A stretch of 61,544 bases of DNA from Candidatus Omnitrophota bacterium. Lineage in GTDB: Bacteria; Omnitrophota; Gorgyraeia; 2-01-FULL-45-10. Below the pieces are notes generated by a model that saw only the letters and a program-made list of their open reading frames with translations, searched no databases and was not told the origin of the DNA. The position numbers were made by a program, and so were the translations under genes. The DNA lies in assembly GCA_003142795.1 (NCBI GenBank), contig PLNN01000028.1, positions 1-61,544 of the forward strand, written 5' to 3'. Below, piece after piece: positions 1 to 61,544 of this stretch (the first letter of the stretch is position 1; every line of letters starts with the position of its first letter).

Positions 1-9023: not shown

Positions 9024-10049
9024 TCATCCTATTTTCATCTGTTTGACCAGCAACACCAGAAAGACCATACTCGTGTTATGTATAATATGGACCGTTATCG
9101 GCGCAACGAGCGTTCCCGTCTTCTCATATAAATATACCAGCAGTAACCCGAGCGCCATTATCGGGACGAACCCGACCGCATGCGCGTGCAGGCCGGCGAA
9201 AATAGATGCCGTAACTAGCGCTGCCCAGAATATACCGACGCGCTTTTTCAGGGCGTTATACATGAATCCCCTGAAAAACAATTCCTCAATCATCGGGCCG
9301 ACGAGCGCCGCGAACAATACCGTATATCCCAGGAACATGACATTTTTTTCCTTCATGAACAGAGTAACCACCGCTTGCTCTTTCGGGATGTAATGGACCA
9401 GATCGGTAACAAGCGATACCGCGATGAGGATAGTAAGCAGGAGCGGCACTGCCGCGATATAGCCTGCTATGCCGTAAAGGACATTCCTGATGAAATTTTT
9501 AAAAGATATCCCTAACGCGATCAATTTTTCTTTATGCCGGCTCAGCGCAAAATATATTATAAAGACCACGGCCAGCGTATCCAGTATCGATGAATTAACT
9601 ATCATCCTGAGGTCATTATTCTTTACGACAGGAAATGTTTTTGCCATAAAAGCTTCTATCAAAATAAGCATGTAGCCGAAGAACGAGAAAAGTATCACGA
9701 CCCTGCACACATCCCATAAATTCCAGCTCACCTTATGCGTCTTATATGTCAAAATATCTATCCTCTTCCCTGTCAGTTTCCATATCAGCAATGCCAGGTC
9801 TAGCAACAGCCCTAAAGACAGGATAAGTAATATGAGAAGCGAGGCGATAGTGAACAGGTCGCGCAGACCTTTATTTGCCTCAAAGACCCTTTCGACGGCC
9901 TGCTTTTTCAATCCCGGAGCCGATTCCTTATGCGGGGCTTGAACATGTTTCGCGCTGTGCGTCACGACGATCACGTTCATGAGCATGACAAAGACGAGGA
10001 GGAGCAGATAAAGCCGTTCTTTCCTGAGAAAATTTAAAATATTTCTCAT
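9024..10049 (-). CDS. CPBP-family (CAAX) intramembrane glutamic endopeptidase
   Basis: Polytopic membrane protein with EELFFRG, FAGLHAH and HIIHN motifs. Confidence 0.75.
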   Translation of the reverse strand: MRNILNFLRKERLYLLLLVFVMLMNVIVVTHSAKHVQAPHKESAPGLKKQAVERVFEANKGLRDLFTIASLLILLILSLGLLLDLALLIWKLTGKRIDILTYKTHKVSWNLWDVCRVVILFSFFGYMLILIEAFMAKTFPVVKNNDLRMIVNSSILDTLAVVFIIYFALSRHKEKLIALGISFKNFIRNVLYGIAGYIAAVPLLLTILIAVSLVTDLVHYIPKEQAVVTLFMKEKNVMFLGYTVLFAALVGPMIEELFFRGFMYNALKKRVGIFWAALVTASIFAGLHAHAVGFVPIMALGLLLVYLYEKTGTLVAPITVHIIHNTSMVFLVLLVKQMKIG

Positions 10050-11413
10050 CCCACCACCCCGAAAGATCTCAGCCGGAATTTCGCTCCCAGGCTTTTAGCG
10101 ATCGACTCGCATCTTTTCACGTCGACGCCGGGAAGGTCGAGACAAGTCGCTTCAGTTTCGATACCGCTTGCCGCGCAATCCTTGATAAAATCGATAACAT
10201 GGCCATAAGCCTTTGGCCCGGATTCGGGCTTGCATATCTTATTATATTGGGCTTCGTTTTCCGCGTTCAGGCTCACAGAGACCCTGTCGACGAGCCCGAT
10301 AATCTCCTTCACGACCGGGCGGCCGTTTATAAGAACAGCGTGGCCGTTCGTCACAAGCCTGACCTTTAAGCCTTTGGCTTTCATATCTTTTGCGATCGCC
10401 TTCATTACGTCAAGCCTTGCCGTCGGCTCGCCGTATCCGCAGAATACTATCTCTTTGTATTTCTTCGGGTCGCCGATCGCCTTCAGGATCTCGTCTACAG
10501 ACGGCTCTTTCTCGAGCCGAAGATTGTGGCCCTTGACAAAAGCTGTCTGTGCCCTCACGCAGAAGTCGCATCTATTGGTGCATCTGTTCGTTATATTGAG
10601 ATATAGCGAATCCCTTATCTCATAAGCGATCTTCGCTTTCTCACCCAGATCCAACCCAAAGAATGAATTCGCATTATGCGTTGTGATCCTGGCAATATCT
10701 TCTTTCGACAACCCGAGGATCTTAACCCACTCGTCAACGAGATACGTTAAATAGGCCGGCTCATTACGCTTGCCCCGTAATTCCTGAGGCGCCAGGAACG
10801 GCGCGTCGGTCTCCAGGAATAGCCTTTCCGGGCGCATGGCTTTTGCGGCCTCGCGCAAGTCCCCGGCATTTTTGAAGGTAAGGCTGCCCGTAAATGATAT
10901 ATAAAGCCCCATATCAAGGCATTCTTTTAAGAGGTCGGCGTCACCGGCAAAACAATGCATCACGGCCTTCACCCCGTTCTTATTTTCCCGTCTCAATAGA
11001 TCGAGCGCATCGTCCCTGGCGTCCCTGGAATGCACTATCAAAGGTTTATTAATATCCCGGGCAAGATGGATAAATTTTTTGAACACAGCGATCTGTTCTT
11101 CTCTGGGCGAAATATTTCTGTAGTAATCGAGCCCGACCTCGCCGACCGCGACCACTTTATTTTCTCCGGCAAGACCTTTAAGCTCGGCCATCGTTTTATC
11201 GGTCACGGTCTTAGCATCGTGCGGATGGACCCCGACAGAGGCATATACCATGTCGTATTTCGCGGCAAGCTCTATCGAGCGGCGCGAGCCTTGCATGGAG
11301 CTTGCGACATTTATCATCTTACCTACGCCTGCATTCACGGCCCTGTCTATAACTTCATCCCGGTCATTGTCGAAGTCCTTGAAATCGAGATGGCAGTGTG
11401 TATCTATCAGCAT
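10046..11413 (-). CDS. Fusion protein: a TatD-family metal-dependent hydrolase (N-terminal, about 10630-11413) joined to a TatD-associated radical SAM domain (C-terminal, about 10046-10630)
   Basis: TatD blocks are IDTHCHLDF, GEVGLDY, VHSRDA, MHCF.G and ETDAPFL. After about aa 262 come NITNRCTNRCDFCVR (CxxxCxxC) and CGYGEPT. Confidence 0.8.
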   Translation of the reverse strand: MLIDTHCHLDFKDFDNDRDEVIDRAVNAGVGKMINVASSMQGSRRSIELAAKYDMVYASVGVHPHDAKTVTDKTMAELKGLAGENKVVAVGEVGLDYYRNISPREEQIAVFKKFIHLARDINKPLIVHSRDARDDALDLLRRENKNGVKAVMHCFAGDADLLKECLDMGLYISFTGSLTFKNAGDLREAAKAMRPERLFLETDAPFLAPQELRGKRNEPAYLTYLVDEWVKILGLSKEDIARITTHNANSFFGLDLGEKAKIAYEIRDSLYLNITNRCTNRCDFCVRAQTAFVKGHNLRLEKEPSVDEILKAIGDPKKYKEIVFCGYGEPTARLDVMKAIAKDMKAKGLKVRLVTNGHAVLINGRPVVKEIIGLVDRVSVSLNAENEAQYNKICKPESGPKAYGHVIDFIKDCAASGIETEATCLDLPGVDVKRCESIAKSLGAKFRLRSFGVVG

Positions 11414-12324
11414 CGGATCCTCCCATCATGCCGCTTATATCTTCTTATAAGCAGGAACTCCAGCACCCCCATGGCCATGCCGGCTATATAAAAAACGTCC
11501 CCTATGGTCATGAAAATCGTAAAAATTATCTTTTTCCGGTTTCGATAACCATTCCTGGCAAAGCAATGGCGGTATATCCGGAACGTCTCCAGCATCGTAA
11601 GGGTTTTACGCTTTATGAGGACATTATGTTTGCCGTAAAAAAAAGCTTTCTTCAGCCAGGTCACGATGTCCTGGACCTCAAGATGATGCGCCTTCATACG
11701 GTCGAAATACAATATCCTGCAGCTTCTATCGTTCATCACACACCGCTGTATTATCTCCGTGTCTCCCGGGACGGGCCATTCCGCCATGGGACCGAATCTC
11801 TTAAAGACATCCGCGCGCACCGCCATATTATTGGTATAGCCGTAATATTTTCTTTTTGTCATGACCCTCATCATGTAGTCGGCTCTGGCATTCTGGCAGT
11901 CCTCGAACAACCTCAGCACCGAAAAACGTCCGCAGTTGAACGAAACGTTCCCAAGGGCGACAAATATGTCCGGCTCCTTCATGACATCATAGATCCGGCT
12001 CAGCCAATCACCTGCAACAATACAATCCGCATCCGTAAACGCTATTATATCCCCGCGCGCAGCATTTATACCCCTATTGCGGGCAGTGTAGACGTTACGC
12101 TTATTCTCGCGCAAAAGTCTTATATTGTCAAACTTTCCCACTATATTTGGAGAATCATCCGTAGAGCCGTTATCGATAAATATGATCTCATATTTATCTT
12201 TCGGGAAGTCCTGCCCCGTCAAAGAAGCGGCGCATTCACCGATATACTTTTCTTCATTTAAAAATGGCACTATAATAGAAAATATCATATAACATCCCGC
12301 CGCATAAAACGGTAATATTGCCAC
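11407..12324 (-). CDS. Family 2 glycosyltransferase
   Basis: IIVPFLNEE.YI, IIFIDNGSTDDS and the FTDADC (DxD) GT-A signature. Confidence 0.8.
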   Translation of the reverse strand: MAILPFYAAGCYMIFSIIVPFLNEEKYIGECAASLTGQDFPKDKYEIIFIDNGSTDDSPNIVGKFDNIRLLRENKRNVYTARNRGINAARGDIIAFTDADCIVAGDWLSRIYDVMKEPDIFVALGNVSFNCGRFSVLRLFEDCQNARADYMMRVMTKRKYYGYTNNMAVRADVFKRFGPMAEWPVPGDTEIIQRCVMNDRSCRILYFDRMKAHHLEVQDIVTWLKKAFFYGKHNVLIKRKTLTMLETFRIYRHCFARNGYRNRKKIIFTIFMTIGDVFYIAGMAMGVLEFLLIRRYKRHDGRIRC

Positions 12325-13199
12325 AGCCTCTTATAAGGCATAAAAAATCTTATCGCGGGTTTGTCATCAGGCCTTTTTATGCCCAGCGCTTTCAGAATGG
12401 AAAATAACGTATTGTCAAACGGGGTCGGTGTCCACTTACCTGCCCAATGGACAAGAAATACCGGATGGCACTCAAGGACAATTTTGCCGTTCCTGACCTT
12501 CCTTCCTTTAGTACCGGCCCACTGCTCCAGCGCTATGCCTGGGTAAAGCCCCTTTTTCCACAGCACAAATAAACTTGTATACCTGCCGCCCGATGTAACA
12601 ATAAGATAATTCAAAAAAGGCTGTTCGTAAGAAAGAGGCAGCGTGTGCGGCTTCAGGCCCGGGATGGCGGCTATCTTAATTCTTATCTCCGCAAGAGCAA
12701 TGGCTCCCTTCTTCGATGCGATAAATCCCGTATTTGCCGCATAGTCTATCTGCTCATTCGCCAATAATCCTGCACCATATATGGATTCTTTCCATGTCCA
12801 TTTGACTATGTGCGCCATATTGGAGTGCGATGCCACGAAATCATAGTCTGACAACATCTTAAAAACAAAATCGATATTTTCCAGGACGACCGTATCCACG
12901 TCGATATAGATGAATTCGTCAAACTCTCCTTCCCATATCGCGAGCTTCCTGTAGTGGCCCAATGGTTTATTGTGGAATTTAAGATTTATGCTGTCGTACC
13001 AATCGTACACTTTCGTATTTGAAAAGATCGAAAAGCCGTATGCGCCCTGCAGCTCTTTCAGCCTGGCTATATTGTCGCTGAACGGTATCAGGCAGAGCGC
13101 AATTGACGGATTGTGTTTTCTGAAGCTATTCAGAAAGGCAATGGCCAGCTCTACGACGCCGTCGTCCGCCAAAAAATATACACCCCTGGAAACTTTCAC
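12285..13199 (-). CDS. Hypothetical protein, possibly a GT8-like nucleotide-diphospho-sugar transferase
   Basis: The N-terminal beta-alpha pattern VYFLADDG..ELAIAFLNS and YIDVDTVVL (DxD) suggest a GT-A fold. I recognise no specific family. Confidence 0.4.
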   Translation of the reverse strand: MKVSRGVYFLADDGVVELAIAFLNSFRKHNPSIALCLIPFSDNIARLKELQGAYGFSIFSNTKVYDWYDSINLKFHNKPLGHYRKLAIWEGEFDEFIYIDVDTVVLENIDFVFKMLSDYDFVASHSNMAHIVKWTWKESIYGAGLLANEQIDYAANTGFIASKKGAIALAEIRIKIAAIPGLKPHTLPLSYEQPFLNYLIVTSGGRYTSLFVLWKKGLYPGIALEQWAGTKGRKVRNGKIVLECHPVFLVHWAGKWTPTPFDNTLFSILKALGIKRPDDKPAIRFFMPYKRLWQYYRFMRRDVI

Positions 13200-14161
13200 G
13201 AATCACTCTTTCGTCCGGACATCGCTTTGTTATACAAATAATGATCACAGGCATCAACGGAACACTTGCATACATCGAACGGGCATGCCATTAATTTATC
13301 GTTAAACTTTATTTTTTTATAAATATTTCCGGTCGCATATCTTTTCAGCTGATAACAAGGGTAAATGCTGCCGTCCGAGAATACTACCGCTATGTTGTAA
13401 CCCGCATTACAGATTTTCCGTTTCGAATCGGTCCTGCTCTTACATGAAGGCTCTAAGCCGAAGATATCAATCTCTTTATCCGTATACGCTTCGGGATACC
13501 ATTGTCCATTATAACTTCCTACAAATGGATCAAAAACTATTTTTATCCCTTTTTTCTTGAAAAAATCTTTATATTTCTCCACCTCACCGAGAATGGCGGG
13601 GTAGGCAACCCCTTTGGATAAAAGCGGGAATCCGCATTCCTGTAATTTTAGGAAATTTTTTATGTATTCAGACAAAAGGTCTCGCCTTTCCAGCTCTTTA
13701 ATGTGTAATGACGCGATGATGACGATGACCCTCTTGGGGTCAACCTTTTCGGAAAATTCATCTACTTTTCCGGTAACAAAATTAGTATTTATCGAGATGA
13801 AATGCCTTTTTGTTATTTCCGCGCACGCCTCTACGAAGTTCGGCACCAAAAACGGCTCTCCCCCGGCGAAATTAATCCGGAAGGTATTCCTTGTCGCATC
13901 GAGGGCCCTTATGAGCCGGCCGATTTTTATCGGCATGATCCTTCCGGCTTTCTTATAAATTACCAGATGCCTTAGCAAAGACGGGATACCCATATTAAGG
14001 GCTATCCAGGCCTTATCCAATACACCGCGGATCTTCTCCTTTTTATACTCGTAGGCGCCCGTCTTAGAAATACAGTAGACGCAATCGAATGTGCAGATAT
14101 GCGTCGGAGACCATAATAAGCCCGCGTCGTATTGGCAGCCGCCGGTCAATTTTTCGGTCAT
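13196..14161 (-). CDS. Radical SAM protein with a SPASM/twitch-like C-terminal Cys cluster (paralog 1)
   Basis: CTFDCVYC (CxxxCxxC), GGEPFL, and C-terminal CNAGYN...DGSIYPC...CPFDVCKCSVDAC. It aligns along its whole length with the adjacent gene. Confidence 0.75.
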   Translation of the reverse strand: MTEKLTGGCQYDAGLLWSPTHICTFDCVYCISKTGAYEYKKEKIRGVLDKAWIALNMGIPSLLRHLVIYKKAGRIMPIKIGRLIRALDATRNTFRINFAGGEPFLVPNFVEACAEITKRHFISINTNFVTGKVDEFSEKVDPKRVIVIIASLHIKELERRDLLSEYIKNFLKLQECGFPLLSKGVAYPAILGEVEKYKDFFKKKGIKIVFDPFVGSYNGQWYPEAYTDKEIDIFGLEPSCKSRTDSKRKICNAGYNIAVVFSDGSIYPCYQLKRYATGNIYKKIKFNDKLMACPFDVCKCSVDACDHYLYNKAMSGRKSDS

Positions 14162-15126
14162 GACAGCACCTTCAGGGCCTCGTCTTGTATTTGCCCAGCC
14201 ATTGCTTTGTTATATAAATAAAGGTCTCCGATGTCGGGCGGACATTCGCAGACATCGAGCGGGCAATCTCTTAATTTATTTCTTAACAAAATATTTTTAT
14301 ATATGTGACCTATTTTTTCATGCGGCCGCGAAAGCTGATAGCATGGGTAGACAGCGCCGTCCGGCAGCGCTACCATCGTATTATAACCCGCATTGCAATT
14401 CTTTCTCCGCGAATCGAATCTGTTCCTTATAGAAGGATCTAAATTGAATGCCTTAAGCTCCCCGTCGGTATACGATCCGGGGTATTGCCGGCCGGCATAT
14501 TGCCCCGCGAAAGGAACAAATATCAAATCTATATTTTTCTCCTTAAAAAATTTTTTATATCTTTCCGTTTCGCGGGAAAGAGGTGGATACGCCACTTCGT
14601 TCGCAAATATGACAAAACCCCGCGCCTGGAATTTCCGGAAGTTATCCATATATTTAGACAGGAGGCCATGCCTTTCCAACTCTTTGATATGCAATGACGC
14701 GATGATAAAAATCACTCTTCCGGGATCGATCCGCTCGATAAATTCATCGCCGTTATCCATGCTCAGGTTAGTGACCAAAGCGATAAAATGCTTTTTTGTT
14801 ATCTCCACGCACGCTTCAATTATATTGGGCACCAAAAATGGTTCTCCTCCGGTAAAATTGACCCTGAAAATTTTCCCCGTCTCATCAAGCGTCTTCATGA
14901 GGCGCGGTATATCTATTGGGCGGACCCTTTCCTGCCATCTGCGCTTGATCAAATTCCATAGCAGCAACATCCCTAACATGTTACGCAGCTCGACATAAGG
15001 CCTTTCTCCGCATTTCTCTTCATTTTTACGGGAGATACAGTAAGCGCAATTCAGATTGCATTTAGACGTCACGCACAATGATAAGCCTATATCATATTGC
15101 TGCATATTATCTGAGCGTTCCGGCAT
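14158..15126 (-). CDS. Radical SAM protein with a SPASM/twitch-like C-terminal Cys cluster (paralog 2)
   Basis: CNLNCAYC, GGEPFL, CNAGYN...DGAVYPC...CPLDVCECPPD. It shares long identical blocks with paralog 1 (GGEPFLVPN, IIASLHIKELER, LYLYNKAM). Confidence 0.75.
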   Translation of the reverse strand: MPERSDNMQQYDIGLSLCVTSKCNLNCAYCISRKNEEKCGERPYVELRNMLGMLLLWNLIKRRWQERVRPIDIPRLMKTLDETGKIFRVNFTGGEPFLVPNIIEACVEITKKHFIALVTNLSMDNGDEFIERIDPGRVIFIIASLHIKELERHGLLSKYMDNFRKFQARGFVIFANEVAYPPLSRETERYKKFFKEKNIDLIFVPFAGQYAGRQYPGSYTDGELKAFNLDPSIRNRFDSRRKNCNAGYNTMVALPDGAVYPCYQLSRPHEKIGHIYKNILLRNKLRDCPLDVCECPPDIGDLYLYNKAMAGQIQDEALKVLS

Positions 15127-16180
15127 AAGTTTTATTCCCGCATGTTTTTCTTATTGTTGAAAAAGGATAAAAACAAAAACCCAGGATCAGAGAAAGGCCG
15201 CCGTATATATAATATAAAATATGCATTGGAAATACAAAAAGAGTAAAGAGCCAGCCCTTTTTATTATAAAAAAACCGGTAGAAACGAATATTCAAAAGTA
15301 AGAAGCCAGCTAATAAAAACGCGGCAAGCCAAAAGGCATGAGACGACCCGTGAAATAACATCATCACCGAAGACAGTACCAAGAGCATGCTGAGCCCGGC
15401 GCTCCATCGCGTATTAAGGTCGTTCCGGGCCATTCTATATTTAAGCATCAGCGCGGCCCATGGAATACCTCTATGGAATATATCCGAGCCGAGCATATCA
15501 AGTAAAGACCACTTTTTAAGATGTTTTACCTGGAGACCCTTTATCAGCTCTATGTGATATCCGTTTTTAACCAGGCGCATGCCGAGCTCGATATCCTCGA
15601 CCGAGGGGCGGGAAAAACTTTCCTGGAACCCGCCGATCCTCGAAAAAGCATCTCTTCTTATTGCCCCGCACCCGGCCCAGAACGTTGAAGCCTCACCTTT
15701 AGAATTTTGATGCACAAAATGATGAAATAGGTTCTTATATTGTGATACAAAATCCGGGTGGGCAGGTTTGTCATCATATGAACCGAAGATAGCGTCTATT
15801 CCGGAATTGTGCTTGAAAAAATTATCGATCATCTTCAAGGTCTCTTTCCGGACCAGCACATCATCATCTAAAAAGACGAGCAAGCCACTTGTTGAGGCCT
15901 CCGCGCCTCTATTCCTGGCTTGGGCGGGCCCGCGATTTACCGGCAGTCTTATCAAGCGGGCAGGATATTTTTCTATCGCGCCTGTTACGTCATCTGTAGA
16001 TGCATCGTCTACCAGAATGCACTCAAAATCGGAAAAATCCGAAGCAAATATTGCCTCTATGCAGGGCCCGAGATCCGCCCCCGGGTTGTGCGTCGGGATT
16101 ATTATCGATATTGCCGGCTTCATAAGATCAGTCCCATCCTCTACGATTCCAGATATTCGCTGTCCGCATTCACATGCCAC
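15107..16180 (-). CDS. Family 2 glycosyltransferase with a C-terminal multi-TM region (polyprenyl-phosphate glycosyltransferase-like architecture)
   Basis: ISIIIPTHN, ILVDDASTDD and LDDD are followed by about 4 hydrophobic helices. The real start is probably MKPAISIIIP. Confidence 0.8.
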   Translation of the reverse strand: MACECGQRISGIVEDGTDLMKPAISIIIPTHNPGADLGPCIEAIFASDFSDFECILVDDASTDDVTGAIEKYPARLIRLPVNRGPAQARNRGAEASTSGLLVFLDDDVLVRKETLKMIDNFFKHNSGIDAIFGSYDDKPAHPDFVSQYKNLFHHFVHQNSKGEASTFWAGCGAIRRDAFSRIGGFQESFSRPSVEDIELGMRLVKNGYHIELIKGLQVKHLKKWSLLDMLGSDIFHRGIPWAALMLKYRMARNDLNTRWSAGLSMLLVLSSVMMLFHGSSHAFWLAAFLLAGFLLLNIRFYRFFYNKKGWLFTLFVFPMHILYYIYGGLSLILGFCFYPFSTIRKTCGNKTYAGTLR

Positions 16181-17622
16181 AGGTCGGAATGCCCTTTACC
16201 CAGATAATTATTCGCCGCGTATATTCCCGTAAGAAGCGCGTGGTCTGAATTATCATAACGGAACAGTCCTGCTCTGCCCATCGTCTGAAAATTATCGAAC
16301 CTCGACAGGTAATCGCGTATAATGCCTATATTCTTTAAATAATCCATGGAATAAAAAGGATAGGCGTTAGGCTGACGCACCACAAAGGCATCTATCAGAT
16401 AACGACGGCTGGTAATGCCTATCTTCTCCAGTTCCTTTAAGGCAAAATTTATCAGGTTTATATCGTCCTTCCGCCACAGGTCATCGCCCTCGCTGCAAAA
16501 GTATTCCAGGCCTAACGAGGTCTTCTCGGCATCCGGCACCATGGACGGGCTCCAGTTCTTGAAATTCTGTATCCGGCCCAATCGGACTTCCGGAGAATGC
16601 ACATAAAGCCACTGGTCCGGGAATATGTATTCTCTATCCAATATTACGTTAACGGTGATAAGGTCCCGGAATTTAAGCCTGCCCGCGGCAGCGATAACTT
16701 CCTGCGGAGGCGCCGGTTCCAACAGCCTGGCGCAGACAGGCAGCGGCATGCTGGAAAAGAGGTAATCCGTCTCGATCGTTCCTTTTTTACCGTCCGATAC
16801 GGATTCCGTTTCTACCGCAACTATCCTTTTGTCGTTATGCCTTATCTTTACCGCTCTTGTGCCGAAAGAAAAAGACCCTCCCCGCTCAAGGCAATTTTTC
16901 TGCAGACGCAAATAAAATTCTCCCGGGCCATTTTTAGGATAGATGAACTCCTCGCTCAATGTCTTGGGCGCGTTCTTTCTCTTCCCCGGAAGCGAATTTT
17001 TTAATGCCACCCTCAGCGAAAGACCTTTTATTCTCTGCTTTGCCCAGTCGGCGGATAGATCGCGGCAGGCAACCGCCCACACTTTTTCCGTATAAGTCCT
17101 GAAAAAGATATTATATAACCTGCGCCCGAAATTGTTGATGATCCAGCCTTCGAACGTGTTTTTATCCCCAGAGGGGAAAATTTTATTCTTCAGATAATCG
17201 AGAAAGCAAAGGCCGCTTTCCCATACGCCCAGGTTCCAGAGCGTATCCAGAAAATGAAGAGGATATTTAAAGAACCTCCTCCTGTAATATATCCTGGACA
17301 GCCTTCTAACCCTGGTCAGGTCCTCGTCCAGCATCTTATACCAAAGGCTATTCACCGTCCCGGACTTCGAAAGGAACCTGTGCCCTCCGACGTCAAAAAG
17401 GTAACCGTTAAAATCGATGGTGCGGCACAATCCGCCTGCCTCGTTATTTTCGTCAACCAATAAGAAAGGCGCGCCTTCTTCTGCCAGCGTATAAGCACAG
17501 CCCATGCCTGCCGGGCCGCTTCCGATGATCGTCGTCTTATGTGCGTTCATACGATGCCAATACTTCCTGGACGCCGCCATCCATGCGCAAGACCCCCTTT
17601 TCGAACCACAGGGCGCGGTCAC
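16141..17622 (-). CDS. FAD/NAD(P)-binding oxidoreductase (amine-oxidase / UDP-galactopyranose-mutase-like fold)
   Basis: Rossmann dinucleotide motif IIGSGPAGMGCA...VDEN...GG. The likely start is MNAHKTT near 17550, which removes most of the apparent 86-nt overlap with the upstream gene. Confidence 0.7.
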   Translation of the reverse strand: MTAPCGSKRGSCAWMAASRKYWHRMNAHKTTIIGSGPAGMGCAYTLAEEGAPFLLVDENNEAGGLCRTIDFNGYLFDVGGHRFLSKSGTVNSLWYKMLDEDLTRVRRLSRIYYRRRFFKYPLHFLDTLWNLGVWESGLCFLDYLKNKIFPSGDKNTFEGWIINNFGRRLYNIFFRTYTEKVWAVACRDLSADWAKQRIKGLSLRVALKNSLPGKRKNAPKTLSEEFIYPKNGPGEFYLRLQKNCLERGGSFSFGTRAVKIRHNDKRIVAVETESVSDGKKGTIETDYLFSSMPLPVCARLLEPAPPQEVIAAAGRLKFRDLITVNVILDREYIFPDQWLYVHSPEVRLGRIQNFKNWSPSMVPDAEKTSLGLEYFCSEGDDLWRKDDINLINFALKELEKIGITSRRYLIDAFVVRQPNAYPFYSMDYLKNIGIIRDYLSRFDNFQTMGRAGLFRYDNSDHALLTGIYAANNYLGKGHSDLWHVNADSEYLES

Positions 17623-18265
17623 AATGCTTTTTTAAAAAAGCTAGATCGTGAGAGGCAATAATGACGGTCCTGGGCGAGGAATGGAGCCCGGTGAAATACT
17701 TTTCGCATTTATCGGCGAAATCGTTGTCTATAAAAGCAAAGCTTTCGTCGAAGATCAAAAAATCCGCGGATGCCTGAAAGAATATGCTTATGGCAAGACG
17801 CTGCATTTGCCCCGAAGACAGGTCTTTAAGAGGGACATAGCGCAAATGATAGAGCCCCGCGGTCGTTATGACCTCCTCCATATGCATTTCGAGGAAACGC
17901 TTATCGATACCGTGTATCGCGCCGAACAAATATACATTATCGACAACGGAGAGGAACAGGTCAAAACCTATCCAGCATTTGAACAGAGTTGCCGGAATGC
18001 CGCTCACTTCAAGACATCCTGAAGTCTCACCATAAATGCCGCTTATAAGCCTGAGAAGGGTGGTCTTTCCCGAGCCGTTTTTACCGATGACCGCCACTTT
18101 TTCACCTTTTTTAATTCCAAACGAAACATCCTTGAGAGCCCACAACTCCTTCGTCATCGACTCTCCCCTGAAAAACGTTTTCATTGCACGCAACAGCGTG
18201 CTTTCGCGCTGGAGAATGCGAAAACATTTCGATAAATTCTCCGCCTTTATGTAAATATCACTCAT
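17537..18265 (-). CDS. ABC transporter ATP-binding protein, polysaccharide/teichoic-acid exporter type (Wzt/TagH-like)
   Basis: Walker A GKNGSGKTT, signature LSSGQ, Walker B LIFDE. It is paired with an ABC-2 permease. Confidence 0.8.
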   Translation of the reverse strand: MSDIYIKAENLSKCFRILQRESTLLRAMKTFFRGESMTKELWALKDVSFGIKKGEKVAVIGKNGSGKTTLLRLISGIYGETSGCLEVSGIPATLFKCWIGFDLFLSVVDNVYLFGAIHGIDKRFLEMHMEEVITTAGLYHLRYVPLKDLSSGQMQRLAISIFFQASADFLIFDESFAFIDNDFADKCEKYFTGLHSSPRTVIIASHDLAFLKKHCDRALWFEKGVLRMDGGVQEVLASYERT

Positions 18266-19050
18266 ATTTTTTCCATGCCCTTGTTTTCAAAAAGCACAAA
18301 AAGATAATACGCCAGGCCGAAATAAAAAACGGCCAGGAACATGCTGTATGCATAAGTGAACCAGTCTATGCGGCCCTTGCTCATGAAGACTTCGTGAAAG
18401 GAGATCACGAACGGGGTTAAGGGATTAAGCAAATAAATTAATTCTTTGGCAAGGCGCGGCAGTTTTTCCAATGTATAAAATATAGGAGTAACAAAAAAAA
18501 GCATCCGCATGAGGATGGTCCATATGTGATATATATCGCGGGTAAAGCAATAGGCAAGCGAAATTATCATGCTTATTCCTAAAACAAAGACAATATACGC
18601 GGAGAAAAGCGGCAACGATAATATAAAACCTTTCCATGAAAAAAGACCGTAAAAGATGCTTAAAATATAGCAGATTGCCAGTTCGATCATAAATTTATAA
18701 ATATGGACAAAAGACTCGGACAAAATAAGTATTTCGCGGCGGATGGTAGTATTGAGAACAATGTCCCTGTTATAAAAAAATATCCTGCTGATATAGCCCG
18801 TGGCGGTAATAAAGAAATTCGCGCATACGATCCCAAGCAAAAGGTAAAGCGGATAGGCATAAACTCCGTGACCAAAATTTTGCCGGAATATAAAATACAT
18901 TATTAAAAGGAACACAAGAGGCCCGGCCAGGCTCCATAATATGCCGAAAAAGGTATTCTGGTCGCCCATCTTGAATTTCGACCAGATAAGCTCCCTTAAA
19001 AGGTTGCGATTAGGCCTATCGAAGAGTTTTCTTTTAGCTAATCGGCTCAT
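18262..19050 (-). CDS. ABC-2 type exporter permease (Wzm/TagG-like)
   Basis: About 6 hydrophobic helices, a 4-nt overlap with the ATPase gene, and the size and N-terminal cytoplasmic stretch typical of ABC-2 permeases. Confidence 0.7.
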   Translation of the reverse strand: MSRLAKRKLFDRPNRNLLRELIWSKFKMGDQNTFFGILWSLAGPLVFLLIMYFIFRQNFGHGVYAYPLYLLLGIVCANFFITATGYISRIFFYNRDIVLNTTIRREILILSESFVHIYKFMIELAICYILSIFYGLFSWKGFILSLPLFSAYIVFVLGISMIISLAYCFTRDIYHIWTILMRMLFFVTPIFYTLEKLPRLAKELIYLLNPLTPFVISFHEVFMSKGRIDWFTYAYSMFLAVFYFGLAYYLFVLFENKGMEKI

Positions 19051-19071
19051 TACATTATTCCTAAAAACACG

Positions 19072-19857
19072 TTAGGCCCTGAGCATGGATCGAAGAGATG
19101 CCGGCAATATCTTTAAAAAAGGATGCTTCGCTCCATAAACAAACATTTTTTCAGATTTATAAAAGTCCAGCATCTCATGCTTTCTTTCATTAAAGTGAAC
19201 GACGCTGCTGCCATAGAAATCTATAAAACTGATCTTGTCTGTTTTGCTTCTGGCGATAGAATAGATTACAGCATCTTCGGGACAGCCAGGGACCGACCTG
19301 TTTTTAGCTTTCATTGTTTCGTTATTTACCTTATCAAATACCTCCGCAAAGATATCTTTATTGAAATCGCTTAGTTGCGGAATGAAAGAGCTTTTTAAAA
19401 AATAACAGCCGCCCTGTGTAAAGAAAAAAGGGGCGCACCAGGTCTCCTTGTGGCCCAGCAAATTATCCCCGGACTTTAAAACACTCGCAAATACATCATC
19501 GGAAATGAATAAGACGTCCGAATCTACTTTTGCCACATAGTGTTCGGGATCGATCTCTTCGCTGATATCTTTAAATACCTGCAATTCTACACGGACAGTC
19601 TGTTCGCCGGCCCAGCTAAATTTCTCGCGCTTTCTCACAATCAAATCAGATCTCAGTTTTTTTAAGGACCGCATCTGCATTTCGGTTAAAAAATCTTCCT
19701 TATCAATGTATAGATACACATTCCCTAGGGATGCCGAGCGCAGAGCGGCCAGGCTTTTCAAAGAAAGAAATAAATAATCGAAATGTTTGCGGCATGAAAA
19801 ATAGACAACATGCATCTTATCGCTACCCGATACTTTATTTGAGAATAATCGTTTCAT
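19072..19857 (-). CDS. Hypothetical protein, possibly a GT-A-like transferase
   Basis: The ORF is in an operonic position. VAKVDSDVLF (DxD-like) is the only cue. Confidence 0.35.
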   Translation of the reverse strand: MKRLFSNKVSGSDKMHVVYFSCRKHFDYLFLSLKSLAALRSASLGNVYLYIDKEDFLTEMQMRSLKKLRSDLIVRKREKFSWAGEQTVRVELQVFKDISEEIDPEHYVAKVDSDVLFISDDVFASVLKSGDNLLGHKETWCAPFFFTQGGCYFLKSSFIPQLSDFNKDIFAEVFDKVNNETMKAKNRSVPGCPEDAVIYSIARSKTDKISFIDFYGSSVVHFNERKHEMLDFYKSEKMFVYGAKHPFLKILPASLRSMLRA

Positions 19858-20744
19858 ATTCTATTTGCCCATAACGACGACATGCGATCGTATGATAGCG
19901 CGGCCATGTCCTTCAAACCGTATCTATAGCCTATCTTTTCCAGCAGGATCCGGCGCGCTTCATCGCGAAGGTCCCGTTTTAAAGGGTGGTACATTATATT
20001 CAGATCGCGATCCGCAGCATACGCCACCTCTTCTTTGCCAATGTAAGGACGCCATCTCATGCGCCAGGAAGATTGCGGCGCTCCTTCATGCAAATAGGTC
20101 AGGCGGGGTGCAAATCCCGCATCTTTTAGCAGGTTTGGCACGATCAATTCGTCGAGACACAGGCCTTTTTGCTTCATTGTCAGGTAACCCGGATTATTTT
20201 CGATTATGTTTATGCGGTCTGCGATGAAATTAACCGCTTCTTTGGAATGAACCTGAAACGCACCCAGACATCCCGAGATCCTCGCATCCTTCCTCGAGAG
20301 CCCCAGATCGGATAAGATCCGATGGTAAGACCCTATGTTTTCCGAGAATTTTTTTGCCCACAGCCAATTACATTTGCCGTCATTTTCGTCGACGGAATCC
20401 AAAAAATCGAATTTTCCTGCAAAGATCCCGTCTATGCCGGAATTCGCAAATAGACAATCCGAATCCAGCTTTATAAAATAGTCAAAATTCAAGTTACGTA
20501 TCTCTTCAAGGGCATCGAAAATAAAATTTTGCAACTGATGATATTTGTATTCTCTTTTATTTTTTATTTTTCTTAACCGGTCATAAGAATGGCCTATATC
20601 CTTATCACTTGAGAACAGGACTAACGGGTCGTGGCAAAATTTTTTGATGCTGTAATATAACTGCTTAGTGTAGATGAACTGCTCAGCTACAGGCAATCCA
20701 AATATCAATTTAAGGCTCATATGATCCCAACGCTCCTTAAACAT
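19854..20744 (-). CDS. Hypothetical protein, possibly a GT-A-like transferase
   Basis: The ORF overlaps its neighbour by 4 nt. FIKLDSDCLF (DxD-like) is the only cue. Confidence 0.3.
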   Translation of the reverse strand: MFKERWDHMSLKLIFGLPVAEQFIYTKQLYYSIKKFCHDPLVLFSSDKDIGHSYDRLRKIKNKREYKYHQLQNFIFDALEEIRNLNFDYFIKLDSDCLFANSGIDGIFAGKFDFLDSVDENDGKCNWLWAKKFSENIGSYHRILSDLGLSRKDARISGCLGAFQVHSKEAVNFIADRINIIENNPGYLTMKQKGLCLDELIVPNLLKDAGFAPRLTYLHEGAPQSSWRMRWRPYIGKEEVAYAADRDLNIMYHPLKRDLRDEARRILLEKIGYRYGLKDMAALSYDRMSSLWANRI

Positions 20745-20751
20745 TGTCGTA

Positions 20752-22083
20752 TCAGAAAGGACATTTCATCAGGTCCGTGCTAAAAAAGGTAAAAAGCGAG
20801 CTTAATTTTAATGCCCAGAGCCCCGTTAAAATTATTAGTACTGAAGAAACAAAATAGCCCGATAAAAATAATTTCTCATTCAGCGCCCTTTCCAGCTTTA
20901 CCAGCGCCAGGCCGGAAAGAATGGCTATAGCAGGATATGCAAGAAGCATATACCTGTCCTCTTTGCACCATAAAAAGAGAGATAAAAACAGAAAGATCGC
21001 CGCGAACCAGGATATCAGAAAAAATTTCGCATCCCTGTCCCTCTTCTTAATGAAAAAAGTGAATATCGATACGCAGCCGAGTAAATATAGCGGGAACTGG
21101 AATAGCATGTTCACCAGATATACATACCGCGGCCTCTGACCGATCGATACCAGCCAGGGCGTGATGGTTACCGGTATTTTAGGCGCGCTGAGGACATAAG
21201 TTTTACGAAATGACAACAGCCAGGGGCAACTGATCATGGCCGCCGCAAAAACAATGATGACTACTTTTGGGTCGAAAAGGATACCGAAAAACCGGCTGAT
21301 CTTTTTCAGGCCGGAGCGGTTTATCCAGAGATGATGCAGGATTATCGCCAATATGATAAATCCTCCGGTAAATTTAGTTAAAAAGGCTATCCCGGCGCAG
21401 ATGCCAGATAATAACGCGAACATAATGTTATTACGCCTGACGGATAAAAAATAAAATACGGCTGTCATGACGGTGAAAAAGGTAAGCGTCGTATCCGCCC
21501 ATATCTTACTGGTAACGACCAATTCCACCGGCGTCAAAGAGAGCATCAGCGCCGCATATAAGCCTATCCGCTCGCTGAACAGCATTTTCCCCAAGGTGTA
21601 AGTGAAAAATATCGACAAAATACTAAAGAGAAAAGGCACCAGTGCCGCATAGAATTGTAAATGCCAGTAAGGATTGCCGCTGAAGCTGGACATGAAATAC
21701 TGCCCATTGGAGGAAAAAATCCTGTGAGAAAGCATTAGAAGAAAACTGAAGGCCGGCGGGCGATGCGTGGGTATCCCGTTTTCGTAATTTACACCGGACA
21801 TCGCCAACAAATTCCCGACACTTTTATTACCTATTACTGGGACATTGAAATATCCATTGGAATAAATATCTACAAAATGAAGATTGAAATTTTTAGCGAA
21901 ATCCTTAAAACCGTAACTATCCAGTTTCATGGCCAGGCTTGTATAAGCGGTCTCGTCAAAATTGGTGTGCGTGAGATAGAATATAGGTAGCCTTAAAAAA
22001 GCTGCAAATATCAAAACGAAAAATATCGGTAGAAAGCTGAATTTCAGGTCTTTGCCCTTAAGCATATTATTGGATTTTATCAC
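20752..22083 (-). CDS. GT-C fold membrane glycosyltransferase (ArnT / PMT_2, family 39/83-like)
   Basis: About 11 predicted TM helices. The first periplasmic loop has an acidic FDE motif (THTNFDETAYTSLA) and a basic RRN follows the 'TK' loop, typical of ArnT/PMT-like enzymes. The track uses a GTG start at 22083, and ATG at 22065 is an alternative. Confidence 0.6.
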   Translation of the reverse strand: MIKSNNMLKGKDLKFSFLPIFFVLIFAAFLRLPIFYLTHTNFDETAYTSLAMKLDSYGFKDFAKNFNLHFVDIYSNGYFNVPVIGNKSVGNLLAMSGVNYENGIPTHRPPAFSFLLMLSHRIFSSNGQYFMSSFSGNPYWHLQFYAALVPFLFSILSIFFTYTLGKMLFSERIGLYAALMLSLTPVELVVTSKIWADTTLTFFTVMTAVFYFLSVRRNNIMFALLSGICAGIAFLTKFTGGFIILAIILHHLWINRSGLKKISRFFGILFDPKVVIIVFAAAMISCPWLLSFRKTYVLSAPKIPVTITPWLVSIGQRPRYVYLVNMLFQFPLYLLGCVSIFTFFIKKRDRDAKFFLISWFAAIFLFLSLFLWCKEDRYMLLAYPAIAILSGLALVKLERALNEKLFLSGYFVSSVLIILTGLWALKLSSLFTFFSTDLMKCPF

Positions 22084-22102
22084 GTTTTAAGGGCGGGGTC
22101 AA
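22063..22102 (-). promoter_or_regulatory. Candidate internal promoter TTGACC-N17-TAAAAT for the glycan cluster. It would give a near-leaderless mRNA starting at ATG 22065.
   Basis: The minus strand reads TTGACC at 22102-22097 and TAAAAT at 22079-22074, with ATG 8 nt downstream of the -10 box. No SD precedes either candidate start. Confidence 0.25.
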
Positions 22103-22121
22103 AGGGAAAACTTGACCGTTA

Positions 22122-22158
22122 TAAAAAAAGGCGTTCCTACGTTGATGTAAGAACGCCT
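22122..22158 (-). terminator. Rho-independent terminator of the giant gene
   Basis: The minus-strand RNA forms AGGCGUUC/GAACGCCU (8 bp), one mismatch, then a further 3 bp (UAC/GUA) and a 6-nt loop. UUUUUUUAU follows immediately. The hairpin ends about 30 nt after the stop at 22188. Confidence 0.65.
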
Positions 22159-22187
22159 AATGTAACTATTGTAGTATAATTATATGC

Positions 22188-25100
22188 TTATGCCGACATC
22201 ATCGTTAGAGCAACCTGATGATAATCCGGCGTTCTCCATCTTTCCGTAGGCATGTAAGAAAGATTATGATTAATAAGGAATGCAGCGGCTTCACGCGTCC
22301 TATCTAAGGCATCTTCCAAAGCAGAGGGACTTAGCTTGCCGGCTTCTGCAATATCTATGGCTACTATAGAATTCATATATTGCGTTATGAATGCATCGCT
22401 TACGTCGTTCGAATGCGTCTTCAGAAAGAACTCCAGCACCATATATAGGCTATTACGCTTCTCTATATCCTCTTTGGTGATACGTCTGACGAGCAGCATC
22501 TGAGTATATAGATCGAACCTGCAAAGCTGCCTCTCATTATCATTTAAGTTGGCATCGCTGTTAAAACCTGTGGTATCGACATGCACAAACTTTATGCCGG
22601 GAGCTCCCTTCATAAGATTCCGGATATTTTCTTCTTTCCAGGGTCCTGACAACTGGACAACTACCCGCTTCGGATCAAGGCCATCTACGTTTATATGGCC
22701 CAGGATATTATCAACGCTGGATGTGTTGACCCTCAGGACATCGAATCTATCGGCAAACCCGGCAATCTTTTCTCCTTCAGGCGTTATTCCATTCCTGTCA
22801 TTCTTGAGATCGCCGTCCTTATATAAATTTGCGTTCACTAAAAGTGTGTATCGTGTATTCTCAGGCGTCGGGATCTCCATCCCAGCATTCGTTGCATGAT
22901 TCTGGGCGATCTCGTTTATTTCAGCAAGCGCTTCATTATAATTACTATGAATATCGATCGATGAAATATTTCCTGCAGCCTGGATCGCTGTTTCCGCCGG
23001 ATGAGTCAATTCTCCCACTCTCGTAGATGCCGTTGATTCAAACCCCTCGCCAATTAGTGTCGGTCCCTTCCACTCGCTTCCGCTAAAAATATCATCCGAG
23101 TGTCTTGGTAATTCCGGAGCCGCATACCGATCAGCCCAGAATCTGAACTCTCTTGAGCCTTTACCCGGAGTAAGCGCATATCTTCGTTGGCCGCCCTGCG
23201 AGGACGCATCCAGATATCCGCTTTTTATTAATCCATATAGTTCTTGCCGCGCACTTTCGGCATTTTTAGCAATGCCTCTTGCCGCATAAAGCGCAATATA
23301 ATCGGTTATGGTAATGCTGGCTGCGTCATTACCTTTAAATAATTCAACAACGGCTTCCCATGTCGCGGTTTGTGGATCTTCAAATCTGTGATTTGAGATC
23401 GAAGTATCGGCTACCGAACTGTCGCGACGGTCGGGCTGGGCGGATTTTCCATTGCCAGCCGCACCCCAGTTTGCAGGATACCGGTCTTCGGGATGCACAA
23501 AGCCTCCGACATTACTGCCACCTTCATTAATATTAGATATAGGATTATTCGGCACCGGCGGTACCTTACCTATCGCGCCGAAAGGCTGTTCCGTGACACG
23601 TTTACGATTCCTATCAGGATGTATCTTCGAACTACTGCGAGCCGATCCACCCTGGGCATCGGATTTTTTCGTTACCGCAGGTGCCTGCAATTTCTGATTA
23701 AGGACCGGGCTTGTCTGGCTCCATGACTTATTAACCAGCTCGTCCAGCGCTGCCTTGAGATCGGCTTCCAGCTTCTGTTGGGTGCCCTCCGGCCAGGTAA
23801 CGGTAAAATTATCATAGCCGGTAATTTTAAACTCCTGTTTAGCCTTCTTTTCGATTCTAAGATCGACTGAACCTATCTGACCCGCTCTAAACAAAAGCCG
23901 GCAAGACATTATATCGGCCTTAAGCTTATCCGCATATAACACCACGTCCCTTTGAGTAGAGTCTCCGATAGAGTTGCCGCGCAGAACCAAAGATTGTATC
24001 GGCATCTCTGCCGAATAAGGATCCAGCCTGCCTACGCCCACAACTGTCATCCCTGCTTCTTGCATTAAAGAAGGACTCATAACATCTGCCACAGGAGATT
24101 CAATGCCCTCGGGTCTCTTTTTTGCATTCTTATCTGCGAACCAATCCTGCGGTTTATTGCCATCATTGCTACGTACCGCTAGAGGTTGCGGACCGAATGT
24201 AGGCATGCCAGACCGTTCAGTATTTGCTAAAGCGGTAACTGCCGCTGCCATCTGTTCCCCAGCAGCGACGGCTGGCCTTTCGCCCGTCAGCGGTATTCCG
24301 CTTTGCACGGGTTGCGTCATTGGTTGCGGCGTTTCGGATGCTTGGCTCGCCTCAAGATTACTCAAAACAAGGTCCGGACCATTCTCGTCTTGTTTAATGA
24401 CTATTGAAAAGAATTTCTCGCGCAGCTCTTTTGATTTCACCTGTATATACAAACTATCTGAAGGCAAACTGTTTTTATCCCTTGCTGATCCTACGGGCCT
24501 AATATCCAGCGCGTTAAGCCTGCCGTTTAAAGAATTCACAAAACCCTGATTTTTTTCCGCGACTTGCCACGCCTTGTCGAAAAGCTCTGTTTCTCTTCTC
24601 CCGGCATCATTAGGGGTAATCCGATAAAAGTTGTCGACTTTATGCATCAACTGTCTGGAAGATAAAAACCATAATAATATGTTTACATTTGTATAGAAAT
24701 TTCGTCTATATGGCTCAAGCACCTGCCATGTAATTGTTCCTAACGTATCCTCATGAGCTCTCATAACTAATTGCGAAAGCGCTTCGAACATTCCTTTGCC
24801 TGTCAGCACGTAATATCCGCGCCTGGTCCTATTAATATATCCTTGTTTTATCAACTCTCTTCTGCTGTATATAAGTGCCGTACGGCTTATTTGGCCCATC
24901 TCGGCAACATATTTCTCATGATCGTTAGTCGCGAACCCATTAGGGTTGAAAAATACCTCCGAATGGCGCGCGAATATGTATAACGCGTCATCATCGCTGC
25001 TGCCCGGCTTACGGTCAAATTGTCCGCTCTTCACGTCATGCCGCTGTGATCCCGCGTTTTCATTTTTAATGCTAGGGCTCAATTCAGACGCCCTTAAGTC

Positions 25101-28100
25101 GATCGCCTTATTGATATTTCTAAGTTCGGCTTGAAATTCCAAATCGTTTGATCTGATCCGTTCTTTAAGACCTTCCATTCCGCCGAATCGGTCCAACATA
25201 AAAGCCGCGAATTGTTTCGCCGACTCCTCCCCTTCCGGCGTAAGCTTATACACACCCCGGCTCACGTCTTCCAGATATTTTGCCGCTCTCAGGGGAGTCC
25301 TATCTGCGCGTAACGTCCCTTCTGCTATTTCTTTGCTGTAAATGTCCGCTGCTATGGAAAAATGATCTCTTACCTTAAAACTTTTTCCCTGACAGAATTC
25401 ATCGGGGTATAGACCGAACAGTAACAACGCTCCCGCCGGGCTGCCAAGACCTTTAAGTTGCCCGCCGGGCTGCCTGGAATTTCCTGTCTCTGCGGCCTGC
25501 GGCACTGACTTCTTCTCTTCGGTTCCCTGTTTTGAATAGGTAACTTGACCACCAAGTTGTATCGCTTTTATCTTTGCCTCAAAGGCCTTCAGAGATGCCA
25601 GGTAAGCAGCTTCAAATTGATCGCCGCCTCTCCACGTAAGGAGCTTGGCCAGTTTTTCGAGGTCCATTCTGAAACGGCCATGTATGGGCATCGATTCCTG
25701 TCCGCATATGGGCGAACTTAAATCTCCTGCTTCATTAAGCCCTTGCAATCTTTGGTTATACGCAAGGATCTCTTCTCTTATATTGACACCTGTCTTATCT
25801 TTGGAAGGATGGGTTCCCTGGATATCCAGGATAGCATTTGTATATCTATCGAACAGATCATTGGCGTATCTGATGATACGCTCCGGTGTTAAGCCCTCCG
25901 CATACTCGGTCTTCCTGCCCAGAGGGTCATATTTTGTTATTATACGGTTATCGTCTATGGCATGATCGAGCTGCCTTATGGCACTTTCCTTCTGCTTGTC
26001 TGTAAGGCCTTCAAATCTTTCCTCTATCGCTTTTCTGAGCCCGTCAGGCATGGTATTGACGGTATCCGGCCCGATCAGATTGACAAAATAGAGAAGCGGG
26101 TCTACGTGGCGATCTATATCCGCCTGTTTTACCTGTGTGGACGCCCACAGCGGGATCCTCGATCTTATATTTATATTCGGGATCTGTTTTTTTAAATTTT
26201 CGAATCTTTTTCTTAACATATCCAGCTGCGGAGGTCTGGGCGTTCCGTATGGGAGGCCCTTGCCGAAATAGACGTAATTATTCCACCTGCCCACTATCTT
26301 CGCCTGTGCTACAGCTACCTTGTCCTTTATCTGTTCGAACTTTTTCTTGTCCCCCGCACCCAGCATTCCATTTTCAATAAGCTTTCCGAATATCGTATTT
26401 ACCAATATATCGGTCCTGGAGAGGAAGAAGGAATCGACGCCGAAATAATCATCTATCGGCTTATTATGCCTGACCCTTTGTTCAAGCTTTTCTATCTGTG
26501 CAAACTGGCTTTCCAGCCACTGGTCGAATCCGAACATAAGCGTCATGTTATCCCTTACGACATTTTCAGCCAGGGCATTCTGCCTGACGGCCTCGAAGTT
26601 GGCAGCAGTGGAAGGCGACTTGACCATGACCGCCTTCGGATTTAAAGATGTTATCAGGTTCTGATATGATACGGTATCCTTGACATTATGAATGAGATGA
26701 GGCGGCACTTCATAGCTTGCCGTTCCGAGAGCATGGCCGCCAATGGTAGTCATCGCGCCGATAAGATTAAGATATTCCGTGAACGCGCCCATCGTAACGT
26801 CATCGTATACCTTAGCCGGGTCTGTTATGCCTTGCGAAACCAACTCCTCGATAGCCTGGTCAAATAGACCGCTTTCAGCGCTGGTCTGGAAGATACTCAA
26901 ATTTGTGGTGAGGCCCATCATGCGGCTTGTGGCCCATGCCATAGAGATCTGACGTCGATCCCGCGGATAATTGTCGCGGTAAAAATGCTGCCCCGTAAGA
27001 CTGCTTGGGTCTACCAGATAATAAAGCGGGCTTTTGTAGTTTATATTAACCGTATCGCCTGCTTTAAGCGTGTCATCAACAGGCTCGCCGCCGTTTACAA
27101 GAACGGGTGATTGCCCCTCTACCTTAGCCAATACGGCATCCTGATTCAAGGCAAGGCTAGCCAATGTTTTTCTCAAAGAGGAGTCTACGACCGGCGCTTG
27201 CACCTGCTGGCCATCGGCAACAAAAATAGCTTTCCCTGCCTCTGCGGCCGGCTTTAACTGCGCTGGCTGCTGTTGACCTCTCCTGGCCTTTATCCTGGCT
27301 GCCCATATACGCTCCTCACCGGGCACGACCGATTCGCATTTTGGCTCCGTTTTAGGATTGAACGCCCCGATCGGGCCCGATAGAAGCTGGAAACTTGCGA
27401 TCTTATCGGTGATCCATAGCTTGCCGTCCGGCCAATCGTCAGTGCGAAATTCTGTTGTCAAGCTTCTTCCATCCGGCGCTGTAATGGTAAAAGACGCCCA
27501 GCCTTTTTCGTCCGTTTTGAATCCTGTAAATACCTGTTCGACCGGTGTCTCTATTACCTTTGGTTCTGTGAAATTATATTGTGCCGGGACATCCTCTATT
27601 CTTATCGGGAAATGTTTTGTGTCGTCGTTTATATAGATCTTTGTAGGAGTGCCGCTGCATGTAACGGCCGCGCCGCCTTTTAGGGACCAGGGATGTATAG
27701 AGGCGTGATACGGAAGATCTACCTCACCGTCATTTTTAACACTATGCATCATGGTAAGGTCATCCCCTATCAATACGTAGGTGGTACCTATTTTCGCGGA
27801 AGCTTTTTTCGTGGGTTCGGCGGCACCCTCTTCCCGCTCTTCGTAAATATCCTTGAAAATATTATCCTGTCCCGCGTCAGTAGTAAGTGTAACAAACGCG
27901 CCGCGTTCAAAAGTATAAGGATCTTTGACCAGGCCGTATGAGCTCTCACGATAACGCATTTGGATCCCCTGCAGTGCATTGCCGCCTTCCTTCTGATCAA
28001 ATCTTATGCGATCTCCGCGATATTTATTGAGATCTCTGACCTTGCCATTCACCATGGCCATACCGCCCCTAACCCTGCCGCTGAAAGGACCTATGACCGA

Positions 28101-31100
28101 TGGTATGCCGCCTGTCGGCGTATATACATCATCGGGATACCACAGGATCTCACCATCAGCATCCCACGACCTTACCGTTGCGGATTCCGTTATAACTTCT
28201 ATAGCTTTGCCTGCCTCAAAGTTCCCGAGTTTAAATATCGAATGCACCCCTTCCAATAAACATTCTTCATATGACTCCGGGTCGATAGGCGCTGATTGCG
28301 GCCCGTTAAGTAATTCGCGCAATTTAGGGTCTACGGGAAGCTTGTTTTTTTCCGCAAAGCCCATGTCGGCAAAAATGTTCAATCCGAAAGAATTTCTTCT
28401 TGACACGGCCTCTCTTAAAATTTCTATGCCTCCTATTGCACTTATATCGGGGCAGTCTTCTAAATTGCCTTCTCCGTGCAGGAAAAAGACCGCTCCCATA
28501 TCTTTAAGAAGGGCGTGTAATTGTAATACAAGTTCTGCATATGTAACATAAAGCGTATGTTCTTTGCTTGCAGGATCGTGCTTTGCGCGAATTTGGGTGA
28601 ACGTTTCGGGATGTTGATATATATCGCATAGATATTCTAACTCTTGTATCGTAAAGCGGAGCGCGAGCTGTTTGATTATCGCATGTTCCTTATCAGAAAA
28701 TACCTTTTTCACCTCTACTCCGTGAGTGGGACGCGAATTATCCGGTTGGCCGGCACCGCCATAATTGAATTCATCCAAATCTTTATCTGGATAGTTGAAA
28801 ACCCTAACGTGAGGGCCGGGTTGCGCAGTACGTAATTGCTTTCTAGCAGCATCGGGAAATAGAGCGGGTAATCTTAACTGGGCATCCTGCGTAATAAGCT
28901 CGGGGCGCGCTTCGTATATTCCCACCAACCTATCCAGAGCAACATTCCTTACCCGCTGGCGTGCATTTTTACTGGAAGCCATATTGACCAATTCGGCTAC
29001 AGCAAGTTCAGCGGCAGCCTTGGTAGAACTATGATTCAGGGCTATAGAAGCCAGTTCTCCGACCCTTTCCATGGCAATTTCGAAAGCAGAAACTTGCTTT
29101 ATGCCCATAACCGGACTGACATCAAACCGCACCCGAGTCCCATCATGTTTTCTTACAATGATCGTTTCTTTGTATGTTCCGTTTGTGATCGTGAAACTCT
29201 TATCAAAATTGCATATGCCCTCGAAACCGCCGTTAATTCTTTTAAAATGGCCACCTTCAACCTTAACATTATCCGGCGCCTTGATCGACATGCGGACCAT
29301 GTTTTTAGATTTGTTTATCTCAATTATACCTATTTCAATGCTGTGATTAAGAATGACGCTAGCGCCTTCTTTATATGTATGCGCAAAACCATTGCTGGAA
29401 TTTTGCGATAATGGTTCAGACAATATTTCCGTCGCGGTTTGCGAGCCAGGGCTGCTTCTGAAATCTGCCCCATCGCCAAACTGGTCCGTGTATTTGCGCA
29501 CTCCCTTAAAGCCTTTTATTTCGGTCGAGCCCGGCCGCTGGGCAGCGGCGTCTATGCGCTTAGCCGACTTCTGCGCAGGCGAGGGTTGAGAAGTTATCGT
29601 GATTTCTACGGATTCGCGTATGGTATCGATATTGCCTATTTCCAACGTATGCTTGGTGCGGTTTCTGTTAAATTTTATATTATCACCTTTTTTGGCCGAA
29701 CCCGGCTCGACTATAAAATATGACGCTCCGCTAACCATCGCCTTAATGGCAAGTCCTTCGATGTGAGAGGCGTCCCTGATCTTGCCTACTGTAATATACA
29801 AACCGGTATCTTTATATTCTACCAAACCGTCAACGAGGTAATAGGTAAAGAAGTTTTTGTTTGCCGCTGGTTTTGAAGCAGGCGGCATGCCGTCAACAGG
29901 TGACTTTTTTAACGCTTCGTTGATTTCTCTTTCAAAGGTCTTCCACTCTTCAAAAAGGTCGTTATATATCCCTATACTATCAGTACCTTGATAACAGGCG
30001 ATGGTAAAAAGCGATCCTTGGCACAAGTCGAACACCAGGCCATAACTGCCGAGCGCCTCATTCAATTTTTTTATTTTTTCACTAGCGGGGTCCGAACGCA
30101 ATATTACGAGCTCCTTGCTATTCGGCAATGTAATATAGAGCGCAGGAGAGCCTCTTCTGGTCCCGATCGTGATCTTTGGAGGAATTGAATTTTTCGTAAT
30201 TGCGGCGGGTAGCGGGTTGGACAAGATAGACCCCATGGCACGGTCACGCGTGAGCGTTTCATCCAGACGCTCTACGACTTTCAGCTTTGCAATCTTTGCT
30301 CGGGTAGTAATGTCTGATGCTATACCATGTTCATAGCTATTATTCGCAATGGTCATAATATTGTTCAAAGAACCACTTCTATCAACTTTGCCGAGTAGAC
30401 CGAAGTGGACGGTCGTCTCATAGAAATATTTGGAGTCGAATGATCTTGCATTAGTCTTTAACGCTATTATGGAAGGTTCATTTGCAGCAGGCTCCCCGGC
30501 ATATGCGAAATCATTCGCTTCCGCTATAATATATACCGCATTATCGCTTGAGTGCGCGTATTCGTCGATAGGTATCAGCATGCCCTCTTCATTCGGCATC
30601 AGCCCTACCGGATAATCTTCATTTTTATTTTTAAGGACAATTACTAAAGGTTTTTTCCTTAAATCTCCACTCAGTTTATTGAGTTCGTCAGAATTTATAC
30701 CAAGTTCCATTAAACGAAATATTACCCGCTCACAGACTTTTGTTATATCGCCATTATTTGAATATACATACTTTGCTTTACCATATTTTCTAAAAGCAGT
30801 CGGAGGGACGCCTTTTCCTTTAAAATGACTCGGATGGAATTGTTCATTAACGGCTATTTCCCCCGCATCCGCCTTCTTCGCCAGATATTCATCCATCGAA
30901 AGCCTGCCCTTGACAGGTGATATTTCATGGCTGACGTGCATCGCGGCAGCATACTGATGTTCCTGGCTTCTCTTGGGAAGATTACGAAGCGTGTCATATT
31001 TTACAAATCTGTCGTATTCATTTTCTTTATAAACATATATGGGAAAACCGCCGTCCGCATCCCTTTTTGAAGCGATCACGGCATAATATGTCCATGGCTC

Positions 31101-31520
31101 TTTTCTTGGATTTTTTGGATCGGTAACGCGGCACATTATCCTGAAGTGCCCGTCCGGCAATGCCTTCATTTCATTGGGAAAGATCTGCACGCCTATCTCT
31201 GGGAAAAATTGTAGATCGGGGGCGGAAGATATCGTATCTTTATGTTTAGTAGCCATCTCTGCCAGTTTAGGGAGAAGATTAAGATCCACGGTCTTGGCTT
31301 GTCCGGCCATCTTAAGCAGCGAGGATAACAACGCAACCCTTATCCTGAACTCATGATTTATTTCAGGCCCGTTCAGGTCGTCGCAACGCAATGCCGCAGC
31401 AAGCCTGTCGGTGTTGGAAACGTAATTTAACTGCTGGGCAAACGCAAAATCAGATAATGCAGTATTGAATATGAAACATATCAAAATTATTGCCGAGATG
31501 ATCTTTTTTGTTCTTTTCAT
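22188..31520 (-). CDS. Giant secreted/surface multidomain protein (3110 aa)
   Basis: One uninterrupted ORF with GGAGGA 12 nt upstream of the ATG. The N-terminus MKRTKKIISAIILICFIFNTALSDFAFA/QQ is a classic Sec signal (basic n-region, h-region, AxA). Recognisable internal modules are listed as separate features. Confidence 0.85.
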   Translation of the reverse strand: MKRTKKIISAIILICFIFNTALSDFAFAQQLNYVSNTDRLAAALRCDDLNGPEINHEFRIRVALLSSLLKMAGQAKTVDLNLLPKLAEMATKHKDTISSAPDLQFFPEIGVQIFPNEMKALPDGHFRIMCRVTDPKNPRKEPWTYYAVIASKRDADGGFPIYVYKENEYDRFVKYDTLRNLPKRSQEHQYAAAMHVSHEISPVKGRLSMDEYLAKKADAGEIAVNEQFHPSHFKGKGVPPTAFRKYGKAKYVYSNNGDITKVCERVIFRLMELGINSDELNKLSGDLRKKPLVIVLKNKNEDYPVGLMPNEEGMLIPIDEYAHSSDNAVYIIAEANDFAYAGEPAANEPSIIALKTNARSFDSKYFYETTVHFGLLGKVDRSGSLNNIMTIANNSYEHGIASDITTRAKIAKLKVVERLDETLTRDRAMGSILSNPLPAAITKNSIPPKITIGTRRGSPALYITLPNSKELVILRSDPASEKIKKLNEALGSYGLVFDLCQGSLFTIACYQGTDSIGIYNDLFEEWKTFEREINEALKKSPVDGMPPASKPAANKNFFTYYLVDGLVEYKDTGLYITVGKIRDASHIEGLAIKAMVSGASYFIVEPGSAKKGDNIKFNRNRTKHTLEIGNIDTIRESVEITITSQPSPAQKSAKRIDAAAQRPGSTEIKGFKGVRKYTDQFGDGADFRSSPGSQTATEILSEPLSQNSSNGFAHTYKEGASVILNHSIEIGIIEINKSKNMVRMSIKAPDNVKVEGGHFKRINGGFEGICNFDKSFTITNGTYKETIIVRKHDGTRVRFDVSPVMGIKQVSAFEIAMERVGELASIALNHSSTKAAAELAVAELVNMASSKNARQRVRNVALDRLVGIYEARPELITQDAQLRLPALFPDAARKQLRTAQPGPHVRVFNYPDKDLDEFNYGGAGQPDNSRPTHGVEVKKVFSDKEHAIIKQLALRFTIQELEYLCDIYQHPETFTQIRAKHDPASKEHTLYVTYAELVLQLHALLKDMGAVFFLHGEGNLEDCPDISAIGGIEILREAVSRRNSFGLNIFADMGFAEKNKLPVDPKLRELLNGPQSAPIDPESYEECLLEGVHSIFKLGNFEAGKAIEVITESATVRSWDADGEILWYPDDVYTPTGGIPSVIGPFSGRVRGGMAMVNGKVRDLNKYRGDRIRFDQKEGGNALQGIQMRYRESSYGLVKDPYTFERGAFVTLTTDAGQDNIFKDIYEEREEGAAEPTKKASAKIGTTYVLIGDDLTMMHSVKNDGEVDLPYHASIHPWSLKGGAAVTCSGTPTKIYINDDTKHFPIRIEDVPAQYNFTEPKVIETPVEQVFTGFKTDEKGWASFTITAPDGRSLTTEFRTDDWPDGKLWITDKIASFQLLSGPIGAFNPKTEPKCESVVPGEERIWAARIKARRGQQQPAQLKPAAEAGKAIFVADGQQVQAPVVDSSLRKTLASLALNQDAVLAKVEGQSPVLVNGGEPVDDTLKAGDTVNINYKSPLYYLVDPSSLTGQHFYRDNYPRDRRQISMAWATSRMMGLTTNLSIFQTSAESGLFDQAIEELVSQGITDPAKVYDDVTMGAFTEYLNLIGAMTTIGGHALGTASYEVPPHLIHNVKDTVSYQNLITSLNPKAVMVKSPSTAANFEAVRQNALAENVVRDNMTLMFGFDQWLESQFAQIEKLEQRVRHNKPIDDYFGVDSFFLSRTDILVNTIFGKLIENGMLGAGDKKKFEQIKDKVAVAQAKIVGRWNNYVYFGKGLPYGTPRPPQLDMLRKRFENLKKQIPNINIRSRIPLWASTQVKQADIDRHVDPLLYFVNLIGPDTVNTMPDGLRKAIEERFEGLTDKQKESAIRQLDHAIDDNRIITKYDPLGRKTEYAEGLTPERIIRYANDLFDRYTNAILDIQGTHPSKDKTGVNIREEILAYNQRLQGLNEAGDLSSPICGQESMPIHGRFRMDLEKLAKLLTWRGGDQFEAAYLASLKAFEAKIKAIQLGGQVTYSKQGTEEKKSVPQAAETGNSRQPGGQLKGLGSPAGALLLFGLYPDEFCQGKSFKVRDHFSIAADIYSKEIAEGTLRADRTPLRAAKYLEDVSRGVYKLTPEGEESAKQFAAFMLDRFGGMEGLKERIRSNDLEFQAELRNINKAIDLRASELSPSIKNENAGSQRHDVKSGQFDRKPGSSDDDALYIFARHSEVFFNPNGFATNDHEKYVAEMGQISRTALIYSRRELIKQGYINRTRRGYYVLTGKGMFEALSQLVMRAHEDTLGTITWQVLEPYRRNFYTNVNILLWFLSSRQLMHKVDNFYRITPNDAGRRETELFDKAWQVAEKNQGFVNSLNGRLNALDIRPVGSARDKNSLPSDSLYIQVKSKELREKFFSIVIKQDENGPDLVLSNLEASQASETPQPMTQPVQSGIPLTGERPAVAAGEQMAAAVTALANTERSGMPTFGPQPLAVRSNDGNKPQDWFADKNAKKRPEGIESPVADVMSPSLMQEAGMTVVGVGRLDPYSAEMPIQSLVLRGNSIGDSTQRDVVLYADKLKADIMSCRLLFRAGQIGSVDLRIEKKAKQEFKITGYDNFTVTWPEGTQQKLEADLKAALDELVNKSWSQTSPVLNQKLQAPAVTKKSDAQGGSARSSSKIHPDRNRKRVTEQPFGAIGKVPPVPNNPISNINEGGSNVGGFVHPEDRYPANWGAAGNGKSAQPDRRDSSVADTSISNHRFEDPQTATWEAVVELFKGNDAASITITDYIALYAARGIAKNAESARQELYGLIKSGYLDASSQGGQRRYALTPGKGSREFRFWADRYAAPELPRHSDDIFSGSEWKGPTLIGEGFESTASTRVGELTHPAETAIQAAGNISSIDIHSNYNEALAEINEIAQNHATNAGMEIPTPENTRYTLLVNANLYKDGDLKNDRNGITPEGEKIAGFADRFDVLRVNTSSVDNILGHINVDGLDPKRVVVQLSGPWKEENIRNLMKGAPGIKFVHVDTTGFNSDANLNDNERQLCRFDLYTQMLLVRRITKEDIEKRNSLYMVLEFFLKTHSNDVSDAFITQYMNSIVAIDIAEAGKLSPSALEDALDRTREAAAFLINHNLSYMPTERWRTPDYHQVALTMMSA
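23150..25260 (-). other. Three winged-helix-like modules in the C-terminal third of the giant protein
   Basis: The modules are RAAKYLEDVSRGVYKLTPEGEE (about 25225-25256), ISRTALIYSRRELIKQGYINRTRRGYYVLTGKG (about 24792-24900) and ARQELYGLIKSGYLDASSQGGQRRYALTPGKG (about 23158-23260). Each shows the helix - L(I/E)x.G(Y)(I/L) - wing - Y.LT.(K/E)G pattern of MarR/PadR-type wHTH domains. Confidence 0.4.
25990..27040 (-). other. Transaldolase-fold (class I aldolase TIM barrel) domain within the giant protein (about aa 1490-1845)
   Basis: The ordered blocks are GLTTNLSIFQ (26895-26909 for TTNLS), VMVKSPST (Lys1634 at 26619-26621), NMTLMFGF, VDSFFLSRTD, PLWASTQVK and LIGPDTVNTMP. They match the transaldolase family blocks in the correct order and with roughly the right spacing. 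Confidence 0.65.
27350..28180 (-). other. Aldose-1-epimerase (mutarotase)-like beta-sandwich domain within the giant protein (about aa 1110-1390)
   Basis: GGIPSVIGPFSGRVRGG...NGK...L (compare GIP.L.PW.NRI..G.f..dG..y.L). GGNALQG stands where the family has N.lHG, with Gln1184 at 27969-27971. YHASIHPWSL matches HPYFNL, with His1276 at 27693-27695. Confidence 0.5.
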
Positions 31521-31653
31521 TTTGCTTGGTCTTCCTCCGTTATAATTATTATTCTTTACTTACTAAATTATTTTATTTATAAAACAAAAATGCCTGACAT
31601 TGCTGCCAAGCATTTTATTTGCTTCGTGTATGAAAAATTTTAAACTTGGTGTT

Positions 31654-31681
31654 AGTTTATCATAAAAGGAAAAGATGTCAA
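31654..31681 (-). promoter_or_regulatory. Candidate sigma70-type promoter of the giant gene (TTGACA-N16-TAAACT)
   Basis: The minus strand reads TTGACA at 31681-31676 and TAAACT at 31659-31654. This implies a 5' leader of about 130 nt. The site lies in the 220-bp AT-rich spacer after metG. Confidence 0.35.
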
Positions 31682-31740
31682 TGCGTTAAATCTATCTTTT
31701 TTAAACCTTAACAATTTTATAAATCGGAATAGAAAAAAAA

Positions 31741-33243
31741 TTATTTGGTTTCGATGCGGGGAAATAATGGGCCGGATGATCTTACTTTTCCCGATCCATC
31801 TTTCATGCCGAGCTGGTTTTTCATCTTTTCACTCGTTTCGGGCATGAAAGGATATATCGATATCGCGATCGTCTTCAGGGCGTCGATAAGCCCTGACATC
31901 AGCGACGCAAGGTCATCCGTTTTTTTCTCTTTGGCGAGGTTCCATGGCTTCGAATCTTCGATCAATTTATTCGCTATGTCTATCACTTCCCATATCTTCG
32001 TCAGCGCTGTCACAAAATCGAAATTCGGGATAGATCTTTCAAGTTCAGCGGACAAATTTAACGCCTTATTTTTCAAGTTATCGTAACCCGTGACCCGTGA
32101 CCCGTGACCCGTAATTTCCGGAACTTTTCCCTCAAAATACTTATCCACCATCGAAAGCGTCCGGCTCAACAGGTTTCCCAGGTCATTGGCAAGATCGCTA
32201 TTGTAACGCGTGATAAGCGCCTCTTCGCTGAAAGTGCCGTCCAAACCGAAATTTACTTCTCGTAACAGGAAATACCTGTAGGGATCGACGCCATATTTCG
32301 TTACAAGTTCAATGGGATCGACGACGTTACCTTTCGACTTCGACATCTTCTCGCCCTTTATCACCCACCAGCCATGCGCAAAAATAGACTTCGGCGGTTC
32401 GATGCCTGCAGCATGAAGTATTATGGGCCAATAAACCGCGTGATGGCGGAGTATATCCTTGCCTATGACATGAAAATCGGCAGGCCATAAATTCCCGAAG
32501 CGTTCCATATCGTGCGGGTAGCCTGCCCCGGAAATATAATTAACAAGGGCATCGAACCATACATATGTCACGTAATCTTTATCGAACGGGATCTCTATGC
32601 CCCAGCTCATCCTGCTCTTCGGGCGCGAAATGCAAAGGTCCAAAAGCTCTTCTTTCAAAAAACCGAGCACTTCGTTCTTGCGAAAATCCGGCCGTATGAA
32701 ACCTGGATTCTTATCTATATATTCTATGAGCCATTTCTGGTACTCGGAAGTCTTAAAAAAATAATTTGTTTCGTCGAGCCGCTCTATTGGCCTTTTGCAA
32801 TCGGGGCAAATCCCGCCAGGCGCCTGGTTTTCCGACCAGAAGGTCTCGCATGGCGTGCAGAACCACCCTTTATATACCTTCTTATAAATTTTGCCGTCTT
32901 TATACAATTTCTGCAGGATCGCCTGGACGGCCTTTATGTGATAGTCGTCCGTCGTCCTTATAAAGTAATCGTATTTGATGCCGAGTTTTGCCCACAGGTC
33001 TTTAAAGACCGGGACGATCTCGTCGACAAACCGCTTCTCTTCGCCCTTCTTGTAGCCGCGCTCGAGCGTCGTCTTTTCTATCTTCTCGCCGTGTTCGTCC
33101 GAACCGGTCATGAAGAAGACCTCATGCCCGAGCTGCCTCATGAAACGCGCTACGGTATCGCAGGCAACCTGCGTGTAGGAATGGCCTATGTGCGGTTTCG
33201 AATTAACGTAATAAACAGGCGTTGTGATATAGAATTTTTTCAT
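31741..33243 (-). CDS. metG: Methionyl-tRNA synthetase (short form, lacking the C-terminal tRNA-binding appendix)
   Basis: HIGH block (PHIGHSYT), KMSKS block (KMSKSKGN), and zinc knuckle CTPCE...CPDC. Confidence 0.95.
   Translation of the reverse strand: MKKFYITTPVYYVNSKPHIGHSYTQVACDTVARFMRQLGHEVFFMTGSDEHGEKIEKTTLERGYKKGEEKRFVDEIVPVFKDLWAKLGIKYDYFIRTTDDYHIKAVQAILQKLYKDGKIYKKVYKGWFCTPCETFWSENQAPGGICPDCKRPIERLDETNYFFKTSEYQKWLIEYIDKNPGFIRPDFRKNEVLGFLKEELLDLCISRPKSRMSWGIEIPFDKDYVTYVWFDALVNYISGAGYPHDMERFGNLWPADFHVIGKDILRHHAVYWPIILHAAGIEPPKSIFAHGWWVIKGEKMSKSKGNVVDPIELVTKYGVDPYRYFLLREVNFGLDGTFSEEALITRYNSDLANDLGNLLSRTLSMVDKYFEGKVPEITGHGSRVTGYDNLKNKALNLSAELERSIPNFDFVTALTKIWEVIDIANKLIEDSKPWNLAKEKKTDDLASLMSGLIDALKTIAISIYPFMPETSEKMKNQLGMKDGSGKVRSSGPLFPRIETK
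32084..32111 (-). repeat. In-frame heptanucleotide tandem repeat (TAACCCG + 3x TGACCCG on the plus strand) inside metG
   Basis: Read directly from the sequence. It encodes ...EITGHGSRVTGYD... between the catalytic core and the anticodon-binding region. Confidence 0.9.
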
Positions 33244-33244
33244 A

Positions 33245-34027
33245 TTATTTATACGGCACCTCTATTATGGTGCCGTCCTCAAGCTCAGCCGTTACAGAAC
33301 GTTTGATAGCATTTATGCTTATGATCTTGCCGTTACCCTTCTCCGTCTTTATGATCTCGCCTTCATGCGGCATGCCTTTCATCAATTCCTTATATGTCTT
33401 ATACTCGTATCCAAGGCAGCACATGAGGCGGCCGCACAGGCCCGATATCTTCGTAGGATTGAGAGGCAGGTTCTGTTCTTTGGCCATCTTTATCGTAACG
33501 GGCTCGAAATCTTTCAGATACGTCGCGCAACATAATGCCCTGCCGCACGGGCCAAGGCCGCCGAGGATCTTGGCCTCGTCGCGCACGCCTATCTGCTTTA
33601 ATTCTATGCGTGTCTTGAATACGTTGGCCAAGTCCTTGACCAGGTCCCTGAAGTCTACTCTTCCCTCGGCCGTAAAATAGAAGACTATCTTCGAGCGGTC
33701 GAACGAGAACTCTGCATCTATCAGTTTCATCGGGAGCTTTCGCTCCTGTATTTTTTTGGAACAGGTATCCATTACTTCTTTTATCTTCTTCTTATTCTTA
33801 TCGACCTGGTGCATGTCCCACGGATTCGTTTTACGTATCACTTTCTTCAGAGGCTCTTCCAGGTCCGAATCCAGTATCGCTTCCCTGTCTGATAGAACCT
33901 GGCCGTAGTCGAGCCCTCTGTCGGCTTCGACTATCACGTGATCGCCGATCTTGAATTTCATTCCGCCGGGCGAGAAATAAGTTATCTTGCCGGCTTCCCT
34001 CAATCTTACCTGGATCACTTCATACAT
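33245..34027 (-). CDS. ricT: PSP1-domain protein (YaaT/RicT-like)
   Basis: PSP1-type Cys-rich blocks GPCGRALCC and LCGRLMCCL. It sits next to holB, as in Bacillus. Confidence 0.75.
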   Translation of the reverse strand: MYEVIQVRLREAGKITYFSPGGMKFKIGDHVIVEADRGLDYGQVLSDREAILDSDLEEPLKKVIRKTNPWDMHQVDKNKKKIKEVMDTCSKKIQERKLPMKLIDAEFSFDRSKIVFYFTAEGRVDFRDLVKDLANVFKTRIELKQIGVRDEAKILGGLGPCGRALCCATYLKDFEPVTIKMAKEQNLPLNPTKISGLCGRLMCCLGYEYKTYKELMKGMPHEGEIIKTEKGNGKIISINAIKRSVTAELEDGTIIEVPYK

Positions 34028-34030
34028 TTA

Positions 34031-35008
34031 TTACCTCGCATTCTCTAACGCGGCCAATCCAAGGACGGCGATCGTCAGTTTCGGATTCGCGTTTGAGTCT
34101 AAAAACGACCCTGTTAATATTATCTGTTTTATGATCTCTTCGATACGCGAAAATTTAAGGCGCTTGGCTTCTTTTATTATCGCGTCTGACTTATCTATAT
34201 TGACCAGCCCAAATACGGCATCCGCGCCGGAGGCCTTAGTGATCAGGATATCCCTGTACCATGTAAGCGCGATATCAAGATACGCTTTAAGTTCCGGCTT
34301 CGAAACGGCGTCGAAATCCGAATCAAAGAATTCGTTCCTTGCAAGGCTGTCGACTATCCTGTTCCTCTTCTTCAGAAAATCGCCTTCTTTGTATTTTAAC
34401 GCCACTCCCATCCTGCCACTCGAAAGATGCGCGAGCGCTTTAGCCTGAGGCTCGTCGATCTTATGCTCTTTAACCAAGATCCTCGCCGTCTCATTAACGC
34501 CGAGCGCGTAGAATTTCACGGCCTGGCTGCGCGACACTATGGTCGGCAGTAGATCCCTCAATTCGGGCGCTATCAGGATAAGGAGCGCATCCGTTGGGGG
34601 TTCTTCAAGCGTCTTTAAGAAGGCGTTCGCGGCTTCGCGCGTCAGGGCCTGGGCATTATCTACTATATAGATCTTCTTTTTCGCTTCATACGGCTTTAGC
34701 CCTATATCCTTGATCAGGGCGCGTATCTTTTCTATGCCGACCGACGATCCCTCTTTATCGGGTGAGAATAAAAATACGTCGGGATGGTTAAATGAATTTA
34801 TCTTTTTGCATGAAGCGCATTCTTCGCATGGCTCTTCGTCGCGGGCGTCCTGGCAATTCAGCATCTTTGCGAAATTAAGCGCAGTCATCTTCTTACCTAC
34901 GCCTTCAGGACCCCAAAATATATAGGCGTGCGAAAGCCTGTCTTGCCTTGCGGCATTCTTCAGTATCGCTATTGCCCTATCCTGCCCTCTTATATCTTTG
35001 AATGACAC
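34031..35008 (-). CDS. holB: DNA polymerase III subunit delta prime
   Basis: HAY.F.GP.GVGK, a Cys-rich zinc module (C.EC.SC), and the LKTLEEPP block. Confidence 0.85.
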   Translation of the reverse strand: MSFKDIRGQDRAIAILKNAARQDRLSHAYIFWGPEGVGKKMTALNFAKMLNCQDARDEEPCEECASCKKINSFNHPDVFLFSPDKEGSSVGIEKIRALIKDIGLKPYEAKKKIYIVDNAQALTREAANAFLKTLEEPPTDALLILIAPELRDLLPTIVSRSQAVKFYALGVNETARILVKEHKIDEPQAKALAHLSSGRMGVALKYKEGDFLKKRNRIVDSLARNEFFDSDFDAVSKPELKAYLDIALTWYRDILITKASGADAVFGLVNIDKSDAIIKEAKRLKFSRIEEIIKQIILTGSFLDSNANPKLTIAVLGLAALENAR

Positions 35009-35630
35009 GCCCTGCCTCTTGTCGCACCAAGATTTGAGTCTTCTCTATGGTGCCGTTAACTTTTATTGTTTTAATCCTCTTCGGTTCAGCCGAAGCCAGC
35101 TTTAAATAACCTGCTCTGACCCTTTCATGATACGCAATGTTCTTCTTTTCCATCCGATCAAAGCCTTTTGCCTTTGCGCGTTTCAATCCCGTGGCTGTGT
35201 CGATATCGAGGAGTATTGTAAGGTCCGGTTTCAATCCGCCGGTCGCTATATTATCCAGCGTCTTTATTACCGCGATCGGCAGCTTCCCGCCATAACCCTG
35301 ATAACTTAAGGTCGCGTCCGAAAAACGGTCGCAGACGACTATCTTTTTATCTGCTAACACTGGTGCTATGACTTCTCTCACTATCTGTGAACGCGCCGCT
35401 TCGAATAAAAATAATTCGGCAAGGTCTGATATCGCGACCCCATCCGAATGGAGCAATAACCGCCTTATCTGCTCACCGCACTCAGTACCGCCCGGCTCGC
35501 GCGTGTAGACGCAAGTATACCCGAGTTTTTTCAGATGATCGCAAAGAAGGCGCGACTGGGTCGACTTCCCGCATCCTTCCGGCCCTTCGAAGGTAATGAA
35601 TATGCCCTTTTTTAAACTTTTACCCGCCAT
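34977..35630 (-). CDS. tmk: Thymidylate kinase
   Basis: FITFEGPEGCGKSTQ P-loop, the REPGGT block, and DRF..S..AYQG. Confidence 0.9.
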   Translation of the reverse strand: MAGKSLKKGIFITFEGPEGCGKSTQSRLLCDHLKKLGYTCVYTREPGGTECGEQIRRLLLHSDGVAISDLAELFLFEAARSQIVREVIAPVLADKKIVVCDRFSDATLSYQGYGGKLPIAVIKTLDNIATGGLKPDLTILLDIDTATGLKRAKAKGFDRMEKKNIAYHERVRAGYLKLASAEPKRIKTIKVNGTIEKTQILVRQEAGRVIQRYKRAG

Positions 35631-37051
35631 TCAGTCCCGTCTTTCGTATCTTCTATGATAATATTCATGTCGGAAAGTTCTTTACGTATATCATCTGCCT
35701 TTTTAAAATCTTTTGCCTTGCGCGCTGTGTTACGCTCGGCTATCAACCTTATGATACGCTCCTTGTTCACTTCGGTAGTGATCTCTTCGGAAAGGTCCAG
35801 GCCTAACACACTGCTGAAGATCAGCAGGTTATCTCTCATTTCATATAACGCTTTTTTTTCATCCTGGCTAAATGAACTTCTGCCGTAAATACGCTTATTA
35901 AAAAAAGTAATTGCTTCAAATAAGCTTGCAAGTGCAAGTGGGGTATTAAAATCATCGTCCATGGCTTCTTCAAACTTTGTTTTAAATTCTTTAAAATCAT
36001 CGGGCACATGACCCGCAGATGCAGCTTTGTATCCTTTTAGAATTTTGTTAAGCTCTTTGAACAGAATAAGAAATCGTTCTTTTTCCTTTTTCGCTTCCAG
36101 TATCTTTTCCTCTGTGTAGTCTATCGGGCTGGAATAATGGGCCGACAGAAAAAACAGTTTCAGATAATCAGGGTCTTTATGCTTGGCAATAAAATCCTTG
36201 ATCGTAATGTAATTGCCCAGCGACTTTGCCATCTTCTCGCTATTTATAGTAAGAAGGCCGTTATGTATCCAGTACCTGGCGAACTTAAGGCCTGCGCCTT
36301 CGGACTGGGCTATTTCGTTCTCGTGATGCGGGAATATAAGATCTATGCCGCCGCCATGAATATCGAATTCATCGCCCAGTATGTCCGAGCTCATGACCGA
36401 ACACTCTATATGCCAGCCCGGCCTTCCCTCGCCCCATGGGCTCGGCCAGGCAGGTTCGCCCTCCTTAGCCTTTTTCCATAGCGCAAAATCCTGAGGGTCG
36501 CGCTTAGCCTCGCCCGGTGATACTCTTGAGCCTGCCTCCATCTTTTCCAGGTTCTGGTTCGACAGCTTGCCGTAATTCTTTGTTTTCTTTATATCAAAAT
36601 ATACGTCGCCGCCCGACGCGTAAGCGCATTCTTTCTTGATCAGAAGCTCGATGAACTTTATCATCTTAGGGATATATTCGGTCGCCTTCGGCTCTTTGTC
36701 AGGCTTCGCGATCCCGAGAAGCGCCATATCTTCGTGGTAGGCATCAAGATATTTTTCTGCGATTTTTTTTGTTTCTTCCACAAGGCTTGCGGCTTGTGAC
36801 GTATGACTTGTGACTTTTCTCGCTTTCTCAATTATCTTATCGTCTACATCGGTGACGTTCCTGACGAATTGGACATCGAGGCCTTTATATTTCAGATATC
36901 GCCGTATGACGTCGAATATATAGGCGCTGCGGGCGTGTCCTATATGCGGCTCATCGTAAACCGTCGGTCCGCAGACATACATGCTGACATGGCCTTCCTT
37001 GATCGGCTGAAAATCCTGTTTTTCTCTTTTGAGTGAATTATATATTCTCAT
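35612..37051 (-). CDS. cysS: Cysteinyl-tRNA synthetase
   Basis: [15 protein letters not shown], and GWHIECS zinc-site blocks. Confidence 0.95.
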
Positions 37052-37737
37052 TTTTCCAGTTTATCCAGTCGCCGTTTCAATTCATCTATCTCCTGCAGGA
37101 GCGGATCGAGCACATGGATATGGTCGAGCGATATATCTATCTTTTTACCATCCTGTTTTGTGATCCTTCCGGGAACGCCGACTACCGTAGAATTCGGCGG
37201 CACGTCTTTGATAACAACGGCATTTGCGCCGATATACGAGCTCTCTCCTATTGTGATATTCCCGAGGACCTTTGCGCCTGTGCCGATAACCACATTGTCG
37301 CCGATCGTAGGATGGCGTTTGCCTTTCTCTTTGCCTGTCCCGCCAAGCGTCACGCCCTGGTAGATCGTGACATTATCGCCGATTATGGTAGTCTCTCCTA
37401 TCACAACGCCCATCCCATGATCTATAAAAAATTCTTTGCCTATAGTGGCTCCCGGATGTATCTCTATTCCCGTAAAAAACCTTCCGAGCTGCGAAATATA
37501 GCGCGGGATGAGCGGGATACGCATCCGCCACAGGACATGCGTTATCCTGTAAAATATGATCGCATGCAGGCCGGCATAAGTCAGAAGCACTTCCAGGAAG
37601 CTCGTCGCTGCCGGATCGCGCTCGAATGTCGCTTTTATCTCCTGCCTGAACAGGATCGCTATCAGCACCCAAAAAGCAACAAATGCAAATATAAGCGTCG
37701 TTAAAAAACTCATGCAGATCGTCATATCGCACCTCAT
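37048..37737 (-). CDS. cysE: Serine O-acetyltransferase
   Basis: Left-handed beta-helix hexapeptide repeats with IHPGA.IG..FFIDHG.GVVIGET. The N-terminal about 25 aa of the track ORF may be spurious. Confidence 0.9.
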
Positions 37738-37753
37738 ATTTAAAAGACAATTA

Positions 37754-37776
37754 TAGGGCAGGATAAGCCTGCCCTA
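37754..37776 (-). terminator. Stem-loop between ispF and cysE, possibly a terminator or attenuator
   Basis: A perfect 9-bp stem TAGGGCAGG/CCTGCCCTA with a 5-nt loop. On the minus-strand RNA it is followed by UAAUUGUCUUUU, so the U-tract is imperfect. Confidence 0.45.
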
Positions 37777-37805
37777 CGGCTACAGATAATCTAACCTTAT
37801 AAATT

Positions 37806-38282
37806 TTATTTCTTCTCTTCCAGCATTACAACGGCGTATGCCGCTATGGCTTCGCCCCGGCCGATAGATCCTACGCTCTCATTGGTAGTGGCTTTTATAT
37901 TTATCCTGTCCTTTTTTATTTCCAATATATCGGCCATCGTATCCAGCATCTTCTCTCTAAAAGGAGCTATCTTCGGATCTTCACCCAGGACCACTGTATC
38001 TACATTAGATATAATATAATTTTTTGACGCAACAAGCTTTAAGACCTTCTTCAACATCACCTTGCTTGCCACACCCTTATATTGCTGGTCTGTATTCGGG
38101 AAGTGCTGGCCTATGTCGCCCAGCGAAAGCGCGCCAAGCATCGCGTCCGCTACGGCGTGCAGGACGACATCGCCGTCCGAATGGCCGAGGAGCCCCTTAA
38201 TATACGGGATCTCAACGCCTGCCAGGAACAGCTTTCTTTCCTCGACCAGCCTGTGTATATCGTAACCTATTCCGACTCTCAT
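37806..38282 (-). CDS. ispF: 2-C-methyl-D-erythritol 2,4-cyclodiphosphate synthase
   Basis: RVGIGYDIHRL and GHSDGDVVLHA blocks. Confidence 0.95.
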   Translation of the reverse strand: MRVGIGYDIHRLVEERKLFLAGVEIPYIKGLLGHSDGDVVLHAVADAMLGALSLGDIGQHFPNTDQQYKGVASKVMLKKVLKLVASKNYIISNVDTVVLGEDPKIAPFREKMLDTMADILEIKKDRINIKATTNESVGSIGRGEAIAAYAVVMLEEKK

Positions 38283-38950
38283 ATAAGCACCTCCGCGAAC
38301 TTCAGGTCTTCTTTTGTCGTTATCTTTATATTTTTATATGATCCCTCGAGTATCGCTATCCGCGCGCCTGTCTTTTCAGCCAAACCGGAATCGTCCGTAA
38401 CGCCCTTCTTAAATCCGGCGTAAGCCTTCTTTATCACTTCGCGCCTGAACGTTTGAGGCGTTTGTGCGCGGAAAAGCCGGCTCCTGTCCGGTGTATCCTT
38501 TATGAACATGCCTTTATCGGCAAGTTTAACGGTATCGCTCTCAGGCACCGCTACCACGCAGCCGCCGTATTTCCGCGACAGCCTTATCGACTCTTCTATC
38601 ATGGACTTTGTCACAAAAGGCCTTGCGCCGTCATGGATCAGGACTATATCGAATGACCTATCGACTATTTTCAGACAATTCCTGACAGATTCCGCGCGCG
38701 TCTTACCCCCGATGATCACGTCCGTTACTTTTTTAAACCGATATCTCTTCGCCAGGGCCTTAAAAGAATTTACACAACTATTTTCCGACGCTATTATGAT
38801 CCGGTCGATCGCGCTACAGCCGTCCAAGGTCTTCAACGCATAACTTACTATCGGTTTCCCATTTAAAAGAACGAACGGTTTCTTCTTTTTTAATCCCAGT
38901 CTCCTGCCGTATCCGGCGGATGGGACGATGGCAACTACGCGAGGCCTCAT
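38279..38950 (-). CDS. ispD: 2-C-methyl-D-erythritol 4-phosphate cytidylyltransferase
   Basis: VPSAGYGRRLG, IHDGARPF, and Q.F. blocks. There is a 4-nt overlap with ispF. Confidence 0.9.
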   Translation of the reverse strand: MRPRVVAIVPSAGYGRRLGLKKKKPFVLLNGKPIVSYALKTLDGCSAIDRIIIASENSCVNSFKALAKRYRFKKVTDVIIGGKTRAESVRNCLKIVDRSFDIVLIHDGARPFVTKSMIEESIRLSRKYGGCVVAVPESDTVKLADKGMFIKDTPDRSRLFRAQTPQTFRREVIKKAYAGFKKGVTDDSGLAEKTGARIAILEGSYKNIKITTKEDLKFAEVLI

Positions 38951-39972
38951 TTACCCTGCCGCCCCTGAGATCTCGGTTGGTCTTCCAGCTTCGCGAATAT
39001 CATCCTGCCGGCCGATGTCTGGAGAACGCTCGTTACTATGACCTTGACTGCCTGGCCGATGAGATGCCTGGAATTGTCGACTACCACCATCGTGCCGTCA
39101 TCAAGATAGGCAACCCCCTGGTTATATTCTTTGCCCTCTTTGTTTATGCGTACTTCCATCGTTTCTCCGGGCAGCACTATCGGCCTTAAAGCATTGGCGA
39201 GTTCGTTGATATTCAATACCGTTACCCCCTGAAGCTCGGCTATCTTGTTCAGATTGAAATCGTTGGTAAATACCTTCGCGCCCAGGACCTTAGCCAATTT
39301 TACAAGCTTGGCGTCCACTTCTTTTATTTCCGGGAAATCTTCTTCCTGTATCCTGACGTCAAAGGCAGGGGTTTTTTGTATTTTATTCAATATATCAAGC
39401 CCGCGCCTGCCGCGCGTGCGTTTCAGCGAATCCTGCGAATCGGCTATCTGCTGGAGTTCCTTTAAAACGAACCTCGGGATGACTATCCTGCCTTCCACAA
39501 AATTCGTCTGGAAGATGTCCGCTATCCTTCCGTCGATTATAACGCTGGTATCGAGAAGTATAACGTCTTCTTTTTTGTCCTGCCTGACGAATTTCACATA
39601 AGGGATGATGAGGTTGAACTCATCCTTCCCTCTCATCGCTATCACCATCCCGAGATAACAGAATATCAGGATGAGTATTATTTGTAACGACGCGAATAGC
39701 TCCAGGCTCATGGGAATGAGCTTTATAACGCTTGTCAATAACCATGCCATAAAGAAACCGAATATCAGTCCGAATACCGCGGCAGAGAGATTGCGGATCG
39801 AGAAACGGCGCATGACCAGCTCGATCAATATTATCACAAGAGAGCCTATAAATCCGATAACCGCGCCGCCCACGCCCCATGCGGTATTAAAGGCGCCCAT
39901 CAATGAACCTACATAATAGCCTGCCACGCTCGACAGGATAACAAAGAAAGCCCTTAAAAATATTAGAGTCAT
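38947..39972 (-). CDS. yacL: PIN/TRAM-domain membrane protein (YacL-like)
   Basis: Four N-terminal TM helices, a PIN-like LDTSVIIDGRI block, and a C-terminal TRAM-like beta domain. Same position relative to ispD as Bacillus yacL. Confidence 0.75.
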   Translation of the reverse strand: MTLIFLRAFFVILSSVAGYYVGSLMGAFNTAWGVGGAVIGFIGSLVIILIELVMRRFSIRNLSAAVFGLIFGFFMAWLLTSVIKLIPMSLELFASLQIILILIFCYLGMVIAMRGKDEFNLIIPYVKFVRQDKKEDVILLDTSVIIDGRIADIFQTNFVEGRIVIPRFVLKELQQIADSQDSLKRTRGRRGLDILNKIQKTPAFDVRIQEEDFPEIKEVDAKLVKLAKVLGAKVFTNDFNLNKIAELQGVTVLNINELANALRPIVLPGETMEVRINKEGKEYNQGVAYLDDGTMVVVDNSRHLIGQAVKVIVTSVLQTSAGRMIFAKLEDQPRSQGRQGK

Positions 39973-40004
39973 ATATCAATCCGCCCTTTCATTAAAATTA
40001 AATA

Positions 40005-40613
40005 TTAATCCGCGCCGCGCGGCTTATTAAGGAGTTTCCACGGATGTTTCCTGATATCCGCCGTAAATGCTTCTAAATTCTGGTAAATGCTGTCATCCAT
40101 CAAAAGCTTTCCTACCGTACCTTCTCCCCGTTTCAGCTTGTCAACGATCACCGTGACAGAGTCTGAAAGCCTGGCAAGATTCTCGGTTATCTTTTCCATC
40201 GCAACGGGGTCTTTCCCGACTACCATATCATTTTCTTTCAAAAGAGGCTTCCCCGGGGTTCCAGGAAATATCTCAAGGTATTTTTCACCTAGCAGGCCTA
40301 GGGTATTTATGGTCACTAACGCGTCGTTTTCTATCCTGGTGCCTTCCTGGATCCACACTGTAAGCTCCGCTCTCGTTTTCTTATCTTTTTCGTTAACGAT
40401 CCTTATGCCGCGGACCTGTCCGACGCCCACACCCGCAAGCCTAACAGGCGCCGCAGGGCCGATACCGCCGGCAAAGTCGAATGAAACTTTTAGCTTATAG
40501 CCCGTCTTGGAGATATTTATATCTCCCACGGAAAACACTATAAGAAATAAGATCGTTATGCCTATCATGATAAAAATGCCGACCTTCAATTCAAAAGTTT
40601 TTGTGCTATCCAT
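40005..40613 (-). CDS. mlaD: MCE-domain protein MlaD
   Basis: N-terminal TM anchor followed by one MCE domain (GL..GAPVR.AGV.VG.V..I). It follows mlaE and mlaF. Confidence 0.8.
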   Translation of the reverse strand: MDSTKTFELKVGIFIMIGITILFLIVFSVGDINISKTGYKLKVSFDFAGGIGPAAPVRLAGVGVGQVRGIRIVNEKDKKTRAELTVWIQEGTRIENDALVTINTLGLLGEKYLEIFPGTPGKPLLKENDMVVGKDPVAMEKITENLARLSDSVTVIVDKLKRGEGTVGKLLMDDSIYQNLEAFTADIRKHPWKLLNKPRGAD

Positions 40614-40658
40614 AATACATCTCCCGCGTTAATTCCTGCGTTAACCTGATTTAACTGA

Positions 40659-41429
40659 TCAAGTGACTAAATGCTCGAAATCTATTCCTTCTGTTATGGG
40701 ACCTTTTCCTGTGCCGGTCACGAACTGGTGCACTATGGGGTCCTTTGAATTCTTTATCTCATTGGGCGTGCCAACAGCGACTATCTTTCCGTTATATAGC
40801 ATGGCGATCCTGTCCGCTATCTTATAGGCGCTCGTCATATCGTGAGTGACCGCAATGCCGGTCACCTTAAGCTTATTGTGGAGCTCTATGATAAGGTCGT
40901 TTATCGCGTCTCCCATTATAGGGTCGATGCCGGTCGTCGGTTCATCGTAAAGCACGATCTGCGGCCGTATGCAGATAGCCCTGGCCAGGCCGACCCTTTT
41001 CCTCATCCCGCCGGATAACTCGGCCGGCTTCTTCTCTTCGATCCCTTTAAGCCCCACCATCTCCAGGCATTCCTTGACCCTCTTTTTGACCTCTTCGGGC
41101 CCGGCGTTGGTATGTTCGATCATGTTGAATGCAACATTCTCGAGGACGTTCAGCGAATCAAAGAGCGCCGCGCCCTGAAAAAGCATCCCGAACTGCATGC
41201 GCAGGGTGTTCAATTCTTTCTCATCCATCTTGGTGACGTCTTTTCCATCTATAAGGATCTGGCCGTCGTCCGGCTTCATCAATCCTATAATGTGTTTCAA
41301 AAGGACGCTCTTCCCGCAGCCTGACCTGCCGATAATAACGGTCGTCTCCCCCGTATTTATATTCAGGTTCAGGTTGTTCAGGACCATGTGTCCATCGAAC
41401 GATTTACAAAGATTTATTATCTCTATCAT
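40659..41429 (-). CDS. mlaF: Mla-type ABC transporter ATP-binding protein
   Basis: Walker A GRSGCGKS, signature LSGGM, Walker B LYDEPT. Confidence 0.85.
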   Translation of the reverse strand: MIEIINLCKSFDGHMVLNNLNLNINTGETTVIIGRSGCGKSVLLKHIIGLMKPDDGQILIDGKDVTKMDEKELNTLRMQFGMLFQGAALFDSLNVLENVAFNMIEHTNAGPEEVKKRVKECLEMVGLKGIEEKKPAELSGGMRKRVGLARAICIRPQIVLYDEPTTGIDPIMGDAINDLIIELHNKLKVTGIAVTHDMTSAYKIADRIAMLYNGKIVAVGTPNEIKNSKDPIVHQFVTGTGKGPITEGIDFEHLVT

Positions 41430-41432
41430 TTT

Positions 41433-42239
41433 TTATTTCGCCACAAAGTAGAATAATGCCGTAAAGAAACAATCGGATGCTATTATAAGGATAAAGCTTA
41501 TAACGACGCTGGTCGTAGTCGCCCTGCCCACGCCCTCAGCCCCGCCTTCGGCCGCCATCCCTTCGTAACACGCGACGATGCAAGTTATCACCCCAAAAAA
41601 GAAGCTCTTTACGATGCCCGTAAATATATCTTTATATTTAAGCGGATTCCAGGTATTCTTCATATACATGGCATGCGATATGCCGAGTTTATATACGCCT
41701 ACTACATATCCGCCCATAACGCCTATAATGTCGGAATATACCGTGAGAAGCGGGAGCATTATTATGAGGGCCAGGAATCTCGGCACTACCAGATATTTTA
41801 TCGGATTTGTAGCGAGGGTCTCAAGCGCGTCTATCTGCTCGGTCACCTTCATCGTCCCGAGCTCCGCTGTGATCGATGCCCCGACCCGCCCCGCTACGAT
41901 CAGCGCCGTAAGGACCGGCCCCAGCTCTCTTGTCATCGAGAACGCGACCAGCGATGCGATATACATCTCCGCGGAAAACATCTTCATCTGGTACGCGCTC
42001 TGAAGGGCCAGCACCATGCCGGTAAAAAGGCTTATGAGCGACACTATCGGCAGCGAATCGACGCCGATCTTCGACATCTGTTCCAGTATCTGGCGCCTTC
42101 TCATTGGCGGCATAGGTATCCAGAAAAGCGTCTGGCCCATCAGCACGGTCAGCCCGCCTGCGTATCTGACAAATTCCACAAACCTGTGGCCCAGTATTTC
42201 CGCGATCCTTATTATTACATTCCCCTTAGCGGTCTTCAT
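41433..42239 (-). CDS. mlaE: Mla-type ABC transporter permease
   Basis: MlaE-family blocks (RELGPVLTALIVAGR.G....ELG.M.V.EQIDAL). Confidence 0.85.
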   Translation of the reverse strand: MKTAKGNVIIRIAEILGHRFVEFVRYAGGLTVLMGQTLFWIPMPPMRRRQILEQMSKIGVDSLPIVSLISLFTGMVLALQSAYQMKMFSAEMYIASLVAFSMTRELGPVLTALIVAGRVGASITAELGTMKVTEQIDALETLATNPIKYLVVPRFLALIIMLPLLTVYSDIIGVMGGYVVGVYKLGISHAMYMKNTWNPLKYKDIFTGIVKSFFFGVITCIVACYEGMAAEGGAEGVGRATTTSVVISFILIIASDCFFTALFYFVAK

Positions 42240-43684
42240 CAGAACTTATCCTTATGCTCGAACCCGAAAAAATCATTGCCCTGGCTCAGCGTCATTCGCA
42301 GGCTGTTGTTGGGATGAAGTTTATATTCCAGCTGGACCTCGTCCGCATTCTTTATGCCCTCGTCTATTTTTTCACCGGTAACAAATGTATTGAAACTCAG
42401 GTTTATATCATCGGTCAGCTTTTTCTTCATGCTGAACTCCTGGACATCCTGCACTTTCTTTTCTTTCCACCCGTCCCAGGTTATCGCCCTGTCATCGCTA
42501 GTCATCTTGATGTTTGAAAAGAACGCATTTTTACCGATCTTCCTCAGGTCCATTTCGCCGCCGATAGTAAAATAACCGCTCTCTCTGGTTATCCTGGCAT
42601 CTTCTATCCTTATAACAGGGCCTTCGCCTTTCAGCGTGGCAGTCAGATAATTGAAATCGAGCGTCGCTATGGATCCTTTTCTTATCTCCAGGCGGCTGGT
42701 CGATCTCAAATTGGAAAGGGCGCCCTTTAATTCGAATTTGGCATTCAACGTGCCCGACAAGATCGAAGAGGCACCTTTCGCGCCCAGGCGCGAAAATAGC
42801 CAGCTTAAGCTGACGTTATTAATGAGCATCGTAAGATCGGTATTGAACGGTTTTTTCAAAGAAATTTTACCGCTTCCTTTAAAACTATCTTCAAGATTTA
42901 AATCCGACATCTCGAATACGCCGCTGGCTATCCTGTAAGACGCCTTGATATCAAGAAAAGGGTTGTAATTTACTACAAGGCCCTTAGTTTCGAATCTGCC
43001 TTCGACAGACCCGTCTTGCCGGCTTACGAACTTATTGTTAAGAACGGCGTCTCCTACTATATCGTAACCGAACAGTTTGAGATGATTTGCCCTGAAATTC
43101 ACCTCGAGATCGCCCTCATCGGAAATAACGCCTTCGGCTTTTAAAGACCCTTTTGCAGGCCTTATGTCCAGGTCGAACCGGTCCCCTTTTACGCTGCCGC
43201 TGAAATTTATCCGGCTATTATCAGGCAGATCCAGATATCCTATAAGGCGCGAATTCTGAAGATCGCCGTCGAGCCTCACAAAACCTGCAACTTTATTATC
43301 TTTCGCCACAAAATTTATATATACGCGCGAATCTTTTTCGAGGATCTGGGACAAGACGGAAGCATTTCCCCGTCTTAACAGTACGTCCCATATCCTGTAA
43401 TTCGTCTGTATGCTGTTTATGTTGAGGGATGAAAAGAGCGATGCTCCTTTTTTATCCTTTATCTTTATATTGTTAAGAACGAAAGGATGGACTATCCCGC
43501 CGTCGAGCGACCCTATCGACAGATTGATCCTGCCATTAAAAGTCTGCTCGATCTTCAGGACGGCGAAATCCTTTATCTGCGGAGCGAACGCCTCGATCCT
43601 CGATTCGAAGAACAGGATCGCGCATATGACGCAAAGTGAAACTAAAATAAATTTAAACCGTCTTCTTACTTTTATATGACGCAT
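42239..43684 (-). CDS. Membrane-anchored beta-rich protein, AsmA/TamB-like (putative)
   Basis: A single N-terminal TM (FKFILVSLCVICAILFF) is followed by about 440 aa of repetitive alternating-polarity beta segments (G.L.L.G.L...). The stop overlaps the mlaE ATG (TGATG). Assignment is by composition and architecture only. Confidence 0.4.
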   Translation of the reverse strand: MRHIKVRRRFKFILVSLCVICAILFFESRIEAFAPQIKDFAVLKIEQTFNGRINLSIGSLDGGIVHPFVLNNIKIKDKKGASLFSSLNINSIQTNYRIWDVLLRRGNASVLSQILEKDSRVYINFVAKDNKVAGFVRLDGDLQNSRLIGYLDLPDNSRINFSGSVKGDRFDLDIRPAKGSLKAEGVISDEGDLEVNFRANHLKLFGYDIVGDAVLNNKFVSRQDGSVEGRFETKGLVVNYNPFLDIKASYRIASGVFEMSDLNLEDSFKGSGKISLKKPFNTDLTMLINNVSLSWLFSRLGAKGASSILSGTLNAKFELKGALSNLRSTSRLEIRKGSIATLDFNYLTATLKGEGPVIRIEDARITRESGYFTIGGEMDLRKIGKNAFFSNIKMTSDDRAITWDGWKEKKVQDVQEFSMKKKLTDDINLSFNTFVTGEKIDEGIKNADEVQLEYKLHPNNSLRMTLSQGNDFFGFEHKDKF

Positions 43685-43698
43685 ACCGGCTTTCGGCT

Positions 43699-46128
43699 TT
43701 AGATCATCTTGAATTCCAGATGATCTGTCTTCGCGACAACTTTTACATTGCCGCCCTTCTTGAACGTCCCTTTTATGATATCCTCGGCGAGCGGGTCTTC
43801 CAGGAATCTCTGTATCGTCCTCTTAAGCGGCCTGGCCCCGAAATTCTTATCAAAACCTTTCTCTATAAGGAAGTCCTTCGCTTCCTGGCTAAGCTCAAGC
43901 TTGATATTCTGCTCTTTAAGCCTTGCCTCGACGTCTTTTATTTCCAATTCTACTATCTTCTCCAGATCCTGTTTTGTCAAAGACCTGAAGACTATTATAT
44001 CATCGACCCTGTTCAGGAATTCCGGCTTAAACGTCTTCTTTACTTCATCCAGGAGCCGCTCCTTCATCGCCTGGTATGTGGTATCTTCGGCCTGCGATTT
44101 AAATCCGAGCGAGCCCTGTTTTTTGAGCATTTCGGCGCCGATGTTAGAGGTCATGATAACGATCGTATTTTTGAAATCCACTTTTCTTCCGAAAGAATCG
44201 GTAAGCCGCCCCTCCTCAAGAAGCTGTAATAGAAGGTTAAAAACATCCGGATGCGCCTTCTCTATCTCGTCTAGAAGTATGACCGAATATGGGCGTCTCC
44301 TTACCTTTTCGGTAAGCTGCCCGCCCTCTTCGTATCCGACGTAGCCCGGAGGCGCTCCGACAAGCCTGGAAATATTGAACTTTTCCATGTATTCCGACAT
44401 ATCGATCTGTATTATCGCGTCCTCATCCCCGAACATAAATTCAGCCAGAGCCCGGCCGATCAAAGTCTTACCGACTCCTGTCGGCCCCAAAAATATGAAC
44501 GAGCCGATAGGGCGCCGCGGGTCTTTTATGCCGGCGCGCGAACGCCTGACAGCGTGCGCTATGGCGCTTATGGCCTCTTCCTGGCCGATCACGCGTTTAT
44601 GAAGAGCGTCTTCTATTTTAAGGAATTTATCCTGTTCTTTCTCTTCCAACTTCACTATAGGTATGCCTGTCCATTTCGCGAGAATAAAGGCGATGTCGTC
44701 CGCGGTAACTTCAGGTTCGAACTTTCCCTTCGCCTCTTTCCATTCTCTCTTCGTCTTGTTCAATTCTTCTTTTAATTTTCTCTCCTCGTCCCTGAACTTG
44801 GCGGCCTTTTCGAAATCCTGGTTCTTTACGGCGGCTTCTTTTTCCTGTTTTATAACCACCGTTTTATCTTCTATGTGTTTCACGTCGGGCGGGGCGGTCA
44901 TGACAGAAAGCCTCGCACGCGAACCCGCTTCATCTATAAGGTCTATGGCCTTGTCCGGAAGATACCTGCCGCTTATGTACCTGTCGGAAAGCTTTGCCGC
45001 GGCCTCGAGCGCCTCATCCGTAAATTTAACCTTATGATGAGCCTCATATCTATCGCGCAGCCCCTTCAGTATTTCTATGGTATCCACAACGCTCGGAGGC
45101 TCGACCATTATCGTCTGGAAACGTCTCTCCAGCGCGGCATCCTTCTCGATGTGTTTGCGGTATTCGTCAAGCGTGGTCGCGCCGATGCACTGTATCTCTC
45201 CGCGCGACAGGGCCGGCTTCAGGATGTTCGATGCGTCTATGGCTCCCTCGGCGCCGCCCGCGCCTATCAAAGTGTGAAGTTCATCGATAAATAGTATTAT
45301 ATCTTCGTTCCTTTTGATCTCATCCATTACAGCTTTTATGCGTTCCTCGAATTGTCCTCTGTATTTTGTCCCGGCGACCATCAGGGCAAGGTCCAGGATT
45401 ATTATCCTTTTGTCCTTTAATGTCTCCGGCACATCGCCGGCTATCACCTTTTGAGCAAGCCCTTCGACTATAGCCGTTTTGCCTACGCCGGCCTCTCCTA
45501 GGAGAACAGGATTATTCTTAGTCCGTCTCGACAATATCTGTATCACCCGCTCTATCTCGTTCTTCCTGCCTATTACAGGATCAAGCTTATTGTCCTTTGC
45601 CAATTTCGTCAAGTCGCGCCCGAAAGCATCCAACGCCGGAGTCTTGGCATGCGAAGTCTTCTGCCCCATTTCATATCCTGGAATATCGGATCCCAAAAGA
45701 TTCATCACCTCTTCTCTGACTTTTTCAAGTTCCAATCCCAGGTTCATCAGTACCTGGGACGCCACACCCTCGCCCTCTCTTATTAAACCAAGAAGAAGGT
45801 GCTCGGTTCCTATATAATTATGGCCGAGCGCACGCGCCTCGTCCATTGCCAGCTCTATAACCTTTTTCGCTTTCGGAGTGAACGGCAGGTCGCCGGATAC
45901 CACTGTAGCGGGCCCGGGCTGCACAAGTTTCTCTACTTCCAACCGGACCTTATCCGAACTCAGCCCGAAACTCGCCAGCACTGCCGCGGCGACGCCTTCC
46001 CCTTCCCTCACAAGCCCAAGGAGAATGTGTTCGGTCCCAATATAATCATGGTTAAATCTCTTGGCCTCTTCCTTAGCCAGGAGAATTACTTTTCTTGCTC
46101 TTTCGGTGAATCTGTTAAACATCGGCAT
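43699..46128 (-). CDS. clpC: ATP-dependent Clp protease ATP-binding subunit ClpC
   Basis: Double Clp_N repeat, two AAA+ modules (GEAGVGKT and GPTGVGKT), and a UVR-like linker. Confidence 0.95.
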
Positions 46129-46154
46129 TTTTTACACTCCTCCAGCAATTCGCT

Positions 46155-47201
46155 CTATTTCAGTTTCTCCCTAATAAGATCCGCCCTCTTTATGTCCCTC
46201 TCATTAACGCTCAATGTCTTACCTTCCAGTTTCTGCAAATGCGCCGGCTGGGTCAATATGAATAATTCATTGACCATGCGCCTGTCCATGTTCTTTACCA
46301 GGCCAAGGTCGACTCCCAACCGTATCGCCGATAAAAGCGTGATAGTCTCATTGCTGGATATTATGTGTGCGCTCTTCAGTGTCCCGTAAGCGCGCGAAAC
46401 CCTATCGACAAGCTCCGATTTATTTTTAGTTAGTATCGTTTTTCGGGTCGCGTCTTCACGATAAATTATCTGGTTTGTCATCCTCTCGATGTTATCTATG
46501 ATCTCTTCTTCAACTATCCCCATCGATACCTGGTTCGAGATCTGGAATACATTCCCGATAGCCTCGGTCCCCTCGCCGTAAAGGCCTCGTATATTAAGAC
46601 CAAGCTTGGATATAGCCTGCAAAACTTTATTTATCTGCCCGGTAAAAACAAGCGCCGGAAGATGCAGCATCACTGAACCCCTGAGGCCGGTCCCCGTATT
46701 TGTGGGGCAGGCTGTAAGATACCCCCATTTTGCCGAATAAGCGAACGGCAGTTTCTTCGACAGTTCCGTGTCTATCTCGTCTATTATCCGCCAGCACTCC
46801 CGTAAGCTCAGGCCGGACAAGAGGACCTGTATGCGAAGATGGTCTTCTTCATTTATCATGATGCTCGCCATCTCCTTGGGATCTACTATCAGGGCTTTGG
46901 TCTCGACGTCCTTGGCATGCTCGGGGCTCATGAGATGCCTTTCCACCAGGAATAACCTGTCGACCTCGCTTATGTCCTTCAGTCGTATAAATAGGGCGTT
47001 CTTTAAAAGATTTACGGAGGAAACCGCCTCCCTAACGGCATAGACAACGTTGTCGAGCTGCTTTTTATTCGCCCAGTTCGAGAACGGCACATTCGACAAA
47101 TTTCTTGCAATTCTCGTACGAGAGGACATTACTATATTTGAGCTCGGGCCCGTCCCTTTAAGCCACTCGCTATCTTGTTTTAAAAAATCATTTATTGTCA
47201 T
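46155..47201 (-). CDS. mcsB: Protein arginine kinase McsB
   Basis: Guanidino-kinase signature CPTNTGTGLR, plus the EEDHLRIQ block. Confidence 0.9.
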   Translation of the reverse strand: MTINDFLKQDSEWLKGTGPSSNIVMSSRTRIARNLSNVPFSNWANKKQLDNVVYAVREAVSSVNLLKNALFIRLKDISEVDRLFLVERHLMSPEHAKDVETKALIVDPKEMASIMINEEDHLRIQVLLSGLSLRECWRIIDEIDTELSKKLPFAYSAKWGYLTACPTNTGTGLRGSVMLHLPALVFTGQINKVLQAISKLGLNIRGLYGEGTEAIGNVFQISNQVSMGIVEEEIIDNIERMTNQIIYREDATRKTILTKNKSELVDRVSRAYGTLKSAHIISSNETITLLSAIRLGVDLGLVKNMDRRMVNELFILTQPAHLQKLEGKTLSVNERDIKRADLIREKLK

Positions 47202-47713
47202 TTGTCCGGCGTCTTTTCAATTTTACTATTTTGTTCCAGCTCCCGTATCTTGTCGCGAAGCTTTGCCGCTTCTTCGAATTCTTCGGTCTGGATAGCCTTT
47301 TCCATCTGCATCTTTAATTCCTGCAGCGTCCTTGTATCCTTGATCGTCTTACCTACGGTTACAGGTATCTTGCCGACGTGCCTGTCCGCGCCGTGAATAC
47401 GTTTCAATAACGGCGCGAGCTGCTTTTTGAACGCCTCGTAACAATCGCCGCAGCCGAGACGGCCCACCTTTTTAAAATCCTGATAAGTAAAACCGCATGT
47501 AGGGCATTTCATCGAGTCGACTATCGACGGCTCGGCAGTCGCGCCAAGGTCCGCTAATCCCGCCAATAGGTCGCTCAGCCCGAAATGCTCCTCCATCTCC
47601 GCGCCTTTTTCTTTCGCGCATTCCTCGCAGAGGTGCAACTTGGTCATCTTATCGTTCACTATCTCGGTAAGATGGACCGTTGCCTCAATCTTTTTGCAAA
47701 TATCACATAACAT
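47198..47713 (-). CDS. mcsA: McsA (zinc-finger / UVR-motif activator of McsB)
   Basis: Two CxxC...CxxC pairs (C.IC...CEEC, CPTC...CGDC) and a C-terminal UVR motif (EEFEEAAKLRD.I). There is a 4-nt overlap with mcsB. Confidence 0.8.
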   Translation of the reverse strand: MLCDICKKIEATVHLTEIVNDKMTKLHLCEECAKEKGAEMEEHFGLSDLLAGLADLGATAEPSIVDSMKCPTCGFTYQDFKKVGRLGCGDCYEAFKKQLAPLLKRIHGADRHVGKIPVTVGKTIKDTRTLQELKMQMEKAIQTEEFEEAAKLRDKIRELEQNSKIEKTPDK

Positions 47714-47740
47714 GCCCGAGTCTCCTTGTTACGTTCGATC

Positions 47741-48607
47741 TCAGTACCGCACTCCGTCGATCTTGGTCAGTTCTTTGAATTCCTTCATTAACTTAAGCGT
47801 CAACTCGCCCGGCTTCCCGCCGTTTATGGTCCGTTTATCGATCTTAACGACTGGAATTATCTCGGCGGCCGTTCCTGTAAGAAAGACTTCGTCCGCGTCA
47901 TACAGGTCTTCGACTCTCATCAATTTCGTGCTGAAACCTATCCCCATCTTTTTGGCCAGACCGATCACGGCATCCCTGGTTATTCCTTCGAGAGCGCCGA
48001 TCTCAACGGGCGGGGTCATAAGAACGCCGCCCTTTACGATAAATATATTATCACCCGTGCATTCCGCGACATATCCATCGTAGGTCAGCATTATCGCTTC
48101 TTCCGTCCCGGCCTTTATAGCGTCTATCTTTGCAAGGATGTTGTTAAGATAGTTCATAGATTTTATCCTCGGGTCGAGCGCCTGCGGGAAATTTCTCCTC
48201 GTCTTCGCGGTGATTATTTCCAACCCTTCCTGATAAAATTTCTTCGGGTATAGCTTGATCTTGTCTGTGATTATAAAAACGGTAGGCGCCGAACACTTCC
48301 TCGGATCAAGGCCCAGGTCTCCGAAGCCCCTGGTCACAGCGAGCCTTATATACGCGTCCTTTAAACTATTCGCCTTCAGCGTCTTGATAACAGCGTCTAC
48401 CATCTTCGCCTTCGGCATAGGGATCTTTAGCTCGATAGCGCCTGCCGACCTGTATAGCCTGTCCATATGCTCTTTAAGGCGAAAGATCATGCCGTCATAG
48501 GTGCGTATCCCCTCGAACACACCATCACCGTATAAAAGGCCGTGATCATATACAGATATACGCGCCTTTTCTTTATCGACAAGCTTGCCATTAAGGTATA
48601 TTTTCAT
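47741..48607 (-). CDS. ilvE: Branched-chain amino acid aminotransferase (fold type IV)
   Basis: HGLLYGDGVFEGIR, E.TG.NIF.V, GITR. A D-amino-acid aminotransferase cannot be excluded. Confidence 0.8.
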   Translation of the reverse strand: MKIYLNGKLVDKEKARISVYDHGLLYGDGVFEGIRTYDGMIFRLKEHMDRLYRSAGAIELKIPMPKAKMVDAVIKTLKANSLKDAYIRLAVTRGFGDLGLDPRKCSAPTVFIITDKIKLYPKKFYQEGLEIITAKTRRNFPQALDPRIKSMNYLNNILAKIDAIKAGTEEAIMLTYDGYVAECTGDNIFIVKGGVLMTPPVEIGALEGITRDAVIGLAKKMGIGFSTKLMRVEDLYDADEVFLTGTAAEIIPVVKIDKRTINGGKPGELTLKLMKEFKELTKIDGVRY

Positions 48608-48711
48608 AATTTTGTCTTTATATATAATTTTATTAAGTATATATTATAACTAATATTATGTCAAATGAATATACTTTCCTTGGAAATATTGCGTGAATGT
48701 GCGGGACGTAG

Positions 48712-49131
48712 CTACTTTTCGGACACTTTAAAGGTCAGCGTCTTCAAAGTGCGCTTATCCAGTTCCAGCGTAACTCTATACAGGCCCGGCGGGAGGGTTT
48801 TGCCTTCCGGCATCAATAGCGAAACACTTCCCATCCCTTTTTTTCGCGGGATCGTAAAGGTATAATCCAGTATGGGAAGATCGTCTGTAATATAATACCA
48901 CCTGGCAAGTATCTTTATGTCTTTTTTGGCGTTATTCCATGAAAACCAGCAATATATCCTTGAGGTGCCGTCCGGAAAAATTTTCATCGGCTGCACGGGC
49001 CTGTATCTTGCATCGACGCCGAGCGCGGTCTTGGCATCCAGTATGCGGATATTCGCGGTTTGCTGATTGGCACATGAAGATAATACCATGGTTATAAAAA
49101 ATATAACAAGGCACTCATGAATTCTATTCAT
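48712..49131 (-). CDS. Small lipoprotein of unknown function
   Basis: Signal peptide plus lipobox VLSS/C. The start abuts the stop of the preceding small ORF. Confidence 0.55.
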   Translation of the reverse strand: MNRIHECLVIFFITMVLSSCANQQTANIRILDAKTALGVDARYRPVQPMKIFPDGTSRIYCWFSWNNAKKDIKILARWYYITDDLPILDYTFTIPRKKGMGSVSLLMPEGKTLPPGLYRVTLELDKRTLKTLTFKVSEK

Positions 49132-49320
49132 TTAGCCTTTTATCCCTTTTACATACTTCGTTCTTACGCCATCCATATCTTCAATGAATATCCGTAATAG
49201 ATAATTCATGACTTCGCTTACATCTTTTTTGTGCTCATTGCAAAAAGATTTTATGCTATCTTCGGTAGCTTTAGGCGTCCTGCACGCTAAAAACCCATCG
49301 CAATGCCTTATCTTCTTCAT
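49132..49320 (-). CDS. Small (62 aa) protein, possibly a ribbon-helix-helix type regulator
   Basis: A good SD (AAGGAG) lies 9 nt upstream. The beta-strand-then-two-helix pattern (GFLACRTPKA / TEDSIKSFCNEH / VSEVMNYLLRIFIED) resembles CopG/Arc-type RHH. Confidence 0.4.
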   Translation of the reverse strand: MKKIRHCDGFLACRTPKATEDSIKSFCNEHKKDVSEVMNYLLRIFIEDMDGVRTKYVKGIKG

Positions 49321-49355
49321 TTATTTTTTCTCCTTTTTCATACAGTAATGAGTGT

Positions 49356-49390
49356 AACACGTGTTTAACATGAAGTCAATAGTTTAACAT
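49356..49390. promoter_or_regulatory. Operator-like elements upstream of the 62-aa ORF
   Basis: A perfect 10-bp palindrome AACACGTGTT lies at 49356-49365. It overlaps the first of two GTTTAACAT direct repeats (49363-49371 and 49382-49390, 19-bp period). Confidence 0.3.
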
Positions 49391-49406
49391 ACATTGATCT
49401 GTTCAG

Positions 49407-51134
49407 CTATATTTCGGTTTGGACTGAGAAATGGAAGGTAGATGGGCCGGAATTTGCCGTTGGCTTGGATCCTACAGCCTCAGCCCATTCAAAACGGCAA
49501 TATACATTTTTGTAAAGACGTACTCTAATGCCTCCTCCGAAACTCGCCAAAAATTTTTCGCGCAACTCGAATGATTGGGCTTTATTGAGCCTGCCGCCGC
49601 CCAGGTCCACGAATGCGATCGGCTGGATCTGTTGTCTCAGAGGAACATCCGCGTAAGGAAGTTTTATTGATGCGGGAAAAATATACATAGGGAATATCCA
49701 GTCAAAATTAAATATGGCGCCGCTGTCCGCGAGAAAGTCGCCTTCAGGATAACCTCTTACGGAATACATCCCGCCTATCTGCATCTGTTCGGACGGGGCC
49801 AGCGTATGCGTCGCGACCTGAGACTGGAAACGTATCACTGAATAGCTTTCCAGGAACATTCTTTGTATGCGTGTTACGCCCTGTTCATATTTAAAAAAGA
49901 ACCCGCCTGTTTCGGCCCGCGTTGACAGGGGATGGTTTTCTGTCGAAGCGCCGAGGAAGTCGCCTGTCCCGAAATCGAAGCGCGGGCTGATAGTCGTAGC
50001 GCCCCACGTATCGTTCTTCGTAAAATCAAATCCGAAATAGGGGATGCGCATTTCATCGTCCGCGGTAATAATACCGTTAAAATGTTTCTTTGTCTCTTTC
50101 GCGTCCAGTCCTGCGGTAAAATAGCCTTCTGCGTCGCCTGAAAGATATAGCTCTTTGGTAATATAGCCGCCGACCGTCTTTGTATCGCCCGTTATCCTGA
50201 AGTCCTGGAATTCTTTCCCTATCCTAAGATTATCATGCGAAAAATTAAATCCCATCCTTGTCCCGTAAGTATCCAGCGGAAAGGAATAGCTGATCGATTG
50301 CGCGTTAGAGTGTCTCGAGAAAAGGAAGCTTGTAAAAAATGAATCGTTATGCCCCGTAAGATCGGAGCTTCTGAAACTTAAGGTCGCTCTCTCCTTTCCT
50401 ACAAGGCGCGTGCCCTGGTTATCGGCGCCTACGCCAAAGTGATAGGGGAAAGAGTCTTTTGTTTTTATGGTTACGTCTGAGGTCTCCGGCTGAGTGCCCT
50501 GAGATATGACTATCTTGGCTTCCACGTCGGGATTTTTATTCAGCCTCAGTATCTCGCGTTCAAGCGTAACGACGTTCAGCAGTTCATTTTTTTTTAAATG
50601 GAAAAATTCTCTTATCCGTTTCGTGGGAAACCACTTATTTCCTTCTATTTTAAGATCCCCCATCTTTCCTTCGAGTATCTTTATCGTCAGAATGCCTTCC
50701 TTGATCTCCTGTTCGGGGAGATAGGCGCTGGAAGTAAGGAATCCTTTCGCGGCATATTTTGCTTTTATGGCATCCGTGATCGACTCGATATCTTTATAGG
50801 TGACCTGCTTCTTGAGGTATTTTTCGTAGGTCTTGCGCAGGTCTTCGGGTTTGAAGATCGTCGAGCCTTCTATCTTTACGTCGTTTAATAAGAATGAAAC
50901 GGCTTCCTTGGGGAGAGGTTTTTCTTCTTTCTGGATCTCGACTTCAGGGGCCTTGAGGGGTTTAGCTGTGAGCTCTTTACGCCTGCGCTCTACATCCTTC
51001 TCGAAACGTTTCCCGTAAGCGCCCGATTCATCGCCGGAAGGTAAATGCGTCTGGGCAAAAGAGATGCCCGGCAAGAATAAAAACACGAAAAAGATCAAAG
51101 CCGGGCCCGGGTTAATTGACCGCGAGTTAATCAT
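49407..51134 (-). CDS. ShlB/FhaC/HecB-family two-partner-secretion outer-membrane transporter (TpsB)
   Basis: Signal peptide, then a POTRA region (V.IEG.T.F....L...Y..Y..K.VTY.DI..I...I...Y...G...S.AYLP.Q....GILTIKILEGKMGD), then a beta-barrel of about 350 aa. The 575-aa size fits TpsB rather than BamA. Confidence 0.75.
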   Translation of the reverse strand: MINSRSINPGPALIFFVFLFLPGISFAQTHLPSGDESGAYGKRFEKDVERRRKELTAKPLKAPEVEIQKEEKPLPKEAVSFLLNDVKIEGSTIFKPEDLRKTYEKYLKKQVTYKDIESITDAIKAKYAAKGFLTSSAYLPEQEIKEGILTIKILEGKMGDLKIEGNKWFPTKRIREFFHLKKNELLNVVTLEREILRLNKNPDVEAKIVISQGTQPETSDVTIKTKDSFPYHFGVGADNQGTRLVGKERATLSFRSSDLTGHNDSFFTSFLFSRHSNAQSISYSFPLDTYGTRMGFNFSHDNLRIGKEFQDFRITGDTKTVGGYITKELYLSGDAEGYFTAGLDAKETKKHFNGIITADDEMRIPYFGFDFTKNDTWGATTISPRFDFGTGDFLGASTENHPLSTRAETGGFFFKYEQGVTRIQRMFLESYSVIRFQSQVATHTLAPSEQMQIGGMYSVRGYPEGDFLADSGAIFNFDWIFPMYIFPASIKLPYADVPLRQQIQPIAFVDLGGGRLNKAQSFELREKFLASFGGGIRVRLYKNVYCRFEWAEAVGSKPTANSGPSTFHFSVQTEI

Positions 51135-51171
51135 AGTGTAAATATACCCGATGTAATGAAGAGTGTCAAGC

Positions 51172-51843
51172 CTAAATGACCAATCCGTCTTTTAAACGGA
51201 CTGACTTGGAGGTTTTCGCCGAGATCAATTCATCGTGCGTAACTATTACAAGGGCCATATTGCGCTGTAGCTGGAGATTAAAGATCAATTCATAGATGGA
51301 TTCGCTTGTCCTGGAATCGAGATTGCCCGTAGGTTCGTCGCAAAGCAGTATCTCGGGATCATTTATAAGGGCTCTGGCTATAGCGACCCTTTGAGATTCA
51401 CCTCCGGAAAGCTTGCCGGGAACGTGATTTATCCTGTCTTTTAACCCGACTGCTTTAAGCACATCCGTCGCTCTTTCTTTCACCCCTGGCCTTGGACCCT
51501 TTACCAACGCCGGAAGCATCACGTTTTCGAGCGCAGTAAATTCAGGTAACAAATGATAGAATTGAAAAACAAAACCTATACGCCGGTTTCTCACCTCTGC
51601 CCTGTCCTTATCGGACATCTTATAGATATCGATGCCTTCCAGCTCAACTCTTCCGGAAGTCGGTCTATCCAAGCCGCCAAGCATATGCAAAAGAGTCGAC
51701 TTCCCGGCTCCTGACGGCCCGACTATTGTCAAAGATTCGTTCCTTGTTATATTAACGCTTATGCCATTTACGGCCCTTACCTCTTTAGCGTCGCCATGAT
51801 ATATCTTTTTTATTTCTTTCGCCGCAAGTATTATATCATTCAT
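51172..51843 (-). CDS. lolD: Lipoprotein-releasing system ATP-binding protein
   Basis: Walker A GPSGAGKST, FVFQ.Y.L, LSGGE.QRVAIARAL, and Walker B in LLCDEPTGNLD. Confidence 0.8.
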   Translation of the reverse strand: MNDIILAAKEIKKIYHGDAKEVRAVNGISVNITRNESLTIVGPSGAGKSTLLHMLGGLDRPTSGRVELEGIDIYKMSDKDRAEVRNRRIGFVFQFYHLLPEFTALENVMLPALVKGPRPGVKERATDVLKAVGLKDRINHVPGKLSGGESQRVAIARALINDPEILLCDEPTGNLDSRTSESIYELIFNLQLQRNMALVIVTHDELISAKTSKSVRLKDGLVI

Positions 51844-53029
51844 ATCTTAATGCCTCTACCGGGTCAAGCCGGGCTGCCCTGTAAGCCGGATAGATGGTCG
51901 CCATTAGGCTTATCACAAGACTTGATACTATAATTAGCGATATATCATTAAAATCGAATTTAACAGGCAGCGTATCGAGATAATAGAAACTGGGCATGGT
52001 TATCAATTTATATGTCTTCAGGCACCAGCACGTCCCTATACCGAGCGCCGTTCCAAGCGCAGTGCCCAATATCCCGATTATTTCGCCGTGCAATGCGAAT
52101 ATCATCATTATATTAAAATTCGTCGCTCCAATCGATTTTAATATGCCGATATCTTTTGTCTTTTCGAGGACCGTCATTATAAGCGTTGACGTTATGTTGA
52201 AACACGCCACTATTATGGTCAGCGCCACCATTATGAACACCACCGTTTTCTCAAGTTTCAGCGCTTCAAGAAAATTCTTGTTGGAATCTATCCACGTCCT
52301 TACGACATATAGCGCTCCCAGCCTTTCCTGCAATTCCCGTTTTACGGGCGCGACGTTAAAAAGATCGTCTACCCTGACGGATACGCCGCTCACCAGGTCT
52401 TTCGCGCCCAGAAGTTGCTGCGCGCCCGGTATATCCGTATATGCCACGTTAGTGTCGTAGTCATACATACCCGACGTGAAAAGGCCCGCGACCTTGAATT
52501 TCTTGCCTTCTTTTGACGCGCCTGTCGCGGCTGAAGGCGCGATCAGGCTGACCTCGTCTCCCGGTCTGATATTCAATTTGCCCGCAAGCTCGCTGCCTAT
52601 CAATATACCGTTATCTTTCAGAGCGATCGTTCCTTCTTTCACATATTGGCCGAGCTTACTCACTTTTATTTCGTTGGCGGGATCGATCCCCTTCACCATC
52701 ATGCCTGTTACGTTTCCCTTGTATTGAAGAAGCGCCTGGCCGTTAAGAAAATACGATATGGCCTGGACGTGGCCGGTCTTTAATATCTTATTCGACAATT
52801 CCGGTGAAGGTTTCATCCCGTAATCCGAAATGACCTCTATGTGTGAATATGTCCCTACTATCTTATCCTGAAGGTTCTCATCAAACCCGCTCATGACGGA
52901 TATAACGATTATTAGTGCAGCGACGCCGAGCGCTACGCCCAGGATCGAGATCACGCTGATGATCGATATGAACCGCTCTTTGCGTTTTGCGGAAAGGTAT
53001 CTTAGACTTACGAATAATTGCCAGGTCAT
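51836..53029 (-). CDS. LolC/LolE-family lipoprotein-releasing system permease
   Basis: MacB/FtsX-type topology (TM, large periplasmic domain, 3 TM) with the LolC/E N-terminal block (F.SLRYL....ER.FIS). Confidence 0.8.
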   Translation of the reverse strand: MTWQLFVSLRYLSAKRKERFISIISVISILGVALGVAALIIVISVMSGFDENLQDKIVGTYSHIEVISDYGMKPSPELSNKILKTGHVQAISYFLNGQALLQYKGNVTGMMVKGIDPANEIKVSKLGQYVKEGTIALKDNGILIGSELAGKLNIRPGDEVSLIAPSAATGASKEGKKFKVAGLFTSGMYDYDTNVAYTDIPGAQQLLGAKDLVSGVSVRVDDLFNVAPVKRELQERLGALYVVRTWIDSNKNFLEALKLEKTVVFIMVALTIIVACFNITSTLIMTVLEKTKDIGILKSIGATNFNIMMIFALHGEIIGILGTALGTALGIGTCWCLKTYKLITMPSFYYLDTLPVKFDFNDISLIIVSSLVISLMATIYPAYRAARLDPVEALRYE

Positions 53030-54517
53030 TTATTCTTCTTGCTTTGCCTGAGGCTTTAACTGCGGAAATAAGATAACGTCCCTTATTGACGGAGAATTCG
53101 TCAGGATCATGACGAGCCTGTCTATGCCTATGCCGAGACCGCCGGCAGGAGGCATCCCGTATTCCAGGGCACGCACAAAATCTTCATCGATATTCCGGAT
53201 ATCAGGCTTCTTCGCAGAACGATCGGCCCGGGCGTGCTTCAACTCATCCTCGAACCTCGAGCGTTGCTCGATGGGATCATTCAGCTCGGAATAGGCGTTG
53301 GCTATCTCCATGCCGCCCATATACAATTCAAACCTGTCCGTAAGGAGCGGGTTATCTTTTTTAACTTTCGCCAGCGGGCACATCTCTTTGAATATATCTA
53401 CGACAAATACCGGATGATCGCCGGCCTTGGGCTCGATAAGCTCGCCTACGATATTTATGAGCTGGGTCTTGGAAACGTCTTTACCTTCGATCTCGACGCC
53501 CTTGGCTTTCAATTTTTTTACCCATTCTTCCTGCGGGTCTTCAGGAGTAACGCCGAACTGCTCTTTCATAAGGTCCGCGAAAGATATCTTCTCCCATTTT
53601 GACAGGTCTATCTTCTTGCCCTGATATTCCAGTTCCGGTTTACCCATGACATCTTTGGCCAGGCCCGTGATAAGCGCCTCGGTAAGCTTCATCATTCCTT
53701 CGCAATCCGAATATGCTTCATATACCTCAAGCATGGTAAATTCCGGGTTGTGCCGTATCGATATCCCCTCATTCCTGAAATTCCTGTTTATCTCGTAAAC
53801 TTTATCGAGTCCGCCGACAAGAAGGCGTTTCAGATAAAGCTCCGGAGCTATCCTTAAATAAAGGTCTATGCCCAGCGCCTCATGGTGGGTCTTAAAAGGT
53901 TTGCCTGCAGCGCCGCCCGCTATAGACTGCATCATGGGCGTTTCGACTTCAATAAATCCTTTGTCGTCCAGGAACTTTCTTATGTAACTGACTATCTTCG
54001 ATCTCGCGATGAATACGGTCTTCACATCGTCATTTACAATGAGGTCGACATAACGCTGACGGTATCTTGTCTCGACATCTTTCAGGCCATGCCACTTTTC
54101 AGGAAGCGGCCTTAACGACTTGGAAAGGATCGTCAATTCCTTTACTATAACGGTAGGTTCACCGGTCCTTGTTTTAAAAGTTTCGCCTTTTACCCCTATA
54201 AAATCCCCTATATCAAGATTTTTCAGGAATTCATACTTTTCCTGCCCTATGATATCCGATTTTACATATGCCTGCATCTTGCCGGAATAGTCTTTTATAT
54301 CATAGAACAGGCTTTTCCCATGGGCCCTGATAGCCATTATCCTGCCGGCAAGAGTAACGGTCCGGGATTCGGCGAAACTATCGGTGAGCTGTTTTATGGA
54401 TGATGTCGTTTCGAATCTTCCGCCGTAAGCATCCAGTCCCGAGCTGGTTATAGCGCCTAGCTTTACCTTCCTCTGTTTTATCAGATCATTTTCTTCGAAA
54501 TGTTCCGCCATTTTCAT
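53030..54517 (-). CDS. lysS: Lysyl-tRNA synthetase (class II)
   Basis: OB-fold N-domain and class II motifs (FRNEG.......NPEFT.LE, GGLGIGIDRL). Confidence 0.95.
   Translation of the reverse strand: MKMAEHFEENDLIKQRKVKLGAITSSGLDAYGGRFETTSSIKQLTDSFAESRTVTLAGRIMAIRAHGKSLFYDIKDYSGKMQAYVKSDIIGQEKYEFLKNLDIGDFIGVKGETFKTRTGEPTVIVKELTILSKSLRPLPEKWHGLKDVETRYRQRYVDLIVNDDVKTVFIARSKIVSYIRKFLDDKGFIEVETPMMQSIAGGAAGKPFKTHHEALGIDLYLRIAPELYLKRLLVGGLDKVYEINRNFRNEGISIRHNPEFTMLEVYEAYSDCEGMMKLTEALITGLAKDVMGKPELEYQGKKIDLSKWEKISFADLMKEQFGVTPEDPQEEWVKKLKAKGVEIEGKDVSKTQLINIVGELIEPKAGDHPVFVVDIFKEMCPLAKVKKDNPLLTDRFELYMGGMEIANAYSELNDPIEQRSRFEDELKHARADRSAKKPDIRNIDEDFVRALEYGMPPAGGLGIGIDRLVMILTNSPSIRDVILFPQLKPQAKQEE

Positions 54518-61544: not shown

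Follow-up and report, generated by a model that had tools for sequence, protein, structure and literature searches.

A candidate envelope-glycan island between a giant gene and a tatD-radical SAM gene in Candidatus Omnitrophota

The gene for an adhesin followed by the gene for its own glycosyltransferase is a known theme, with HMW1/HMW1C and AIDA-I/Aah as examples. In Omnitrophota, polysaccharide cassettes have been reported as hypervariable or mobile cargo (preprint, 10.64898/2026.06.07.730766). The window analysed here, i.e., the whole stretch of 61,544 nucleotides from a Candidatus Omnitrophota bacterium, contains eleven minus-strand open reading frames at 11407-22187, downstream of a giant gene. 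A preliminary description had considered them a glycan assembly and export cluster, with the giant protein as candidate acceptor. What the analysis shows is which genes are present, their folds and motifs, and their synteny and distribution.

Gene content and packing of the cluster

Inspection of the window confirmed all eleven ORFs in place, on the same strand and tightly packed after the terminator of the giant gene; the gene families listed earlier proved essentially right when each ORF was assigned with Pfam and NCBIfam. The features, in the direction of transcription, are as follows.

22188..31520, minus strand: giant gene, 3110 aa, with signal peptide and TAL_FSA domain; left neighbour of the island
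22129..22158, minus strand: intrinsic terminator of the giant gene (12-bp GC-rich stem, 6-nt loop, T7 tail)
20752..22083, minus strand: minimal GT-C, 443 aa, about 9-10 TM helices (PMT_2 51 bits, PMT 42 bits)
19854..20744, minus strand: unkA, rare DxD protein family (invariant DSD94-96, D113, E199, H253, D261, R264)
19072..19857, minus strand: unkB, rare glycosyltransferase of predicted GT-A fold (invariant KVDSDxLFIS, GGxYFLK and PED motifs)
18262..19050, minus strand: Wzm-like ABC-2 permease, 6 TM helices (ABC2_membrane 26.3 bits, cut-off 26.9)
17537..18265, minus strand: Wzt/TagH-like ABC ATPase, 242 aa (ABC_tran 76 bits)
16141..17622, minus strand: long, eukaryote-type UDP-galactopyranose-mutase-like (UGM-like) flavoenzyme (NF005548, PRK07208, 575 bits)
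15107..16180, minus strand: membrane GT2, GT2-TM (Pfam GT2, Glyco_trans_2_3, GT21)
14158..15126, minus strand: radical SAM enzyme 1, rSAM-1, CxxxCxxC (Radical_SAM 47 bits; SPASM 19.7 bits, below cut-off)
13196..14161, minus strand: radical SAM enzyme 2, rSAM-2, paralog of rSAM-1 (about 50-52% identity)
12285..13199, minus strand: GT8-like retaining GT-A protein, Npun_R2821/R2822 family (NF045582 1e-32, 114 bits, cut-off 250)
11407..12324, minus strand: distal GT2, stop overlapping the tatD-rSAM start (Glycos_transf_2 110 bits)
10046..11413, minus strand: tatD fused to a TatD-associated radical SAM domain, tatD-rSAM (Pfam; TIGR04038 256 bits)

The terminator is the strongest terminator-like site in the 18 kb from 5000 to 23000. 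The overlaps of 4-40 nt given earlier are start-codon dependent: overlaps of 20-86 nt hinge on upstream GTG starts (for rSAM-1, on the longest ATG start), and with internal ATG starts, which shorter relatives favour, most junctions shrink to an overlap of 4 nt or a gap no longer than 21 nt. The flavoenzyme probably begins about 24 codons further in than the called start. Overlapping stop/start junctions suggest co-translation. The co-directional string runs on past 11407: tatD-rSAM shares 7 nt with the distal GT2, and five further housekeeping genes are tightly packed beyond. tatD-rSAM is a conserved housekeeping gene, which forms the right boundary of the island and lies outside the glycan cluster. 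The island has a GC content of 44.3%, versus 47.0% outside.

The designation as a glycan assembly and export cluster is supported, an ABC exporter of Wzm/Wzt type being combined with the UGM-like flavoenzyme and a GT-C of PMT_2 type. The permease matched the galactan Wzm/RfbD model at 5e-7; the best NCBIfam models for the ATPase were galactan Wzt/RfbE (1e-41), then TagH, all under equivalog cut-offs, and Pfam/NCBIfam indicated no C-terminal carbohydrate-binding domain. Best PDB matches of the flavoenzyme were the UGMs of A. fumigatus and T. cruzi (1e-23 to 1e-20), and UGM signature motifs are retained in its alignment, namely the DVGGH flavin loop, FxRxYxxKVWAV, WLY...R...N(Y/W)SP and GRxGxxRY..N.DH; judging from its sequence, it is probably a nucleotide-sugar pyranose/furanose mutase. 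The statement that nucleotide-sugar genes are missing therefore needs correction in part, since a UGM-like enzyme itself modifies nucleotide sugars. No chain terminator, initiating transferase, ligase or flippase was found within the cluster, nor a GtrB-type partner for its GT-C. The reported lack of an initiating transferase and of Wzy holds for the cluster, but not genome-wide: other contigs encode LpxC, five Wzy_C (WaaL-like) proteins, four Glycos_transf_4 proteins (WecA/MraY family) and one Bac_transf; five GtrB-like GT2s are present elsewhere in the genome, and 13 PMT_2 GT-Cs were counted genome-wide.

unkA gave no Pfam match even at E=10 and no PDB profile match; in a set of 1.84 billion proteins its family has no more than 17 representatives, one of them (P0119) fused to an N-terminal GT2 domain. 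It is probably a GT-A-type glycosyltransferase. For unkB, likewise with no Pfam match, 13 homologs were found in 5.8 billion proteins. Its AF2 model (pLDDT 83.9, pTM 0.81) has a GT-A glycosyltransferase fold, with GT31 B3GalT5, the A. fumigatus galactofuranosyltransferase GfsA and GT8 LgtC as top Foldseek matches (TM ~0.5). The DSD motif is invariant in each family alignment and was aligned between the two profiles, whose link is weak (hhalign probability 51%). On archaeal contigs, unkB homologs adjoin ABC-2 exporters, GT2 and Wzx. The C-terminus of rSAM-1 is a Cys-rich, SPASM/twitch-like region; 99 homologs were found in Omnitrophota, Asgard and DPANN MAGs, the contexts of rSAM homologs being glycan loci (Omnitrophota, archaea), and PDB matches were marginal (viperin, CteB). 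The GT8-like protein showed weak Pfam matches to Mannosyl_trans3 (E=6e-4) and GT8 (E=0.019) and marginal PDB matches to glycogenin and Skp1 alpha-GalT. For the distal GT2, described before as soluble, TM prediction placed a C-terminal helix at 266-284; its best NCBIfam models were MftF and EpsD, with no full-length GtrB or ArnC match.

Synteny and distribution

In three relatives from the same family (G015, G012, G003) the order metRS-giant-tatD/rSAM occurs with the glycan genes absent, tatD-rSAM following directly after a positional relative of the giant gene; of 39 family genomes, 21 have N-terminal homologs of the giant and no cluster. The closest cluster copy (52-73% aa identity) was found on ENA scaffold_289, between ftsA and tatD/rSAM. 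It shares unkA, unkB, Wzm, Wzt, flavoenzyme, GT2-TM, rSAM, GT8-like and GT2, contains extra GT31, GT17, GT14 and rSAM genes (three genes are of the rSAM-1/rSAM-2 kind), and lacks GT-C and giant. A giant without the cluster in three relatives, and a cluster without the giant in scaffold_289, therefore indicate a variable island. The preliminary description had named a cluster without a neighbouring giant gene as speaking against its proposal, and this is largely the situation in these genomes.

Distribution is patchy: the rSAM family occurs in 8 of 301 phylum genomes, the flavoenzyme in 89 of 401 Omnitrophota genomes, and orthologs of the GT-C (30-40% identity) in 7 of 300 phylum genomes, all outside its own family. 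The GT-C, as first gene after the giant, marks the island's left edge, which is variable. Its first periplasmic loop is long, with H39...D43-E44 invariant across 8 orthologs, TM prediction indicated no C-terminal soluble domain, and neither an NCBIfam model nor a PDB sequence matched. The best-conserved core of the island is the pair of flavoenzyme and GT2-TM, the genes adjoining in 47 of 80 loci in many phyla, often accompanied by ABC-2 exporters, Wzx, GT-C or deacetylase genes. Triads of flavoenzyme, GT2-TM and GT-C in other phyla favour the preliminary description.

On balance, we lean towards the view that the eleven genes form an envelope-glycan island, mosaic and laterally variable, which was inserted between the giant's terminator and the tatD-rSAM string; the adjacency of such loci to genes of large exported proteins would be coincidence or shared residence in variable regions.

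The giant protein as a possible acceptor, and other readings

The preliminary description put forward the giant protein, whose gene is the neighbour of the cluster, as candidate acceptor. If the giant were the acceptor, the UGM-like enzyme and membrane GT2 (or the ABC route) would supply a lipid-linked sugar or glycan, and the GT-C would glycosylate Ser/Thr of the giant in the periplasm. We regard this as unlikely. Adjacency speaks for it: the GT-C gene comes next to that of a 3110-aa Sec-exported protein, with a cleavable signal peptide by sequence and composition analysis, which parallels HMW1/HMW1C and AIDA-I/Aah. Among 60 other UGM-like loci of Omnitrophota, 4 come immediately after the gene of an unrelated large exported protein and read in the same direction as it: a 3380-aa protein followed by PMT_2 GT-C, flavoenzyme and Wzm/Wzt (G018); one of at least 5475 aa by flavoenzyme and GT2-TM (G079); a 2596-aa protein with a TpsA-like-looking N-terminus by flavoenzyme and PMT_2 GT-C (G258); and a 1234-aa inverse autotransporter by flavoenzyme and GT2-TM (G298). 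Two of the four thus contain a PMT_2 GT-C. About 1% would be expected, a rough value from the giant-gene density in this genome, G000 (post hoc p ~0.01), and it is these loci which sustain the idea, though at a low probability. They hint at a protein-related role, against the envelope-glycan reading. Synteny of relatives and orthologs points the other way, namely the positional relatives of the giant without the cluster, scaffold_289 without giant and GT-C, and the GT-C orthologs, for which co-occurrence with giants did not hold (7 of 7 full-length orthologs, from other families, without a giant neighbour). Of the 14 giants in G000, a single one has glycan genes within 8 kb, a strong terminator separates giant gene and cluster, the giants at the four loci are not mutually homologous, and no Ser/Thr-rich tracts stood out in a composition check. 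In such genomes ~15-20% of loci of any kind have a giant nearby, which leaves only orientation and immediacy as unusual. Nor does a PMT_2 match imply a protein acceptor, as had been argued from the PMT family; the genome has 13 such GT-Cs.

Distinctly unlikely, in our opinion, are two or more independent pathways side by side, in which the flavoenzyme and membrane GT2 make their own furanosylated membrane glycolipid or lipid-linked monosaccharide, and the soluble GTs plus Wzm/Wzt, like the GT-C, work on other products. The pair does occur alone or with deacetylase, Wzx, GFO/IDH oxidoreductase or GT-C (47/80 loci), the weak full-length match of GT2-TM is lipid-acting HpnB, and GT-C orthologs work with other partners elsewhere; however, the order Wzm-Wzt-flavoenzyme-GT2-TM-rSAM-GT8-like-GT2 is intact in scaffold_289 at 52-73% identity, flavoenzyme, Wzm/Wzt and GT2-TM are linked in Omnitrophota loci L161, L163, L176, L179, L187 and L202, and the overlapping junctions suggest co-translation. 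An LPS-modification locus with the GT-C as ArnT-like lipid A/core modifier appears very unlikely. Pfam PMT_2 also holds ArnT, and the genome makes lipid A, since LpxC is encoded, but no NCBIfam ArnT or related model matched, by which the GT-C is not an ArnT, a classification that would have counted against the earlier proposal; ArnA/B/C/D-type partners and the C-terminal periplasmic domain are absent from the cluster and from this protein of 443 aa, respectively, and its orthologs stand beside AglJ/ArnC-like GT2s, B12-rSAM enzymes and methyltransferases, not lipid A genes. SPASM-like C-terminal Cys motifs and weak matches to PapB and other peptide maturases in NCBIfam (1e-10 to 1e-5, far below cut-offs) could suggest that the radical SAM/SPASM pair matures a ribosomal peptide, to be glycosylated and ABC-exported; this is extremely improbable, since the largest gap of 21 nt leaves no room for a precursor gene, the transporter is of ABC-2/Wzm type and not a peptidase-containing exporter, and rSAM homologs occur in glycan loci with PGT, UbiA, GT-C, GT17 and ABC-2 genes.

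A proposed furanose-containing envelope glycan

For the envelope-glycan island, the product is most likely an ABC-transporter-dependent, furanose-containing glycan with accessory periplasmic decoration. We infer sugar identity, step order, carrier, acceptor and radical SAM chemistry. The UGM-like flavoenzyme would convert a UDP-pyranose, most simply UDP-Galp, to the furanose form. At the cytoplasmic face, unkA, unkB, the GT8-like protein, GT2 and membrane GT2, of which four or five may be counted as GT-A-fold transferases, would build the glycan on a polyprenyl carrier, primed by a WecA/WbaP-type enzyme encoded elsewhere in the genome; furanosyl transfer is likely the task of the membrane GT2, which is conserved beside the mutase. 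Both radical SAM enzymes could tailor a sugar, e.g., by epimerisation or oxidation. The Wzm/Wzt-type exporter would carry the lipid-linked product over the inner membrane, and the final acceptor is most likely lipid A-core, via one of the five WaaL/Wzy_C-like proteins. The GT-C may be an accessory periplasmic enzyme, which attaches single sugars taken from a polyprenyl-phosphate donor, perhaps from a GtrB-like synthase encoded elsewhere. With no flippase or GtrB partner in the cluster, the GT-C would depend on genes far away, or its donor synthase would be the membrane GT2.

The latter had been assumed before, the membrane GT2 being taken for a polyprenyl-phosphate synthase of GtrB/ArnC type and, with the GT-C, for the classic glycosylation module. 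GT-C orthologs elsewhere are indeed paired with ArnC/GtrB/AglJ-type GT2s, which match the PRK10714/PgfS/AglJ models at 1e-46 to 1e-73; neither GT2 of the window matches ArnC/GtrB/AglJ models, and GT2-TM gave no match to PRK10714, PgfS or AglJ. In NCBIfam it has a weak full-length match to lipid-acting HpnB and a weaker, partial one to HpnI. Its family is very large (>6600 homologs at ~45% identity), with a GT-A domain, an amphipathic helix, 3-4 C-terminal TM helices and invariant D, DxD, ED and QVKHLKRW motifs. In the fold search with its AF2 model (pLDDT 91.7), no GtrB or DPMS was among the top 50, and the best whole-length matches were BcsA (TMq 0.59) and PcManGT (0.52). As far as this model goes, the membrane GT2 resembles cellulose synthase (BcsA) in its whole-length fold, rather than GtrB or DPMS.

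Layout and borders of the cluster

The eleven ORFs between 11407 and 22083 are located on the minus strand, with very small gaps or overlaps, and follow a gene for a secreted protein of 3110 aa (the giant; 22188-31520, minus strand). The gene families named for them in a preliminary description were reproduced by Pfam, NCBIfam and PDB sequence searches; the label "soluble" for the last GT2 had to be given up, since a C-terminal TM helix is predicted.

Features of the cluster and its borders, in the direction of transcription
22158-22129, minus strand: terminator hairpin, 12-bp stem and T7 tail, directly 3' of the 3110-aa giant ORF
22074-22102, minus strand: extended -10 promoter-like site (TTGACC-17-TG-TAAAAT), between terminator and GT-C gene
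20752-22083, minus strand: GT-C (PMT_2/PMT), first gene of the cluster
19854-20744, minus strand: unkA, no family match in Pfam, NCBIfam and PDB sequence searches
19072-19857, minus strand: unkB, no family match in the same searches
18262-19050, minus strand: ABC-2 permease (Wzm), from Pfam/NCBIfam
17537-18265, minus strand: Wzt/TagH-like ATPase (Wzt), 242 aa, without carbohydrate-binding domain
16141-17622, minus strand: FAD protein (PRK07208, 575 bits); best solved relatives are long eukaryote-type UDP-galactopyranose mutases (UGM; 1e-23)
15107-16180, minus strand: GT2-TM, a GT2 with C-terminal TM helices
next two ORFs, minus strand: radical SAM paralogs, about 50-52% mutual identity, SPASM matches sub-threshold
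next ORF, minus strand: GT8-like protein, Npun_R2821/2 family
11407-12324, minus strand: last (second) GT2, predicted C-terminal TM helix
10046-11413, minus strand: fusion of TatD hydrolase and "TatD-associated" radical SAM protein (tatD-rSAM; TIGR04038, 256 bits), right border of the island

No other terminator-like site within 18 kb comes near the strength of the hairpin at 22158-22129. The -10 element of the promoter-like site overlaps the annotated GTG start of the GT-C gene, which may in fact start at codon 7 (ATG); since such sites were no commoner than expected by chance (33 found versus 32.1 expected), this candidate is not taken as evidence. The longer gene overlaps hinge on upstream GTG starts or, for the first radical SAM gene (rSAM-1), on the longest ATG start. 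The proposed operon does not end at 11407, because the tightly packed co-directional string continues into housekeeping genes, i.e., tatD-rSAM (7-nt overlap), a CAAX protease, DUF362, and mtnA-like and thiL-like genes.

The cluster belongs to an Omnitrophota MAG that totals 1.94 Mb on 70 contigs. Three relatives from the same family (G015, G012 and G003) possess a giant gene sharing parts of the one described here, followed by tatD-rSAM and then by CAAX and/or DUF362 genes; G015 also has metRS upstream of the giant. Between giant and tatD-rSAM no glycan genes were present in these three genomes. The tatD-rSAM fusion is kept in four relatives, with 65-71% identity. The closest copy of the cluster (52-73% identity) was found on an ENA metagenome scaffold (scaffold_289), where the housekeeping genes on either side have diverged to the same degree as in the three relatives (57-71% at the amino acid level). 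Its gene order is ftsA - rSAM - GT31 - unkA - (GT14 and GT2 on the opposite strand) - GT2 - GT17 - rSAM - unkB - Wzm - Wzt - FAD - GT2TM - rSAM - GT8like - GT2 - tatD/rSAM. Neither GT-C nor a giant gene is present on this scaffold; a cluster lacking a giant neighbour is largely the finding which the preliminary description had named as speaking against its proposal. Since relatives lack the cluster at this site and its closest copy lacks GT-C and giant, the cluster is an island of variable content: its core is conserved, its left part varies, and the GT-C gene lies at the variable edge.

The GC content is slightly lower inside the island (44.3% versus 47.0%), and the distribution of its genes is patchy: the radical SAM gene was detected in 8 of 301 genomes of the phylum, full-length orthologs of GT-C in 7 of 300, none from the same family, and the FAD gene in 89 of 401. 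According to a 2026 preprint that examined complete genomes of Omnitrophota, polysaccharide cassettes belong to the hypervariable or mobile cargo, and the recurrent flanks of giant genes are secretion or pilus genes and glycoside hydrolases, not glycosyltransferases (10.64898/2026.06.07.730766). The comparison shows the glycan cluster to be an exchangeable island and not a constant partner of the giant gene, which tempers an attractive but weakly founded story.

Putative furanose pathway, exporter and rare transferases

When the FAD enzyme was aligned to the UGM of Aspergillus fumigatus (3UKA), the DVGGH flavin loop and the blocks FxRxYxxKVWAV, WLY...R...N(Y/W)SP and GRxGxxRY..N.DH were found to be kept; FAD Rossmann fold, flavin-loop His and both Arg residues for the UDP pyrophosphate are all present. 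E-values against PDB sequences were 1e-23, and the match to Pfam GLF was partial (E = 0.004). From these alignments, the enzyme is probably a nucleotide-sugar pyranose/furanose mutase. Neither for the PRK07208 flavoprotein family nor for its pairing with GT2-TM was a name found in the literature. A second UGM-like paralog (38% identity) is encoded in the same genome (C54:81386-82789); within 20 kb around it no relative of the cluster's proteins, GT2-TM included, was detected.

GT2-TM belongs to a very large family (more than 6600 matches at about 45% identity) with the invariant motifs D, DxD, ED and QVKHLKRW. Its model (pLDDT 92) resembled, over the whole length, BcsA (TMq 0.59) and PcManGT (0.52) best. 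The preliminary description had proposed a GtrB/ArnC-type polyprenyl-phosphate-sugar synthase; this is rejected on the grounds of sequence models, as ArnC, PgfS and AglJ models did not match. The fold search could not settle the matter, because generic GT2 matches dominate the ranking by E-value; GtrB or DPMS was not among the top 50 fold matches.

The family was used for a scan across phyla (one genome per species), and the 80 best loci were kept; they came from cyanobacteria, Acidobacteriota, Planctomycetota, Desulfobacterota, Chloroflexota, Nitrospirota and other phyla. A UGM-like gene (40-51% identity) was located at most 4.5 kb from GT2-TM in 47 of these, usually abutting and co-directional. 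Frequent neighbours were polysaccharide deacetylases (36 loci), further GT2s, Wzx, ABC exporters and GFO/IDH oxidoreductases. The deacetylase gene (Polysacc_deac_1; loci L068-L147) has the same orientation and follows after about 3.5 kb, most of all in cyanobacteria; its frequency beside the pair (36 of 80 loci) points to a furanose that is N-acetylated or to a product that is deacetylated.

With the GT-C of the cluster as tblastn query, no GT-C was found in the 80 loci, and therefore the neighbouring polytopic ORFs were scanned with Pfam. Among 37 large polytopic proteins there were 10 matches to PMT_2, 4 to DIE2_ALG10 and 1 to GT87 (families may overlap within a protein), and in some loci FAD, GT2-TM and GT-C genes stand in a row. 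Owing to these PMT_2 neighbours and triads, the suggested pairing of a membrane GT2 with a GT-C receives some comparative support, but the tighter and more general couple is that of mutase and GT2-TM. The long-type UGM-like mutase and the membrane GT2 thus constitute a widespread, uncharacterised pair, from Omnitrophota to cyanobacteria and acidobacteria, which probably represents a new way of introducing furanose sugars into envelopes.

The exporter genes, ABC-2 permease and cognate ATPase, are encoded together, as in ABC-dependent pathways, and the same locus contains glycosyltransferases for complete assembly of a polymer in the cytoplasm. Wzm scored just below the cut-off for ABC2_membrane (26.3 bits) and matched the galactan Wzm model with 5e-7; Wzt matched Wzt/TagH models with 1e-41 and 1e-34. 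The ATPase consists of the nucleotide-binding domain only, without the carbohydrate-binding domain for control of capped chains, and no chain-terminator enzyme is encoded in the cluster; this fits the uncapped subtype. An initiating polyprenyl-phosphate transferase, a ligase (WaaL) or another attachment enzyme was found neither in the cluster nor on contig C39. Elsewhere in the genome four Glycos_transf_4 proteins (WecA/MraY family), one WbaP-type Bac_transf, five Wzy_C/WaaL-like proteins and LpxC are encoded, so an LPS-linked or similar end point is feasible.

The SPASM scores of the radical SAM paralogs were 19.7 and 18.9 bits (cut-off 21.5). Maturation of a ribosomal peptide (RiPP) was rejected as their function: there is no intergenic space for a precursor gene, a full SPASM domain is absent and homologs are located in glycan loci. 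One homolog, in another Omnitrophota MAG (L044, GCA_026387355.1, 8160-12876), is flanked by genes for a WbaP-type transferase, a UbiA prenyltransferase and a PMT_2 GT-C; another, from a Pacearchaeota contig (DPANN; L046, 6081-11495), follows GT2, ABC-2 and ABC genes and precedes DUF6541. A radical SAM family living in glycan loci of bacteria and archaea should be worth biochemical testing.

Only 13 homologs of unkB were found in 5.8 billion proteins. Its AlphaFold model (pLDDT 84) is that of a GT-A glycosyltransferase, closest to GT31 enzymes, including the galactofuranosyltransferase GfsA of Aspergillus, and to LgtC (GT8). On archaeal contigs homologs adjoin ABC-2 exporters, GT2 and Wzx genes. 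One homolog with 70% identity (L047, Logan ERR12076146, 4144-4935) stands alone, with archease/RtcB/SerRS genes on one side and a sensor kinase on the other, and its surroundings contain no glycan genes; evidently the gene moves on its own. For unkA, 17 representatives were found in 1.84 billion proteins; the invariant residues are DSD...H...D..R, one homolog has a GT2 domain fused to its N-terminus, and the profile link to unkB is weak. Judging from the DSD motif, this link and the fusion, unkA is probably also a GT-A enzyme. Neither family profile had meaningful matches to PDB sequences. Assignment to GT-A is direct for the two GT2s and the GT8-like protein and by fold for unkB; with unkA and unkB read as GT-A-type, the GT-C would be joined in the cluster by five or six GT-A enzymes. 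These two rare glycosyltransferase-like families, unkB folded as GT-A and unkA deduced from motifs, likewise merit biochemical work.

GT-C and the giant protein

The GT-C contains a PMT_2/PMT domain and about 9-10 TM helices. Residues H39, D43 (the acidic motif of loop 1), K53, H120 and E375-R377-Y378 are kept in all eight members of its ortholog group, and from this conservation the enzyme looks functional. As in protein O-mannosyltransferases (GT39), a PMT domain and the acidic loop-1 motif are present, with low scores (42-51 bits). ArnT (GT83), the identity which had been named as incompatible with protein glycosylation, was rejected: the ArnT equivalog did not match, no NCBIfam family matched the GT-C, and Arn-type models of Pfam and NCBIfam found nothing in the cluster.

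Orthologs of the GT-C elsewhere adjoin GT2s which score as ArnC/PgfS (1.7e-73, full length) or as AglJ/dolichyl-phosphate hexose transferases; other neighbours are B12-radical SAM enzymes, methyltransferases, GT4 and a flippase-like LPG_synthase_TM protein. This is the canonical set for glycosylation from lipid-linked donors. A GtrB/AglJ-type partner is absent from the window: neither GT2 of the cluster had a full-length match to PRK10714, PgfS or AglJ, for which the GT2 of locus L039 served as positive control (1.7e-73). A small flippase of the GtrA, MATE or LPG_synthase_TM type is not encoded in the cluster either, where the largest gap is 21 nt; the Wzm/Wzt exporter could perhaps substitute for it. 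The genome of 1.94 Mb encodes thirteen PMT_2-type GT-Cs and five GtrB-like GT2s, several of them adjacent (C62, C66 and C58), which is an unusually heavy investment in periplasmic glycosylation from lipid donors.

In the same genome, fourteen frames run for 2000 aa or more without a stop codon and together occupy about 9.4% of its length. C14 carries a tandem array of four, the longest having 10558 aa. A cluster-like gene occurs within 8 kb of only one of the fourteen. Sixty other Omnitrophota loci with a UGM-like gene were fetched for a test of adjacency. In four of these the UGM module is located immediately downstream of, and co-directional with, a gene for a large exported protein.

UGM modules directly behind genes for large exported proteins
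G018: 3380-aa TM-anchored protein, then PMT_2 GT-C, FAD, Wzm, Wzt, GTs
G079: protein of at least 5475 aa, then FAD, GT2-TM-like, GT2, GHL10
G258: 2596-aa protein, N-terminus TpsA/filamentous-haemagglutinin-like by eye, then FAD, PMT_2 GT-C
G298: 1234-aa inverse autotransporter, then FAD, GT2-TM

The four large proteins are non-homologous to each other and to the giant described here, and the GT-C of G018 is not orthologous to the one in the cluster. From the density of giants, about 1% of genes are expected to have one directly upstream, so that four of 60 is unexpected (p of the order of 0.01); the null was taken from a single genome (G000, that of the cluster), thresholds were set post hoc, and some 15-20% of loci of any kind in these genomes have a giant within a few kb. 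The excess is treated as a real but weak signal. In G258 (L183, C7, 8550-19369) the string comprises three genes, the GT-C having 520 aa, and is followed by greA; by eye, an NPNGI motif was noted in the N-terminus of the exported protein. It is the cleanest candidate for a furanosylation module dedicated to an adhesin. Giants of the family, among them the one described here and that of G018 (C21; L173, 351-10493), have in common a conserved N-terminal signal/anchor stretch, ...F(I/F)FNT..(S/L)D.A(F/L)A, even where the rest is unrelated; residues 1-56 are 40-59% identical, with matches in 21 of 39 genomes of the family. This stretch could be a lineage-specific sorting signal.

The preliminary description had regarded the giant as an obvious candidate acceptor, and co-occurrence of GT-C and giant genes was to be checked. 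Comparative genomics did not bear this out: the GT-C orthologs of other genomes are never next to a giant ORF, and neither for this group nor for the relatives of the giant was there conserved linkage between GT-C and acceptor gene. The four adjacent loci argue for a dedicated glycosylation of the giant; giants without the cluster in relatives, the closest cluster without a giant, and a single giant with cluster-like genes among the fourteen argue against it, and it is considered unlikely. Similarly doubtful is a broader version, according to which a compact, hitherto undescribed module of UGM-like mutase with cellulose-synthase-like GT2-TM and/or PMT_2 GT-C would be recruited recurrently in Omnitrophota behind genes for giant or large exported proteins, furanosylating these in the periplasm from a lipid-linked donor, and would here have merged with a Wzm/Wzt pathway and radical SAM tailoring. 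A juxtaposition of independent pathways appears slightly less probable still. The ArnT-like and RiPP readings are essentially excluded.

Somewhat favoured over an even chance is an island for an ABC-transporter-dependent envelope glycan that contains a furanose, with tailoring by radical SAM enzymes and an accessory step of the GT-C in the periplasm; its place behind the giant would be incidental or due to shared residence in a variable region. That mutase modules are modestly over-represented immediately after genes for large surface proteins provides a concrete, falsifiable lead on giant-protein glycosylation. Omnitrophota are uncultured, often host-attached nanobacteria, and a role in contact with prey or hosts is assumed for their giant exported proteins and their cell surface.

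Comparison with known systems

In Klebsiella pneumoniae O1/O2 the rfb locus has the order wzm-wzt-wbbM-glf-wbbN-wbbO, the Wzt of O2a type being without a carbohydrate-binding domain, and mycobacterial galactan is exported by Wzm/Wzt; both products contain galactofuranose. The cluster resembles these systems in combining, in one locus, a Wzm/Wzt exporter (with such a short Wzt), a pyranose/furanose mutase and several GT-As including a GT8-like one; the best NCBIfam names for the exporter are the galactan Wzm/Wzt models, although all NCBIfam scores are far below the equivalog cut-offs. Unlike in those systems, the mutase is long and eukaryote-like (about 490 aa versus about 380 aa for bacterial Glf), the transferases are unrelated or from rare families, and radical SAM enzymes are present. 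In the S-layer locus of Geobacillus stearothermophilus NRS 2004/3a, which contains wzm/wzt, rhamnan GTs and the O-oligosaccharyltransferase WsaB, the ABC-exported glycan ends on a surface protein encoded beside the locus. The transfer enzyme there is of the Wzy_C/WaaL family and not a GT-C; no such gene is present in the cluster, and the five Wzy_C genes of the genome are on other contigs.

With eukaryote-type UGMs (A. fumigatus 3UKA/3UTE, Trypanosoma cruzi 4DSG) the FAD enzyme shares length, FAD Rossmann fold, GGH flavin loop and both aligned Arg blocks for pyrophosphate binding; it differs in being bacterial, of the PRK07208 group, and in an identity of roughly a quarter (estimated by eye). 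GT2-TM is similar to PcManGT of Pyrobaculum (PDB 6YV7), a minimal cellulose-synthase-like membrane GT2, and to BcsA in its fold (TM-scores 0.52 and 0.59) and in the D, DxD, ED and QxxRW-like motifs; by sequence, the N-terminal GT2 domain matches PcManGT with 4e-8. Unlike these, it possesses 3-4 TM helices and a mutase as conserved partner, and because of so few helices a translocation channel would be unlikely.

Like GT39 PMTs (actinobacterial Pmt with Ppm1), the GT-C has a PMT/PMT_2 match, an acidic D-E motif in loop 1 with D43 invariant in 8 orthologs, and a Sec-exported neighbour; unlike them, it is one of 13 PMT_2 paralogs in the genome and has low scores, no MIR domain, no Ppm1-type partner in the cluster and no conserved linkage to the giant gene. 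A GT-C by an ABC-dependent locus with a furanose-forming step recalls three-component systems of extracytoplasmic glycosylation: Gtr of Salmonella/Shigella, GacI-L of the group A carbohydrate and the pentofuranose system of Citrobacter youngae O1/O2, which uses GT136 (Kelly et al. 2024, PMC11127046). The concept of periplasmic decoration of a glycan after export is shared. The GT-C of the cluster is of the PMT_2 type. The cluster lacks a GtrB/ArnC-type or PRPP-dependent polyprenyl-phosphate synthase and a GtrA/MATE flippase, its furanose would derive from a UGM-like mutase and not from PRPP as in Citrobacter, and canonical GtrB/AglJ-type partners accompany the orthologs of its GT-C, unlike the GT-C itself.

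Five differences thus separate the locus from described systems: the long-type mutase, the cellulose-synthase-like GT2-TM instead of a GtrB-type synthase, the absence of a flippase, the rare GT-A-like families and the radical SAM enzymes. The locus as a whole is a variation on a known kind, with components that have individually not been described.

Follow-up and report, generated by a model that had tools for sequence, protein, structure and literature searches.

What kind of protein is encoded by a reading frame of 9.3 kb that joins a Sec-type signal peptide to enzyme-like and winged-helix-like modules, and is it a lone assembly of unrelated parts? We addressed this question in a stretch of 61,544 nucleotides from a Candidatus Omnitrophota bacterium (GCA_003142795.1, PLNN01000028.1), hereafter called the window, whose largest gene product we call the giant. 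Giant and long proteins of Omnitrophota have been widely noted, yet their function is not understood, and the published work consists of domain lists that give few experimental handles. The phylum has been proposed to include predators or parasites, with giant ORFs that are poorly understood (PMC10066038), and a 2026 preprint reports multi-enzyme long proteins with signal peptides or transmembrane (TM) helices (bioRxiv 10.64898/2026.06.07.730766).

The gene and its signal peptide

The gene lies at 22188..31520 on the minus strand and consists of one uninterrupted ORF of 3110 aa, counted from the first start codon past the upstream stop. The initial annotation had described a single ORF with its own Shine-Dalgarno (SD) sequence, a candidate promoter and a clean terminator, and the ORF, the SD-like site and the terminator all hold (Table 1). 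The promoter holds only in part: a sigma-70-like site is present, but one promoter-like site was observed where 2.2 are expected in shuffled sequences, which gives the candidate weak support. The hairpin between this site and the SD-like motif may serve to terminate metG or else be part of a leader. We found no Rfam match for it, nor for any other part of the window, and a search of the window for tRNAs returned none.

Table 1. Features of the giant gene and of its surroundings in the window (aa, residues of the giant).
Feature	Position	Strand	Remarks
tatD fused to radical-SAM domain	10046..11413	-	conserved downstream neighbour in relatives
Glycan island	11407..22083	-	absent here in syntenic relatives
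Intrinsic-terminator-like hairpin	22129..22158	-	12 bp including 6 GC pairs, then T7; just past the stop of the giant
Family C-terminal domain, aa 2876-3110	22191..22895	-	4-strand alpha/beta subdomain and helical bundle; alignment A1
Ser/Pro/Gly-rich stretch, aa 2322-2775	23196..24557	-	no significant relatives; possible third wHTH near aa 2736-2775, faint matches only
Winged-helix module 2 and extension, aa 2099-2321	24558..25226	-	matched by the same segment in P0002 and P0027
Winged-helix module 1 (Mrr_N-type), aa 2007-2097	25230..25502	-	Mrr_N 31.2 bits on tile; matches P0002 and P0027
Extended transaldolase-like module, aa 1427-2005	25506..27242	-	Pfam and alignment
Mutarotase-like (aldose 1-epimerase fold) module, aa 1103-1413	27282..28214	-	weak Pfam match and alignment
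Module common to the giant and P0012, aa 941-1042	28395..28700	-	37.5% identity, E 1.7e-15
CsrA-like beta modules, aa 701-810	29091..29420	-	weak match, E 4e-4, below Pfam cut-off
Stretch with no detectable relatives, aa 433-700	29421..30224	-	partly low-complexity
Family N-terminal domain, aa 29-432	30225..31436	-	47 relatives; model pLDDT 81
Signal peptide, aa 1-28	31437..31520	-	n-region MKRTKK, 12-aa h-region, AFA/QQ site
SD-like GGAGGA	31533..31538	-	12 nt 5' of ATG
Hairpin and T-rich tail	31587..31616	-	between promoter-like site and SD
Sigma-70-like promoter candidate, TTGACA-16-TAAACT with TG	31654..31681	-	consensus match only
metG (MetRS)	31741..33243	-	conserved gene upstream of the family locus

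The cleavable-looking Sec signal peptide proposed earlier is supported. The h-region is followed by NTALSDFAFA/QQ, and aa 4-29 are the sole hydrophobic segment of the giant, with no second TM segment. The same layout, 28 aa long and fixed in position, is common to all the family N-termini (48 of 48, after correcting two gene-caller starts), so that the orthologs keep the signal peptide and their comparison does not refute the claim. These N-termini have 2-4 Lys/Arg before the h-region, acidic and few basic residues after it, and an A-x-A/G site followed by Q at a fixed position, and their hydrophobic stretch is unusually conserved in both sequence and length. According to the positive-inside rule, such a charge pattern puts the bulk of a protein outside. 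We infer that the giant is exported via Sec, with probable cleavage of its leader after A28.

The presence of a ShlB/POTRA_2 gene at 49407..51134 raised the possibility of two-partner secretion, which we rejected. This gene is 18 kb from the giant, among Lol genes, and no TpsB transporter gene adjoins the giant or is found next to its orthologs. The first 450 aa have no Pfam or NCBIfam match, and hence no TPS (haemagglutination activity) domain, and the model of the N-domain is a mixed alpha/beta fold and not the beta-helix of TpsA.

Conserved end domains and the metG-tatD locus

The giant is one member of an unnamed family that includes proteins labelled Candidatus Omnitrophota. An exhaustive search of 1.84 billion representatives identified 47 relatives, of 205 to 5827 aa. 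A single one of these 47 has such a label (P0019, recorded as 'MAG: ROK family protein [Candidatus Omnitrophota bacterium]'), and P0050 and L002, which are relatives of the transaldolase module, carry Omnitrophota labels too. A word-index search with the whole protein retrieved the query itself only, and one with the C-domain profile a single fragment of 217 aa, 84% identical, from another metagenome. Since the exhaustive search found 47 relatives, these negative results should not be read as the mark of an orphan.

The N-terminal domain of ~400 aa and the C-terminal domain of ~235 aa (N- and C-domains) occur together in about 30 complete proteins, and most complete members close with the C-domain; a few have a different tail domain instead. 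The HMM of the N-domain (alignment A2) matches the ORF in the window with E 4.5e-115, and that of the C-domain (alignment A1) matches the giant with E 9.2e-65. The N-domain has invariant residues at S325, G374, R425 and D426 (alignment A2) and an end motif that reads RDRAMG in the giant (aa 425-430) and RDYAAG in the family consensus. The C-domain, modelled with a pLDDT of 94.3 and a pTM of 0.92, finishes in the giant with ...TMMSA and across the family with a small nonpolar end (...[LIM][IVLM][SAFC]A).

Neither domain has a match in Pfam, NCBIfam or PDB, and profile searches against PDB sequences returned nothing for either. Fold searches at E<=0.001 gave no match in PDB for the two models, nor in BFVD for that of the C-domain. 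VirB8/NTF2-like, receiver/KaiA/PorX-like and Argonaute MID folds were considered and left unassigned, the best TM-scores being just 0.1-0.3. We also found no NCBIfam or Pfam match to known C-terminal sorting signals (T9SS CTD, PEP-CTERM, LPXTG etc.) in the last 300 aa. The C-termini of three other proteins were examined as divergent C-domains: those of L001_1595 and L002_2235 are unsupported (hhalign E 0.5 and 0.15, respectively), and that of a 3168-aa protein of L012 was dropped, as the C-domain HMM missed it. The first ~1100 and last ~330 aa, initially described as unrecognisable, are so for public profile libraries but they are not unique, since the family conserves aa 29-432 and aa 2876-3110 as domains. 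The idea of a lone assembly of unrelated parts gives way to a family with conserved ends and positional orthologs.

The slot between metG and tatD holds a family member in four related genome types. P0002, P0011, P0014 and P0021 are each directly upstream of tatD/radical-SAM, and MetRS is found upstream of the family member in L005, L006-L008, L009 and L010 (called or BLAST-confirmed). Judging from the Bacillus-type gene order, we take the metG-tatD adjacency to be older than the insertion of the giant gene. P0019 and P0033 are in other contexts, one of which is a beta-glucan utilisation-like cluster; the neighbours of P0019 are GH94, glycoamylase-like and sugar-binding-protein genes. When the window is compared with L005, the closest of these genomes, 15 flanking proteins are 58-94% identical. 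The giant and the P0002 protein of L005 (3110 vs 5875 aa) match only at their ends, with 47% identity in the N-domain and 44% in the C-domain, and in a single wHTH module (28-36%). The family thus has a defined locus where neighbouring housekeeping genes are ~75% identical and the cargo is completely replaced, a pattern that interaction-driven diversification of a protein would be expected to leave. We found no conserved secretion genes next to the family locus, whose flanks are housekeeping genes, and no type II secretion, pilin or PilZ genes near the giant.

Two neighbours had been proposed as functional context. The first was a dedicated glycan/GT-C locus directly downstream. Such a cluster is indeed present (GT-C, two unknown genes, an ABC-2 permease and its ATPase, a FAD oxidoreductase, a GT2, two radical SAM genes, one unknown gene and a second GT2), but it was inserted, over 11 kb, between the giant and tatD in this genome only. 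It is absent from the four syntenic genome types, where tatD/radical-SAM directly follows the family member, and we therefore reject it as a conserved or dedicated partner. A strong terminator also separates it from the giant. The second was another large signal-peptide protein at the left edge, which does exist (1..3638, running off the edge of the window). It is not a paralog of the giant, as BLASTP gave no similarity, and L005 has another protein at the syntenic position. Processing of the family C-terminus by an Rce1-like protease encoded downstream of tatD seems unlikely, as this C-terminus has no CAAX-like Cys and the metG-tatD adjacency would predate the giant gene.

The modules in between

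Between its ends the giant is a mosaic of cytoplasmic-type folds, as the initial annotation had noted, and the two enzyme-like folds that it named are both recovered. The clearest is the transaldolase-like module, where TAL_FSA (PF00923) matches aa 1522-1856 with E 1.5e-20 and 74.2 bits, above the cut-off of 27. The residues D1516, N1540, E1604, K1634, N1658, T1660 and S1697-R1702 show no change relative to canonical transaldolases; we take their roles (Schiff-base Lys, catalytic Asp/Asn/Glu/Thr, phosphate-binding Ser/Arg) to be those of E. coli TalB. The Schiff-base Lys and the other catalytic residues are kept in all four carriers of the extended module, whose relatives are 58% (L001), 52% (P0050) and 47% (L002) identical to that of the giant. 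The module shares with canonical transaldolases (PF00923; PDB 3r5e, 3clm) the fold family and all the catalytic and phosphate-binding residues. It differs from them in a core that is only ~27-30% identical, a 60-aa N-terminal extension, an internal insert, a C-terminal extension of ~150 aa, and its place within signal-peptide proteins. The NCBIfam transaldolase equivalogs score below their cut-offs (117 vs 367 and 56 vs 234 bits). An ordinary transaldolase exists in Omnitrophota as a separate protein (P0150, 372 aa), whereas the four carriers of the extended module all have signal peptides, which links export to cargo. Judged by its residues, the module of the giant is apparently active, and it can be assayed directly.

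The mutarotase-like module is more divergent. Aldose_epim (PF01263) matches aa 1107-1338 with 18-20.7 bits, below the gathering cut-off of 27. Its homology is supported indirectly, by 33% identity to a module of P0009 (E 6e-31), and the profile is matched in 2 of the 24 members scanned (best E 4.7e-30). In the alignment, Q1184 and Q1378 of the giant stand where relatives have His (of an NALHG motif) and Glu, while H1276 is kept. If these positions have, as we assume, the roles of the catalytic His and Glu of GalM, the module is without two catalytic residues.

The other modules have fainter relatives. Three wHTH-like modules had been proposed, and Mrr_N-type winged-helix matches are present, but the third module has faint support only; module 2 gives only weak matches to HTH_45, AbiEi and TubR. 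CsrA, weak in the giant, is matched in two other family members down to E 3e-16. A HEAT-like stretch had also been described, but aa 852-868 returned no HEAT-family Pfam match at E<=5, in searches where HMMER filters drop most matches above ~0.1. PDB sequence searches with aa 454-1040 and aa 2001-2875 gave nothing significant, and PADLOC and PHROGs nothing useful. In line with the earlier description, there are no internal repeats in the giant (self-BLASTP, TRF), nor signatures of adhesin, RHS, RTX, Ig-like or beta-helix families, and profile searches found no lectin, Ig, dockerin or discoidin domains.

The middle array differs completely between related genomes, while the end domains are constant. 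The cargo of the 24 members scanned includes AlaDH/PNT, transaldolase, hexokinase, GHMP kinase, PFK, class II aldolase, PfkB, GPI, NAD epimerase, sigma-54 AAA and CsrA. The AlaDH modules match with about E 1e-31 to 1e-34, and Glu-DH modules are likewise present in other members. The family as a whole has more than 20 enzyme Pfams, and the giant itself one Pfam family above cut-off. Many of the cargo enzymes depend on ATP or NAD(P), cofactors that the periplasm does not supply. The transaldolase-like and mutarotase-like folds need no cofactors, and these two modules of the giant could equally work in the envelope of the producer.

Possible roles of the family

We tentatively favour, at slightly less than an even chance, a Sec-exported carrier whose constant end domains surround a payload that changes fast and serves the interaction with a host or prey. 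The giant would be exported by Sec and its leader cleaved after A28. The two end domains might then, quite speculatively, take on what stays constant, for instance holding the protein in the envelope, exporting it further or delivering it, and the variable middle would be the payload, acting outside the cytoplasm of the producer, most plausibly on or in the cell of its partner (host or prey). The earlier notion of an exported protein that is so far uncharacterised and may serve contact with other cells or a host still gives the best reading, but neither the glycan locus nor the left-edge protein, which is unrelated in sequence, belongs to it.

By analogy, the logic would be that of MARTX toxins or polymorphic effectors, with constant handles around recombining cargo. 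MARTX proteins have conserved N- and C-terminal regions around a central effector array, and their repertoire differs between close strains by recombination. The resemblance of conserved ends flanking a variable array is architectural only and does not imply membership: the giant has no RTX/glycine-rich repeats, CPD cysteine protease or type I secretion signal that we could find, it has a Sec signal instead, and the folds of its end domains are unrelated to MARTX. Nor could we recognise in it any domain for translocation, pore formation or autoprocessing. Closer in taxonomy are the archaeovorin/dockerin-type giants of Omnitrophota, which are also large, exported and proposed to act on other cells, and have a domain-less N-terminal region beside the signal peptide (bioRxiv 10.1101/2023.11.21.568195). 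The giant differs from them in that it gave no match to dockerin, TSP3 or discoidin, to C39/S8 peptidase or SecA-like domains, or to domains that degrade cell walls.

The closest published proteins are those that the 2026 preprint calls multi-enzyme metabolic clusters, such that multi-enzyme Omnitrophota giants are already described in general. Like our family, they tile many enzyme Pfams of cytoplasmic type (sugar metabolism, hexokinase, ROK kinases) in one chain, have a signal peptide or membrane topology, and show very low sequence conservation between proteins; our family would belong to the same phylum, judging from the labelled relatives P0019, P0050 and L002. However, the entries of that catalogue are proteins of 10,000 aa or more, delimited by their Pfam content, whereas the giant has 3110 aa, a signal peptide without TM helices, and one or two enzyme modules only. 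The accessible part of the preprint defines no family with conserved N- and C-domains and a fixed metG-tatD locus. The family provides experimental handles: the defined locus and two conserved, confidently foldable end domains, usable as markers and constructs, in proteins that are expressible by size (0.6-6 kAA).

In a bolder version, which we find unlikely, the end domains of these host-dependent Omnitrophota would be a Sec-launched delivery device of a new kind that carries active central-metabolism enzymes (transaldolase, hexokinase, PFK, dehydrogenases) and RNA/DNA-binding regulators (CsrA-like, wHTH) into the host or prey cytoplasm and rewires its metabolism, the payload being re-dealt by recombination at the fixed locus. 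If cargo were delivered to other cells, this would be a bacterial parasite that manipulates a microbial host by means of exported glycolytic and regulatory proteins. For the favoured reading of an exported payload, microsporidia offer a precedent, as these parasites secrete hexokinases that have an added signal peptide and are exported towards the host (PMC6460350, PMC6152459). The analogy is conceptual only, as these are eukaryotic parasites and single enzymes with experimental localisation.

The main competitor of the exported payload, also unlikely in our view, is an envelope-resident multi-enzyme scaffold for the extracytoplasmic carbohydrate metabolism of the producer, which would process sugars for uptake in the periplasm or at the cell surface, with end domains that only anchor it. 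The organism is diderm (it has Lol, Mla, TamB and Omp85 genes), the two enzyme-like folds of the giant are cofactor-free, and the genes around P0019 fit such a role. If cargo did stay in the envelope, ultra-small cells would be able to arrange sugar-phosphate chemistry of the cytoplasmic type beyond their cytoplasm. However, the hexokinase, PFK, GHMP, PfkB, AlaDH and Glu-DH modules elsewhere in the family depend on ATP or NAD(P), the phosphate-binding residues kept in the transaldolase module point to sugar-phosphate substrates, unexpected outside the cytoplasm, and a wholesale swap of cargo between close relatives is unusual for a metabolic function.

We consider it rather more doubtful that these proteins are membrane-tethered cytoplasmic metabolons or polyproteins, with an N-terminus that is an uncleaved anchor or is unused for export, and modules that work in the producer's cytoplasm, possibly after proteolysis. 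All the recognisable cargo is of cytoplasmic type, including the nucleic-acid-binding wHTH and CsrA-like modules and the sigma-54 AAA module, and the conservation of the N-terminal hydrophobic stretch would suit an anchor. Yet the charge pattern and the positive-inside rule place the bulk of the chain outside, the putative cleavage site is fixed in position, no second TM segment could return the chain, and Omnitrophota have their separate ordinary transaldolase. The 2026 preprint likewise first considers an intracellular metabolic cluster, a reading contradicted there by the predicted topology (bioRxiv 10.64898/2026.06.07.730766).

It is improbable that the giant is a surface adhesin or ligand-capture protein, in which catalytically dead enzyme folds serve only as sugar- or metabolite-binding modules. 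Large exported proteins of Omnitrophota have often been proposed as adhesins (PMC10066038), and the Gln at both catalytic positions of the mutarotase-like module would agree with this. The transaldolase-like module, with its catalytic residues intact in four carriers out of four, argues against it, as do the strong AlaDH matches of the relatives and the lack of lectin, Ig, dockerin and discoidin matches in the giant.

Finally, the mosaic of unrelated folds and the ~900 aa without relatives could suggest an artefact, be it a chimeric assembly or a fusion in decay between genes that are not related, but we give this a negligible chance: an identical 3110-aa protein is on record from three contigs, which disfavours a one-off chimera (searching contigs for the giant by exact match returned nothing), the frame from N-domain to C-domain recurs in about 30 independent assemblies, the 9.3-kb frame is intact between its SD-like site and its terminator, base composition is uniform along it, and a C-domain fragment is known from another metagenome.

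The giant protein and its family

The giant is a real, modular and predicted-exported protein of an undescribed family, inside a class of Omnitrophota proteins that was noted only recently. It is encoded by a single uninterrupted ORF whose stop-to-stop frame reaches just 13 codons beyond the ATG on the upstream side, so that no start is possible before the ATG at 31520. In line with the initial annotation, the gene has its own SD-like sequence, a candidate promoter and a terminator, the N-terminus (MKRTKK, a hydrophobic core of 12 residues, then NTALSDFAFA/QQ, with the slash at the predicted cleavage site) looks like a cleavable signal peptide, and there are no internal repeats at the protein or DNA level. 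The sole hydrophobic segment spans aa 4-29. A further hairpin upstream, for which no Rfam match was found, could be the terminator of metG or a leader/attenuator element of the giant gene.

Coordinates of the features of the window
Feature	Position	Strand	Description
Giant gene	22188..31520	minus	3110 aa
Sigma-70-like site	31654..31681	minus	consensus match; only one upstream of the giant gene
Hairpin and T-rich tail	31587..31616	minus	between the sigma-70-like site and the SD; 125 nt past the metG stop
SD-like GGAGGA	12 nt 5' of the giant's ATG	minus
GC-rich 12-bp hairpin, then seven T's	directly 3' of the giant's stop codon	minus
Glycan island	11407..22083	minus	between giant gene and tatD: GT-C/PMT_2, two genes without Pfam match, ABC-2 permease and ATPase, FAD amine-oxidase-like, GT2, two radical-SAM, one gene of unknown kind, GT2
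TatD DNase and radical-SAM fusion	10046..11413
Left-edge protein	1..3638	minus	>1212 aa, truncated by the left edge
Gene order	3753..47713		mcsA, mcsB, clpC ... PIN-TRAM (yacL-like), ispD, ispF, hexapeptide transferase, cysS, tmk, holB, PSP1 (ricT-like), metG ... tatD
ShlB/FhaC-type Omp85 protein	49407..51134		POTRA_2 and ShlB; adjoins LolC/E-like and LolD-like genes
Signalling protein	54517..57576		1019 aa; PAS, PAS, GAF, GGDEF, HD-GYP-type HD
Minus-strand region	1..58562	minus	every sizeable gene
Two ORFs	58639..59740	plus

A word-index search with the whole giant returned the query alone. When aa 29-1100 were run exhaustively with HMMER against 1.84 billion representatives, 47 proteins of 205-5827 aa emerged, and the giant is thus no orphan. 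The family has a constant frame of four parts: signal peptide, N-terminal domain, variable middle and C-terminal domain. Once two gene-caller starts were corrected (the true start of the relative P0002 is MSRSNRIIS...), the signal peptide was found to be kept in all 48 N-termini, each with 2-4 Lys/Arg ahead of the hydrophobic core; orthologs lacking it, a possibility raised at the outset, were not seen among them. The 12-residue core mostly begins at residue 7, and the A-x-[A/G]/Q-like site mostly falls at residue 28. The N-domain (aa 29-432 of the giant; about 370-460 aa) ends in RDYAAG, or RDRAMG in the giant. It is doubled in P0005, P0006, P0020 and P0032, where each copy ends in RDYAAG, and P0014 has a partial second copy. 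The C-domain (aa 2876-3110; about 235 aa), found in about 30 complete family proteins, has a small nonpolar C-terminus such as ...TLISA (...TMMSA in the giant); in P0012 and P0013 it is replaced by a different domain common to both (28% identity, E 1e-13).

Both ends had been called unrecognisable, which holds for Pfam, NCBIfam and PDB, but they carry conserved family domains. Neither end region of the giant has a Pfam or NCBIfam match at E<=0.1, its N- and C-terminal Pfam tiles are empty at nominal E<=5, and the end-domain profiles found nothing among PDB sequences. AlphaFold2 models built from the family alignments (C-domain, pLDDT 94.3 and pTM 0.92; N-domain, pLDDT 81 and pTM 0.77) have no PDB match at E<=0.001, nor has the C-domain, an alpha/beta subdomain of four strands followed by a helical bundle, a match in BFVD. 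The best TM-scores are 0.1-0.3.

The middle varies widely. Pfam scans of 24 family members identified AlaDH/PNT in 7, transaldolase in 4, hexokinase, aldose epimerase, CsrA and GHMP kinase in 2 each, and NAD epimerase, 2-hydroxyacid dehydrogenase, PFK, class II FBP aldolase, PfkB, cupin GPI, sigma-54 AAA, NagB-type isomerase and ROK in one each. P0002 additionally has a Glu/Leu/Phe/Val dehydrogenase and an inositol-phosphatase-type domain. Instead of enzymes, several members have a module like a HELGH metalloprotease, or long cargo of a coiled-coil or beta-propeller-like type. By BLAST, the family matches only aa 1-453, 941-1042, 1103-1413, 1427-2005, 2007-2321 and 2736-3110 of the giant, leaving aa 454-940, 1043-1102 and 2322-2735 without a match; the exhaustive search, whose query was limited to aa 29-1100, also found nothing for aa 454-940 or 1043-1100.

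The metG-tatD locus

Four relatives, P0002 (contig L005), P0011 (L006-L008), P0014 (L009) and P0021 (L010-L011), have metG upstream and a tatD/radical-SAM fusion directly downstream. The order then continues with an Rce1-like gene (not in L009), DUF362, IF-2B-like, AIRS, TsaE and so on, as far as the contigs extend. On the minus strand, the window repeats this order: ispD, ispF, hexapeptide transferase, cysS, tmk, holB, PSP1, metG and the giant, then an 11-kb glycan island, tatD/radical-SAM, Rce1-like, DUF362, IF-2B-like, AIRS, TsaE, TsaB and alr. Between the window and L005, 15 flanking proteins share 58-94% identity. The similarity of the giant to P0002 (5875 aa) is confined to the N-domain (47%), the C-domain (44%) and one wHTH module (28-36%). 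No other gene of the block therefore changes nearly as fast as the family member, which does so by exchanging modules. The TatD fusion (about 455-468 aa) is kept in all relatives examined (L005, L006, L009, L010), and is directly followed by the Rce1-like (CPBP) membrane protease in L005, L006-L008 and L010, and by DUF362 in L009.

The glycan island does adjoin the giant gene, as first noted, but it is not a dedicated partner, since none of the four syntenic genome types has it here and a strong terminator separates the two. At 12-16 and 18-22 kb its GC content drops to 0.41-0.45.

P0019 and P0033 occur in other gene contexts, and the family therefore also has copies elsewhere. P0019 (NCBI MFA5143653.1, "MAG: ROK family protein [Candidatus Omnitrophota bacterium]") is a paralogous member, and its flanks in L012 (1..1677 and 26307..29054) hold a protein of 3168 aa that has a cupin-type GPI domain, along with GH94, glycoamylase-like and sugar-binding-protein genes. 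In that Omnitrophota MAG, large proteins with enzyme modules thus sit together with a locus resembling those for beta-glucan utilisation.

Enzyme-like modules and possible role

The transaldolase-like module originally proposed is supported. TAL_FSA matches aa 1522-1856 above the Pfam cut-off (E 1.5e-20), NCBIfam transaldolase models match up to E 1e-34, yet far under their curated cut-offs, and the core aligns with the PDB transaldolases 3r5e and 3clm. In an alignment of three ordinary transaldolases of about 375 aa with the exported copies of the giant, L001 and P0050 (three out of four), D1516, N1540, E1604, K1634, N1658, T1660 and S1697-R1702 are invariant, as are the motifs LWAST..K and GP.TVNT.P. 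By reference to E. coli TalB, these residues comprise the lysine that forms the Schiff base, the residues that assist it in catalysis, and the phosphate site. The module thus seems able to catalyse, with a sugar phosphate as the likely substrate. The extended module has its closest counterparts in L001 (58% identity; from a MAG with the label uncultured Planctomycetia), P0050 (52%; [quoted passage not shown]) and L002 (47%; a Candidatus Omnitrophota MAG), whose carriers all have an N-terminal signal peptide and none the family N-domain. The predicted exported module therefore shifts from one exported carrier to another. Ordinary transaldolases, one of them from Omnitrophota (P0150), align to its core only, at about 27-32% identity.

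The direct Aldose_epim match (aa 1107-1338) is below the Pfam cut-off, but the mutarotase-like segment is 33% identical to a module of P0009 (E 6e-31), and Aldose_epim is strong in 2 of the 24 scanned members (best E 4.7e-30). Aligned with two relatives, the giant carries Q1184 and Q1378 in place of the His and Glu that both of them have; these are catalytic positions in GalM, and the giant's module is probably inactive. Two of the three winged-helix modules are supported (Mrr_N, 31 bits on a tile; the same segment matched in P0002 and P0027), the third having a faint match only. For the HEAT-like stretch, Pfam gave no HEAT-family match at nominal E<=5. The match to CsrA at aa 716-754 is weak in the giant, but two relatives have it at E values as low as 3e-16.

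The initial observation is thus borne out, its interpretation only in part. Tentatively, the best reading of the giant and its family is that of a carrier of host- or prey-directed payload. Sec would export the protein, with cleavage after A28, the conserved end domains would do the constant work of handling (retention, onward export or delivery), and the cargo would act beyond the producer's cytoplasm. Many cargo modules of the relatives require ATP or NAD(P) and the giant's transaldolase module retains its phosphate site, so the working place could be another cell's cytoplasm. We favour this reading because most Omnitrophota have been proposed to be predatory or parasitic (PMC10066038) and because the turnover of cargo is interaction-like. 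It is weakened by the fact that the giant revealed no element for translocation, pore formation or autoprocessing.

An envelope scaffold serving the producer's own sugar metabolism is plausible for the giant, whose two enzyme folds require no cofactors, but we consider it unlikely overall. A membrane-tethered cytoplasmic metabolon or polyprotein is quite unlikely, as the distribution of charges, the A-x-A site and the absence of any second TM segment speak against it, and an adhesin built of dead enzyme folds, contradicted by the intact transaldolase residues, is very unlikely. An assembly artefact is hardly credible; base composition is uniform along the gene, and the identical protein is recorded on three contigs.

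The architecture resembles that of MARTX and polymorphic effectors, with constant ends and a variable centre, but the defining domains, repeats or signals of MARTX, TpsA and known C-terminal sorting systems were not found in the giant with Pfam and NCBIfam. A 2026 preprint describes Omnitrophota proteins of 10 kAA or more, termed "multi-enzyme metabolic cluster", with sugar-metabolism and kinase Pfams and with a signal peptide or TM helices in 94% (10.64898/2026.06.07.730766), and West-Roberts et al. describe archaeovorin and dockerin-type giants (10.1101/2023.11.21.568195). The general phenomenon is therefore already known. The frame of fixed signal peptide, N-domain and C-domain, the metG-tatD locus with cargo replacement and the exported extended transaldolase module are described neither in the accessible parts of these two preprints nor in profile libraries. 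Microsporidian secreted hexokinases offer a conceptual precedent for exported sugar-metabolism enzymes.

Other features of the window

The second large signal-peptide protein reported at the left edge was confirmed. Its signal peptide has the "FLFN...A-x-A" style of the giant's (ILVGAFLFNDIAYA/AD), and it has an internal hydrophobic cluster and a segment of about 30 aa (SGRQNLPRPGDP.RMNTPP.SSLENPLDQA) present twice. Pfam, NCBIfam, PADLOC and PHROG all gave no match for it, and it is not similar to the giant. The counterpart position in L005, after alr, holds an unrelated 1048-aa signal-peptide protein, and the left edge may be a second variable exported-protein locus.

The window encodes Lol, Mla, TamB-like and Omp85-type proteins, and the organism is therefore a diderm; the labels of the relatives point to Omnitrophota. 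No TpsA-type gene is adjacent to the ShlB/FhaC-type gene. The gene order around metG resembles that of Bacillus subtilis, though in a diderm genome with Mla, TamB and Lol. GC skew is negative throughout to about 58 kb and then positive, where the two plus-strand ORFs lie. The signalling protein has domains of c-di-GMP turnover.
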